Source: Camelus ferus (taxonomy: Eukaryota). Taken from it: DNA of 64,000 nt. This document shows positions 1 through 64,000 of the stretch, one piece after another; the first letter of the stretch is position 1; every line of letters begins with the position of its first letter. A program made the position numbers and the translations under genes. The notes beneath the pieces are model-generated. The model worked only from the letters and a program-made list of their open reading frames with translations. It was not told where the DNA came from and searched no databases. The stretch covers positions 60,762,001 to 60,826,000 of the forward strand of contig NC_045696.1 of assembly GCF_009834535.1 (NCBI RefSeq), given 5' to 3'.

Positions 1-1470
1 TGACTTTCCTTTACGCTGGGGCTGCTGTTTGGTTCCAGCGTCAAATAGTCAGCTGGAATTACTCCTTAGTTATTATGCTGTTTGTTCACTTAGCAAATTT
101 CTTAAATTAGTGCTCAAAAACCTTATGCTGAATTAAAGGGCCAACCAATGAATGAATGAATAAATGCATGCTTGTCCAAGGGCTGTGTTTATGCTGCCAC
201 AGGACTTCATTAGCCTTAGAGAGAAAAACCAGGCATCATTCATCATTGAAGAATTTCAAATTGGGATTATTAAGTAGGGTTGGTCAGCTCTGGTACCAGA
301 GCAGAATTGCTTCTGGGGACCAGAATCTACGTGGTGACAGAAAGAATGTCAAATGCAGGAGGTAAAGGATATTATCTCCTCCGTTTAAAGCAAAGGCAAT
401 CTTCTGACTTCTATGGACCCTACTGGATAGGCCCTACACCAAACCTACACTTTGTAAACAATTCAGACCCTCTTGTTTTGACTTACACTTTGCATTTTAT
501 ACATAAAATAATTTTCAGATAGCAGAAATTCTTCTGTAACAATTTCTAAGCCCACCTGAATATAACTGCATACCTGTCTATACCAGATTTCTTTTTATCT
601 TCATTGATCAAAAAGGAACACTTCTATTTTTGTTGGATTGCGGTTGTCATAACTATTATCTGAAAAATATACAAATGTTTTCTTCCATTTGCATGTCTTC
701 AATATTTTCACAAGGCAGAGTATTCTTCTCTCTCTGCCTCCCGGCTTTTCAAGTTATTATTAAACTAATGGAGAATACAGCTGGAAGCTGATCTCTGAGG
801 ATCAAGGAGTATGGATATAGCTGGAAGAGGGCTACCAGCACATAATGGCTCAGCAGGAAACTGCCACACAGCACTGTGAAATCATAAAATTTAGCGAAAC
901 ATAATTTAAAAAAACACTCTTTAGAACAATGAGAACAATCATTTAGGTATACCATATACAGTTATTAAATTTAAAACAGGTATAATAGTGATGCAGAAAT
1001 CCCAATTCAAATTATTTTCTGTAAGTCAAAGGACAATTTATACTTTTGAAGACAGGGTCCACAACTTATGATCTTGCAATAATTAGCTGTTCTTTAAATT
1101 ATTGCAGCATTGATGAAATTTCCCATTGTTTTAGGATAATGAAAATGCTGAGGTATGTAATCACTGAAATTTTCACCAATTATCCCATTTTCAAAGGAAA
1201 ACTTCAAGAAGGTTATGCATCCTGAAAAATAAAGAGACTTCGGTGATTTGGAATTCCTTCTCATTCTCCAAACTCTGAGGCTGTTGAGTTGCTGATGAGG
1301 AGTGACGGCTGTGAAGCTCTCCTTCAAGGTCTGATCTTGGTCAACACTTCCAAGCCAAACTCTGGAATGCCACTTCTGCCATCTGCATTGGCTAGCACTT
1401 GCCCAGATTTTGTGCTTTGTTCAGAGGAACATGACACAAAGGAATGTCTTGAGAATTCACTTATCCATTC
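1..1470 (-). other. LMLN: Probable LMLN 3' UTR (end not located; may run off the window)
   Basis: Lies directly downstream of the stop codon; I identified no clear canonical poly(A) signal. Confidence 0.6.
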
Positions 1471-1571
1471 TTAATGCCATACACACAGAAGAAATCCAGC
1501 CAGCAGAGGAAATAGATTGCCTAGTAGAAGCCAGAGGGTGACCACCAGGCTAGAGGAACGGGAACAGAGAT
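1471..1571 (-). CDS. LMLN: LMLN exon 17 coding part ([32 protein letters not shown])
   Basis: tctag| acceptor, TAA stop at 1471-1473; hydrophobic GPI-signal-like tail. Confidence 0.95.
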
Positions 1572-4500
1572 CTAGAGTTGAAAACAAAAAATTTACTTTC
1601 TATAGACATTTTTGGAATAGATCCTACCAACTAAAACACTGACAGATGAGTAGAGGTGATTATTAAAAGGTGAACAAGGACACCTTGGAGAGCAGAATCA
1701 AGTGTGACTTCTTGAGACCTAGATATCCAAAGTCTTTTTTTATATTTATAGAAAAAGAACAAAAAAATTTATGCAGGAGGAAAGATGTATCTACCATACC
1801 AAGGTTCAAAAAAGGAACCCAGGAAAAGAGAGAGTGTCTCTGGGTAGTATCCTGGCAAAGCAAGATGCTATACAGGAAAGTAAATGAAAATCTTGGCTAT
1901 TCTGACAGGGGATGCAGGACTTTCTTCTACCCTTTCTTGTCCCTTCTAGGTAGGATGACCATATAATTTATCAACCAACATCAGGACATTTTGAGATAAG
2001 TGCTGAAATAACTTTCTAGACTCAAGATGGAGCCATTTCTGCCTGTGGTGCCACATCAGCAAACTGAAGCTTAGGTAACTTTTTGTGTTTGTGTAAATGC
2101 TCTGCTTGACCAGAACCACAGCATATTCAGTCAGCCAATCTCCCATCGCCAAGCTAACTCTGGGCCCTATACATATCTCCTTGTTCCTTGATCTTTCTAA
2201 AGGTCAGATGCTCAACCCCAGCACATCAACCTAAGGTGAGTACTTCCTTCCTTGTTTCCTGCTTGCTGCTCTCCCTTTATTTTACAGTTCTCTGGACTCC
2301 TGAGAGTAGAGACTGCCTGTGTGAAATAAAATTTGCTTTGATCAACTAAATTGTTCTCTTTGATTATTTTAACACAAGGGAATGCTATTAATAATCATAC
2401 CAGCAAAACAGGCACATGACTGTCCCAGGCAAAACAGGACATATGTTTCCCGATCTCTAAATGTCTACTTATATATCCATGTCACCCCAGGCTTGATTTG
2501 GAAACAGCAGAAGATTTTATGGGCTTTGGGCACTAGGAGTATATTTTAATTTAGCCAAGAGTTGTTCTCACAACTAAAACTATTTCCCCAAAATGATTCT
2601 CAGAATGGAAAACATTTTTTAGCAGTTAAAAGACCAGGTCAACCTGACTTTACTTTAGGATGAGTTGTCTGTTCTAATATTTTAACCAATAAAGACCCAA
2701 GCAATCTTCAAATCTGACTTGCTCAAAAGGTAAGGATAAAAAGGATTGGTCTTCAGCTGTAGAATGATAATGTCAGGGCACTGGAGCTTGTTCTTCTGAG
2801 CACTATACAGTGAGGAATTAGTATTTTAAAAAATCACTTCACTGTATGTAATCCAGGTAAACCATAGGGAAGTTATATTCTTTCCCAATGGAATCAGCTG
2901 GCATTGTTAAGTCTTAGAAAAATCCAACTTTTCTGAGAATAATCCTTCTCCAAGTGTGGTACTTGGATCAACAACATCAGCATCCCCTGGGAACTAATTA
3001 AAAAGGCAAATTCTCAGGCTCCAACCCAGATCTTGTGAATCAGAAACTCTGGGGGTCAGTCCTAGCATGATTCTGATGCATGCTGAAGTTTGCGAACCCC
3101 GGACCTAGAGCTGCACTGTCATGTGGCAGCCACTAGTGGTATGTACCATTTAAATTTAAATTAGCCAAAATGAAATAAAATATTTAGTTCCTTAGTCTCA
3201 CTAGCCACATCTCACATGTTCAATAGTCACATGTGGCTAATGACTGCTGTATGGGATAATGCAGTTTACAGAACATTTCCATCACCCCAGAAAGTTCTAT
3301 TGGATAAGTTCTGGCAGAGAGCATCAGGTAGAGCGGTCTTGGCTGGAACAAGGAGTAGGCCTTGGAGTCACTAATAGCCAAGGCACATCACTTTATCTTC
3401 TGATTCTCAATTTGGCCCAAAGGAAACAAGAGGAGAAGTAGCAATTGGTTTATCTACTGCTGGTACTAAAATTTAGGAAGCTATTAAAACATAAATGGTA
3501 GCTCTGGAGTATTTGTTGTCTTTCAGAAACACTGCACTTTCTGTGACAGTACTCTTTAAAAAGAAAAGACACAATGAGGGTGTTTGAAAATGAATTGGAG
3601 ATGATAGATCTGGGTTTTGATCTGAACTTCATTATCTATTAGCTGTGACCGTAACTATCACTTTATCTCTTTTTACCTTAGTTTTCTCATGTGTAAAATA
3701 ATTTCTATCTCATTAGGTTTTGTGATGATTAAATAGAATGATATAGACATAAAGCATTCAGCAAAGTGTCTAGCATTCAATAAACAGAAACAAAAACAAC
3801 CTCTATAATCTGAAGAGGCCAGAAAGAATTTAGAAATAAATCTTTCATATTGACTAGTGGAAACTATCTAATCACACTCTAGCATTTACAAGTGATGACA
3901 AAAGAAAAGGAGAAAGAAAAGAAGATGAGAGTTTTACATTCTAAAAGAAATTACAAGTGTTAAGAAAAGGCTGTGTGAACTAACACCTGAGAACAACAAC
4001 AAAAATCAGAAGAATTTGGGGAGAGAAGTATCTTTACACACTTCCTCCAGAATATGAGGGGTTTTAAAGTTTTAAAGACATATCTAGAAACCTAAAAAGC
4101 ACCTTAACTCATAAGACATATTAGGAATAATCAATTGCTTAATAAGCTTTAACATAGGTTAATTCTAATTATTAGTATTTCTCATACAAGTACATTTAAA
4201 GCATCAAATCTTATTTTTACAAGTTTGGTGGGTCATAAAAACATTATTAAAAAGAAACAAACTATGTACTTAAAATAAAGAGCACATGTAAAGTCTGCCA
4301 TAGTCCCTGGTACATAGTTAAATAAACATTCAGCAAAGGCTCAGTGTGTGCTCTATTCACACACATTAACAAAGACAAGAAGTCAGGTTATTTTAGAATT
4401 TTGACAGTGATGCTTATAATATTCAAAAAGCAATGCCTAAAAGGCAACTATTCTTGTGCATTTTTATGCATTTTTCAAAATTGGCAGTGCTTTGGAGGTT

Positions 4501-7500
4501 ACAATGTTTTTTTAAGCTTCCTTCCTCATAGAACTGGTTAAAGGGAAGAAATCATAACATAGTGACTATAAAGAGTGAGCAGGATAAGAAAAAGAAAAGT
4601 CTAACGCGCAGGTTTGTGGAAGGGGTGGGTCATCTGCAATCTATTTCCCATCTCCTTTCAACAGATTCTCTTGTCTTTGCCATGTTCCAAGGACAGGAAC
4701 TAATCATTTCAGAGCTCCTCGACCTGGTCTGGCTTTCTCCTCATTTCTAGACATTCTCCTACTGTAATCCTAAGTTTCTTACCTCTGAACCAGCTGGAGT
4801 AACTCTCTCATCTCAGCTCTAACTGCTAATGGCTCAATCACTGTTCATCTCTTGGACAATGAGATGGTAATAGTTTCTTATAGTTAACTCTGAGATTAGG
4901 CCTGAGGATGGGAACTTCATCAGAACCACCTATTTGTAGACTAGCAGTCCTCTAATCCTAGCCAAAGAAATTTAACAATAACAACAAAATTAAGTCATCC
5001 TACCAGCTTCACATTAAAAGCTGACTAAGAGTATTCAACACTATATTTACTACATACCGTATCAGAAGCACCTAAGATCTTTTATCATTTCGAATAATTC
5101 ACTGTGCATTACCATTATAACTGCAGAAAACTCAGCTGGCTCACAGGAATTCAGTGAAAAGAGTTAACATAGCAGGCCCGAGATGGCCACTCTTTCAAAG
5201 TCCTGTTTGCAAGGACAGCCTTCAGCTGGTGTCTGGGAACTGGTTTCTTCCAGGCGTTGCCCACTGCCCCTTTTCCTTTTGCTGATTCTGCTTTGTATCT
5301 TTTCCCCTTAACAAAGCTTAGTCACAAGTACAACTAGAGGCAATCTTGTGTCTCCTAGAGAATCATTAAATCTGGGGGTGGTCTTGGACACCCCCAACAC
5401 AAGTATTAACCTTCCAAAACTCATCCTCTACTTATATCCCAAGCCTGCAGGATTTGGGAAAGAAAGGAAATTAAATTTTAGATGTGAAGAAATTTTGAGC
5501 TGTAAAGTGAATGTAGCCCTCTGTTTTCAACCAGACCATGGAACAGGCAAAGGGTTAAAACAGTTTCATTTGAAAAATATCTCCTGTTGAGAAAATGAAA
5601 CATGGCATATTTCAAAATGTCAATCAGTCATAAAATCTCATAGGTCATTTAATTAAAATATCATAGACCATAGGTCAAAGCTTTCATGGAAAGTTCATGA
5701 ACTCTGCTTTTATAACTCTTAGAAGTGGATCATCAACCTCAGTTTGCACACCTTCATTAGTAGGGAACGCACTCTTCTAGAGACAGTCCTTTCCATTCCC
5801 CTCCTGATTCTAAAGGATTTAACCAGAATCTGTCTCCCTACAACTTCAGTTCTACTCTCTGGAGTCTCAAAGAATGAGCAAAATATCCCTGTGAGAACCA
5901 CTGTCTTTGCCAGCCTGTCTTCCTATCTCACCTTGTGAGTGTGTATTTGTGGATCCTTGCACCTTTCTTTGCTTTGTGGGTGTGTCAATCCCTTCTTTGA
6001 GCTTCTTTTCCAGTGTCTTTCCCTCTCTTGCACTTCACCTAGTTATAATATAACTAAAATATACTTAATTGCTTTTTGTATTCAATGAACATAATTTTTA
6101 CTCTTAATTTAAAAAATCAGTGGTTGAAACATTAACTTTTTATAAACTTCAATGACTTTTTTTGTGTGCAAGTCAGAGGTTCTTCACATAGAAAGCTTTC
6201 TCACCCTCACTCTTACTGAAGGGAGGTAAACTTGTTACCTCCCTTCAGTTTCTAACAGTGGAATTGCAATTAGAAGAGAAGACACTCAACCTGTTTTAGA
6301 GCTTCCTTGAAGGGAATTTTCAACATCTTGTAAGAAAAATCTCTCTCTTTATTCCAACCAGAGAGACTACTCACCCAGGGGTAGAGTTCGGGTCAAGTTA
6401 GCAGCTGGAGGATCTGTTTCTGGAGGACAGAGTTCACAGAAGTCCCAGCATGATGGGCAGAGCAGGTTTCCATCGTGAATCCAGCCATTCATCTGAATAC
6501 TGACGGGGAGGACCTGCCCGGCCCGACTACACAAATATGAAGTATCCTGAACCCAAACCTTCAGACCTTGTGGAGAACAAGAAACCTTCAAAAAGTGGGA
6601 AAAAGAATCAGATCAGTAAGATTCTAGTATGTGAGGCTTCTCCTTCAACTGTAGGAAAATATGGTAGAATTTACTAAAAATGCTGGCTATAAAACACAAT
6701 TGGGGATAAGGGAATATTTAAATCTCATACAAAGAGGGTTAAGTTATTCAGGTTGTAAAAGAATTTCACTCTGTGGTAGTAGTTCTTAAACTTTGACCAC
6801 AGTACCTTTTAAAAAATCTTAATAAAATCTATGGACACCTTTCCTAAAAAACACAAGGTAATATGCCACATTACATACAGTTTGAATCCACAGAACCCTA
6901 AAGACAAGGCATTAATAACAACATTTCTGTAGGGGTTCGGTTCCGGTCAAGATGGCAGAGTGGTAGGACCACGAGCTTGCCTCTCCTCGCGACTACAATG
7001 AAACCACAACTGAATGCTAAACAACCATCGAAAAAAGACTGGAACCTAGCAAAAAAGATCTTCTGCAACTGGAAACATAAAGAGGGAACCACAGCAGGAC
7101 AGTAGGAGGGACGTGCTCATGATATAATTGGGCCCCATAACCCCTCGGGTGGGCAACCCACAAGCTGAAGATTTGTTAAGTCGCAGAGGCCCTCCCACAG
7201 GAGTGAGAGCTCTAAGCCCCACGTCAGGCTCCCCAGCTTGGGTCCCGGCAGTGGGAAGAGAAGGAGACCCCAGGACATCTGGTTTTGAAGGTCAGGGGGG
7301 CGTGGCTCAGGGAGTCCCACGGGACTGAGGGAAACAGAGGCTCCATTTGCTTAAGAAGCATACAAGGAAACTCACATGCACCAGGTCCAAGGGCAGAGGC
7401 AGTGATTTCATAGGAACTTGGGCCAGACCTGCCTGCTGGATTTGGAGGGTCTCCCGGGGTGGTAGAGGACGGCTGCGGCTCACTCAAGGGACATAAAAAC

Positions 7501-9188
7501 TGGTGGTGGACATTCCGGGAGTGTTAATCTACATGAGCTTGCTTGGAGGCTGACATTTTGATTGGATCATTAGCACCAACACCGAGCCCCAGCCAACAGC
7601 CTGTAGGGAAGCCTCAGGCCAAACAGCATACAGGGTGGGAACACAGACACACCCACTAGCAGACTTCCTAAGCCACAAAGGCCTCTAGACACGGCCCTAC
7701 CCACCAGAGGTCCAGGACCAAGCTTCACCCAGCAGTGGGCAGGCACCAACTCCTCCTGCCAGGAAACCTGCATAAGCCTCTAGTCCAGCCTCATCCACCA
7801 GGGGCAGATACTAGAAACAAGAAAACAATAATCCCAAAGGCTGTGGAAGGAATCCACAAACACATAGAAAGAAATATGAGGTGGTAAAGGAATATCTCCC
7901 AGGCCAAGGCACAAGATAAAATCCCAGAAGAAGAAATAAGTGGTGAGAAGGTAGGTAATTTATCTGAGAAAGAGTTTAAAATAATGATGGCCAAGATGTT
8001 CAGAGAACTCAAGAGGAGTATAGATGCACAGAGTGAAGTTTTTAGCAAAGAGTTGGAAAATATAAAGAATACCCAAACAGAGTTGAAGAATAAAATCACT
8101 GAAATGAACAATACACTAGAAGGAACCAAGAATAGACTAAATGAGGCAGAAGAAGGGTTCACTGAGCTAAAAGACATATTAGTGAAAATCACTACTTCAG
8201 AACAGAAAAAAGAAAAAAGAATAAAAAGGAATGAGGATAGTTCAACAGAACTCTGGGACAACATGAAGTGCTCTAATATTCACATTATAGGGGTCCAAGA
8301 AAGAGAAGAGAGAGAGAAAGGACCCAAGAAAATTTTTGGAGAGATAATAACTGAAAACTTCCCCAACTTGGGAAAGGAAACAGTCACCCAAGTCCAGGAA
8401 GACCAGAGAGTACTACACAGAATCAACCCAAAGAGGAACACATCAAGGCATCTAGTCATCAAATTGACAACAATTAAGGATAAGGAGAAAATATTAAAAT
8501 TAGCAAGAGAAAAGCAACAAATAACATACAAGGGAACTCCTATAAGGTTATCAGCTGATTTTTCAGTAGAAATTCTATAAGCCAGAAGGGACTGGAAAGA
8601 TATATTTAAAGTGATGAAAGGGAAAAACCTACAACCAAGAATACTCTATCCAGCAAGGTTCTCAATCAGACTTGATGGGGAAATCAAAAGCTTCACAGAT
8701 AAACAAAAGCTAAATGATTTCAGCACCACCAAACCAACTTTAGAGCAAATGTTATAGGACCTACTCTAGTCATCAAACCATAAGAAATGAGAACAAAAAA
8801 AGAAAGAGAAAAAAAAAAGAGACCTACAAAAGATTGCTTTGGCTGTTTGGGGTCTTTTGTGGTTCCTTATAAATTTTGGAATTGTTCCAGTTCTGTGAGG
8901 AATGTCGCGAGTATTTTGATGGGGGTTGCACTGGATCTGTGGATTGCTTTGGGTAGTGTGGCCATTTTGATAGTGTTGATTCTTCCAATCCAAGAGCATA
9001 AGAAATCTTTCTATTTCTTTGTGTTATTTCGGTTTTCGGAGTATAGGTAACCTCCTTGGTTAAGCTTATTTCTAGGTGTTTTGTTGTTTTTGATGTAATG
9101 GAAATGTCTCTGCCAGTTATAAAATTCTGGGTTTTGAAGTGAAAAAAAAAAAAAGTGAATGAAGGGCCGCAAATGGCAAAATATTCCA

Positions 9189-9227
<39 letters not shown>

Positions 9228-11653
9228 TACACTGCATCTCTATTATCTATTCAACTATTGATGTACACTTAGGATGCTTCCATATCTTGGCAATTATAAA
9301 TAACTTTGCTGTTAATAACAGGGCGTATGTATCTTTTTGAGTTAAATCTTATTTTGTGGTTGGCTTTATTCCTTTGATAACTATGTAAGTTTAAAAAGCT
9401 AAAGTTCTAAACATTCTTAGAAACAATGAACAGTATATATATGTAAATTCAAAAATACATGTGCAGTTAAAACAAAAAAACTTATCACGCCATGAAAGAC
9501 ATATTACTAAATGAAAGAAGCCAGCCTGAAAAGGCTACAACTGTACGATTCCAACCAAATGACGGTTTGGAAAAGGCACAGCTACAGAAACAATAAAAAG
9601 ATTGTGGTTTCCAGAGGTTTGGGGAGAGGGAGGGAGGGAGAAATGAATAGATGGAGCACAAGGGATTTTTAGGGCAATGAAATTATTCTGTATGATACTA
9701 TAGTGGTGGCTACATGCATTATGCATTTGTCAAAACCCACAGAATGTACAACATCAAGAGTAAACCCTAATGTAAACTATGGACTTTGGTTGATAATAAC
9801 ATACCCATGTTGGTTCATCAATTGAACCAAATATGCCACACTGGTGAGGGATGTTGAAGGTAGGGGATTATATATGGGTGGGTGGGGCGGACTATGTGGG
9901 AACTCTGTATTTTCTGCTCAATTCTGCTGTAAACATGAAACTGTTCTAAAAAAAGTAATGTCTATCAAAAAAAAATTTCTGTAGATTCTAGTATCCTCCT
10001 TTATTTCAGCTTAAATCTCTGTCAAAGCCATTAACCATGTCATTTTTTTGTGCAAGTCACTATATTTTGTAAATCAAAATTTTATTAGTTGTTTTAAAAA
10101 ATAATATATGTTAATTGTAAAAAAAAAAAAAAAAAAAGAAACACAACAGAGAAATGACATAGTGATAGTTATTCTTTTTCTCTATCCCAGACCCTCTGGG
10201 ATAGAGATAAAAATGTTCATGATGATTACATTATGAGTACAACTGATAACATCTTTAAAGGCAGGACTCATATCTCAAATACAAGGGGTAAATAATAAAA
10301 TCAATTTTTAAAAGCAAACATATTAAAACTAACAAAAAATGTTTAAAATGACTGTATCTTCTTCAATGTTGTTTTCTAAAAGGACTTCACATTAATTTCA
10401 ATTATGCTACGTCACTTTAAATATTTCTGAAACTTCAGTGCATGCTTCTGAATATGTTTGATGGTGACAAATTTTTACTTTGCAAGTAGATGTAAATTTT
10501 GAAAATACCCAAAAGTCGCCAAGAACCAAGTCTAGTTAAAGGCAGTTCATTAAACTGGTTAAGACTAGGTCAACAAAGGTCTTAATTTCCAAATATACAA
10601 ACAGCTCATACAACTCAATAACAACAACAACAAAACAACCCAATCAAAAAATGGGCAGAAGATTTAAACAAACATTTCTCCCATGAAAAGAAGATTAACA
10701 TCATTAATTACCAGAGAAATGCAAATCAAAACTACAATGAGATTATCACCTCACACCAGTCAGAGCCATCATTCAAAAGTCCACAAGCGATAAATGCTGG
10801 AGAGAATGTGGAGAAAAGGGAATTCTCCTACACCACTGGTGGGAATGTAGTTTGGTGCAACCATTATGGAAAACAGGAGATTCCTCAAGAAACTAAACAT
10901 AGACTTACTACACAATTCAGCAATCCCATTTTTCAGCATATATTCAGAGGGAACTCTAATTCAAAAAAATACATGCACCCCAATGTTCATAGCAGCACTA
11001 TTTACAACAGCCAAGACATGGAAACAACCTAAATGTCCATCGACAGATGACTGGATAAAGAAGTTGTACTGTATTTATGCAATGGAATACTACTCAACCC
11101 TAAAAAAGAATAAAACAATGCCATTTGCAGCAACATGGATGGAACTGGAGATTGTCATTCTAAGTGAAGTAAGCCAGAAAGAGAAAGAAAAATACCATAT
11201 GGTATCACTTATATGTGGAATCTACAAAAAAGACAAATGAACTTATTTACAAATCAGAAACATATTCACAGACACAGTTTACAACACTGTAAACTGATTA
11301 TACTTCAATAAAAAATTTTTTTAAAAGATGTGGCATATAGATACAATAGAATACCTCCCAGACACAAAAAAGAATGAAATAATGCCATTTTTAGCAACAT
11401 GGATAGAACTGGAGATCATGCCAAGTGAAATAAGCCAGAGAAAGAAAGAAAAATATCATGATACCACTTACATATGGAATCTAAACAAAGGACACAAATG
11501 AATTTATTTACAAAACAGAAACAGACTTACAGACACAGAAAACAAACTTATGGATACCAGGGGGAGAAGGGAGGAGTAAGGGATAAATTGGGAGTTTGGA
11601 ATTTGTAGATACTAACTTGTAATGGCCTATAATGGAAAAGACTATGAAAAGGA

Positions 11654-11718
<65 letters not shown>

Positions 11719-14700
11719 GAATCACTATGCTATACACAGAAATTAACACAACATTGTAAATCAACTATACTTCAATTAAAAAAAAAAGACTAGGTCAACA
11801 TAGGTGTGATGCAAAAAACTAAAACTGACTTCTTAGATAGCTATTAAACTGTTTCTAAAGGCAATTTAAAAAGAGGAGTTCCAAAAGTGTATTTCAACAA
11901 TGGAGTCATTTTAAAAATAACTCTATCATCAATTAAGTTTAAATATATTCATTTGGAAATTTAAGTTATAATAAGCTACAAAGAAAATAAACAACAACAA
12001 AGTGTAACCTCTTCTATAAGTCTGTCATTCAGTGACCCACATCTAGTAAGTCACAGCAGCCACAATGCACTGTAATCATTCTTTTAAGTGAGAACTGACT
12101 GGGTACCATGCTTGGTGCTGAAAAGGATGCCAAAGAAGTCCATGACACAGTGCCTGCCCTCTAGGAGCTTTAACTGAGGAGAGAAGGGCGGGACATAAAA
12201 ATCCTCCCCCCAAAATTAACAGTATCAGATTGTTTTATGATTAAGAGTCAATAAATGGTAGAAACAAGAACATTAAAGATTAGAAAGTTTCATGGAAGAA
12301 AGAGTATCTATATTCTAAAGAGGTGCACAGGGTTTGGATTACAGTGAAAGAGAGATGCTGTGATCTGGCAGGCTGTGTCAGAGTCCAAGTGGGTGAGGAG
12401 GGTAACCACATAGGGGTGGAAGAAGATGGAAGGGATGTGGACAGATCAAATAAGTAAGCATATTAAGGACAATGAGACCCTCTTTCCCACTGTTGGAAAG
12501 AAGAGTTACAAATATGGAAAGGGAGAAAGCTAAAATGAATTCTTTGGTATTAGACTGAAATCAAAGATACTGGTGCAAACTCATGGTTATATATATACAC
12601 GTGTGAGTATATATAAAATTACACACACATATATATTTCCTAGTTCTGTTTACCAAGAGGGCCTGGGAAGCAGCTATATCCCAATAGCAATGAACAGTAC
12701 ATCTAGTACCCAGACCTTAGACTCTAAACATCACACTCCACTAAAAGAAACTAGAGCTCCTTGGAGAAATGGTTGTTTCCAGAGCCGCAGCAAAGAAAGT
12801 AAAGATAAGCCTAGAATACCTTGTGCTAGACAGCAAGGAAATATTTAAAAAGATGGGACAGGCCAAAAGGACACAGGAACTAGCCTGAAAGGGCTCCCTC
12901 TGGCTAATTCTGGGGCAACTTGAATATCAAAAATAATGATAGTGATGGTAATACCCAATGAATAAAATGGAATCCATGAATCAAAACTGATTGTAAGTAT
13001 ACAAACTAATAAAGTGAAAGTATGATAAGAAATAACTTATTGATATAGTACCTTTTGTCCAAATACTTACTAATTAAAAAGGGAATTAGCTAAAAGAGAA
13101 AAACAGCAACTTGACAGTGAAGAAGTGTGGTAGATACTAGCAAGTTAACATGATCAGTAAAGGGACAAATCAGGAGTGCACCACCACAACACAAGCATCA
13201 CTTCTCTGATATTACTGCCCAAAACATATTACATGAATTTAATTATGAAGAAACATCAGACAAACCCAAGTTGAGACACATCCTAGAAAAGAACTGGCTT
13301 GTAACCTTTAAAAGTGTCAAGGGTATGAAAGTCAAGAAAAGACTGAGGAACTGTTCCAGATTGAAGGACACCAGAGACATGATAACTACTCAACATGTGA
13401 TATTAGTTCAGATCCTATTACTACAAAGACATTGTTGGGACAATAGGCAAAACTTAAATGGGGTATGAGAATTAGATGTATCAATATTAATTTCTTTATT
13501 TTTTGGTAGTATTGTGGTCATACAGACGATGTCCTTGTTTATAAGAAATATATATTTAGGTATTTGGGAGTGAAGGGGCAGGTTGTCAGCAATTTGCATT
13601 TAACTGACTCAGAAAAAACATATTTTTGTACCATTCTTGCAAATTCCATCAAAATAAGTAAAAAAAAAAAAAAACAGGAGAAAACAGAACAGCTAATCCA
13701 TATGCTAACTGTTTGGAAATCATATACATTTGCTAATTTAGTATTTAGTATTAAATTAGCAAAATTAACTGACAACACTAGGTACTCCAGAGAAGCCAAG
13801 TACATTAAGCCTTTGTGGATGGTATTACAAATCTACGTAATCCCTTTGTGGTGGTGGTGGCGGTGTTATGAAACATTAAAGTAGGTTGAAATGGTCATCC
13901 TCCTATCGTAATTCACTCTGTTCCAGCTTTATTTCCTTTAATTTTATTTCAAAAATTGATTTTAAAAAGGTAAAGCCTGTAAATATACTTATAAAAGCAT
14001 TTTTACATAGTAAAAAGTGAAAATTAAGTCAATATCTAACAAAAAAAATGACTTCCCTAATTAAACTACTTTAAAATGATGTAATGCTCTACAGCTATAA
14101 AGAATGGTATTATTATTGGAAAAAACTGCAAAAGGTATTTTGCTCCATATAAGCACTAAGGCACTGACTAAAACAAAATTACATACTGTAATTACACGAG
14201 GTCAAAACTATGTATGTAAGCAATACATAAATCTTTAATAGAATTTATCAGAAAATAGTTGCTCAATTAAAGTTGTCAGATTATAGCTGGAAAGTGTTCA
14301 TTTTTAGTTGTCTTTTATAAGGTTTCAAAGATAATTTTATATGAATTGTGCAGTGAATGAATTATACCTCAAAAAAGCAGTTACCTAAAAAACTGTCAAT
14401 TTTAAGAAACTTTAAAAAAAATTAGTTAAATTGTCAGCTACATTAGTGCACTTAGCCCTTGCAAATAAAATGGCACAACCAATTCTTATTTTTCAGTTTT
14501 TAGGATCACATTCTCCTCTCTGATGTCTATTAGTAGGGTATAAAATATTCAGTAAGTTGGATGTTCCTAAGTTACAGAATGCCTGTATCTTAATAAGTTC
14601 TTAATAAGGTGATGCAGTTATTTAAATTAGATGTGAAAATATGATAATTAAGAAAACAGTAGTTTACCCCCTTTGGATATCTAATTTCAAGGAAAAGATC

Positions 14701-17700
14701 TATTATTAATCAGTAGTTGATTTATTAATCCTTATAGCCATGCTTTCTTCAGAACTTATAAACTGTAATTTTTTCCATTAAAAGTAGTATTTAAGAACAA
14801 AATTATATATTTTTCATGATCTCCTTAGCATAAATGCCCAGAAGCAAAATTATTATAAAACTTTGCTGATCTATAGCAACTACATATATTTTTAAACAAA
14901 TGGGGAAAGGTAATTTCTCTCAAAGATATAATATTTTGACAAAACACAAGCATCCAAACTAATGTTTACATAAATAAGGTAAAGTATTAATCAATAAAAA
15001 TTAACTATATAAAAATATAAAATGTATTTTAACGAGATAAAATTATATAGTATTTGATATAATTATTAACAACCATATGGTTTACCTGATAGCATCCACT
15101 CCCCCAGTCTGGGTAACTCAGCTTCCTCTCACACTTTTCCATGACAAATGCTGATTTCTGAATTAGACAAACTGAATGAGGTCCATACTTTTCAGCACCA
15201 TAGTTTTTAAAAAGGTCTGAAGCAAATGAGAAAAGTTTTCTTAAAAACTGACTTTGGGCTCATTCTTACAATTAAAAGTTACTTTAAAAAACAACATGTT
15301 TCATGGATATTTTCAATTAAAAAAGTCGAGAGAAACAGGGTTCCAAACTCAAACTGGGATCTCAGTGAAGGAATTAGTAGGGAAAAATGAGTCTATCAGA
15401 AATAAGAGCTAACACTGGACCTATAGCATCTAAGTTAAATATACAGAGGAAATAGTACAAAGATCACCTTCAATGTGGCCTAAATGGGAGTCACCTCTCA
15501 AGTGACCCATGACAGGATGGGGCCAAGTGGTTTATAAAATGAAGACTGTTTTTGGGGTGCTGCTACTTTTGCAAAATGTTCTTATGTTTTCAACTTATGC
15601 CATCTCCTGGAAGTCCATAAATAACAAGCTGATCTAGTCTAGACTAAACACAAATCTGTAGTTACCCGGTAGATGAAATGATCTCTAAATAGCTAATGGA
15701 CAAAGGAATGAAGCCTTTAAAACCTATGAATAATTTTCTCTCTTTACACTTAATATAAGTAAGTTTCATCTTCTGAAAGTAGAGAGTACAATTATCCTCT
15801 TTTGAAATATTACAAGGATTAGAATTTTATGTCAGCTTTGAAAAATCTTTAATTTTATAAGCTAAGAAAGAAAATGTAAAACAATAAAACAGAGCTTTAT
15901 ATTTTTTTAATTTATGAGTATTTCAAAGTCCTCAAAACACATAGTGATCAGTGTCAAAAAAAAAAAAACAAAAAAGGAGGGGTGAGGCCAACCCTCAGGT
16001 CAAATCCTGAGAGCTATCTGTTTTTATAGATAAAGTTTTACTGGAAGATAAGTCATACTAACTTATTTACATATTATCTATAATTGTTTTCACACTATAA
16101 CAGCAGAGCTGAGAAGTTGCAACAGACACTGTATGACCCACAAAGCCTAAAATATTCACTATCTTGATTTTTATAAAAAACATTTGCCAACTCCAGCTCT
16201 AAAATAATAAAATGTGATACTATATCTTATGCAAACCCATAACTGATAGATATGTGCATTTTTTTTTGCTTTAACATGGAACTTCTGAGTAGTTACATCA
16301 TAAGTCTTTAGACATTTATTAACTAGATAAGTGATGAATAAAAATGACTGTACAAATCCAGTTAAATCTGCTAGGTTTAAGGATAAAAGGGAAAAAAATA
16401 TGGAAATTTAAATTGTAAATGACTTAGTCTATAATAAAGTATGGCAAAAGGGGGGAAGAAAAAGAATCAGGTTGAAAATTTTGATGACCACAGAGAGAAA
16501 AACTACTAATTGTTCTTCATTAACAAATCAGACATGAGAAGATTTTGTTTACAAAGATAGTATGAGCTATAGTTATTATTGCTGAATATTCAATTGCCAT
16601 ACTGTTTATTCCTTTGATGACTTGTTCACTTATGTATATAAAAGGGAATAAATAATATGGCAATACATCTTACTAGCCATGGGAGAATAGTATTCTGATA
16701 TCTGAAGAATGACATGTTACTTCTAAAGTACAAAAAATGCACACTCCTTAGGAGAGGGAAAAATAGGATACCTAATACAATTTAATAAAAAGAGCTCTGC
16801 ACTGGAGGATCCTGCACTGACACCAATGAACTATATTACTTAGTATCTCTCCCCTTATCCTTGAAATTCAATAATACCTTCTCTCATCAGGTTTTGAGAA
16901 GAAATGAATAATAAAAATGAAAGTGCTTTGTAAATGAAAAGTGTCATGCAGATGTAAGGTATTACTAAATGGTAGTGTGTGTACACACACGTGCAAGTGT
17001 ATCTAACAGCTAGCAATCCTTTGTGTCATAATTCTAAGCACTTACTTTACTAACTCATTTAATTCTCACAACAAATCTATAAGATAGGTATTATCCCCTT
17101 TGTACAGAGGAGAAAACTGAGGCAGAGAGAAGTTACTTCGAACAGGTGAACAACAGTGGAACCACAACACAAACTCAAACTATCTGGCTCCAGGGTCTGT
17201 GCCCTTAACCACTATTTTATACTGCAGACACACACTTTTCATATGTATATATATGTATGTATCACTTAATTTCACTAAACTACTAACCTGGTTGATTTTC
17301 CAATATTCTACAATCAGAGCTGCGCTGATATTCACCACTTAAATGCCAACTGAATTCCTGACTGAAAGGGCAGTAGTCAGCAATTTCTACTGAACCACCA
17401 TAATAAGGCAAATCTTCTGCAGGTACTCCACTGAGTTCATCAAAGTACTACAAAGAAAAAAATTTTAGGAAGACAGGAGTATAAGAAACAAAATAAAGTC
17501 CACAGACAATTTATAGCAACCGTCTCTAATGCTGTACAGCACAGAGAAGATATTAATCCATTTTTCTTCATTCGTAGTACAATGCAATATACTACCTGAG
17601 GGGTATTTCAAGGCTGTTGTAGTTTTAGAGATAAGCAAAGTTGAGTAAATTAGTCTACGTTTTTAATTAGAGTAACGTTTTAAAAGAATGGATAGGAAGA

Positions 17701-20700
17701 GTTTTAAGAGTTGACAAAACACAAAACTAATGCATACAATTAAGATATTTTAAATATAACGTACTTCAAGTGTTTTTGGGAGACAACTTACATGTTTTGA
17801 CAAACTTGAACTGCAAGCAAATGAGTGACATCATATATATATAATACTTTGAATACCAAAGGAACAGGTACCAGATAAATTGTAAAGATTTCACATTTTA
17901 TACCAACTCACTGAATTATATTACTAAGCCTAGAAACATGTTTGCTATCTTATAGTGTCTGAAGCACTCAGTTGGGTCATAAACGTATGTAGGAAGCTCA
18001 AAATTAAGCAACAATCGCTTTCTTTTCTTTTCTTTTTTCTTTTCTTCCTTTCCTTTCTTTCTTTCCTTTCTTTCTTTCTTTTTCTTCCTTCCTTCCTTTC
18101 TCTTTTCTTTCTTCCTTTCTTTTCTTTTTTCTTTTCTCTTTTCTCTTTTATTTTCTTTTTCCTTCCTTCCTTCCCTTCCTTCCTTCCTTCCTTCCTTTCT
18201 TGTACAATTACAATGTGTCTTTCTCTGGTGTACAGCACAATATCCCAATCATGCATATACATACATACATTCATTTTCATTTTTAACAATCACTTTAAAT
18301 TTGCTTCTGTGATACCATTTTTGACTAATAGGTCCTTTGTCAATGGCAGGCAGAGCTCAGGGTTTTTTAGTGATAGCCACATCAACAAAAACTTTGAGGT
18401 CAACTCAGAGATTCAGACTGAACATGTGGGACCATTTCCTTCACCTTTTAGGATAATTTTTTCTAAACTAGAACTTCCAAGCCTTGTAATTAATTGGATT
18501 AGAGTATTTTAGTTACTTTCTTTAAAGAACCTTGTTTTCTATGTAAATTAAAGACAAAGACTTTGGAAACAATTAAAAAGAAAATACAAACAGTTAGAAA
18601 ATAGATCAAAATAAATATTCTAAATGTCTCTTACCATTACCATAGGCATTGCTAGATACTAATAAATTGCTATCAATTAACATATTGGTTATAAAGAAAT
18701 GGAGAAATTCTTCATTTTTTTCTAACTTATAGAAAACAAATGAGGCCTTATAAATTGAAAAACTTATGAGAATTCACTCTTCTAATTAAAAATGGAGACT
18801 TTTTCTTAAAAAGCCGATTCCTGAAATTGTGCCCCAAACAAGTGTTACCTGATATTCTTGAGGTAAAGGTTTCGGAAACTTCTGCAAATTACACACTGCA
18901 ACTGCTCTCTGGTCCTGTCTGCAAGTTAACTGCAATGGATTACTTCTGAGCGTGTCACAGTAAGGACTCAGCATCTGCCTCCTGCAGACAAAGATATACA
19001 ACACGGTACCAAACTCTAAAGAAGTTATTACAAGTCTATTCTACGGTTTGTCTTTTCCATTACAATTTCAATGTTTTAATACCTTAAAACCAATTGCTAA
19101 ACCAGGTTAAAAACTTATTTTTCAAAGGGTAAAGGAAATGCTTAATGTAGGTGTCAGAGATTAATGCTAGATGTATTATAATATTTCACTGTCATTAAAT
19201 AAAATCCTATTCATCTCCTCCTTCACTTTTGCCAGTAAAATGGAGTTCCAAGGTCCCTAACCAGTCTGCCTTCTCCTCTACCTTTCAGAGCCTTCTTATG
19301 TTTATTGATAATGCCTAGACTTCTTAGTTGTACTTAGAAGGAGGAACAGGAAAAAGTACATCTACACCTTCCAAGAAGTGAAAGTGGGACTTACATTTAA
19401 TTTTTATATTATGTTTTTGAAAGGTTTCCCCCAAGTGATTGTGATGTAGTCAGATTACAGACCTATGTCTGGGGATAATGTGATGTTGAATCATTTCATT
19501 TATCTGGTATTTAATGATTAACAGAACTCCCAAACAGTATTATCATTCCTAAAAGGAAGCCTCCAAAGTAGAACTAGTATCTTCATTTTACTGGTAGGTA
19601 AGAAGTCTGAGACAAGCAGCTTGCCCAGGGTCATACAGCTCATGAGGGGCAGAGCTGGAACTTTAAAAACTTCTCTCCAAGTCCAGTGCTTGCCCATTAA
19701 ATCACAGGTACTTCCTGTGTTAAAGAAGATGTGTTTGTTTCTTCTCTCACCTGGGTAAGGTCTCAGAGCAGTTTGAATCACTCATAGTTTCTACTAAGAA
19801 GTCTGACATCTGAGTTATAAGCCTGCTACAAGAAAAGCAGCTCATATGCAGTGGCAGGAAGCAGCCTGCAGCTACTTTGGGGACAACTAGTTAACTCCAG
19901 TACTACAACCTGATCTAGTGTAGTTGTTCTTAAATTGTGCTACACATTAGAATCATCTAGAGAGATTTTTTAAATCTCCATGCCCACCTTGTTCCTCACA
20001 CCAAATGAATCAGAATGTCTGAAGGTCGGAACCAGGCATTGGTATGACTCACAAAAGGACAAACTGATAATTTGGACTTAATCAAAAGTAAAAATTTCTG
20101 CTCCACAGAAACCCTATTAAGAGGATTAAAAGCCGTACTGGCATATGACATGAAGAGACATCTCACCAAAGAGGATATGCAGATAGCAAGGAAGTACATA
20201 AAAAGATATTTAACATCATTAGCCATTAGGGAAATGCAAATTAAAACCACAATGAGGTATCACTACTACCTTTCAGAACAGCTAAAGTAAAAAACAGTGA
20301 CAATACCAAATGCTGGTGAGGATGTGGAGAAATTATTAATCATACATTGCTGGTTGGAATATAAAATGGCATAACCATTCTGAAAAAGAGTTTGGCAGTT
20401 TCTTACAAAACTAAACTTGTAACTACCACATGACACATTGATTGCCCTCCTGGGCACTTACTCTGGAAAAATGAAGATTTATGTTCACACAAAAACCTGT
20501 ACACAAATGTTTATAGCAGTTTTATTCATAACAGCCCCAAATGAGAAACAACTCAGATGTCCCTCAACGTGTCAATGATAAAACAAAGTGTGGTGCATCC
20601 ATATCATGGAATACTGTTTAGCCATAAAAATGGGCAAACTATTGATAAATACAACAAACTGGATGAATTCTCAGAAAATTATGCTTAGTGGTAAAAACCA

Positions 20701-23700
20701 ATCCCAAAAGGCTTTATACAGTATGAGCTATTTATATAATATTTCTGAAATGAAAAAATTACAAAATGGAGAACAGATAAGTGGTTTCCAGGGGTTAAGG
20801 AGGGATAGGGTGGGAGGGAAGCAGGTATGGCTACAAAAGGGCAACAGGAGGGATCCCACTGGGAATCCAAATGTTCTGTATCTGGCTGTATCAATGTCAA
20901 TATCCTGGTTGTGATATTGTACTACAGTTTTGCAAGATGTTACCAATCAAGGACACTGGATACAAGTGTATATGGGATCTCTGTATTTTTATTTTCTCAC
21001 AACTGTATGTGAATCTACAATCACCTTAAAAAGTTTTAAAATATATACGTTTATAAATATATAAACATGTGTGTATCCCCCCAAATTGGAGACTATATTT
21101 TTTAAAAAGCTTGCTAGGTAATTATGATATGCATTCAGATTAGAGAACCAGTATTCAAAAGTAGTTTTATGTTTTTGATACTGAATCAACAGTTGCATCT
21201 ATGTTTATGAGTACATTCTCTGAAGAAAACAAGTAAGAATGAAAATGAAGAGTATGAAACAAATTTGCAGTAAATTTATTTATGAATAATAAGCTAACCA
21301 GAAAAGTTTTATGGTTCTGGCTGTCACAATGTGGATTCTTTTGGTATACTCTTTAAAACAATACTGTGGCTACTTATGATATTATGACAAAGATTGTTTT
21401 CTATACATTTTGAAATTGAACTGTTTGGACCACATTTTGAAAATAGGACATTTTAGGCTCTAGATAAAGAACAACATCGGAAATAAACTGTTATCAAAGA
21501 CATTGTGAAGAAATGCATCCTTACTTTTGTCTCTGCTGATCAATCCAGAATTTACAGCTCTTCTCAACAAAATCACAACCCATTCCTCGGCCCCAGTCTA
21601 ATTTCTCAGCCATGCTGTAATTAGCTTTATACCAGCTGTGGAAAAAATTCAAACAAAGCACTTTATATTACTGTCATTTAAAAAGCGACTCTAGTATACC
21701 AATGACAAATCTTAACAATGAGCAAACTAGGACCTCAAAAAGGACTTTGGTGACCATCACCACAGATGAGCATTTATGAACAAAGCTCTTGCTGCACAGG
21801 ATTGCTGTACAGATCACTGTAGCAGGGCCCGGGAAACTTTAGTCTTGAAGGAAATGTGAGTATTTAAGAGTATCTTCATATTTGAAAAAATCAAAATCAA
21901 ACCATGTTTCATTATAATTTTCAAAAATGACAGAAGTCATAGAGTAGAAAGTAGTTAACGTGTGAGACAAGGGGAATAAAAGGCAAAGAAACAGAAAGAA
22001 TGAGAGAAAAAGAGAAGGGAGCAAGTTGAGGAAGGAAAGTGGAATTACTAGTTGGCCGGCCTCTACCTAATCTGGTCCAGTTGGCCCTAGTTTCTTGCTT
22101 CCCTGGTCTTGAATTTATAATATTCTATCAGTATGGGCCCTGTTTGTGACTAAATACTACACCATTATAATAAGATAAATGACACAGAGAAAAAAATGTG
22201 ACAATGAGTGTGTATATGTCCATGAATAACTGAAAAATTGTGCTGAACACTGGAATTTGACACAACATTGTAAAATGATTATAAATCAATAAAAAATGTT
22301 AAAAAAAAATAAGATAAATGAATACTATTTCCAACACATTGCAAATGTTTCAATTTCAGAAAAACAAAAACACATTGATTTACTTCCCTGACAAAATTAA
22401 TCAAAGGCAATGAAGCTACTTTTATTAGTTTTGCTTCTTTATTCTTAATGACAAGATTAGTTTACAGAAGTTATAAAGTTACACAAAATAGTTTCTGTCA
22501 TGTTTGTATTATATCTTGTCCCCTCAGCATTACCAAAATAGTTAATAAAAACACAGGCTCAAAGGCTGGGGGAATGATAAGAATCATCCTCTCCACTCCA
22601 GCACTTCCCACAAAATCTGAGACAGCAGAAATACATGACATAGCATCTTTCAAACTTTCTCCCCTTCCAAAGAACAGAACTGTCTCACTCAGACAGAACC
22701 TGAAGAAATGAAGCCCGGCACTCCAACACCAAAATGCCTACAACTTCTACAGCTACCAAGTGAGTCCCGCTGACCAGCTAACTTGGTATCACAGCAGGTC
22801 AAGGTGTCTGGATAGTAACAGGTGCCCCCAGTCTTGCACACTAGTGGTTATTTTAGCAGTGCCTAGGTTAGGAAGTCCTTCTCCCAGTGAATAAAATATA
22901 AAGTAATTAGATTCCCTTGGGAATGACCATATCTAGCACAGGTTCATGGATGCAAAGTATCAGCACCACGTCACTCAATCACCAGCTGGGCACTCCAGCT
23001 ACATTTCTTGAAACCTTCTTGATATCTTTTCTTTGCAGTTCTTCCTGTACTATTAGTCAACAGTTATTAAGCACTTCCTGTGTGCTAGGCACCGTGTTAA
23101 ATGCTAAGGCTACACAGTGGAGAAACAGTTCCTGCCCTCACAAACATTATAACCTAGTGGGGAAGGCAAATACAAAAAAGAAAATTCCAAGTGTGATGAG
23201 TATGACACAGGCTAAGTATAAGGTGCTAATAGGAGCACATTAATAGGGAAACCTAAGCTAATCTGGGGAATTAGAAAAGGTTTTATGAGGAAGCGACTTA
23301 AAGCTAAACCCAGAAGGATAAGCACAAGTTAGCTGAGGGAACAATTAGAAACAAGATTTCTTGGTGGCATTTAGGGAGCTGTGAAATCAATTTAGTGGAT
23401 CTTAATCAATGTTTCTTTCACTCTCTCTTTTAAAATCAATAGAATATAGCTATAAAAAATTGCATAATAGAAGATTTTTTAAAAATAAAAAATCAATAGA
23501 AAAAGAGGACTGCACTGTAGGTAGTAAGGGTAAATATTATTTCATGAACCTCTGAATGATTTAGTTATATATATAATAGCTAATACTTAATTGGTCCTTA
23601 TAATGTGCCAAGTTCGGTACTAAGGGCTTTACATTTTTTTTTTTTAGGGCTTTACATATGTTAACTTATTCAAGCTCATAAAACTCTACGAGGTAGATAC

Positions 23701-26700
23701 CATTTTTTATCCCTATTTTACTAAACATAATTGCTGGTTGTTGTGGTATGAGTACGTCTGGCTTTGTAAATTACTGCCAAAATATTTTACAAAGTGGCTG
23801 TATCATTTTACATTCCCACCAGCAGCGTATGAGGGTTACAATTTTCCTACATCCTCATCAATATTTGCTACAGTCTTCCTGATTATAGCCATCCTAGTCG
23901 GTGTGAAGTGGCACTGTAGTTTTTATTTGTATTTCCCTAATGATCCTGAGAATCATCTCATGTGCTTATTAATCATTTATACACCTTTGGAGAAATACCT
24001 ATTCAAATCCTTCACCCATTTTAAAACTGGGTTGTCTTTTTATTTTGAGCTGTAAGAGTTTTTTATATATTCAGGGTACTAATACCCATATCAGACAGGT
24101 GATTTGCAAATATTTCCCCCCATTTTGTGAGTTCTTTTCACTTTCTTGATAGTATCCTTTGAAGCACAAGTTTTTGATTTTCATGAAGTCCAATTTATCT
24201 TTTTCTTTGGTTGTTTTTGGTATCATATCTAAGAAATCATTGCCTAGTCCAATATCATGAAGATTTACACCAGCGTTTCCTTCTAAGAGTTTTACAGTCT
24301 TAGTTTTATATCTAGGTCTTTGAACTATTGAGTTAATTTTCGTATATCATGTGTGGTTGGAGTTCATTCTTTTGCATATGGATATCCAGTTGTCCAAGTA
24401 CCATTTGTTGAAAAAACTATTCTCTCCTCATTGAATGGTTTTGGCACTGTCATCAACATCTTCACTCTTAACCATTATATACATATGTTTGTACTTTGGT
24501 CATGATGTATTTCTTACTGTGTGAGACACCATACCTAAAAAACTTCTAAAAGACATTTGTACAGAATATGTGAAGGTCTTTGGGCAGTAGAAAGGACTAC
24601 TCAAGATACAGGGAGACATTTAAAAATGGCTACTATAGTAATCCAAGCAAAAGATAACAGTGGTTTTGATAAATGTGACCCAAAAAGTACACAGACTCCT
24701 GGGATACTGAAAAGCTAAAAATCAAGCAAGTTTTATGATTGACTGGATGTGAGAGGTGGGGAGAGGGAGGTGTGAAGGATGATTCCCAGGGTTCTGGATA
24801 GAAATATGATAATGTCTTTTACCGGGAAAAGCAACTCAGCTAATCTACACTGAAGTCTTATGGATTTATGAAAATTAATTTCCATGTCTACAATTTACAG
24901 ATATTGCCAGATATTTAGAAACATCTGGCTCATTTTTCTGTTGCCTCAGAAAAAGGAAAAATATGCTATAAAAGTCACGAGTGCCATGATTTCACTAATG
25001 ACTCACACACTCCACAACACTTTTATATCTTACTGGTATCTTAAACTAGCATTGTTTACAGAAGGGCTATATAAATAGGTTGTTAAATAGAGCAGCAGGA
25101 CCACGTTTGTTGGCCATTGCCTGTTCAGGGATAAATAGAAAAGCATTATAATGGCACTAAAAAGAATCCAACACTTTTTTTTTCTTTTCAAAAATGTGAA
25201 TTTCCCAACTTGGTCTGCTGAAAACGACGAGAAGCAGTGACAACCCAGTAGCAATAAACACAGTGCCTAGATTGTGGTTTCTAAAAGCTATTCTCCATCT
25301 AAAGAAGCATTCCAGTGCTCCCTGAAGACTGGCTGGTGCCCACATCTAGAATAAGGTGGGTGCAGGTCAGTCTGCTACATTTTGCCATAACAAAAAGCAA
25401 GGAGGCTATCAAAATCCGAGTCTTGTCAAAAGAACCTAGAGCCCACACAGAAAAAGATTCCCACTGGAGTTATTTAAAAACAGTATTCTATTGCTTTACA
25501 AGAAAGTCCTACTGCTTTAAAAACCAGGAATCTAGACATAACCAATTTCATTTACAACTTCAAATCTGTTTATATTAGTCTTTCCTACATATTAGCATAG
25601 CCTCTACTTATTAAAAAAACAAATCCTATAATTCCAGGGATCTTGTTCTATATGTCAGGGATTCATTACTATACCTCAGGGCCTCAAACATTTATTGAAT
25701 GAATGAATGAATGGAGTTGATATAGGTAATGGATAGCTAATTACACAAAATTTTAAAAATAGGTCTATTTTACTTCAGTGTAAAATGCTGGTATTTTCTT
25801 AAGCTAATATTCATTTCCATCTTATTATTATTAATATTCATTTCATTTTAACAAACAATTCATATAAAATTCTCACAGCTGTCTTACCCAGTGTCCTCCA
25901 TTAATGCCAGAGTGATTCGAGAGAGGACTCGGTTCTGGGTGTGAGAACCAGTCATTGCTTCATTCTGAAAATCACCAACAGATTTTAGTTAGAAAATTGG
26001 ACTCCCAATAATTTCCATGATTACTTTGATGTATATTTAAAATGTTACAAGTGTGAGAAGCTGACAAAATATTCACTTAAAATAGTGAAATACATAAGCT
26101 TTCTTTAAGATGACAAGACTGAAATTTAAAGCAAAATCTACTTTCTGCCTCAAATGCTTATACTGTGTACTATTTCCCTGGAATGACAGATAACCTGCTT
26201 TAGAATTCTATGATGAAACTGAAGATGAAATAAGGAAATAGAAATACTGTAAAAACATTATACTATCCATGCAAAGTAAAGTGGGTGGTTGAGACAGATG
26301 CTCAGATACTGGAGTGGGGAACAGAATACTTGACTTAATTACAAAGAAAATGCTTTTGTAACTAACCCTCTACACTTTGTGATCACAGAAATACATATTA
26401 ATATGCAAAATAAGTATCACAGAATCCATAGGATCAGAGGAGTCACATGATGCACCCCAAATAACATCAAGGTCTATTTATCCAATGTCTTAATTCATAT
26501 AGTAAAATTCCTACCAGGAGGTCACCTAATGGTAAGGAATTCACTGTCTCTTAAAGAAGCACATTCTATCTTTGGGAAGTTCTGGCTATTCTTCTAATCA
26601 TCATGGTGAACACTGAATGGTCATCTTAGGTACTTAAGTATCATCTTTAAAAAAAAAATAGTTCAAGGACACAAAGTTGATTTCAGAGAAAGGCAGTAGT

Positions 26701-27017
26701 TTAATTAAACTAATACAATTACTACTCTCAAGTCTTCTATTGAAAAGTAAATAAATTTTCATTTCTGGTCAATCAACAGCTTTCTAAAGGGAATTACTTG
26801 GGAAAATTGCTTAAGGAAAACAAACTGAAGTGTCCATGTGAGAAATAAGTGTTCATGTCTTCCATAAGTTTCTATCACTGTTACTCTGTGGTCACCTAGA
26901 TGAGAACAGTCAGCACAAGCATTAATTTCACTCTTTTCATAATTTCGCTAACTTGGATCATGATGTATATAAACTGCAACTATTTAATTATCTAAACAGA
27001 CTTCTGATCCAAGTATA

Positions 27018-27078
<61 letters not shown>

Positions 27079-30000
27079 TGTGTGTGTATCCTTTGACTCA
27101 GAAATTCCATTTCCAGGAATTCATCCCTTCTCTTTCTATATAAACAAACTTTTTAGTTCTGCTCCCTTGGAAACCTAATAAAGGTGGAATGTCAACTGTG
27201 TTACCAGGCAACAGGATGCAAAGCAAGAAGACCACCTGCTATGCCTCTGGACTTGGGATTACTATAAATGAACATGAACACCTATTGGCAAACAGTGTGG
27301 GACTTCTCTGTTTGCAGTGACTCTTATGGGTATGTCTCTTACAGGCATCTGGAAGTTATGTCTATGAAGCTGTTAAAAAGAATGTTGGTTCTTATTTGGG
27401 ACACAGTACTTCTAAGCCTGGCTGGTTCTTACACCCCTCTGATACTTAAGACTATTCTTGTGCTTATGGTATTTGAGCTGGAGGGGGAGGGAGAGAGGCC
27501 CAGATGATAGCCCCCAGACTACTGTGTAGAGCACAAGAGAAATGCCTGTCTCTGCAATGCTGGCATGCTGTACTTTCTTGTACCCTTCTAATGTATTTTC
27601 AGTGTGACCTGTTTAGGTCTTATGAGCTTGACTGATGGTTTAGTTGAACCTAAGAACACCCACTGGAATGCCACTCCTGTAAGGCACTGCAGATATAAAT
27701 AAATCGCTCATCACATTTTTAGAATAAAAAATTTAAAGTATAGTCATTCATTCACATGCGACTATGTTACATTCATATAATATAATACTACATAGCTGTT
27801 AAAAAATAAATAGATCCAAGTATACAATCTATTCTACTGAAGCATATATTTCTGTAATGTGAATGAGCTCATGTGAGACTGGTAAAGGAATAGCATCAGT
27901 GTAATATGGAGTTATGTTGGTTCATAATGATTTCTCCCTGGATTTTAATGTTTTGTGCAGTGGAGTAATAGTAGCTAAATACAACGTACACTAAGACAGC
28001 CAAAAGCAGCAACAGAGGAAGGCTGTGCTGGGCATTGTGCCCAGTCACTCTGTGTTCTTCCAATTGACTCAGCATGGCCAGAGGCTGTCTTAGAAGTGTT
28101 TGTTGCATGATTCTCTAACCTTTGTACATTTTACTCTTGTCCTCATTATTCAGATTTATAATTCTTTAAGCTTTAAGCTCTAAAAACTATATATAATTGA
28201 TGATTTATCTATCTACCATTGCTTTTTGCTGTTAAAGAAACACTAAATCTAGGAGTTTATTTATTGAAAACATGTATATTTTAAAAATAAGCTACTACTT
28301 TTATTATGATTTAGTGCCTTTGTTAATAATCTGGTATTTGTGTTTTCCACAAGCCTTGTTATCTTTAGTGTTCGATTTGGAAAAAAGGGGTTTTTTAGGA
28401 CAGCATACATTGTATTACAGCAGAAGCACCTAAACTGCCTTGGAAATACGTCTAAGATATATGAGTGAAAAAAGTTGCATAAATGTATGAACCGATTAAA
28501 AAAAAAACAACCATGTGTTAGTGTGTCTGTCAGTCTGTCTATCTATTTATCTAACATTTCCAAAAGGATATTAAAAAAATTAAATAGTGATTACATCTGG
28601 AAAGTGCGTCTGGAGAGCTAAAGGGGAAAATGAACTTTTTAATTTTTCACTTGATAACCTATCATACATTTGAGTAAGAATTACTTTTATTAAAGAAAAA
28701 ATGCAGAGTAAAATTTTAAAATAAACTAACCTCTAATAACCTTTTTTCCCAATGGTTGAGCTCAGTGCCCATACCACCTTGGTTTTCAAGTTCCATTCCC
28801 TCCAAAATTGGACAGTTAAAATGTTTTCGTGCTTCATCCTAAGAATCAGGAAAATAAATAAATAAATATACCCTACAAAAGTACAATAAAATAATGGCAA
28901 ACTATTTATCACACTGGATATAATAAAGTATAATAAAATACATTTAATATAATTTTTCATATAATTAAAATATTTTGATACTACATTACTATTAAAGTAC
29001 TATTGCTATTAAATTACTATTTTTCAAGGATTTCTGATCAAGATGGCGGAGCAGTAGGACCACAAGCTTACCCCCAATAATGACTACAACAAAACCACGA
29101 CTGACTGCTAAACAATCAACAAAAAATAAGACTGGAACCTAGCAAAAAAGATCTTCGTCAACTGGAAACATAAACAGGGAACCTCAGCAGGATGGTATGA
29201 GGAGTGTGCTTGTGATATTATTGGGACCCATACCTCTGGGGTGGGCAACCCACAAGCTGAAAAATAATTAAGTTGCAGAGGCCCTCTAGTAGGAGTGAGA
29301 ATTCTAAGCCCCACATCAGGTTCCCCAACCCAAGGTTCTGGCATTGGGAGGAGGAGACCCCAGAACATATGGTTTTGAAGGCTAGCAGGGCTTAACTCCA
29401 GGAGCCCCACTAGACTTGGGGAAAACAGAGACTTCACTCTCTTGGAAAGTGCACACAAAATCTCACATGTGCCAGGTCCAAGGGCAGAGGCAAGTGATTT
29501 CATAGGAACTTGGGTCAGACCTGCCTGCTGATTTTGAAGGTCTCTTGGGGAGGTAGAGGACAGCTGTGGGTCATCCTGGAGACATAAAAGCTGGTGGCAG
29601 ACACTGCAGGAGTGTTCATCTACATGAGCTTTCTTGGAGGCTGACATCTTGCTTGTGTCATTAGCACCAAGACCTAGCCCCACCCAACAGCCTGTAGGCT
29701 TAAGTGCTGGGAAGCCTCAGGCAAATAACATACTGGGTGGGAATGCAGCCCCAATCATCAGCAGACCCCCTGAGCTACAAAAATCTCTAGACACAGCCCT
29801 ACCCACCAGAGGTCCAGGACCAAGCTTTACCCAACAGTAGGCAGGCACCAACTCCTACTGCCAGGAAACCTGCACAAGCCTCCTGTCCAGCCTCATCAAC
29901 CAGGGGGCAGATACCAGAAATAAGAAAACAATAATCTCAAAGTTTATGGAAGGAATCTGCAAACACAAGCCAGACTACCCTGGGAAGAGCTGGATGCTGG

Positions 30001-33000
30001 CCCTTGGGTGACGAGACGAGTGTACTGCTGGGATACATAGGACGTCTCCCACAGAGGACCACCTCTCCAAGGTCAAGAAATGTAACTAACCTACATAAAA
30101 ATACCAACAGAAATTTACACAATATGAGGTGGCAGGAGACTATATTCCAGGCAAAGGCACAAGATAAAATCCAGAAGAAGAAATAAGCAATGAGGAGATA
30201 GGAAATCTATCCAAGAAAGAGCTTTGAGTTACAATTGTGAAGAGGTTCAGAGAACTCGGGAGGAGAATGGATGCACAGAGCGAAGCTTTTAGCAAAGAGT
30301 TAGAAAATATAAAGAATACTCAGAGTTGAAGAGTACAATTACTGAAATAACACAATAGAAGGAATCAGGAATAGACTAAATGAGGCAGAAGAATGAATCA
30401 GTGAGCTACAAGACAGATTAGTGGAAATCACTACTTCAGAACAGAAAAAAGAAAAAAGAATGAAAAGAAATGAGGGTAGTTTAAGAGAATTCTGGGACAA
30501 CATGAAGCGCTCTAATATTCACATTATAGGGATCCCAGAAAGAGAAGAGAAAGAAATGACCTGAGAAAATATTTGAAGAGATAATAACTGAAAACATCCC
30601 TAACGTGGGGAAGGAAACAGTCACCCAAGTCCAGGAAGTACAGATTCCATACAGGATTAACCCCAAACAGGAACACACCAAGGCATGGTAATCAAATTGA
30701 CAAAAATTAAAGATAAGGACAAAATATCAAAATCAGCAAGAGAAAAGCAACAAATTAACACAAAAAGGAACTCCCGTAAGGTTATCAGCTGATTTTTCAG
30801 GAGAAACTCTACAGGCCAGAAGGGAATAGCATGATATATTTAAAGTGATGAAAGGAAAAAACTTACAACCAAGAATACTCTACCCAGCAAGGCTCTCATT
30901 CAGATTTGACAGAGAAATCAAAAGCTTCACAGATAAACAAAAGCTAAAAGAATTCAGCACCACCAAACCAGCTTTACAAGAAATGTTAAAGGAACTTCTC
31001 TAGGTAAAAAAAGAAAAGGCCACAACTAGAAACAAGAAAAGTAGTCATGAAGGGAGAAGGGTACAATGCAGGGTATCGAAAATGCATTTGAAATTAAGAG
31101 ATCAGCAACTTAATTATGTATATACAGACTTCTAAACCAAAACCTCATAGTAACTGCAAACCAATGTAACTCCATAGTCATCAAACCACAAGACAATAAA
31201 AACAAAGAGGAAAAAAGACCTACCAAATTACTATTTCTTTCAATATTTTTTCGTCTGTTGAAGATTTTGACTTTAAGTCATATATATTTCAAAAAAGTAA
31301 TAGGGTAGTATGATTACATTTGTAACTTTTGTGTCAACAATGCTTTTAATGTAGGTGTGACCGCTCTTATTATGGATATAGGCTTTGTGGGGAAAATAAG
31401 TTGTTTAAAAGAAAACACTTTTGCTCATTTGGTTCTGTCTGTCCTTCAGTTAGAGATTTCCAAGAATAGGAAATATCCCAAGAGCAGTGCAAAAGTTTAG
31501 AAGTCAGAGAGAGCTGTGTGTAACCAAGGAATAGAGAAGGGAGAATAGGTTTCTGTCATTAAATAAGAGGGTATGATGATTAATTTTATGTGTCAACTTG
31601 GCTGGGCCACAGTGCCCAGATATTTGGTCAAACATTATTATGAATGTTTCTGTGAAGGTCTTTTTGGGTGAAATTAACATTTACATTAATGGACTTTAAG
31701 TAAAGCAGATCACTTTCTATAATATAAATGGGCTTCATCTAATCAGTTGAAGACCTTTACAGATCAAAGACAGACTCACCCCTGAGCAAGAAGGAGTCCT
31801 ACTAGCTGACTGCCTTCAGACTTAAACTGCAACTCTTCCCTGAGTCTTCAGCTTGCTAGCCTACCTCACCAGATTCTGGACTCTCCAAACCTCCCCAACT
31901 ACGTGAACCAACCTTAAAATAAATCTCTCTCTCAACACATCCTGTTGGTTCTGTTTCTCTGGAGAACTCTGACTAAAACAGATTTCAGCTGAAATGACCA
32001 GCAATTATGCAAATAGTACCGGTGATCCTAAGAGGTATCACAACACACCACTAGTGTCACAACCTAAAGTAGTTGGTAGAATGGAGCTATAAGAGTCACT
32101 GCCAAATTTCTATTTCCTCAAATTTTTCATGGCCTGTAGCTTTACTGTACTGCCTTAATATTATCTTTCCTACTATAAGCTTTCAAATGTAATCATTAGT
32201 TCTTAAACAATAATGATTAGTAGACCATAATGAATGAAAAGAACAGACGGCTCCTGAGACAGGAAGCTCTGTAATACTCACGACAACACGAGGTGTTACT
32301 AGAAGATACACAGTGTGAGGAACTCTCTTATTATCTCGAACATCCCATGATCTCTCTACTTTTCGAACTACTTTATCACTCCACTGATATAATCCAAGAC
32401 TGCAATTAAAGAATAAAATGTCAGTTTTTACACATTCACCTCTACTTTAAATGTAAGTGTGTTTATGAGTATCAATATGAAATTTAACTATCTGAGTTTA
32501 CTGAACATAAGAGCATGCAAAGTTCTTGATAGTATTTTCTAATTTAATCTTTTCAACAACTTTATTATCATCACTATTTTGCAGATAAAGAGACAGAAGC
32601 TTAGAGAGATGAAGTAACTTACTCAAGTTCAAATAGCTAATATTTGGCTAAGATGACAATGAATTACTTCCTCTTAACAAATTTACTCGATAAAATAAAA
32701 GCATTCCCAGGGACATACCCAAGCACTGAATATAAGAAACTGTAATAAACAAAAAAAATGGAATTTTTAATTTAGTGGGAAACTATAATTTACTTAATAA
32801 CTGTGCTATAAAATCAGTTTATCCATTTAGGAAAAAAAAGTTTCAGCTCACATACAGAAATAAATTTCAGACAAATATCAGCAAAAGTGACAAAATAAGG
32901 ACCTCTGAAAATTTTCTACTTCATGAAAGCAATGAGAAAAGTAGCAAAATTGGCCAAATCAACTTTTTTTTAGAACTCTGGAAATTAACCAAAGACTTGC

Positions 33001-36000
33001 AGCAATCTAGGAAACACTTATTTAAGAAAGATACATAAATCTCAGTAAGACCAGGAAGCTTTGTGGAGTTTTCCCATGTCCTCTCTCCAGCTCTGTGCAG
33101 CCCTGAAAATCAACAGCCCACAACCATGTTGAAAATCAGCAGCCTGGCAGCCAAAGGGAGCAGAACAGGGTTGACTGGCAGAATGTACTAAAAAAAAAAA
33201 AAATCCGACTATATGGCTACAAGAGACATACTTCAGACTCAAGGATACAAATAGGCTGAACTGATGTTAAAAAGATACACCATGCAGAGTACTAAGAGAG
33301 CTGGAACAGTTACACTAATATCAGACAAAATGCATTTTAAGACAAAAATTTTTACTAGAGACAGGAGGGACATTTTATAATGATGAAAGGGTCAATCCAC
33401 CAAGAAGACATAACAGTTACGAACATGTATGTACTTGATAAAAGAACCCCAAAATACATGAAGCAAAAATAAATCCTAAGTGGATTAAAGCTATGAATGT
33501 AAAAAATTCAAATAGTAATTTACTAGAAAAAATTTAAAAGAATATTTCTATAATCTTTGGAGAGCAGAACAAACTTTCTTAACCCATAATGGAAAAGTAT
33601 ATGAATTTAATAATATAAAATTTAAAAACTTTTCTGTATGGCAAAAACATGATAAATGAAATAAAAAACTAAATGGGAGAAAACCAACAATCTCTTTTGG
33701 GGGAATCTATCTTACACAAATAAAAGCACTACTGCAAAAGTGCCATATTTTTTGTTACAGAAAATTATAATGAACATCATTTAAATTTCTTCCTATAACC
33801 GGTATCTTTTTCCTAGACTACTTCTACCACTGACCCTATGAATCTCTCATTCTTAACAAAACAGAATATGAAGAGGCTATTTTTTTTCTCACCATTATTT
33901 TAAACAATTCAAGGACTGTATGGTGAATATCTGCCTACCCAACAACCATTACTTAGACTCTACAATTAACATTTTGTTATATTTGTTGTATCATACATCT
34001 GTTCATCCACTCATACCTTAAAGACATTATTCTTAATTCCTTTTCTTTTTCTGTGGCAAGGCAATGTTTAAACATAAATAGTGAAAAAAGCCAGCAAGAA
34101 AATAAACAGTTTTTTACCTTATTAATAACTCCAGTATCCTCTTCATTGAGGATTTCATTTCATTTACATTTCAAGATTAAAGGTTTCTCCAAATAAATAG
34201 GTTAGGGCCAAATTCAACTCTTTATAACACCTGAAGTTTATTACTCCATTATCTCCATTTATACTGTAAGATTTCCTGCTTTTGAGGAATACCCTGAATG
34301 TAAGAATGCACTGCAAATTACGAGCTTAACAATGGTCCTGGTGTGTAAGTATCTCCTCCTTACCCACATCACTACGTAGATGATATGTTTCCCATAAAGA
34401 CCACAATTCTTAGGATAGACCAGACTTCTCCCATACCACCAAATGAACACAAACAATCTAGGAAGTAAAACATCTATTTCTACATTAGAATTTTGTTTCT
34501 TCACATGTACTCTAAAAAATATTATGGTGAATACAGCATTATCTTTTTATGTTTTTACATTATGTTTTAATACTTATTTAATTCTAGCTACCTAAATAGA
34601 TATCTTTGTATTTAAAGTAAAATATACATAAAATGAACAAATTCTACATATAAGAATTAATTAATTTTTTATTCTGCATCCATATGCCACTACCTGGTAA
34701 AGATATGGAACAGCGTCAGCACTCCCAGGCTTCCTTGTGCCACTTCTCAATCTATTCAACTTGTTCGGCATTTGATAGCCTGCCACTTCAGGTAAAACTA
34801 CTAATCTTTTATCGTTGACTATTTTTAAACTCCATACAACTGGACTAACTGATGTATTTTGCTCAATATTATATAACTGTGATATTCATAAATGCTACTA
34901 CATGTAGCATTGTGTTCTTTTTTAGGGCCTTGTAGTTTTCAATTATAGGCACATATCACAGTTTATTTACCCATTCTTCTATTGATGGACATTTTGGTGG
35001 TTTCCATTTTTTGGTCAATAACAAAAGTGTCATGAACATTTGTGTACATGTCTTCTTGTAGGCGTGTGCTCTTAATTTAGAGATTTATTTTTTACATAAA
35101 TGCATGCAAATGGTTATAGTTCTGTGACGGATATTCTATATAAAATTCTTGATAATTTCTTCTTTTTAGTATTTCTCAGTATTATTTCTTTTAGGTCCTT
35201 AGCTTCTAGATCACTGATAATATGCTGTGCTAAATATCAGTTAACATGTAAATGTTTATCAGTTAACATGTAAATTATACAGGCAATAATTATTAATAAA
35301 CCAAAATAAAACCAACCCACATTTTCCCATGGCCTGACTATCCTATGAAGTAATACAAGTTACAGAGTGGTGGAAAAGAGCCCTGCCTGGCAAGAAGAGT
35401 CCTGGCTCTTTGGACGAGTCACTTAAGCTTTCTCCATCTCAATTACTTCATCTGTAAAATGAAAAGGTGAAGCTAAATGACCTCTTACATCCTGTCATGT
35501 AGGATATACAATTTTCCCAGGCTAGTCGTTAAACCACTGTTACGTATGGCACTGAACATGCTATGATTCTTAGATTCTAGTCTTAGCACCCTGCTATGAG
35601 AAGAACAAGAACAAAAGTAACAAATACCTATAATTAAAAGGTGGAAGACCGTCTGCAAATCTTGACGTTAGAGGATTTCCATCTTTATCATGGTAGAACG
35701 CAAATAGCCCAGCAGAGAAACCCTGTAAGAAAAAAGTTCAAAATGTCTTACAGTGAAAAATATTAGATTTGATTATAGACAATATAACATGCCACTATCA
35801 AAAGAGAACACTGATATAACATAAAAACACCACACCAATACTTTTACAGGAATTTGCCACATACTGAAACTGGATAAAAATTAAGTGTCCCTATTATGAA
35901 TTTTAAATTCCAATTACTTGAGGTAAGTAAGTGAGGAAACCAAAAGTAATAGTAAAAAAGACATTCTTTGGTAGTGGTATAGACAATGCATTTATTTGTT

Positions 36001-39000
36001 TAAGGGTGTGTTTATCACAGTTGATCCTTTTTACATAAACTTACTAATAATCTCTACAAATGCAACCAGGGAATGGTACTATTTAGAACAATTAACAATA
36101 TAGTTTAGAGTAGGCGGCTGAGCTCATAAGAGCACTCACAACAATTCAAAGTCTTTGAACCCAAAGTCCATACTTAATATACATTTATACCTAAGGGGGA
36201 AAAAAATAAGACTGGAAATGGAAATGTGTGTGTGGGTGGGTGTACACTTTGGAAGAAAGACTGCAAACATGTATCAAAAGATTAGCCATGGTTCTTTTGG
36301 TTGGTAGGATAATGTATAAATAATCGTATTTCTAAAAGTTTTTTTACAATGTGAATTTATAGGTTTATAATCCCATTTTTAAAAAGTATTTTTAGAGATT
36401 AAAAGCACAATAAATAGTATTTTATGAAGTCTTCAATTTTAATGAGATAATAGAAACTTCACATAAAGGCATTCAAAGTCCCATTCTCTATCCCTCAACT
36501 CCCAAATAAAATGAGAAAATGAGGCAAAAAAAAAAAAATTATTGACATTTGACATCTCCAATTTCATTAGTGTTATTTCTTTTCTTGCTTTCTTTCTTAT
36601 AACTGATAACCAAAACAAAGCACTTTTGTAACTATTTAAATATGTTTTATACATTGAGAATATACTATAGTTTATATCCAAATAACTAACAATCACAAAT
36701 GACCACTTAAATGATCAATTTCTTTGGCAAGTTTGTTTGCTTACTTAACTGTGGCCTCAGTGTCAGTCAAGGCTTGCCAAAATGATTAATGGAATCCAGA
36801 TTATTCTTTTATTCCTACATTTCTTCTTTTTTAATCTCTGAAGATGCAAAGCCCATTTGATGGCATCATCTAAGAAAATCTAAAGAGTTTTTAAGATACA
36901 AGGCACTGAGGTTGTATAAAGCTTAAAATAGTATGATGTGCCTCATCCTTCATAATATGCTAAACACACATTTTTTCCACCCTATCAACTTGAAAATTTT
37001 TCTAAGCACTCACATTTCAGAGGACATATCTAGTATTTAAAGTACCATGAATGATTGTATTTGACAGCTATGAGCATATATAACTTTATAGGGAATATCT
37101 GCATTTGTTAAACTTTTAATTCTTGCCATCTTCCAGGATGGTCTTTGAGACTTGAATTAATATTTAAAGTTTCTTAGGTTTTAACAATTTGTAAAATAAT
37201 TCAAATATACAAAAAAGTTTTAAAATCTAATAGAAACTTATGCATCCTGTCTAAGAGGATTTAAGATATTAGTTTTGCCATATTTTCTTCAGACATTAAA
37301 AAAAAAAAACAGCAGAATAAATATCTATGAAGTCCTATTATCTAAACTCTTTCTCCTCCATCTCTTCCCAGAGGTAAACACTACCTTGAAGTCAATGTGC
37401 ATAGTAACTCTCATACCTGCTTTTATATTCAATGGTGTTTTGCTTTAATTTGTGATTCTCTGACTGCTAAAGTCAGACTGAATATGTTCTTATACATTTC
37501 TTGGCCAACTGCACCTTTTCTTTTGTGATCTCCCTGTTCATAACCTAATTAACCTCATGTCTGGGACCTCTGCATTCATGTTCACTTATGTAGTAGACTT
37601 AAAACCTGCTGTTTTTTTCTGGTTCTCTTAACATTAATTATAGTTTTTAAAGCTTACAGTGTTACTTAGAATGATGCTTGTGTTTCATCACAATTAGCAG
37701 GTTCAACTTACTTTTTTTTAATAAAATAAAAACAGATGACTCATTTTAGAATCTCCTTACCTAAAGGACATAAGTGCTATCTGGTTATACTAGAGTTTCA
37801 CTGAATTATTCACGGTATTTGCTGATCTGAGGCTTGCATTTCAAGGTCATACACGACAGCTCACTAAGTAAGACTAATAATAGCGACTAATTTTATTATA
37901 CTTTACTATATATAGCATGGTGCTAAGCTATTTATACATTTTGTTTTATTTACTCTTCAAGAAAAAAAAACTATTGTAGTATGTACCACTATCTTCATTT
38001 TATAGATGAAACAGAGGCTTATAAAGGTTATAATTTGTAAAAGATCCCAAAGATTTTGAGAGGTAGAGGTAAGGAGATTCACACCTAGATCTGTGTGATC
38101 CATTCTGTCTCTTAATCACTGCATTTTACTCCCATCTAAATACATAATGACATCAGGAGAACATTTCCTAGGTCTTAGGTAATTTCATTTAATTTCCCAG
38201 ATATATCGTAATAGTTCATTATTTTAGACCAACTGGGGAAAAGCAAGGAGAAGTTCTGAATCAGTTTGTATAAATAACTAAAAATTTAGAAAGCCTAAAT
38301 AGATCAAGAGGACTTTTAGAAATGAGATCTCTGTAAGAGGTAAGAAAGATCTATAATTAGCATACCAGTTATTATTTCAGATGAAAGTGAATTCTTTTTA
38401 ATTACTAAGTTTTTTCTTTCTTAAGAAGCTTAATCAAATTTTCAAAACTCCTATTTGCCCAATGAATTTACATGTTTAATTACTTTAGGTAATAAAATTC
38501 AACTGCTATTCTGATAGGATAGCTGCTATCCTAATCATTAAAAATTATCTATTGGAAGAGGCCTAATTAACTAGGTTTTACTGAAAATGTTCTAACAATC
38601 CATATAATCTTTTTTTTAAGCCATTTAAAAATAATTTTAATTTGAAACAATCTCAAAGTTATAAAAAATTACAAGCAGAGTAAAACATTTTTTTAAACAA
38701 GTGAGAGTATTATGTCAACCAGATGCCCCATCATATCTGAATTATTATGTACTCTTATAGGTAAGTACATTCTTTTATGTAACAGTATAGTGAGGAAATT
38801 AACAATGAGAATCCACAAAATCTTAAATTTTAATATATACATCAAAATGAGCATATAATCAGAAAATCAAGGCATGAAGGAAAGAATAGTAGTTAACAGC
38901 AAAATTTACCAGGGCATGAATAATCTCATGTTTCACTGTGGACAGCATTCCAATAAACTCCTGAGGCTGGGTAGAGATCATATTTGGACACAGGTTAGCA

Positions 39001-42000
39001 TATCCTGCTATTGGCCTGTTAAAACAGACATTGAATTTTTTATTATATTCCAAGATAATAAGTATTATATTTATTAACCTATACTTTTCTATCAACAACT
39101 GATAAATTTCAGAAACATTTTTGCTAAATATCAAATGTCATTTTCTAACATAACATCTAACTTTCACTATCTTCTACTTTCAAGACATGTACCTGTGTTT
39201 TCCTATGGCATAGCTAACCAACACCTGTTCCCACAAAAAGGGCAGAGTCAGTTAATTACACTTCAGTGTGAATCTGTAAAATATGTAAAACACATACCAA
39301 AAAGGGGACAAACTGAAAAACTAATTCTAACACTATTTTACCTGCAAAATTCATCTGACTTCAGCATTTCACTATATGTACAGGCACAGGGACAGGCAAG
39401 CAGGTAGAAAGGGAAACTAGATATACAACAGTGCAATACGCAAACCATTCACGTTGCTGCAAGTGGCTGAATCTTCTTATCTCCATTTCACTATTCCCTT
39501 TCTCCCACACCAACAATGCCTTCAATCACATGGAGATTTTTATCTTCTTATCATCTTCCTTTACACCTTCTAGAATCTAAAGAATTCTACATCGCTTTCT
39601 GAGCCTAGAGCCTGAGAGTCCAAGAGCTGATTAGGACCCGAGTAATTCAGTCAGTTTCACCATGCAATTACATGTCTTTCAAAAGCTGTGACAAACAGCA
39701 ATGGTAAGTAACCCCAAGGTCTTTTCTCCCAGCACTACCTTAACATTTACCCCAGAAACGCCACAAACCTCCCCAAATGGTGATGGCCTACAGAGTAACA
39801 TTTGCCTTATTTAGGTAAAAAAATACAGTGCACTTTCTTCATACTTCAAAACAACAGACTTATACTTAGAAAAGTATGAAATATTGCCAAAATCACCAAA
39901 ATATTGCCATGGTGACCTCTAAAATATAAATGTCACTGTCAGGCTTAAACCCCATCAAGGACTTCCTACAGCATTTAGAATAAAACAGTCCTATCTGCTT
40001 CTCCCTTCAATGCATCTCTCAAACAGTTTCTGCTGAAGCGGCTTCTAACAGCACCAGTATCCACAGCTTTTTCCTAACACAAGCTCTTTTCTCCAGCTCT
40101 TTATCTGGCTAAAGCCTAAGAATTTTCAGGTTATACTTAAAGTTTCACTTTTTCACAGAGGCATTCTTTGCCCGATTAATCTAAATTATGTTTCTCCCTT
40201 TTGTTCTCTTTTATGTTGTAGCACCCTGTTTTTTTTCTACAAAGTATTTATCATATTTTGAAGTCACAGGTCTATTTGTAACTGTATTTAATTGATATCT
40301 TGTCTTCCTCTGTAATTTGTTAAGTTCCACGAGGCAGGTACATATGTCTATTTTGTTCACCTAGTCTGCTGGCAACATATTTAGGCACTCAAACATTTAT
40401 GGAATGAATTAATGCAATATAGCAGTTTCCTCAGCAGTTTTGATAGAGTTTCATCACTATCAGAAAGAGTCAAAAAGAACAACTGAAGATACTACTCTTT
40501 CTTCTAACATCAATTTCTCCTCAGAAGAAACCAAAATCTTCCTCAGTTATGAGAAGACATATATGGGTAGCTTCAAATTCATTGATACAAGGAACATTTA
40601 TTCTTTAAGCTAGTCATTCATATGGAATGTAAATGAAATGCTTAAGTGCTTTAAAGAAACATACTAGCAGTGCAATGAAACTGAAACACACCTCTGGGCT
40701 ATGGGATCCTCATCTGTGTGACAACTCCTGTGCTGGATTCTTTCCCCAGAAGACAATTAGATACTCTAAGTACTTTCAGTATTATTAGATGCTGAACAGA
40801 GATGAACTAATCTAGACCTACCCCTAGAACCACCATGGGATTTTATATCCCTCCCCGCAACTCCCGAGGGAAGTCATTCTGTTCTTAATACATAAGGTTC
40901 ACTTTAACATGTTTTTTATTTTAAAAAAGTAATAAAAGCTCATTGTAAAGCGTATATATATATCCAAACTATAGAAATGTACTAAGAAAAAAGGAAAAAC
41001 TCCCTATTTTACAATTTACTGCCACTAAATTCACCTACACAGGTAACTGCTATCAACAAATGGGATGCTTTATGTTTAGGGTGACCAGCCATCCCTGTTT
41101 GCCCAGGGCTGTGGGGTTTCCCAGGATTATGGGACTTTTAGGGCTAAAACAAGGTTAACTCCTGAGAAAATTGGGATAGGTGGTTATTTCTGACTTTTTC
41201 TTTAGCACATTCAAATACACAGATTTTTTTAAAAACAGATATGAAATATTATATATACTGTTTTGCAATATTCTTTCAACACTCAAGAGTATATTAAAAA
41301 TGAAACTGTGTGTGTACAATCCATATGGTTTAGGTCAACTTAAGATAAAGACCCATGATTTTGCAGCACTGCTATTATGAAGGTATATTTCTCAAAGTCA
41401 TCTACTTTAAAAAGCATCTCATTTTATCAAGTAACTTATGATTCAGTTAGCACTTCAAATACATTTCCTTGATATGGAGACATCATTAATTACACCATAA
41501 TGACAGTGTCTCAGGGGAAAAAGAACACTATTAAATACATATATTCTTTTTACTAAACAGTAGTACATATATATTTGCAAAAGCATTATAGCACTTTCTT
41601 CTTCAGTAATACACTCAATATTTGACTCAAAACATTTTCAACATTCAGAGCTAAAGATTTTTGAGTTGATTTCACGGATCAACAATTACACAGTATCATG
41701 CTAACAGACTGCTTTCACAATCCACGATGCTGATTTTGACCTCCTTACCACCTTCAGTTTTGACAGTTTAATTCTGAAGTATATATCAGTGTTGCCTTTT
41801 TATTGTCTACTTGGTTCAACTAACAATTTCTTTTATTTTTCCCTTAAATTAATTACATATCAATAGAAATGAAACATCTCTTTAAAGTCATCTAGTCTTT
41901 GACAGATAGGTGAATGTTCAGGAACTCAGCAGTGGTCCTTACATACACATGAACTGGTCACATTAACTCTCCTAGATCTGAGAATGTCACATACAAAGTA

Positions 42001-45000
42001 TTCTGAGACATGGCAACTTCCACTGCCTTTCATTGCTTTGTCTGGTGTGTGACAGTCTTCCATATGTATAATAACTTCATTTCAAGGCTGCTTCACAAAG
42101 AAAATTTTTTTAAAATATTTTATAAATAAAAAAGACTCTACATTTTTAAGAGATAATTGGGCTAAGGACATATCAAGTTATATGACAATTAGATGAACAG
42201 TTATTTTTAACATCTTACAGTTTAGCACAGAAGAGCTAATATTAAAGTTCAAATTGTTTTCTTAGAGAGGTATTTACTACTTTCCGAAGAGAACGCTATT
42301 GACAGTAGACTTTTTCTTTGGCATTGGTATTTACATTACCACATGCATAACAGTCCTATAACCTGAATCCCCCATCGCAGCCCCAGCCCGTTTTTTTTAT
42401 TACGAGACGCAATCTGGCAAATGCAAACTTCCTGTACTCTAAACACTTATAATATGGTTTGTTTAAGAGTTCCTATATTAGATATTGGGGAATAAGTCTC
42501 AGGGGAAAGTTTACCTGTCCATTTTTGCTTCCTGCTGACAATAGGCTGCATAAGAGATGATGTTTTCATGGCTGCACCTCTCAGTAGCCAGGGCACCAAC
42601 ATAAAGAACAAAGTCTGCGTCCGGGACGCCCTCCTGGTCTGGTACACCCACTGCTCCACAGGGCCACTTACCCCCACAGCAGACTCTGCATTGCTAAGCC
42701 CATGGGGGACAACAGAAAATCAGAACAGAGATAAAATTAGCTATAGGGACTTTTAATTTATAGTGAATCCAGACTCTAAATATGTATGATTTAATTTTTA
42801 TTTATTATCCCACAACTTTTATCAAATCGCATACTTCTCTGTACTCAATTCCTATCTCTAATTTTATTTTACTAAAATTGCTACTTTATATATAATAATC
42901 ATAAATGTATAATCTTAATTAAAATAAAAAATTGCTATTTATAAAGGGCATCCAATCAGGATGCAAAAAAGACAGAAATATAAAAGGTTTTTTTAAACCC
43001 TCAAACTAGGTGAAGATTATAAGGGACCTCCTTGTACACATTTTTTTTGCAACTTCCTGTGAATCTATAGTTATTTCAAAATTAATCAATAACAACTTTT
43101 TATCTAATGGAAATCTATTTCTATTATAAAGTAATTCATTTATCTTATTAGAAATTCAGATAATACAAAAGTATATAAGGTAAAAAGTTAAATTCGTCTT
43201 GTAATACTACTCTTGTTTCTACTTTCCTAAGCAAATTATTCTTTTAAGATCTGCTTTTTAGAGAACTTCTTCTATCAAAGCTCCTAAAGAATCATAATCT
43301 CCAAATTATAAATAGAAAAATCAGTAAATGGTGGGGTTTTCTTAGATATTAGTGATGTTTGTAGAGAGAGAAAAAACAGAAATCCTCATTTCATTACAAT
43401 GTTTACTCTTGCTTCTCTAACACATGTATATATAATTTTAAAATTTAATTACTTTAATATATTACTAGCTGATGTTATGAAAAGCTATGATTTTAAAGCA
43501 TTCTTTCCCAGGATCACTCATTTGTTTAAAAAAAAAAAAAAATCAGGACCCTGAAGAAGATAAGTAGAAAGCAGAATTTGGAAAAGCCAAGAGAATTAAA
43601 AACAAACAAAAAATAACTTTAGAAAAAAGCAAAACAAAGTGTTTTAGATGCCTAAGAAATGTCTCTAAATGTCTTAGGAAAAGAGATAAATACGTAATTA
43701 ACAAATTGTTTTAGTTTTTAAACATATCCCTAAAACCCTTTACACTCTCAAGAAATTTGTATTCTCAATAAATTATATCATAATTTAACTAATATTAATA
43801 TAGGCATATTTATAGTTTTGCAAAGAATATCTGTGAATATATATTACACACAAGTATTTTTATAGAATATATTTCTAGGTTGGGTTGAAGCATACAAGTT
43901 TTTTTAATTTTAAGAGATAATGTTAAATTGCCCTTTAAAAATACTAAGGTATGGGGCGAGGATATAGCTCAGAGTTTAGGATGCATGCTTAGCATGCACG
44001 AGGTCATGGGTTCCTTCCCTGGTAACTCCATTAAAAACAAATAAATAGGTAAGCCTAATTAACCACCTCCCCAAAAATACTGAGGTATATACCTACTAAA
44101 AGATGCTCTGGTGGGCAAAGATAAAGTTTAAGCTGAAATGATTCAGCAGCCCCAGAGGTAAATTGAAAAAAGGGAAAAAAAGGAGAAAAAAAATCATTAA
44201 ATTCATTTGAAAACCAATGAAAAAATAAAATCAGCATACCTAACTTGATTAATTTTGGTAGAAGAATTAAGCTTTTGAACTTGTCTGTAAAAGCTTCTTG
44301 GTGACAAGCAGAGATTCAAAATTTGTACTAAGTTTATTCTAAAGAATAAAAACATTGCTAAGAGTAGGGTGAATTACCTGGAGGTGCTCCTCAGGCACTA
44401 TAACTGGGCCACATTTTGTATGCTCTGCACATTTCTCAGTACAGCATCTATGGTGATCATTTTCCTTTCGTAGGTATTGGTATTGGTTTGTTGCACATTG
44501 TCTTCAGGTCATTTGCACATCAATTTAATTAGAAAAAAAAGATTAGTTAACAGCAGCTAAAACACTGTAAAAAACTAGCGGCTGCTATATTTTGTTCATT
44601 AATAATGGTTACTATTTTAGTTAGAAAAGTAGACAAAGAAAGAATTTTGGTTCCATGGGAAGTCCTCCTGATCCGGGTTTTCAAACACTCAGATACTTCA
44701 AAAGCCAATACTATACACATAAAGGAGGGAGGAAGGAGATGTGGGGAACAGGGGATAACCATATCTGAGGAAAAGATCCATTGGGTCACCTTATAATGGA
44801 AAATCAGGGAAAGAATGATTATACAGCAGATTCTCTTTTATTCTTTTTAGATACCTTGCAGTTTGGTCTCTAAGAGCCAGCATAATAGACTATTCTAGTA
44901 TAAATTACATAACTTGCCAACTGACAGAATGGGGAGGACAAAGTCCTAAACAATGGAAGAAAATGACCTGTGTGTAATGTGACATACCTGCTAAGTAATA

Positions 45001-48000
45001 TAGTGCCCGCAGGTCTACGGACCTGAAAAGTCTTCTCTAAATAATAAACAGCTTGTGGGAAAAGTTTGTTCTAAATAAAAGTGGAAAAAAACCAGTCAGA
45101 ATTACTGCCAAAAGATGAATTATATTTATAACAAGCAAGCATAGGATATTCATGACTAAGGGGAAAGAAGGAAAAGGCCTTATAATTCTGGAATACAGAT
45201 ACTAGTTAGATACAAGTTCACATTTGATATTAAGTTAGCCTTCTCATTTTATAACTTGATAAATATATTGGTGAAAAGTATAAATATATTCACTACTAAC
45301 ATCTTTTATTCAGTCATTCACAAAATAGTCATGTATATATTCCTCATTACTGAAGTAAAATTTACATACAACAAAATCCACCCATTTTAAGTATTCAATT
45401 CAAGCCATGAGTACTTATTACATACCTTTACAAGGTATCTTTTCTCAGGGAGCAACCTGAAAATATAATGACATAAAACATAAAAATTGCCATGCTAAGG
45501 GCAGAGTACAGTCTCATTTGTTCAGAATACATCTGGCAGGAGCCCCAAGGAATGCTTTGTGGAAACATGCAGTACCAGTCCCCTCAAATCTCAGTTTACC
45601 TCAATGAGCATTTAAGAGTTTATTCTGTGCCAAAACACAACGCCAGGCATGATAACATACTGCTTCATTTCTTCGGAAAATTAAAGATAGGGAAAGACAT
45701 CAATTACTCCTAGTACCTGTTTAAAAACTACTACAGATTCATTATTTTACCTGCTTTCTGGACTCCCCTTACACTAAACTAAAAATTAGGCTACATCATC
45801 TCTCTGGTTAATAACTTCATAAATATTCTCATTATTGTATACATTAGTACTTCCTCTTATTTTCCTCCAAGTACTTATTGTGGAAGTGCCTTCTAGGTCT
45901 GTTACTGACCAAATCCAAGTAGATATACACTGGTTCTGTTTAAATTATTCATGATGTGTAGAGTCAAACCATATCCTATGGCATTCATCTTTCCAAACTA
46001 AAAAGCATATTTAGCTTAATTCCATTTTGAGGGTGCATTAGCACCTAGTTCCATCTATGGAACTCTAGGTAACAGATGAAACTATCTTCAATAGTTTGAT
46101 TCTTAATTTAAAAAGATGACAAAATAATGGTGTACTTACTCTTCAATACTTTTATCATAGACAATCTTGATTCTTAAATGTTCATTAATATCTCTCTTTA
46201 CAACATGATTTGCCTTAAGATGGACCTTATTTATCACCTGAAAAAAAAAAAAGGAATAGATTTGGGGGGAAAAAAGTATAGATTAGCTAATTGAGGTCCC
46301 AACTTAAAATTAATAAACTAAAGCACAGAGAGTACCACACAGGGTCAACCCAAAGAGGAACACATAGTTATGAAACGGACAAAAATTAAGGATAAGGAGA
46401 AAATATTAAAATTAGCAAGAGAAATGCAATAAATAACATACAAGGGAACTGACAAGGTTATCAGCTGATTTTTCAGCAGAAAATCTACAGGCCAGAAGGG
46501 AATGGCAAGATATATTTAAAGTGATGAAAGGGGAAAATTTACAACCAAGAATACTCTATCCAGCAAAGCTTCTGTTCACATTTGAGGGAGAAATCAAAAG
46601 CTTCACAGATAAACAAAAGCTAAAAGATTTCAGCACCAAACCAGCTTTACAACAAATGTTAAAGGAACTTCTCTAGTCATCAAACCATAAGGAAAGAGAA
46701 CAAAAAGAAGAAAGAAAGAAAGACCTACAAAATACTGCTTTGGCTGTTTGGGGTCTTTTGTGGTTCCTTATAAATTTTGGAATTGCTTGTTCTAGTTCTT
46801 TGAGGAATGTCATGAGTATTTTGACATGGGTTGCACTGGATCTGTGGATTGCTTTGGGTAGTGTGGCCATTTTGATAGTGTTGATTCTTTCAATCCAAGA
46901 GCAAAGAAATCTTTCCATTTCTTTGTGTCATTTCGGTTTTCGGAGTATTTCTAGGTATTTTGTTGTTTTTTATGCAATAGAAATGTTTGTGCCAGTTATA
47001 AAATTCTGGTTTTTGAAGTGAAAAAAAAAAAAAGTGAATGAAGGGCCGCAAATGGCAAAATATCCTTCTTTCTTATAGGTGAGTTGTATTCCATTATATA
47101 ATACGTATATACTGCATCTTTATCTATTCAACTATTGATGTGCACTTAGGATGCTTCCGTATCTTGGCAACTGTAAATAATGTCGCTGTTAACAGCAGGG
47201 TGTATGTATCTTTTTTAATTAATTCTTATTTTTTGGTTGGCTTTATTCCTTTGATAACTATGTAAGTTTAAAAGCTAAAGCTCTAAACATTCTTAGAAAC
47301 AATGAACAGTACATATATGTAAATTAAAAAATACATGTGCAGTAAAAAAAAAAAAAGAAATGAGCTATCAAACCATGAAAGATCTAGAAGAAACTTAAAA
47401 GACATATTACTAAATGAAAGAAGCCAGTCTGAAAAGGTTACAGACTATATGATTCCAACCAAATGACATTCTGGAAAAGGGAAAGCTACAGAAACAATAA
47501 AAAGATAATGATTTCCAGGGGTTTGGGAGAGAGAGGAGGGAAAGAATAGATGGCACACAAGGGATTTTTAGGGCAATGAAATTATTCTGTATGATTCTAC
47601 AGTGGTGACTACATGTCATTATGCATTTGTCAAAACCCATAGAATATACAACATCAAGAGTGAACCCTAAGGTGGAGGGGGGTGGGAAAGGACAGACTGG
47701 GAGTTCAAAATTTGTAAATACTGATAGGCATATGCAGAATAGATAAACAAGATTACACTGTATAGCACAGGGAAATATATACAAGATCTTGTGGTAGCTC
47801 ATAGTGGGAAAAAAATGTGACAATGAATATATGTATGTTCAAGTATAACTGAAAAATTGTGCTCTACATTGGAATTTTACACAACATTGTAAAATGACTA
47901 CAACTCAATAAAAAAAAGTTTAAAACAAAAAAAAAAGAGTGAACCCTAATGTAAACTACGGACTTTAGTTGATAGTAATGTGCCCATGTTGGTTCATCGA

Positions 48001-51000
48001 TTTTATCAAATATGCCACATTGATGAGGGATACTGAGGGTAGAGGAGTATATATTTGTGGGTGGGGAGGGCTATGTGCAAACTCTCTGTATTTTCTGCTC
48101 AATTCTGCTGTGAACCTGAAACTGCTATAAAAAATAAAATCTATTAATAAAAAATTAATAAACTAAATTTCAAGTGTAACACTCCCCCCCCCCAAATAAA
48201 AGAACTAAATAAATGGAGAGACAGTTCATGCCCATGGATGGGAAGACTCAAATATTATCAAGATGTCAATTCTTCCCAACTTCATCTATAGATTAAATGA
48301 AATCTGAATCATAATCCCACAAATTATACTGTGAAATGTCAACAAACTGATTCCAAAGTTTATATTAAGGGCAAAAGACCCAGAATAGCTAACAAAATGT
48401 TAAAGAAAAAAAACAAAGGTGAAGGACTGAGAAAACCTGACCTCAAGATTTACTATAAAATTACAGTATCCAGACAGTGTGATACTGGCAAAAGAGAAAC
48501 AAATAGATCAATGGAACACAATAGAGAGCCCAGAAATAGATCCATAGAAATACAGTCAACTGGTCTTTGACAGATTTTGGCCAAAATCTGGAACACATAC
48601 AACACCAAATGCTGGCCAAAGATGTGGGGCAGCAGAAACTGTTATTCATTGCTGGTGGGAATACAAAATGTACAGCTACGCTGGGAGACAGTTTGGCAGT
48701 TTCTTACAAAATTAAACATATTTTTACCATAACTACCCAGTAATCATGCTCCTTGGTATTTACTCAAATGAGTTAAAAACTTACAGCCACACAAAAACTT
48801 GTTTACAGATGTTTATAGCAACTTTATTCATAACTGCTACAACTTAAAAGCAGCCAATGTGTTCTTCAGTATGTGAATATATAAATAAACAGTGGTAAAT
48901 CCAGAAATGGAGTATTATCCAGAGCTAAAAAGATGACCTATGTACCTTTCGCATCTGGGTAGTCTCGTCTAACAATTCCTCTATAGAAAAAGAAAAAAAA
49001 AAAAGATGACCTATGAAGTTATGAAAAGACATAGAGTAACCTTAAATACTTCTCAGTAAGTGAAAGAAGCCAATCTGAAAAGATTACATACTATATGATT
49101 CCAACTATATGACATTCTGGAAAAGGCAAAATTATGACAGTAAAAAGATCAGTGTTTGCCAGGGAAGGAAGGGTGGGAATGAATAGGTGGAGCACAGATG
49201 ATTCTGAAGGCAGTGAACTACCCTGTATGATACTGTAATGATGGTTACATGTCAGTATACATTTGTCCAAACCCACATAATGTACAGCACCAAGAGTAAA
49301 CCCTAATTTAAACTGTAGACTTTGGGTGGTTATGACGTGTCAACACAGTTTCATCAGTTGTAACAAAAGTACCACTCTGGTTGGGAATGCTGTATGCATG
49401 TAAAGAGGAACAGGGTATTTGGGAAATCTCTGTACCTTCTTCATAATTTTACAGTGAATCTAAAACTGCTTTTAAAAATTAACTAATTTTTAAAAAATGA
49501 AGATAGAAGACAATGGAACACATAGTTCAAGTGTTAAAAGAAAGCTGTTCAACACTTAAGTCTGTATCCAGTGAAACGCCTCCTCAAAAAAGAAGAGGAA
49601 ATACAGATATTTCAGATACACAGAAATGGAAAGAATTCATCAACAGCAGACCCCTACCACAGGAAACACTAAAGGAAGTTCTTTTTGGTAACAGAAATGA
49701 CACTAGATGGTACCTCGGATCTTGTCTTAGCTCAGGCTGCTGTAACAGAATATCACATACTGGTGGCTTATAAACAACAGAAATTTATTCCTCACACTTC
49801 TGGAGGATGGCAAGTCCAAGATCAAGGTACTTGAAGTCTGGGTGTCTAGTGAGGGCCCAATTCTTGTTTCTTAAGGCCATATTCTCAAATTTTCATTGTA
49901 GCCCCTGGCAGAAGGGGCCAAGAGCTCTTTCATACAGGTATTAATCTCATTCCTAAGGGCTCTGCCTTCAAGACCTAATCATCTACCAAAGACCTCACCT
50001 CTTAACCATTATGCTGAGAGTTAGGATTTCAACATATGAATTTGGGGGGGAAACAAACATTCAGTTTATACCAGGTCTATATGAAGGAATGAAAACAACT
50101 GGAAATGATATATAAGTAAATATAAGGCTATTGTGCATAAAACAGTTAATATAGCAGGCCTCTGCCTGCTATCTTTAGAAAGGCCTACTTGCAAATTTGA
50201 CCTTTCACTGGTCAAAGAACTTGAATGGAAAATAGTTCCCCTACAGTGATATAAAACTTCCCTAAGTGATAAGGGAGTCTCATTGTGCCAAAACTGTTAA
50301 TAGAAATAATATAGTTTATGCTGAACATTTGTTTACTTCTCAGAGCCAGGAATGTTAGTGAGTGAAAAGGTGCCTACATGACCAATCTCCAACAAAAACC
50401 CTGGGCTCCTAGACTCAGATGAGCTTCCCTGCAGACAACATTTTGTGCTTGTTGTTACAAATTACTGCTGAAGGGATTAAGCATGTCCTGTGTGATTCCA
50501 CTAGCAGAGGACTCTTGGAAATGAGGAAAATTCAATTAACAAGTTAAGAAGAAGAAAGGGAATTTTATTCAAGTCAAACTGAGGATTATAACCTGGGAGA
50601 CACACTCTCAGAAGTTCTGAGAGCTGTTCCTTCTACCTGTTAGAAGTCAAAGGCACAGTCACATACATTTTCAAGAAAGGATCGTACATCAAAATGACAT
50701 AGTGATATTTTACACAAAGTTCACCAAAGATATATAGTCCAGGTAAGTACACACAAAGCCAAAGCAAGCATCAAGTCACTGTGACCCCCTACAGAGTTGG
50801 GAAAGAACGCTATTCTTTTAAGAAATTACATTCCTAGTACCAGAAGAAAGGGAAAAACTGATCTTTTTGGTTGAGCAGGCATTTCCATCTTTGAGGAGGC
50901 CTGGTTAATGTGTAATGCAGATGCACACAGGGAGGGAGGGAGGAAGCCCAAAAAGACAGAGAGAACTTTATGTTTAGATTTTCTGGTCCTGCCTTAAAAT

Positions 51001-54000
51001 ATACTTATAATTTTGTTTCATCAGAAACATGTCTGGTTTCCCAAGATATATCATGCAAACATTAATCAAAAGAAAACCAGAGCAGCTATGTTAGTTATTA
51101 GACAAAGCATATTTCAAAACAAGGAGTATTAATTTCCAGGGATAATGAGAGGGTCAGTATGTAATGCTAAATGTGTCCAAAAAATACAATAATCTAAAAT
51201 GTGTAAACACCTAACACTAGAGCTTCAAAATACATGAAGCAAAAACTGAAAACTAAGACGAGAAATAGACAAATCTACAATTAGAGCTAGAGACTTCAAC
51301 ATTCCTATCTCAGTAATCGATACAAGTAGACAGAAAATCAGGAAGGATGTGGGAGACCTGGGCAGAACTAAAACTAACTTGACCTAAATGACATTTATAG
51401 AACCAACCACCTGCCCCAACAACAAGAGGATGTTCATTCTTCTCAAGTACACATGGAACATTAACCTGGATAGACAGCATTTTTGGCTATAAAACAAATC
51501 TTAAGAAACATAAAAAGACTGAAATCATATAAAGGGTGTTCTCTATCTATAACTAAATTCAACTACAATGCAATTACAAAAGGATAACTGGGAAATCTCC
51601 AAATACTAGAAAATCAAACAATAAACTTCTAAGTAATTCTTAGGTTAAAGATGAAGTAACAAAGAAGATTAGAAAATATTTTAATTGAATGAAAATAAGA
51701 TTATAACAAATTAATATTTGCAGGATATAGTTAGAGTTTAGAACTTTATAACAAAATATTTAAAGTGCAAAAATAATCTCAAATTAATCATCTAAACTTC
51801 CATCTTAAGAAACTAGAAAAAGAGCATATTAAACTCAAAGAAAGCAGAAGAAAGGAAATAATAAAGAACAGAAATCAATTAAATGGAAAATAGAAAAATA
51901 ATAATGAGAAATCAATGAAACCAAGAAGCGATTCTCTGAGAGGATCAATACAATTGATAAACCTCTAAGAATATTAAGGGAGAAGACACCAATAACCAAT
52001 ATCAAGAATGAAACAAGAGACATCACAATAGACTTTATAGACTGTGATACTGTGATTTATAATAAAAATATATTTGGTCTTTGTCCCACTTATGGAATTT
52101 CCTAAAACCCTTGGAATTTCTTAAATGACAAAAGTGATCAAGGTGTCTTTTGTCATGTTACTGAGGTAACTTTTGGAAAGCACCTAAAGATAGGGCCTGG
52201 TTGCCAGCTGAGTCAACCATGTGAATAGAAGACTGGAACTTTCAGTCCTTCCCCACCCTTTCTAAGCTCTGAGGAGAGGAGAAAGGCTGGAGATCAAGCT
52301 CACTCACCAATGTCTAATGATTTAATCAATCATGTCTATGTAATACCTCCATAAAACCTGAAAGGATAGGGGTTGGAGAGCTTCAATTGTGGTGAACACG
52401 TGGAGATTTCTGGGAAAGTGACATGCTCAGAGAACATTGACACTCTGTGCCCTTTCTCCATATCTTGCCCTATACATCTGTTCCATCTGATTGTTCTTGA
52501 GCTACATCCTTTTATAATAAACCAGTAATCTAGTAGGTAAAATCTTCTCTGAGTTCTGTGAACCTCCCTAGCAAATTAACCAAACCCAAGGTGGGGGTCG
52601 TTTTAACTTCTGATAGGTTTGTCAGAAGAACGAATAACATGGACTTGGGATTGGCATCAAGTGGGAAAAGGGGGGCAATATTGTAGGTCTGAACACTTAA
52701 CCTATGGAATCTGATGCTATCTCTAGGTAGACAGCGTTAGAATTGAGTTGAATTGTAGGACACTCGGCTAGTGTTGGAGAGTGGCTTGGTGGTGTGTGGA
52801 AAACCACCAACAAACTAGAATTGGAACCAGAACCCTTTACAGACATTTAGAAGACCAAATGGAAACATTAAGAAAAATTGTATTTCCATACATTTGACCA
52901 CTTTGATGAAATTTTTTGAAGGACATAACTTACCAAACACAATCAAGAAGAAAGAGACAACCTGAATAGTCTAATATCTATTAAAGAAAATAAGTTCATC
53001 GTTTATAACTCTCCAAAAGAGAAAATTCCAGAATGAGATAGCTCCATTCATGAATTCTAAACATTTAAGGAAGAAACAATACTGATTGTACACAAACTCT
53101 GAAAATAGAAGAGGAAGAAATATTTCTTAACTCATTCTGTAAGGCCAGCATTACCTTAATACCAAACTCAACAAAGCTATTGAATTAAAAAAAAAACAAA
53201 CCTACAGACAAATATCCCTCATGAATATATATGCAAAATCATAAAAAACTACTAGTAAATCAAATCCAGCAAAATGTAAAAAGAGTAATATAACATGATC
53301 AAGTGTGGTTTAATCTCAGGAAAATGTAAGGCTATTTTAAATGATTAATAAAATTAATAAGCCCCTAAAAAGATTGGACTAGAATAAAACAGAACAAGCA
53401 CAAATTACCACATTAGAAATAAAAGAGTAAATATCACTACAGATTCTACAGATATCAAAAGGATAAATTATTATGAACAACTCTGTCAATAAATTTAACT
53501 TGATGAAATATACTCCTTGATGAAATATACTCCTTGAAAAACACAAGTTACCAAGACTGACACAGGATCAAACAGAAACTATGAATATACTTGTATCAGA
53601 AAAATTGGATTTATCTAATCTTACATAGTGGTTGCTTGGGGCCAGAAGTGAAAATATGGATTTCCTATAAATGGACACAAGGGATCTTTCTAGGGTGATG
53701 GAAATGTTCTAAAATTGGATTGTAGTGATAGTTTTGCAACTCTGTAAATTTAATGAAAATCACTTAATTGGACACTTAAGTAAGTCAATTTAATGGTATA
53801 TAAATTATAGTTCAATAAAAGTACTTTTTAAAACTCTCTACAAAGAAAACTCTAAACATTTAAGGAAGAAATTTCATATAAACTCTTTTAGAAAATATAT
53901 GATGGAACCTCCCAACTCATTATGTAACACAGGTATAATTCTGATATCCAAAGCTAACAAAAACTTCACTAAAAAAGGAGATTATAAATCAATATTACTC

Positions 54001-56665
54001 ATAAACATAGATGCAAAAATCCTTAATCTATTAGCAAATTGAATTCAGAAGTATATTAAATGTATAATACATTATGACCAAGTAGAGTTTATCCCAAAAA
54101 TATAAGGTTGATTTACTATTAGAAAATTCAATGTAATCTACCATATAACAGTACATATTATATAATTCCATTTATATAAACAAAGTTCTAGAAGAGGCAA
54201 AATTAATTTAATGTAAAACATAAATCTAATGTAAAAAAAAAAATCAGAACAATAGTTACCTGGGATGGATGGGAGAGAGTGACTGGCACAGGATAGGAGG
54301 GAAATTTCTGGAGACATGGGAATATTCTGTATTATTACAGGATTGTGAGTTTTACATGGATGTAAATTACTGCGTTTGCTGCATTTCAGTATATATAAAT
54401 CTTATCCAAAAAAAACTTAAAAGGAACAATAACAGTGGGATGATAGGGAATGGGCAGAAGTATATGAAACAGAACGAGAGAATACTGATAAGTGTTGAAG
54501 CTGGGTGAAGGGTCATGGGAGTTCATCAAACTATTCTGGTTTTGAGTTTTGTTTTAGTTTACATAATAAAAAATAAAAACAAAACAAAACTTAAAGAGTT
54601 TTTAGTTGAGAACAAGTTATATGAGTCAAAATGCTTTGCAGTTCCCCAGCACTAACAATAAAAAGTTACTGAAACTTCCTATAGCATTTAACAAGAGATG
54701 CAGCCACTAATATGAGTACAATGAACACTACTTGCCTATAACTTGCGTCCAGGTAAAAGCAAAAAGAATGGTTAGGAGGACTTGCTTATTATATACCCTG
54801 TGAAGAACTAGGAAAATTAGGGATGAGAACTCTCAAGAAGAACTTAATAGCTTCTTTTAATATCTGAAGCACGAACACTATTAAGTTTGTTCAGGCATGA
54901 GCCATAAATAAGAAGAGTGGGTGGAAGTTTCAGGAAGAGTTTTCAGCTCTATAAAAAGAACAATAATCTCTCCAAAAAGCAAAGGGGCTGCCCCTGGAGA
55001 TAATTTCCCTATTTGTCAAATGTAAGTACAAGATTTGTACACTGGCAACAATCACAAGAGGAAAACAGCCATTTAGGTTCCTTATAGAGCAGAGATTTTG
55101 CAGTTCTCTGAACTACTTTCTCTTATTTTAATCTAAATTCAAAGAGAGAAGTGCAGGGCTTTGTGGGAATGATTTTTAAAAAGTATTTACCAGGTGAATA
55201 GGGAAATTGAGGAGATGTTGTTTAAGGGTACAAACTTGCAAAGAGTAGATAAATAAGTTCTGAAGATCTAATGCACTACATAGTGACTACGAACAATGAT
55301 ACTGTATTATAAACTTAAAAGTTGCTGAGAGACTGAAAAATAAATAATTCAGCCAGAATGCAGTGTCATGATAAAAGCTGAAATACACAAACCCCAAACA
55401 GTATTCTGGCACATATGGTTATGAACAGCATGCACAGAAATTTTTGGAAATTACAAAAAAAATGACTAGTCAGATTTCTGAGCTGAACTGAAAACTTCCA
55501 GATTAATCTTTCTTGATAAAGTAATGAGACAAATTATAAAATCAACCACAATATGCAGCCCTGCCCCAGGTACTTTCTCCTTTCCTCAAAGAATAGTGAT
55601 TATTGTGGGCACTCCATGGAGCTAAGTACTGTAGAGGAATCAAAGTCTAATACGCAAGGAACATCACAATCTAACTGCAAAGGCAATATATGCCTGAAAC
55701 ATAAGCTATCACCACAGTAGTACTTGGTTAAGTGCCAGTAAAGAGTTCGGATAAGACATACTGCGAAATGAAAAGAACATTCTGCTGGGGTGGTTTCAGC
55801 AGGCTGACTTGAGGTTAAGGAACTTAAAATCAAAGAATTTAGACAGGGGGGAAAAAAAGTAATGGGAAAGAGGCAGACACTTCCAGGGCAGGAGAACAGG
55901 GTAAAGCAAGCAATGTGAAACTAAACTTGAATTTTGTCTTCAGAGAACCCCCACTATTCCTTCAATGCCTCTGCCTGGCTCTCCTATCAATTCCTTCCCG
56001 AACGTTTTGGTTCCCAAAGTGTGGTCCTTGGACAAGCAGCACCAGCAACCATCTGGGAACTTCACCTGCAAATTCTGGGGCCCCATCCCATACCTACTGA
56101 GACAGAACTGGGCAGCGGGAGGGAATGCAGCAGCAATCTGTGTTTTAACAAGCCCTTCAGGTGATTCTGATGCACGCTCAAGTTTGAAAACCACTGCTCT
56201 AGGACTACCTGCTAAGCACAACCCTCCGCTCAGGAAAGTCATGATTTTCTGAGTGCCTAACTGAGCCACTTTGTTGTGGTACAGGAAGAGTTGATAGCTG
56301 GTCCCAGCCCTCTAAGAGTTCAAAACCTCTGGCCCAGTCTGGCTTTCTCCTACAGTACACCTTGTTCCAATCACTACCCTCTATGCCATCGCCTCCCTTA
56401 CTACTTTACCCTCATAGGGCCCGCTCCCACCACTCCGTGGCCCTACCTCAGAGTCAGAGGGGACGTGGTGCCGGCAGGGAGGGGAACTGCCCAAGGAGAC
56501 TGGAATAGATGTGGCGCTTGCCCGGAGCCCGCCCAACAGGAGTAAAACGCCTCGGACCCATAAAGAACCGCTCCAATGCCACCGGCTCAGAACCCGGCCT
56601 GAACCCGAGGAGCCCGCTCCTCTGCCCCACTCGGCCGCCATCTTCAGGCCGAGCGTCGTTACCAT
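1471..56665 (-). CDS. LMLN: Leishmanolysin-like peptidase (invadolysin), whole spliced CDS span: 17 coding exons, 2085 nt, 694 aa
   Basis: Manually assembled exons join in frame with GT-AG introns. The protein runs [13 protein letters not shown]...HEIIHALGFS...NHWEKR..NEAMTG...[11 protein letters not shown]. It has the HEXXH zinc motif, third His, Met-turn and a hydrophobic GPI-signal-like C-terminus. Confidence 0.97.
2945..3310. mobile_element. Adjacent hAT-Charlie MITEs (MER5A-like then MER3-like)
   Basis: Recognised consensus-like motifs. Confidence 0.65.
5154..5400 (+). mobile_element. MER68/MER77-like LTR with internal deletion
   Basis: gagttaacatagcaggcc start and gtggtcttggacacccccaacaca end. 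Confidence 0.55.
6375..6585 (-). CDS. LMLN: LMLN exon 16 (211 nt, VSCSPQG...RTLPL)
   Basis: Within ORF 6367..6591; ttgaag| acceptor and G|gtgagt donor. Confidence 0.96.
7876..8769 (+). pseudogene. L1 ORF1p remnant: frame preserved, three premature stops (7885, 8578, 8755)
   Basis: Coiled-coil, NIHIIGV RRM and ARR.W...YPAR motifs; ORF 7984..8580 is the largest open part. Confidence 0.88.
9191..9226. repeat. (CA)n microsatellite
   Basis: Direct reading. Confidence 0.95.
10576..11785 (+). mobile_element. 5'-truncated L1 (ORF2 C-terminus + 3' UTR)
   Basis: ORF 10866..11240 contains [24 protein letters not shown]; perfect 15-bp TSD aagactaggtcaaca (10561-10575 / 11786-11800). Confidence 0.92.
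11660..11714. repeat. (TA)n microsatellite
   Basis: Direct reading. Confidence 0.95.
12370..13670 (+). mobile_element. Old L1M(C/D)-type 3' region
   Basis: Recognised 3' UTR motifs ending in an A-rich tail; approximate. Confidence 0.6.
15086..15216 (-). CDS. LMLN: LMLN exon 15 (131 nt, LFKNYGAE...GSGCYQ)
   Basis: ttcag| acceptor, CAG|gtaaac donor. Confidence 0.96.
16000..16198. mobile_element. MER58-like DNA transposon fragment
   Basis: taaagttttactggaa...cacaaagcctaaaatattcactatc. Confidence 0.6.
17005..17225 (-). mobile_element. MIR SINE (similar fragments near 3600, 16800, 19570, 23580, 32500, 35360, 37880)
   Basis: Core motif cagaggagaaaactgaggcagagagaag. Confidence 0.65.
17288..17447 (-). 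CDS. LMLN: LMLN exon 14 (160 nt, YFDELSG...LENQP)
   Basis: tgtag| acceptor, G|gttagt donor; GG..IADYCPF motif. Confidence 0.96.
18022..18284 (-). mobile_element. Short L1 3' end whose poly(A) tail has become a GAAA/GGAA-type repeat
   Basis: About 180 nt pure pyrimidine tract, then reverse L1 tail; TSD aacaatc(g/a)cttt (18010-18021 / 18285-18296). Confidence 0.8.
18849..18981 (-). CDS. LMLN: LMLN exon 13 (133 nt, RQMLSPYC...PQEYQ)
   Basis: Within ORF 18786..19004; tgcag| acceptor and CAG|gtaaca donor. Confidence 0.96.
20050..21040 (+). mobile_element. Old L1M 3' fragment, apparently inside a MER5-like element
   Basis: [18 protein letters not shown]2 motif; MER5-like halves at about 19915-20045 and 21100-21155. 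Confidence 0.7.
21525..21635 (-). CDS. LMLN: LMLN exon 12 (111 nt, WYKANYS...QQRQ), symmetric phase-2 exon
   Basis: cacag| acceptor, AA|gtaagg donor. Confidence 0.95.
22183..22307 (+). mobile_element. Short young L1 3' end
   Basis: Similar to 47810-47934; perfect 14-bp TSD aataagataaatga (22169-22182 / 22308-22321). Confidence 0.87.
23730..24450 (-). mobile_element. L1 ORF2 3' fragment, reverse orientation
   Basis: Reverse L1 motifs (cattcccaccagca, gatatccagttgtcc). Confidence 0.75.
25888..25964 (-). CDS. LMLN: LMLN exon 11 (77 nt, NEAMTG...LMEDT), Met-turn
   Basis: ttcag| acceptor, GG|gtaaga donor. Confidence 0.96.
27020..27088. repeat. (TG)n microsatellite
   Basis: Direct reading. Confidence 0.95.
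28731..28838 (-). CDS. LMLN: LMLN exon 10 (108 nt, DEARKHFNC...NHWEKRLLE), includes the third zinc-ligand His
   Basis: cttag| acceptor, GAG|gttagt donor; conserved ELENQGG.GT..NHWEKR. Confidence 0.96.
29028..31224 (+). mobile_element. L1 5' UTR + ORF1 + inter-ORF element lacking ORF2, copy C
   Basis: Homologous to 6933-8830; ORF1 frameshifted; imperfect TSD aaattactattt(ct)ttcaa (29011-29027 / 31225-31243). Confidence 0.82.
31572..31982 (+). mobile_element. MLT2-type LTR
   Basis: tgatgattaattttatgtgtcaacttggctgggcca...ctggagaactctgactaa. Confidence 0.75.
32282..32399 (-). CDS. LMLN: LMLN exon 9 (118 nt, LGLYQWS...TPRVV)
   Basis: tgcag| acceptor, GTC|gtgagt donor. Confidence 0.95.
35628..35722 (-). 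CDS. LMLN: LMLN exon 8 (95 nt, GFSAGLF...PPFNY)
   Basis: ttacag| acceptor, AG|gtattt donor. Confidence 0.95.
38910..39015 (-). CDS. LMLN: LMLN exon 7 (106 nt) with zinc-binding HEIIH motif at 38916-38930
   Basis: [11 protein letters not shown]...VKHEIIHAL within ORF 38859..39134; aacag| acceptor and CTG|gtaaat donor. Confidence 0.97.
42515..42693 (-). CDS. LMLN: LMLN exon 6 (179 nt, QCRVCC...QEAKMD)
   Basis: cttag| acceptor, AG|gtaaac donor; DADFVLYV motif of M8 peptidases. Confidence 0.95.
43953..44072 (+). mobile_element. tRNA-derived SINE, camelid Vic-1-like
   Basis: GGGG start, A box TAGCTCAG, B-box-like GGTTCCTTCCC; TSD aaaaatact(a/g)aggtat (43937-43952 / 44073-44088). Confidence 0.82.
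44378..44501 (-). CDS. LMLN: LMLN exon 5 (124 nt, [12 protein letters not shown]...EEHLQ)
   Basis: ctgaag| acceptor (atypical), CAG|gtaatt donor, frame consistent. Confidence 0.92.
44988..45070 (-). CDS. LMLN: LMLN exon 4 (83 nt, NKLFPQ...TILLS)
   Basis: tttag| acceptor, CAG|gtatgt donor. Confidence 0.95.
45426..45456 (-). CDS. LMLN: LMLN exon 3 (31 nt, [10 protein letters not shown])
   Basis: ttcag| acceptor, AAG|gtatg donor, phases 2 to 0 fit both neighbours. Confidence 0.92.
46140..46237 (-). CDS. LMLN: LMLN exon 2 (98 nt, VINKVHLK...KSIE)
   Basis: tttcag| acceptor, GA|gtaagt donor, frame consistent. Confidence 0.95.
46323..48150 (+). mobile_element. 5'-truncated copy of the same composite element, copy B
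   Basis: Colinear with about 8400-9974; perfect 17-bp TSD aaaattaataaactaaa (46306-46322 / 48151-48167). Confidence 0.88.
47671..47934 (+). mobile_element. Young L1 3' end nested in copy B
   Basis: A-tail and perfect 15-bp TSD aagagtgaaccctaa (47656-47670 / 47935-47949). Confidence 0.88.
49722..50070 (+). mobile_element. MLT1-type MaLR LTR
   Basis: tgtcttagctcaggctgctgtaacagaa...aacattcag pattern. Confidence 0.7.
50132..50521 (+). mobile_element. MER68/MER77-like LTR, interrupted
   Basis: Recognised start tgtgca..aa.agttaa.atagcaggcct; related fragment at 5154-5400. Confidence 0.6.
50522..51023 (-). mobile_element. Solo ERV LTR (502 bp)
   Basis: TG...CA termini, 4-bp TSD GAAA on both sides, AATAAA on minus strand near its 3' end. 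Confidence 0.7.
52044..52840 (+). mobile_element. MER21-like LTR inserted in an old L1
   Basis: tgtgatactgtgatttataataa start; interrupts L1 ORF2 sequence. Confidence 0.6.
56005..56200. mobile_element. MER5A-like MITE
   Basis: caaagtgtggtcc...gtgattctgatgcacgctcaagtttgaaaaccactg. Confidence 0.75.
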
Positions 56666-56900
56666 GGAGTACGTGACGCCTCCGCGCCCAGCGCCAGCCC
56701 CGCCCCTCGCCTCTCCAGGCAGGTGGAGGGACGAGGCGGCGGAAAGGTGCTTTTTGATTGGCTAGCGTCACCCGTAGGAAGTTCACCGCGGATGAGCGTT
56801 GCATCACGTCCAACGCGTCTCATTCGCGTGAAGTCGGCCAATAAATGCCGTTTGGCCGCCCACGTGAGTCGGGCTGTGAGAAGACTAGCGGGTGTTAATG
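56420..56900. promoter_or_regulatory. CpG-island bidirectional promoter (LMLN minus / IQCG plus)
   Basis: CpG-dense; GC box near 56698-56706, oppositely oriented CCAAT boxes (about 56757 and 56838), TGACG half-sites, YY1 and RFX-like motifs. Confidence 0.8.
56447..56665 (-). CDS. LMLN: LMLN exon 1 coding part (73 codons, MVTTLG...VPSDSE)
   Basis: N-terminal part of ORF 56381..56665; donor GAG|gtaggg; hydrophobic signal-like stretch [11 protein letters not shown]. Confidence 0.93.
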
Positions 56901-59877
56901 TTAATGGCATGGTAGTACGTGGGTGTCCTTACTAAGGGAGTTTTTGTTTTGAATTCAGTTATTTATCGAAAACATATGCACTCACTACGTGCCAGGTGCT
57001 TAGACATACAGATGCAAAAGTTTTTATGGTTTAGCTCTCTGTATAAAAGGTCAATGGAATAATTTTCATTTTGACTTATCCTGAGTCACCAATTTTGAAC
57101 CAATTTCTGTAAAATCAGGTGTGTTCATTACTTTTCAATCACATCCCGTAATTTGTCTTAATTTGAGAACTGCAACTGCATTAATTCCGGAGAGTAGGTA
57201 GATCCTTGCCATTAGGGCAACTACCTTAAAAACTGAGCCGTGAGGAACTATAAAAAATTGGCAATTGGGACAAATCTTCCTGTTGCCCATGAAAGAATTA
57301 AAACTAGAAATTAAAAGCAATGAACTGTAACAGTCATTCCAGGAATTGAGTTTTATAAATTACTATACTAGGAACTGTAATGGTAGGAAGAACAGAAAGG
57401 CCCGAAGCACTTACAATTTGTTGGTGAAGATTATGTACTCCCAAAAAGGGGGGAATGGGCATTTTACAAGTAGACTCATTAGATGTGTCTTATCACCCCA
57501 CAACTAGAGGATGTTGAGATTTCAAACAAAATTTATCACTTTCAGGAAGTTCTCTCCCCATGAGACCACAAAGAAGTTGCAGATTGTGAACAAAGAATGG
57601 AATCAGCCATCTTCAAGTTCCTGCTGGTAGCAGGAGTACCATGCTGTGGGAGAGGCAGTTTCGATGAGCTGCTAGCCATTTAAGTTCATTTTTTTGTGAA
57701 ACATGGGGCTCCTCCATTGTAACTTTGTCTTGAGAACTGCCTTGCACTGACCAAACTTGAAGGGAGCAGAAAAACACAATACACGTTCTCATTTATAAGT
57801 GCTGCCATTACATCAGTTTAGGAGGGTGTATGAATTTGCATGCAGGGCTCATTTGTCACTGCATTTACTCTGGTTATCTTAAGGATTTTTAGCTTTCTTC
57901 CCTACATTGTTCAAATGCCTACCACTTCTTGTTTATCCACCCCATTGCTCTACCATCACCTACCTAGTTCTAGTCAGCAGCTCCTAACAAAGGAGAATTG
58001 AGATTATTTTCCCCTCTCCTCTATATGCCTAATCCAGATTCAAATAGCCATCTGCTTTTCTGGACATGTTCACAGGTGGACATTCACCAGCTTCCTCAAA
58101 CTCAGTTACCCCCCACCAAACTATCTCCTGGTTCTCCAACTTTGTAAATGCACTATTACCAACAGACTCAGCAACCAAATCTAGGAACGTTACCCTTGAA
58201 GACTCCTCTCCAAAGTCAATTGGGCTCTTCAGTGATACTTTCATACATAGAGGAATATAAATTCCTGTCATCTCTTAGTTTTCTACTTACTTTCCAATTA
58301 ACTCCGCACAATAGGTTTCAGTCACACTATGTTAACAGCTGAACGGTCCCTCAAATACTTTCTGCTTTCACATAAAATCTTTGTGCCATTTCCTTTTTCT
58401 GTAACTCCTACCCCCAAGCATTTCTTTATTCTTGAGTACCCCAAGAGTATATCTACTTCACTGGCACAACAAAGTAGTTACTCCTATGTTGGCAGTTTTT
58501 TGAGAAGGGTAACTAAATCTCACTGGAGGAGGTTTGAAAACTGCACTTCCTTCCCTCGTTCAATTTCCTTAGGGTTCTACTAACCAAATTCTTAGTTGTG
58601 GGGGCCATGAAATGCACCACTAACATCTGGTGAAGAGAGCATAATTGGCTCCAAGCTGCTTCTCACCATCCAACTTGAGGCCATACTTCCTAAGGGCTGC
58701 TGCTGCTAGACAAATGAGACTGGCAGTACAGACACAACCCCCATTTCTGTCTAACATGTGACTTTTCCTGCAGCAATTTTGGCTTCAGGGCCACTATTAA
58801 ACTAAGCAAACCATAGAACTGCAGTGTGCTACTATTACACCTTTCTCCTTCAAAGGTCTCTCACCACTCCCTACCATACATTTTTAGCATGCTGATCATT
58901 TAGTCAAGAGAACCCAAATACAATTAAAACTGTTGAAAGGGGCTGAGTTTAGCAAACTCCCAGTATCTTGTTGGTATTTTCAGTGGAACGTCACGATTTG
59001 TTGATTAATAAAAGGAGTAGCTGCTACTGCATCAAACATTTAAAATCATCATGCTGCAAACTGATGCCTTGGTTCAAACTTGTATTCAGCACATTCTGAG
59101 ATTTAAAATACTCTGCAGCCCTGCTTAGTTTCCTTTACATCATGCCAAAGTATCTCAATCCTGCATTTTACATTAAAACATGAAGCCAAGGAAAGCTATA
59201 CTATCCAGGCAAACCTAACATCCCACCCCAACCCCGGCCCTAGATTACTTGTTGAGGCATGTAGTATTTTGGGGATATTTCCAACTTACACATATTCCCA
59301 GTGTTATACACTGGAACACTTTGTCAAGTCACAAATTCCAAGGCTTTCTCATCCCTGTATGTTCAAACGAGCTGCCAAATACCACCAATATATCACCATT
59401 CAAATTCCTTCTAAATACCATTTTAAAGTCCCAAGTTTCCCAACCAATCTATGTTGAACAAGTGTATGCACTACAAGGTACTTTAAAGGTCAAGAAGTTT
59501 CATGGTATATATCTGTACTGGCTAAGAATTCCGAATTCTGCTCTTTCTGGAATACACTGGGTGTCTCCACTTGTCCAAAAACTTTTCAGAGGCTAGGTTC
59601 AAGTGCTTTATCACTCTAAACCTTCCAAGATACTCCTTTCCACTGTTCCCAACTATAGCTTACTTGTAACCTTCCCCTCACCATTTAAAGCCTTATATTA
59701 AGATACATCCCATCATCATCAAAACTCTCCTGTTGTCTCAATCTCTGTAATTCTCTAGGCTTCCTTGTTCTCTGAAAATCTCGGATAACCACCAACATTT
59801 AAGCACTTAGCAAATGAATTTGCAGGAAAGAAAATTTTAAGCCACTTAACAAAAATACAAGAGAACAAATTCACACT

Positions 59878-59883
59878 TTTATT
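59878..59883 (-). terminator. RPL35A: RPL35A poly(A) signal AATAAA
   Basis: tttatt on plus strand, 15 nt after the stop codon, followed by a U/GU-rich tract. Confidence 0.85.
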
Positions 59884-59898
59884 TTCTTTTCAATAAGT

Positions 59899-61966
<2,068 letters not shown>

Positions 61967-61977
<11 letters not shown>

Positions 61978-62011
61978 ATTTATCGTTTTGGAAGTCCTGT
62001 TCCCAGCAGGC
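61967..62011 (-). other. RPL35A: RPL35A exon 2 (5' UTR plus ATG at 61975-61977)
   Basis: tttaaag|GCCTGCTGGGAAC...ATGTCTGGAAG|gtatgc. Confidence 0.9.
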
Positions 62012-62599
62012 CTTTAAAACAAACAAAAATAATCAGTTTAAAACCTTGCAAAGTGCATTTCCCACGTAGTCTCCTCCGGAAAAGCACCCCAAATTCAGAG
62101 ACTGCCTGATAGCTAAGCAAACTCCAAAATGAAGACAAAAACAAAAAGTGGCAAGGCTCCACACTAAAATCACTGACTGAACCAAATATGCTACATGGAT
62201 GAGGGAGAATGAGAGTAGGGAAGTATGTATATGTGGGTGGGGAGGGCTATGTTGGAGCTCTGTATTTTCTGCTCAATTCTGCTGTAAATCTAAGACAATT
62301 CTAAAAAAATTAAGTCTATCAAAAACAAAAGACTCCACACCAAAAGAAGTAACTCCTAGAAATCCCAAAGGAAGCCTTAAAAATAATTCATGCCATCCAT
62401 GATCAGCCAAAAAAAGGAGTCAAAAGCACACAGAAAGTAAGTTTTAAGCACTGAACGCAAAAGAAAAGCTAAGGAAAGACTGGGAACAAGCCAAACCAGG
62501 TTTGGAGTAGGAGTAAATGGACAATGAACCTTGCCTAAAAGAGCCACTGCTTCAGAAGGGGAACTGCTGCCAGACAAAATGCATCTACTTCCCTCCCCT

Positions 62600-63550
62600 G
62601 GGGCCCGGGAACCAACTTCTATTGCAGCAGCACCGGATCTAGGCGATCAGGGGACCAGCACCATCAGTACCGTATCGCCTCCATCCTGTCCTCCCTGTTG
62701 CTGAAGTCCCTAGAAATCATTAGCTGGTAGAGCCTCGGAGCCGCACCAGTGCCTCGCCGAGGAACAGAATCGAATCCAACCTAATTATTTACCCCCAAAG
62801 TTCGGCAGCTGGAGCCCCACTCACCTCCACAGTCTCCAAGATGGCTGAAAGAGAAAGGCGAGGCCCTGCCGCGCGGCCTTGTGGGTAAACAGCTCCCCGT
62901 CCCGCCCCCATTTAGTCATCTTCCGCGATCGCCAAAAAAAAAAATAAAGCCTGAGACATCGTCTTCTGACTGAAATAAGCAACGTTCAAGAGCACTTGTA
63001 CCATTCTTTCCCTAAGTTATTTTATCTTCGTAAGCTGCAACATGTAATATTTTGGGACAGAGGGAGGCAAATTTGTAGACAGCTAAAGGAAAAGAACAGG
63101 TCCTTGAAGTTGTGCGTTGCCACAGAAACACTTTAGCTTGGTTCCCGCGCCGTCGCGTGCTGCAGGTGGAAAAGTGAAGCCGGACTGGAGGACGTCCCCC
63201 GCTTCGGGTACCCGAGATTTGATTCGCCAACAAGGGAGTATCTTTACTCTTTACCACACAGATCTTTACTCTTTACCACACAGGAGTAGAGTGAAAAGAG
63301 ACTCTCGCATCCTAGCCAGGAGGAGAAAGGCCGCAATTACGAAGGCAGGAGGAGGGAACTTTTCCTTCTCTTTACCTCCCCTCTTCCCCCGCCCCGCATT
63401 CCTTTATTTCAAGAAATGGCTTAAGTTCTTACCTCCATTCTTCATTTGATTCCGAGGGTGAAAAGCACTGCCCTGAAAAGGCCTGTTGCCTTTTAAGGAG
63501 AACTCATTCAGCTGCCAAACTCTCGGAGCGCGCTGACCACCGTGCCCACC
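62600..63550. promoter_or_regulatory. CpG-rich promoter region of RPL35A, possibly shared with an alternative IQCG start
   Basis: CpG enrichment, GC boxes, X-box-like GTTGCCACAGAAAC at 63116-63129. Confidence 0.7.
62825..62858 (-). promoter_or_regulatory. RPL35A: RPL35A non-coding exon 1 with TCT initiator / 5' TOP tract and YY1 motif
   Basis: Minus strand reads CCTTTCTCTTTCAGCCATCTTGGAGACTGTGGAG|gtgagt; GC box immediately upstream. Confidence 0.88.
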
Positions 63551-63654
63551 TGTAATAGGTGTTCAGTAAATCCTTGTAGACTAGAATGGGATAGATTAGT
63601 GGACGTCAGAGATTTACATTTCCTAATTAATGCACATTTATTTGGGTTGCCCTA

Positions 63655-64000
63655 TTATATTCATTCATTTTTTTTCCCAATAAATAATTTGTTGAATGAG
63701 TACCATGTACCGAGCATAGTTCTTGTCTTGGAGGACGCCGCAGTAAACAAAACAACAAATCTCTGTCCTTATGGAGCTTACATCCTAGTAAGGAGAGTGA
63801 GACAGTGAGTAAAATATATGGCACATTAGGTGATGTGAGGAAAAATGTTCTCTGTGGAGATTGTCCCCAGATGGGGCAAATGGCAGATACCTAACAAAAT
63901 GCCACTGATTTAACTTGGGACCTGATGGATCAGTGGGACCCTGCAAGGTGAAAAGGTGAGGGGTAGAGTGGTTCAAGTTGAAGGAATAGCATAAGCAAAG
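63655..64000 (-). mobile_element. L2 3' fragment (another near 23050-23340)
   Basis: cattcatt...aataaataatttgttga...ctgtccttatggagcttacatcctag. Confidence 0.65.

Follow-up and report, generated by a model that had tools for sequence, protein, structure and literature searches.

A retroelement insertion of about 3 kb, here called copy A, lies between two direct repeats in the 64-kb window, the whole stretch of DNA that was analysed. Copies B, C and D are related insertions elsewhere in the window. The parts of copy A are as follows.

6923..6932, plus strand: left TSD, 10 bp, exact match to 9975-9984
6933..7875, plus strand: L1 5' UTR, 943 nt, identical to the copy C 5' UTR at 763/913 aligned nt
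7876..8769, plus strand: ORF1, 297 codons in a single frame without frameshifts, interrupted by stops at codons 4, 235 and 294
8770..8831, plus strand: shortened inter-ORF stub, 62 nt, ending at an A-run and lacking 173 nt of copy C
8832..9104 (right edge approximate), minus strand: inverted ORF2 scrap 1, matching human ORF2p residues ~788-842 (E=3e-13)
9105..9166, no strand: linker 1 with an A13 tract (9142-9154), 59/62 nt identical between A and B
9167..9350, minus strand: inverted ORF2 scrap 2, matching human ORF2p residues ~1187-1224
9351..9485, no strand: linker 2, 111/115 nt identical between A and B
9486..9974, plus strand: old L1 3' end with an A8 tail, 88.6% identical to copy B and 75% to an old copy at ~49020-49300
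9975..9984, plus strand: right TSD, exact match to 6923-6932

An earlier note on this DNA had described a single 10-bp TSD bracketing about 3 kb (6933-9974) and an order of parts running from 5' UTR to A-tail, and both were reproduced. As a control for the TSD, exact matches were scored in random 30x30-nt zone pairs of the window; matches of at least 10 bp occurred in 0/1492 pairs. The 5' UTR lacks ~150 nt that copy C carries just before its ATG. Compared by eye it is similar to the head of pig L1A/HAL1_SSc, and at 6948-6956 it holds what we take to be a YY1-like motif. The A8 tail occupies 9967-9974. A canonical AATAAA near the 3' end is absent in copy A and present in copy B. An Rfam search of 6800-10200 gave 0 matches, and 19/20 shuffles of 8770-9500 folded more stably than the sequence itself, which argues against a structured RNA.

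The L1 ORF1 assigned to 7876-8769 is indeed a single frame, with Pfam matches to Tnp_22_dsRBD (E=1e-21) and Transposase_22 (E=7e-21) and with Tnp_22_trimer just under its cut-off (E=2e-4), but its three stops are premature. Across the 112 codons that were compared among copies A, B and C, the three have no stop or indel in common, consistent with ORF1 having been open in their source. Between A and C the ORF1 dN/dS is 0.52 against 0.64-0.74 in neutral simulations, a difference that is not significant (P = 0.08-0.22). ORF1 identity is 88.9% between A and B, a little above the 86-87% to C. In a post hoc test, 5.8 indels were expected in the ORF1 of copy A and none was seen (P about 0.003-0.01). 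The changes private to the 3' half of this ORF1 (9 nonsynonymous, 3 synonymous and 2 stops) look neutral. Exaptation of the ORF1 of copy A, or a younger source for it, was set aside because of the post hoc nature of the test, the three stops and these neutral-looking changes.

Past ORF1, the motif gacctacaaaa is present at 8821-8831 as reported. The short inter-ORF claimed with it is also there, but it is not ancestral; it is itself a derived deletion, since 173 nt after the ORF1 stop are kept in copy C and absent from both A and B. This segment is bounded by two TAG triplets, giving GT..AG ends and a 3-nt (TAG) microhomology. Its 5' end is donor-like (AG/GTAAAA) and its acceptor is A-rich and weak. 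Copies A, B and C all depart from L1 at one inter-ORF motif, and in an intact L1 the A-run that closes the stub precedes the start codon of ORF2 by ~25 nt. An ORF1 search of metagenome contigs, in which 1/237 candidate stretches was confirmed, yielded an L1 outside the copy A family (L001) with a short inter-ORF and the same motif just upstream of the ORF2 start.

The 3' half is a patchwork. The match of scrap 1 to human ORF2p bears out the inverted ORF2 fragment that the earlier note placed at about 8832-9100, and its internal deletion relative to ORF2 is common to A and B. The second inverted L1 fragment was confirmed on the copy B sequence (47050-47240, E=0.003); an (AC)n tract at 9191-9226 lies inside it in copy A only. 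From their positions in ORF2p, the two scraps are not colinear on the minus strand. Within the window, linkers 1 and 2 are present in A and B only. The old L1 3' end is presumably L1M/L1MC-like. The claim that copy A has no sense ORF2 stands insofar as no functional ORF2 lies between the TSDs, but the first part of the tail is probably the C-terminal remnant of an old ORF2, a few dozen codons long, judging from its alignment to the old L1 at ~49000, whose upstream part is ORF2. A direct PDB search for this vestige gave 0 matches, and 9 frames from the scraps and the tail matched 0 families in Pfam. When a spurious frame that spans a junction in copy B was used as a protein query, one match was found among six candidates, a generic antisense ORF2.

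The related insertions in the window are as follows; copies C and D had escaped the earlier note.

46306-46322 and 48151-48167: TSD of copy B, 17 bp, exact, at a TT/AAAA target site
46323..48150, plus strand: copy B, the same mosaic, 5'-truncated in ORF1, with its own TSD and all junctions as in A
47671..47934, plus strand: younger L1 3' end nested in copy B, with a 15-bp exact TSD (47656-47670 and 47935-47949)
29011-29022 and 31225-31236: TSD of copy C, 12 bp, at a TT/AAAT target site
29023..31224, plus strand: copy C, consisting of 5' UTR, ORF1 and a ~220-nt inter-ORF, and stopping at the same inter-ORF motif
62153-62169 and 62329-62345: TSD of copy D, 17 bp with 2 mismatches (0/594 random zone pairs)
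62170..62328, plus strand: copy D, a probable 3'-end-only family member, 79-80% identical to A and B and 56.5% to the old copy

Recurrence of the order and junctions at 46323-48150 under a different TSD was thus upheld, and A and B are identical at 1233/1355 aligned bases (91%). Identity is 85.6-96.5% in 7/7 segments, similar despite their very different origins, while block indels in the tail distinguish the two copies. Homology extending beyond the TSDs, which would signal local duplication, was looked for; the 3' flanks are unrelated, with matches of only 10-31 nt over 600 nt (E of at least 0.01). Since all junctions are common to A and B and their 3' flanks are unrelated, the mosaic travelled as one RNA. 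The proposal of mobilisation as one unit is further supported by the separate TSDs and the 5' truncation of B and D. Two junction-bearing insertions and one probable 3'-end copy in 64 kb give minimal evidence for repeated mobilisation of an ORF2-less unit. Copy C is 5'-complete and has neither an A-tail nor the mosaic 3' half. It looks like a birth intermediate of the A/B family because it stops at the same A-run and still has the 173 nt missing from A and B.

We consider it very probable that copy A is a dead, full-length, ORF1-only L1 derivative whose tail junctions recur in B, and which likely used its own ORF1p and a borrowed ORF2p in the manner of HAL1. The best reading of the copies together is an extinct, likely camelid, HAL1-type family. 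Judging from the target sites and the missing ORF2, it likely depended in trans on L1 ORF2p. Capture of its 3' UTR from genomic debris, as the earlier note proposed, is also supported: the tail of A is closer to that of B than to the old copy (88.6% against 75%), and the scrap 1 deletion is common to both.

Such a family may have arisen stepwise. An L1 RNA would first have been primed at the A-run that ends the inter-ORF, giving a 5'-complete insertion without ORF2. Copy C has exactly this form and may mirror the founder. For tailless copies, the accessible part of one paper gives internal priming at A-rich stretches as the route (PMC5322556). One such insertion would then have landed directly upstream of decayed repeats, where a pair of inverted ORF2 scraps and stretches of unique DNA preceded an old L1 3' end in the same orientation, and promoter read-through to the old poly(A) signal would have made a ~3-kb RNA. 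The 173 nt present in C were lost, perhaps through splicing, perhaps through a jump between microhomologies. Repeated insertion of the mosaic followed, marked by TSDs, A-tails, T/A-rich target sites and 5'-truncated copies. A literature search for a camelid substitution rate yielded no usable value; on assumed rates the family is roughly 19-32 My old, the time at which it would have been active, and its copies are now dead. The share of words found in sequencing runs (0.55-0.59) was left out as a divergence estimate; assemblies drop repeats.

A bolder account, which we hold to be quite improbable, is a fossil series of HAL1 birth running from C through debris capture and trimming to a successful family. 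The useless inter-ORF would have been trimmed from about 400 nt (pig L1) to ~220 nt (C) to 62 nt (A/B). In its boldest version the antisense scraps would have been kept for a function: by base-pairing with the 3' portion of autonomous L1 mRNA they would place HAL1 RNA beside fresh ORF2p, or damp L1 via double-stranded RNA.

Other explanations were weighed against an extinct HAL1-type family. It is unlikely that a single ORF1-only source left a handful of offspring with its flank, in the manner of processed pseudogenes and with an idle ORF1. Just two junction-bearing copies were seen in one 64-kb window, and ORF1 selection is not significant. The available part of a Repbase table for a 190-kb wild-camel casein cluster points the same way: it has no run of names readable as the mosaic. 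The table lists L1-1/-2/-3_Vpa and no camelid HAL1 name, but the cluster itself shows no copy. Three insertions with such a tail in 64 kb would, however, be surprising in a tiny family. One extra junction copy translates to 790-174,000 copies per 2 Gb under an assumption of uniform density, which does not hold. Copies A, B and C also have no disabling change in common, and the block indels in the A and B tails could mean more than one source.

Twin priming typically leaves inverted L1 pieces. Such pieces, and the abrupt junction after the inter-ORF A-run, could suggest that the mosaic was assembled during a single insertion, with cellular RNAs joined by template switching or twin priming rather than by read-through into a decayed flank, and was amplified afterwards. 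This is very improbable: the scraps are not colinear, the scrap 1 deletion is already in both copies, and the L1 from which the tail derives is much older and would not have been an active RNA. Local duplication or gene conversion between loci A and B, which lie on the same strand 40 kb apart, receives almost no credence, being largely refuted by the differing TSDs, homology that stops at the tails, the unrelated 3' flanks and the 5' truncation of B at its own target site.

The copy A family is thus likely one more HAL1-type element, living in a manner already familiar from mammals, and leaves known HAL1 biology unchanged. Should its frequency match the three insertions seen in 64 kb, repeat maskers without its consensus would call the tails ancient L1M and antisense L1. 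With such mislabelling, old repeat classes in these genomes would look larger than they are and insertions would be given wrong dates. Copy C offers a concrete, testable route for HAL1 birth.

HAL1 (half-L1) families were reportedly described by Smit in 1999 and by Bao and Jurka in 2010. In the accessible parts of later papers (PMC5753468, PMC5322556, PMC5786205, PMC3627910, PMC2241872), HAL1s have an L1 5' UTR and ORF1 only, an A-tail and TSDs, lack a functional ORF2, and had several independent origins among mammals. Copy A is alike in each structural feature, and the HAL1 reading of the earlier note agrees with this published definition. Its tail of two inverted scraps, two linkers and an old L1 end was not found described in the literature searched, nor was its host lineage. 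No title on camelid HAL1 was among the literature matches listed, and HAL1 is not mentioned in the available parts of two camel repeat papers (PMC8605555, PMC6675863), although the supplements of PMC8605555 may hold the copy A family. Junction motif scans gave 0 matches in metagenome and viral contigs, collections that probably hold little DNA of the host. Long-kept ORF1 coding is reported for guinea-pig HAL1 in the portions available, whereas the dN/dS of the copy A family does not differ significantly from neutrality.

Pig HAL1_SSc/L1A6 is 3016 bp long, with a 5' UTR of 944 and an ORF1 of 906 (PMC6501411, available part). It is of near-equal size to copy A, with a 5' UTR related by eye and an inter-ORF stub. 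Unrelated AT-rich DNA and then an L1-like 3' end follow the stub, the same plan as in copy A. As judged by eye and by motif, without alignment, the 3' half itself differs. In the accessible pig supplement (PMC6501411), where line breaks can hide matches, 7/8 window motifs were absent and the sole match was the general inter-ORF motif. HAL1_SSc and the copy A family likely had separate origins from a related L1 head. Together they suggest that ORF1-only parasites have been born from related artiodactyl L1 heads more than once and independently.

Tailless retropseudogenes, as described in the part of PMC5322556 available, resemble copy C in being 5'-complete and TSD-flanked, lacking an A-tail and ending at an internal A-rich site. 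Their templates are small RNAs, histone mRNAs and Alu, whereas that of copy C is an L1 or HAL1 RNA. SpIREs are spliced L1 copies, and the absence from A and B of a GT..AG-bounded segment kept in C is like them; in the accessible text their splicing stays inside the 5' UTR or reaches into ORF1, and they are described as dead ends (PMC5860796). Unlike those of SpIREs, the A/B deletion lies past the ORF1 stop, combines a weak acceptor with a 3-nt microhomology, and is common to two insertions. In L1 3' transduction, transcription reads through into the flank and stops at a downstream poly(A) signal. The A/B family differs in that its source lacked ORF2 and the captured flank became a standing 3' UTR.

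Copy A (6933-9974), an ORF1-bearing L1 mosaic, comprises 3042 bp between exact 10-bp TSDs (6923-6932 and 9975-9984). A 10-bp match occurred in 0/1492 random zone pairs from the window, which bears out the placement of the element in an earlier note. The parts of copy A, in order, and the related copies are as follows.

Copy A, 5' UTR: 943 nt, directly before ORF1
Copy A, ORF1: 7876-8769, three stops (codons 4, 235 and 294) in a single frame
Copy A, inter-ORF stub: 62 nt, after ORF1
Copy A, scrap 1: inverted ORF2 piece after the stub, matches human ORF2p 788-842
Copy A, linker 1: between the two scraps, contains A13
Copy A, scrap 2: inverted ORF2 piece after linker 1, human ORF2p residues 1187-1224 (tested on copy B)
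Copy A, linker 2: after scrap 2, before the old L1 3' end
Copy A, old L1 3' end: last part, A8 tail
Copy B: 46323-48150, begins mid-ORF1, 17-bp TSD at a TT/AAAA site, all junctions of copy A present
Nested in copy B: 47671-47934, younger L1 3' end, perfect 15-bp TSD, inserted later
Copy C: 29023-31224, 12-bp TSD, ORF1-only L1 type, tailless, ends at the inter-ORF A-run
Copy D: 62170-62328, 3' end only, degraded 17-bp TSD with two mismatches

L1 ORF1 Pfam domains were detected in copy A by profile search. Its ORF1 is indel-free over 894 nt, while copies B and C carry several indels; 2/3 of its stops differ from the other copies by two bases each. Read along the minus strand, the C-terminal scrap precedes the more central one, so the two do not make up a single inverted L1. 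The tail, which we take to be L1MC-type, is 74-75% identical to that of a decayed L1 at ~49000 (the old copy), the upstream part of which matches ORF2p, identifying the tail as an L1 3' end. At 9191-9226, copy A has an expanded (AC)n microsatellite where copy B has a short TA-rich stretch; a 26-nt deletion adjoins it. A further L1 3' part lies 650 bp to the right of copy A (10622-11540, + strand) and contains a ~200-bp near-tandem repeat at 11077-11538.

Copies A and B are identical at 1233/1355 aligned bases, with 85.6%-96.5% identity in each of seven segments. Tail identity is 88.6% between A and B versus 75% to the old copy, so the "ancient" part has the same recent ancestry as the rest. 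All junctions are shared, and within the window the linkers are confined to A and B. Each copy has its own TSD and the two 3' flanks show no relation to each other, which excludes local duplication. This evidence upholds the earlier proposal that the mosaic was mobilised as one unit, its order and junctions recurring at 46323-48150. A relative of the younger L1 3' end within copy B, 85% identical, lies at 22189-22312. Directly right of copy B lies the old, internally deleted L1 (48190-49490, ORF2 to 3' end), with the same tail type at 75% identity.

The identity of copy D is 79-80% with A and B, against 56.5% with the old copy. A TSD like that of D, 17 bp with two mismatches, was found in 0/594 random pairs. 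Because the internal mosaic junctions are absent from copy D, it is only a probable third member of the family.

The antisense scraps could pair with L1 mRNA. Little weight is given to this idea because the scraps are no better kept between A and B (94.3% and 88.3%) than the linkers (95.2% and 96.5%), each copy has lost ~25 nt from one scrap, and the scrap region folds worse than shuffled sequences.

Copy C is 83.6% identical to copy A in the 5' UTR and 86.8% in ORF1, and has ~150 nt of 5' UTR missing from A. Its end coincides with the motif at which the mosaic begins in A and B. In L001, a metagenome-contig L1 with an ORF2 start, the ORF2 ATG follows this motif by ~25 nt; the inter-ORF of L001 is very short, and its ORF1 is broken at 510-720 by a SINE-like insertion carrying an A-run. 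Tailless copies are explained in PMC5322556 by priming at internal A-rich sites. Copy C may have arisen in this way, either from an L1 or from an earlier member of the family. It is also a possible birth intermediate of the A/B family.

A segment of 173 nt after the ORF1 stop is present in C and missing in A and B. It starts with GT, ends with AG and is flanked on both sides by TAG. Its downstream boundary motif also occurs in long pig inter-ORFs, so the longer inter-ORF is the ancestral state. Pig inter-ORFs are mostly 390-529 bp, and by-eye comparison indicates that the ~220-nt inter-ORF of C already lacks blocks found in them. The 173 nt may have been lost either by splicing, for which the acceptor is A-rich and weak, or by a microhomology jump. 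According to PMC4072516, retrotransposition is inhibited when the inter-ORF is long.

The ORF1s of A, B and C are all dead. In a three-way comparison of A, B and C over 112 codons, each premature stop and indel was private to one copy, as would be expected if the source ORF1 was open. The A versus C dN/dS of 0.52 compares with means of 0.64-0.74 in neutral simulations with transition bias (P = 0.08-0.22), so the signal of selection on ORF1 is not significant.

Exon-like frames lie on the minus strand between 6370 and 56760; the first-exon region, near 56400-56900, is GC-rich. Of five frames tested, two gave weak matches to consecutive parts of Pfam Peptidase_M8 (E = 0.004 and 0.044, both short of the cut-off); a separate test gave 0/2. 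The frames presumably belong to the leishmanolysin-like gene LMLN, which would make A, B and C intronic and antisense.

Among the sequencing runs listed, 20/23, from three organisms and nine studies and each with ~2 Gb of contigs, contain 0.55-0.59 of the words sampled from 6600-9185. By rough arithmetic, the flank (13%) and words common to other copies (~22-33%) fall short of this fraction, which makes it likely that all three organisms carry copy A itself. With assumed rates of 1.5-2.5e-9, the A-B distance of 0.096 gives an age of 19-32 My, older than the Camelini-Lamini split (16.3 My, quoted in PMC6726744). Two extra insertions in 64 kb would extrapolate to 7,600-226,000 per 2 Gb if their density were uniform. 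Against such numbers, in a casein-cluster repeat table, covering the full wild-camel sheet (190 kb, 169 elements) and part of the Bactrian sheet, no run of names was readable as the A/B mosaic.

HAL1s (half-L1s) encode only ORF1p and had several origins in mammals (PMC5753468); they end in tails, are flanked by TSDs and rely on L1 RT/EN (PMC5322556). Rat HAL1 has ~7500 copies, its proposed advantage being that ORF1p binds its own mRNA (PMC2241872), and guinea-pig HAL1 is reported to have retained ORF1 coding for 29-44 My (PMC3627910). All four HAL1 structural features tested are present in the A/B element, supporting the HAL1-like reading made from sequence alone. The element probably works like a HAL1, presumably depending on ORF2p in trans. 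Among the titles listed in literature searches, none concerned a camelid HAL1; the supplementary files of PMC8605555 may be relevant here, and Dfam or Repbase may hold an entry for the family. The nearest published match to copy A in plan and size is pig HAL1_SSc, although its tail differs. The A/B element is real, and its reading as an ORF1-only derivative of L1 that moved as a single unit is well supported. Such derivatives are already known as HAL1s, and the modest addition here is copy C together with the inter-ORF deletion series.

Follow-up and report, generated by a model that had tools for sequence, protein, structure and literature searches.

Elements that carry only the first half of LINE-1 (L1), known as HAL1 or half-L1, were reportedly described by Smit (1999) and by Bao and Jurka (2010), the latter of whom are said to have found that the source element retained a functional ORF1, and tailless retropseudogenes and internally primed L1 insertions were reportedly treated by Srikanta et al. 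(2009). In the excerpted text of several papers (PMC5753468, PMC5322556, PMC5786205, PMC13756887, PMC4859970), HAL1 elements are L1-derived, contain ORF1 only, are flanked by target-site duplications (TSDs), occur in many copies and are said to have had several independent origins in mammals. Routes given for these origins are internal deletion (a passage of PMC5786205, which groups HAL1 with internal-deletion elements) and 3' truncation (a passage of PMC4859970). Copies of L1 truncated at the 3' end are described as arising by internal priming (passages of PMC5322556 and PMC4859970), and 90 3'-truncated against 708 full-length human L1 are counted in PMC5322556 (Noll et al. 2015). The window analysed here, 64,000 nucleotides of the Camelus ferus genome (NC_045696.1, positions 60,762,001 to 60,826,000), holds a HAL1-type element and a tailless insertion, both of which are already known kinds; the tailless copy ends where the borrowed tail of the HAL1-type copies begins.

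The tailless copy, copy C (29028-31224, forward strand), is dead and corresponds to the front half of LINE-1, being composed of an L1 5' UTR with a complete 5' end (29028-30123), a broken ORF1 (30124-31003; L1 ORF1 at E 3e-16, with 8 indels relative to copy A and several stops) and the spacer between the ORFs. Its 3' end is the motif gacctac plus one base (31217-31224), and inspection of the sequence from ORF1 to the TSD revealed neither ORF2 nor poly(A), as the original prediction had stated. The prediction that 5' UTR, ORF1 and spacer all terminate at gacctac (31217-31223), immediately followed by the TSD, was likewise borne out, save for a single C at 31224. The 5' and 3' TSDs (29011-29027 and 31225-31243, forward strand) match at 17 of 17 positions with one 2-nt gap, a score that none of 5000 30-mers drawn from the window and matched in AT content attained, the boundaries having been set by eye ahead of this null test; their 12-nt core occurs on the forward strand in these two places only. 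The TSD begins with AAA and is preceded by TT, giving an L1-endonuclease-like site, TT/AAAT. Tailless L1 insertions, as delimited in the excerpted text of PMC5322556, are 5'-complete and 3'-truncated, have a TSD of 8-35 nt at no less than 70% identity and lack oligo(A), and copy C resembles them in each of these respects. Such insertions also stop at template sequence that is rich in A and complementary to the nicked target; copy C may share this, as an A-tract follows the corresponding point in A, B and pig L1 and the AAA of the TSD would allow a pairing of about 3-4 nt. Copy C differs in ending at the junction of a HAL1-type family, and its target site, TT/AAATTAC, agrees only partly with the tailless consensus TT/WAAAAWW. 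From HAL1 it has the L1-derived 5' UTR and ORF1, the missing ORF2 and the flanking TSD, but not the poly(A) named in the same source, since one base separates gacctac from the TSD; moreover, it is a single copy, and no second copy of the segments found only in C is present within the window, so that membership of a HAL1 family does not follow for C.

In contrast, copies A, B and D match the description of HAL1. Copy A (6933-9974, forward strand) is full-length, with 5' UTR, ORF1, a short spacer, a mosaic tail, an A-rich end and a 10-nt exact TSD (score reached by 10 of 5000 controls); its ORF1 (7876-8769), identified as L1 ORF1, runs through 297 codons with three premature stops and no frameshift. 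Copy B (46322-48150, forward strand) has a 16-nt exact TSD (0 of 5000 controls), is truncated inside ORF1 and hence lacks the 5' UTR, and received a later nested insertion at 47671-47934. Copy D (62170-62328, forward strand), a fourth copy missing from the original prediction, is the 5'-truncated 3' end of the tail of A and B, with a 17-nt TSD containing two mismatches (4 of 5000 controls). A and B have the spacer deletion, the junction and the tail in common and differ in their TSDs, and D shares the 3' end of their tail. The tail opens with an inverted piece of ORF2 (8828-9110 in A and 46727-46990 in B, reverse strand) that includes residues 801-861 of human ORF2p (E 2e-13). A second inverted piece (9165-9350, reverse strand), from about residues 1189-1217 onwards, is a weak match (E 0.06), breaks the order relative to the first and is 73% identical to a sense L1 piece at 10957-11131. 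The tail closes with a 3' end in sense orientation from an older type of L1, which we take to be L1MC-like, and the A-rich end (9490-9974, forward strand); this 3' end shows 73% identity with an older L1 3' end at 49049-49500. ORF2 is thus represented in the tail by inverted fragments only. To judge from their sequences, with ORF1 as the only ORF, an A-rich 3' end, a TSD and propagation as a unit, A, B and D form a family of HAL1 type, which is a known kind. However, the tail is collinear with no single L1, being two inverted pieces out of order plus an older 3' end, and such non-collinear debris fits a captured flank better than the internal deletion with which HAL1 is grouped in the excerpt of PMC5786205.

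A similar layout exists in the pig. HAL1_SSc (L1A6 in supplementary file 1 of PMC6501411), as compared by eye, has a homologous 5' UTR lineage and ORF1 as in copy A, followed by a spacer cut in its A-rich part, unrelated sequence, an L1 3' end and poly(A), and its length is 3016 nt against 3042 nt for copy A. However, its spacer is cut earlier and retains the part deleted in A and B, and its tail is a different one without the inverted start in ORF2; these differences in cut, spacer and tail point to an independent origin. No paper on a camelid HAL1 by that name was found, and the main text of PMC8605555 has no mention of HAL1, although repeat libraries may still include one.

Copy C has the motif gacctac at 31217-31223, copy A at 8821-8827 and copy B at 46722-46728; in A and B it is followed by four A's and then by antisense ORF2. 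The original prediction placed the end of C exactly at the switch of A and B into inverted ORF2; the two do fall in the same place, but the exactness holds only to within 0-4 nt, since the four A's can be assigned either to the spacer or to antisense ORF2. At the matching position full-length pig L1 has an A-rich tract, with the ORF2 start about 25 nt later (by eye). Read on the sense strand of ORF2, the junction is TCTT followed by GA, the GA being deduced from the codon; in the excerpted text of PMC4859970, TCTT/AA is listed among L1 endonuclease sites and TCTC/AG is given for an internally primed L1. The public protein P0122 stems from an antisense frame that spans the junction and ends at the same stop as the frames of A and B, a further sign that the element has spread as a unit. 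A lengthy pairing between the TSD of C and the start of the tail was discarded, having been built on the junction of B, which is mutated according to A and P0122.

Copy C is not simply copy A without its tail, as its spacer is 174 nt longer and its 5' UTR about 145 nt longer. The 5' UTRs of C and A are 83% identical over 904 columns, and that of C is homologous to the 5' UTRs of pig L1A1 and HAL1_SSc (by eye). The additional 5' UTR sequence lies at the end of the 5' UTR (29965-30120, forward strand), is missing from A as two gaps of 128 and 17 nt, and was absent from the pig consensus file when searched with three motifs drawn from it. The additional spacer segment (31001-31174, forward strand) is deleted in A and B, has TAG repeats at both bounds and reads GT...AG if placed at 31004-31177; by eye, pig L1A consensus sequences have a homologous segment in their long spacer. 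Since C keeps this segment of pig L1 that was lost from A and B, the sequences support the view that it represents an older type than theirs, and wherever the spacer of a tailed copy is readable it has the deleted form (three copies: A, B and the P0122 source). The substitutions point only weakly to C branching first. Polarised by eye, informative sites group A with B at 6 of 8 when pig L1A1 is the outgroup (p 0.02), at 3 of 7 with L1A7 (p 0.43) and at 3 of 5 where the two pig sequences agree (p 0.21); the distances are star-like (A-B 0.124, A-C 0.136, B-C 0.131); and at the protein level, with 56 of the best 120 ORF1 homologues retained as outgroup after redundancy removal, A and B share a change in 1 of 93 codons. 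The dN/dS ratios of copy-specific ORF1 changes (0.88, 1.01 and 0.88; 0.79 for A versus C) would mostly reflect decay after insertion.

The most likely origin of copy C, as we infer, is internal priming on the A-tract just after its end. The L1 endonuclease would have nicked the TT/AAAT site, and the T-rich end would have primed on the A-tract that closes the spacer instead of on poly(A); reverse transcription would then have reached the 5' end, leaving 5' UTR, ORF1 and spacer between TSDs. The template was presumably RNA of the parental full-length L1 type, predating the 174-nt spacer deletion, in line with the full-length L1 spacer sequence retained in C. The founder of the tailed family may have arisen independently by priming on this A-tract and landed in an older antisense L1 ORF2 fragment, whereupon the founder's own promoter would have transcribed through the flank as far as an old L1 3' end. 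The read-through RNA, with ORF1 in cis and ORF2 borrowed in trans, could thus have become the HAL1-type master from which A, B and D descend. Copy C itself would be a dead-on-arrival tailless insertion, and we tentatively favour, with limited confidence, the reading that it is an internally primed, sterile sibling of the founder and not a member of a short family. Internal priming is favoured because the TSD of C directly follows its end without poly(A), whereas A-rich ends persist in A, B and D, which are of similar divergence; this particular A-tract is suggested by the A-rich tract of pig L1 and by the four A's retained in A and B. On the other hand, this scheme requires two independent events on one A-tract, when the spacer of C offers 7 other runs of at least four A and full L1 RNA many more, and a single tailless copy was observed.

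A somewhat less expected possibility is that C derives from an early tailed HAL1 with the long spacer and the tail of A and B, reverse-transcribed from the A-tract before that tail, so that the shared end would simply be the A-tract. The junction A-tract is indeed retained in A and B, only 15 runs of at least four A follow ORF1 in the tailed RNA, which makes the use of this one not very unlikely, and the ORF1 of C is as near to A and B as A is to B. By eye, the spacer of C also has deletions of its own relative to pig L1; these would be in keeping with a non-autonomous source and so count against the sibling reading. However, the long spacer occurs in none of the three readable tailed copies, though such copies should far outnumber tailless by-products. 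One tailless copy does not make a pile-up of ends, and internal priming of an early tailed RNA would yield an equal end, with C then a derivative. Thus, of the proposal that an ORF1-only form ending in the A-rich spacer came first, the older type of C and an end that fits internal priming stand, but a short family, or its priority, does not follow. The further claim that one such insertion read through into its flank and founded the mosaic family agrees with the appearance of the A/B junction and with the like layout of pig HAL1_SSc; C itself was rejected as that founder, its flank having no match longer than 22 nt with the tails.

That a short ORF1-only family did exist, polyadenylated via AATAAA, with C a member whose poly(A) decayed and another member the founder of the tailed family, appears doubtful. 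An AATAAA lies at 31195-31200 (forward strand), 24 nt upstream of the end of C and at the canonical distance, the shared end point would need no coincidence, and a passage of PMC4859970 suggests that ORF1-only L1 RNAs and HAL1 may stem from premature polyadenylation. Nevertheless, premature polyadenylation is disfavoured for C, in which poly(A) is wholly absent, and the founder's junction has four A's at most; in addition, neither A nor B has the AATAAA, and a single transition separates it from the AACAAA of pig L1A7, so that it may postdate the insertion. It is very improbable that C was inserted with a tail, either mosaic or full ORF2, and later suffered a deletion from the spacer A-tract to the poly(A) with the TSD intact. 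The A-runs at both ends could have served as microhomology, and, judged by indels and 5' UTR CpG loss, decay is furthest advanced in C (13 CpG kept in A but lost in C, 2 in the opposite direction), but at least 1.1 kb would have had to go, including every base of the poly(A) and not one of the TSD. Least credible of all, to the point of being nearly negligible, is that the flanking repeat is due to chance and C an ordinary eroded L1 fragment; the flanks are AT-rich and the repeat has its 2-nt gap, but the AT-matched controls speak against this, and the repeat adjoins both ends of the element.

If tailless copies were found to pile up at the A-tract with tailed copies nested among them, internal priming followed by read-through would constitute a third, testable route to HAL1. 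Searches for relatives with the junction motif gave 0 hits in viral contigs, and 5 loci in prokaryote genomes and 2 in metagenomes, none of which matches the window, indicating chance. Scans with the ORF1 protein confirmed none of 101 candidates in genome contigs and none of 2 in viral contigs. The search for ORF1 homologues gave 674 hits from 1094 candidates; among the best 120 of the 674, the closest are about 60-67% identical to the copies, and no near parent is present. Sequencing runs contained 0.43-0.49 of the words of copy C (among 20 of 23 rows), which we do not count as evidence.

A strand-biased cluster of A-to-G changes was observed in the first inverted ORF2 piece, accounting for 8 of 13 shared changes on the transcribed strand, a count that leaves out two T-to-C changes native in pig L1A7. 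No sequence able to pair in cis with the inverted piece was found in A, B or C (best matches at most 20 nt). The cluster is possibly fixed RNA editing. In a decidedly speculative extension, the A-tract at the spacer end would be a hot spot of internal priming that yields many sterile copies like C, one of which inserted into antisense ORF2 and was read through to the old L1 3' end; its RNA, with about 280 nt antisense to the mRNA of a helper L1, would have paired in trans, undergone A-to-I editing and become the family master, fixing the edits in all copies seen. Should the cluster indeed represent editing, it would preserve a fossil trace of base pairing between a non-autonomous RNA and its helper.

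Copy C (29028-31224, forward strand) is a tailless L1-derived insertion in mammalian DNA with abundant L1 debris, consisting of a complete 5' UTR, an ORF1 (30124-31003, forward strand) identified, like that of copy A, as L1 ORF1, and a 221-nt inter-ORF spacer. It ends with gacctac plus one base and has no poly(A); A-rich remnants stand at the ends of the three related tailed insertions, A (6933-9974), B (46322-48150) and D (62170-62328), all on the forward strand. The repeat flanking C shows 17/17 matches with one 2-nt gap and 0/5000 in AT-matched controls (10/5000, 0/5000 and 4/5000 for the flanking repeats of A, B and D), and by this test is a real TSD. The original prediction that C terminates after gacctac without poly(A), directly beside a TSD, is thus borne out by its end and its flanking repeat; the observation is correct, and concerns a known kind of insertion next to a known kind of element. 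The end had also been said to coincide exactly with the point at which A and B switch into their tails. It is the same place, but the agreement is only to within 0-4 nt.

After gacctac, A and B run through four A's into ORF2 sequence in antisense orientation, which corresponds to residues 801-861 of human ORF2p. Both lack 174 nt of spacer through a shared deletion; their junction and entire tail are also the same, but their TSDs differ. This antisense ORF2 piece, the first of two inverted ones, opens the tail; the second derives from close to the end of ORF2 (E 0.06, weak alone; 73% to L1 sequence in sense orientation elsewhere in the window). An AT-rich stretch comes next, and the tail closes with the 3' end, in sense orientation, of an L1 of older type (73% to 49049-49500). 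Copy D, a 5'-truncated 3' end of the tail with its own TSD, lies at a distance from A (0.196) comparable to that of B (0.183). In A only, a (CA)n microsatellite (9191-9224) replaces part of the second inverted piece. Nested in B's tail is a 264-nt L1 3' end (47671-47934) with a 15-nt TSD (47656-47670 and 47935-47949), which we take to resemble a camelid L1 3' end, and just downstream of B lies an older deleted sense L1 (48198-49500) that retains parts of ORF2 and a 3' end; the latter is 73% identical to A and broadly of the type seen in the tail. P0122, a public protein of 149 residues, results from reading the tail of a further copy in antisense. It crosses the junction in A's form and stops where the antisense frames of A and B stop and C's frame does not; it is probably a spurious gene call on the tailed repeat. 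The family of A, B and D agrees with the HAL1 (half-L1) descriptions in passages of PMC5753468 and PMC5322556.

The 174 nt found only in C have a homologue, judged by eye, in the long spacer that pig L1A consensus sequences carry, and L1A7 matches them exactly over 21 nt (PMC6501411, supplementary file 1). Because of this homology, A and B have lost the segment, and C therefore cannot descend from their form; judged from the spacer, C is older in type than A and B. This order of the two spacer types holds; the claim of the original prediction, that a short form preceded the family and gave rise to it, is plausible but unproven. In C the deleted segment (within 31001-31177) lies between TAG repeats and can be read as GT...AG; either splicing, with an acceptor that has no pyrimidine tract, or microhomology deletion could account for its loss. 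An extra 145 nt in C's 5' UTR occur in neither the L1A1 nor the L1A7 consensus of pig and give no polarity. Substitutions reveal little about branching order: with sites polarised by eye, those grouping A with B were 6/8 informative under L1A1 (p 0.02), 3/7 under L1A7 (p 0.43) and 3/5 where both agree (p 0.21), and A and B share an amino-acid change at 1/93 codons against 56 homologues. Over the shared third of ORF1, distances (A-B 0.124, A-C 0.136, B-C 0.131) and odd-one-out changes in the three copies (17, 15 and 17; dN/dS 0.88, 1.01 and 0.88) indicate that their sources were nearly identical in ORF1. C thus dates from near the start of the tailed family.

How C acquired its end is best explained by internal priming at the spacer's A-rich tract. 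In pig full-length L1 such a tract follows the position matching C's end, the target site of C reads TT/AAAT, and passages of PMC4859970 and PMC5322556 describe 3'-truncated insertions without poly(A) arising from priming on A-rich stretches. Reverse transcription would have been primed at the A-rich stretch ending the spacer, not at poly(A). Premature polyadenylation is kept alive by an AATAAA 24 nt upstream of C's end, although this motif is one base away from the pig sequence and C has no poly(A). As to the template, our weights are a matter of judgement. C may have been copied from full-length L1 RNA, a reading short of an even chance, in whose favour we count the long spacer being present in 0/3 tailed copies with a readable spacer, namely A, B and the source of P0122. 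An early tailed RNA is a rather unlikely template, even though tailed RNA has only 15 A-runs after ORF1 and C's spacer carries further deletions relative to pig L1; RNA of a short family is unlikely, loss of C's tail by later deletion very improbable, and chance scarcely credible.

Whatever the template of C, the founder, the original insertion from which the tailed family arose, was probably a tailless insertion that landed in old L1 debris, its transcript then reading through into the flanking debris to give the tail. At the founder junction the ORF2 sense strand reads TCTT, which GA would follow if the L1 codons continued, and this combination resembles endonuclease sites given in PMC4859970. 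The endonuclease-like junction and the non-collinear tail favour insertion and read-through, as originally predicted, over plain internal deletion, the view taken in a passage of PMC5786205. The pig consensus HAL1_SSc is an independent case of this layout: its spacer breaks off within the A-rich part and is followed by unrelated sequence and an L1 3' end. C itself is ruled out as founder, because the sequence flanking it bears no relation to the tail.

Within the first inverted piece, at 8828-9010 in A and 46727-46927 in B, 8/13 of the changes that the two copies have in common are T-to-C when read along the sense strand of ORF2, equivalent to A-to-G on the strand transcribed by the element. 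These were counted by eye over 156 columns where A equals B, at sites where the pig L1A1, L1B1 and L1A7 consensus sequences, distant outgroups, agree. Seven of the eight alter conserved residues, and the same residues occur in P0122. The pattern was spotted post hoc (T-to-C 8/36 versus A-to-G 1/63, p 0.001); assuming a transcription-linked bias gives p 0.03 if two-fold and p 0.10 if three-fold. By eye, the second inverted piece has no comparable bias. Neighbour preference in an earlier 10-site tally runs in the ADAR direction but is not significant (p 0.06). No cis pairing partner for the first inverted piece was found, so pairing would be in trans with L1 mRNA; according to PMC8677026, L1 RNA that was expressed together with ADAR2 showed no A-to-I change. 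Among the papers listed by our literature searches, none dealt with edited L1 copies that had become fixed in a family, itself weak evidence of absence. Fixed A-to-I editing might explain the cluster, a reading that we think somewhat less likely than not.

C has lost more 5' UTR CpG than A (13 versus 2, p 0.007) and has more indels (8 versus 0), which suggests that it is more decayed, but ORF1 CpG (0 versus 3) disagrees. All 8 indels lie in C or break its frame (p 0.004 if evenly split). The ORF1 of A (7876-8769) has 297 codons without frameshift, three premature stops and neutral-looking substitutions. A scanned motif also occurs three times in a bacterial MAG contig (L002, L003), at 1633, 3001 and 4369 with 1368-nt spacing; this is a tandem repeat with no relation to the window.
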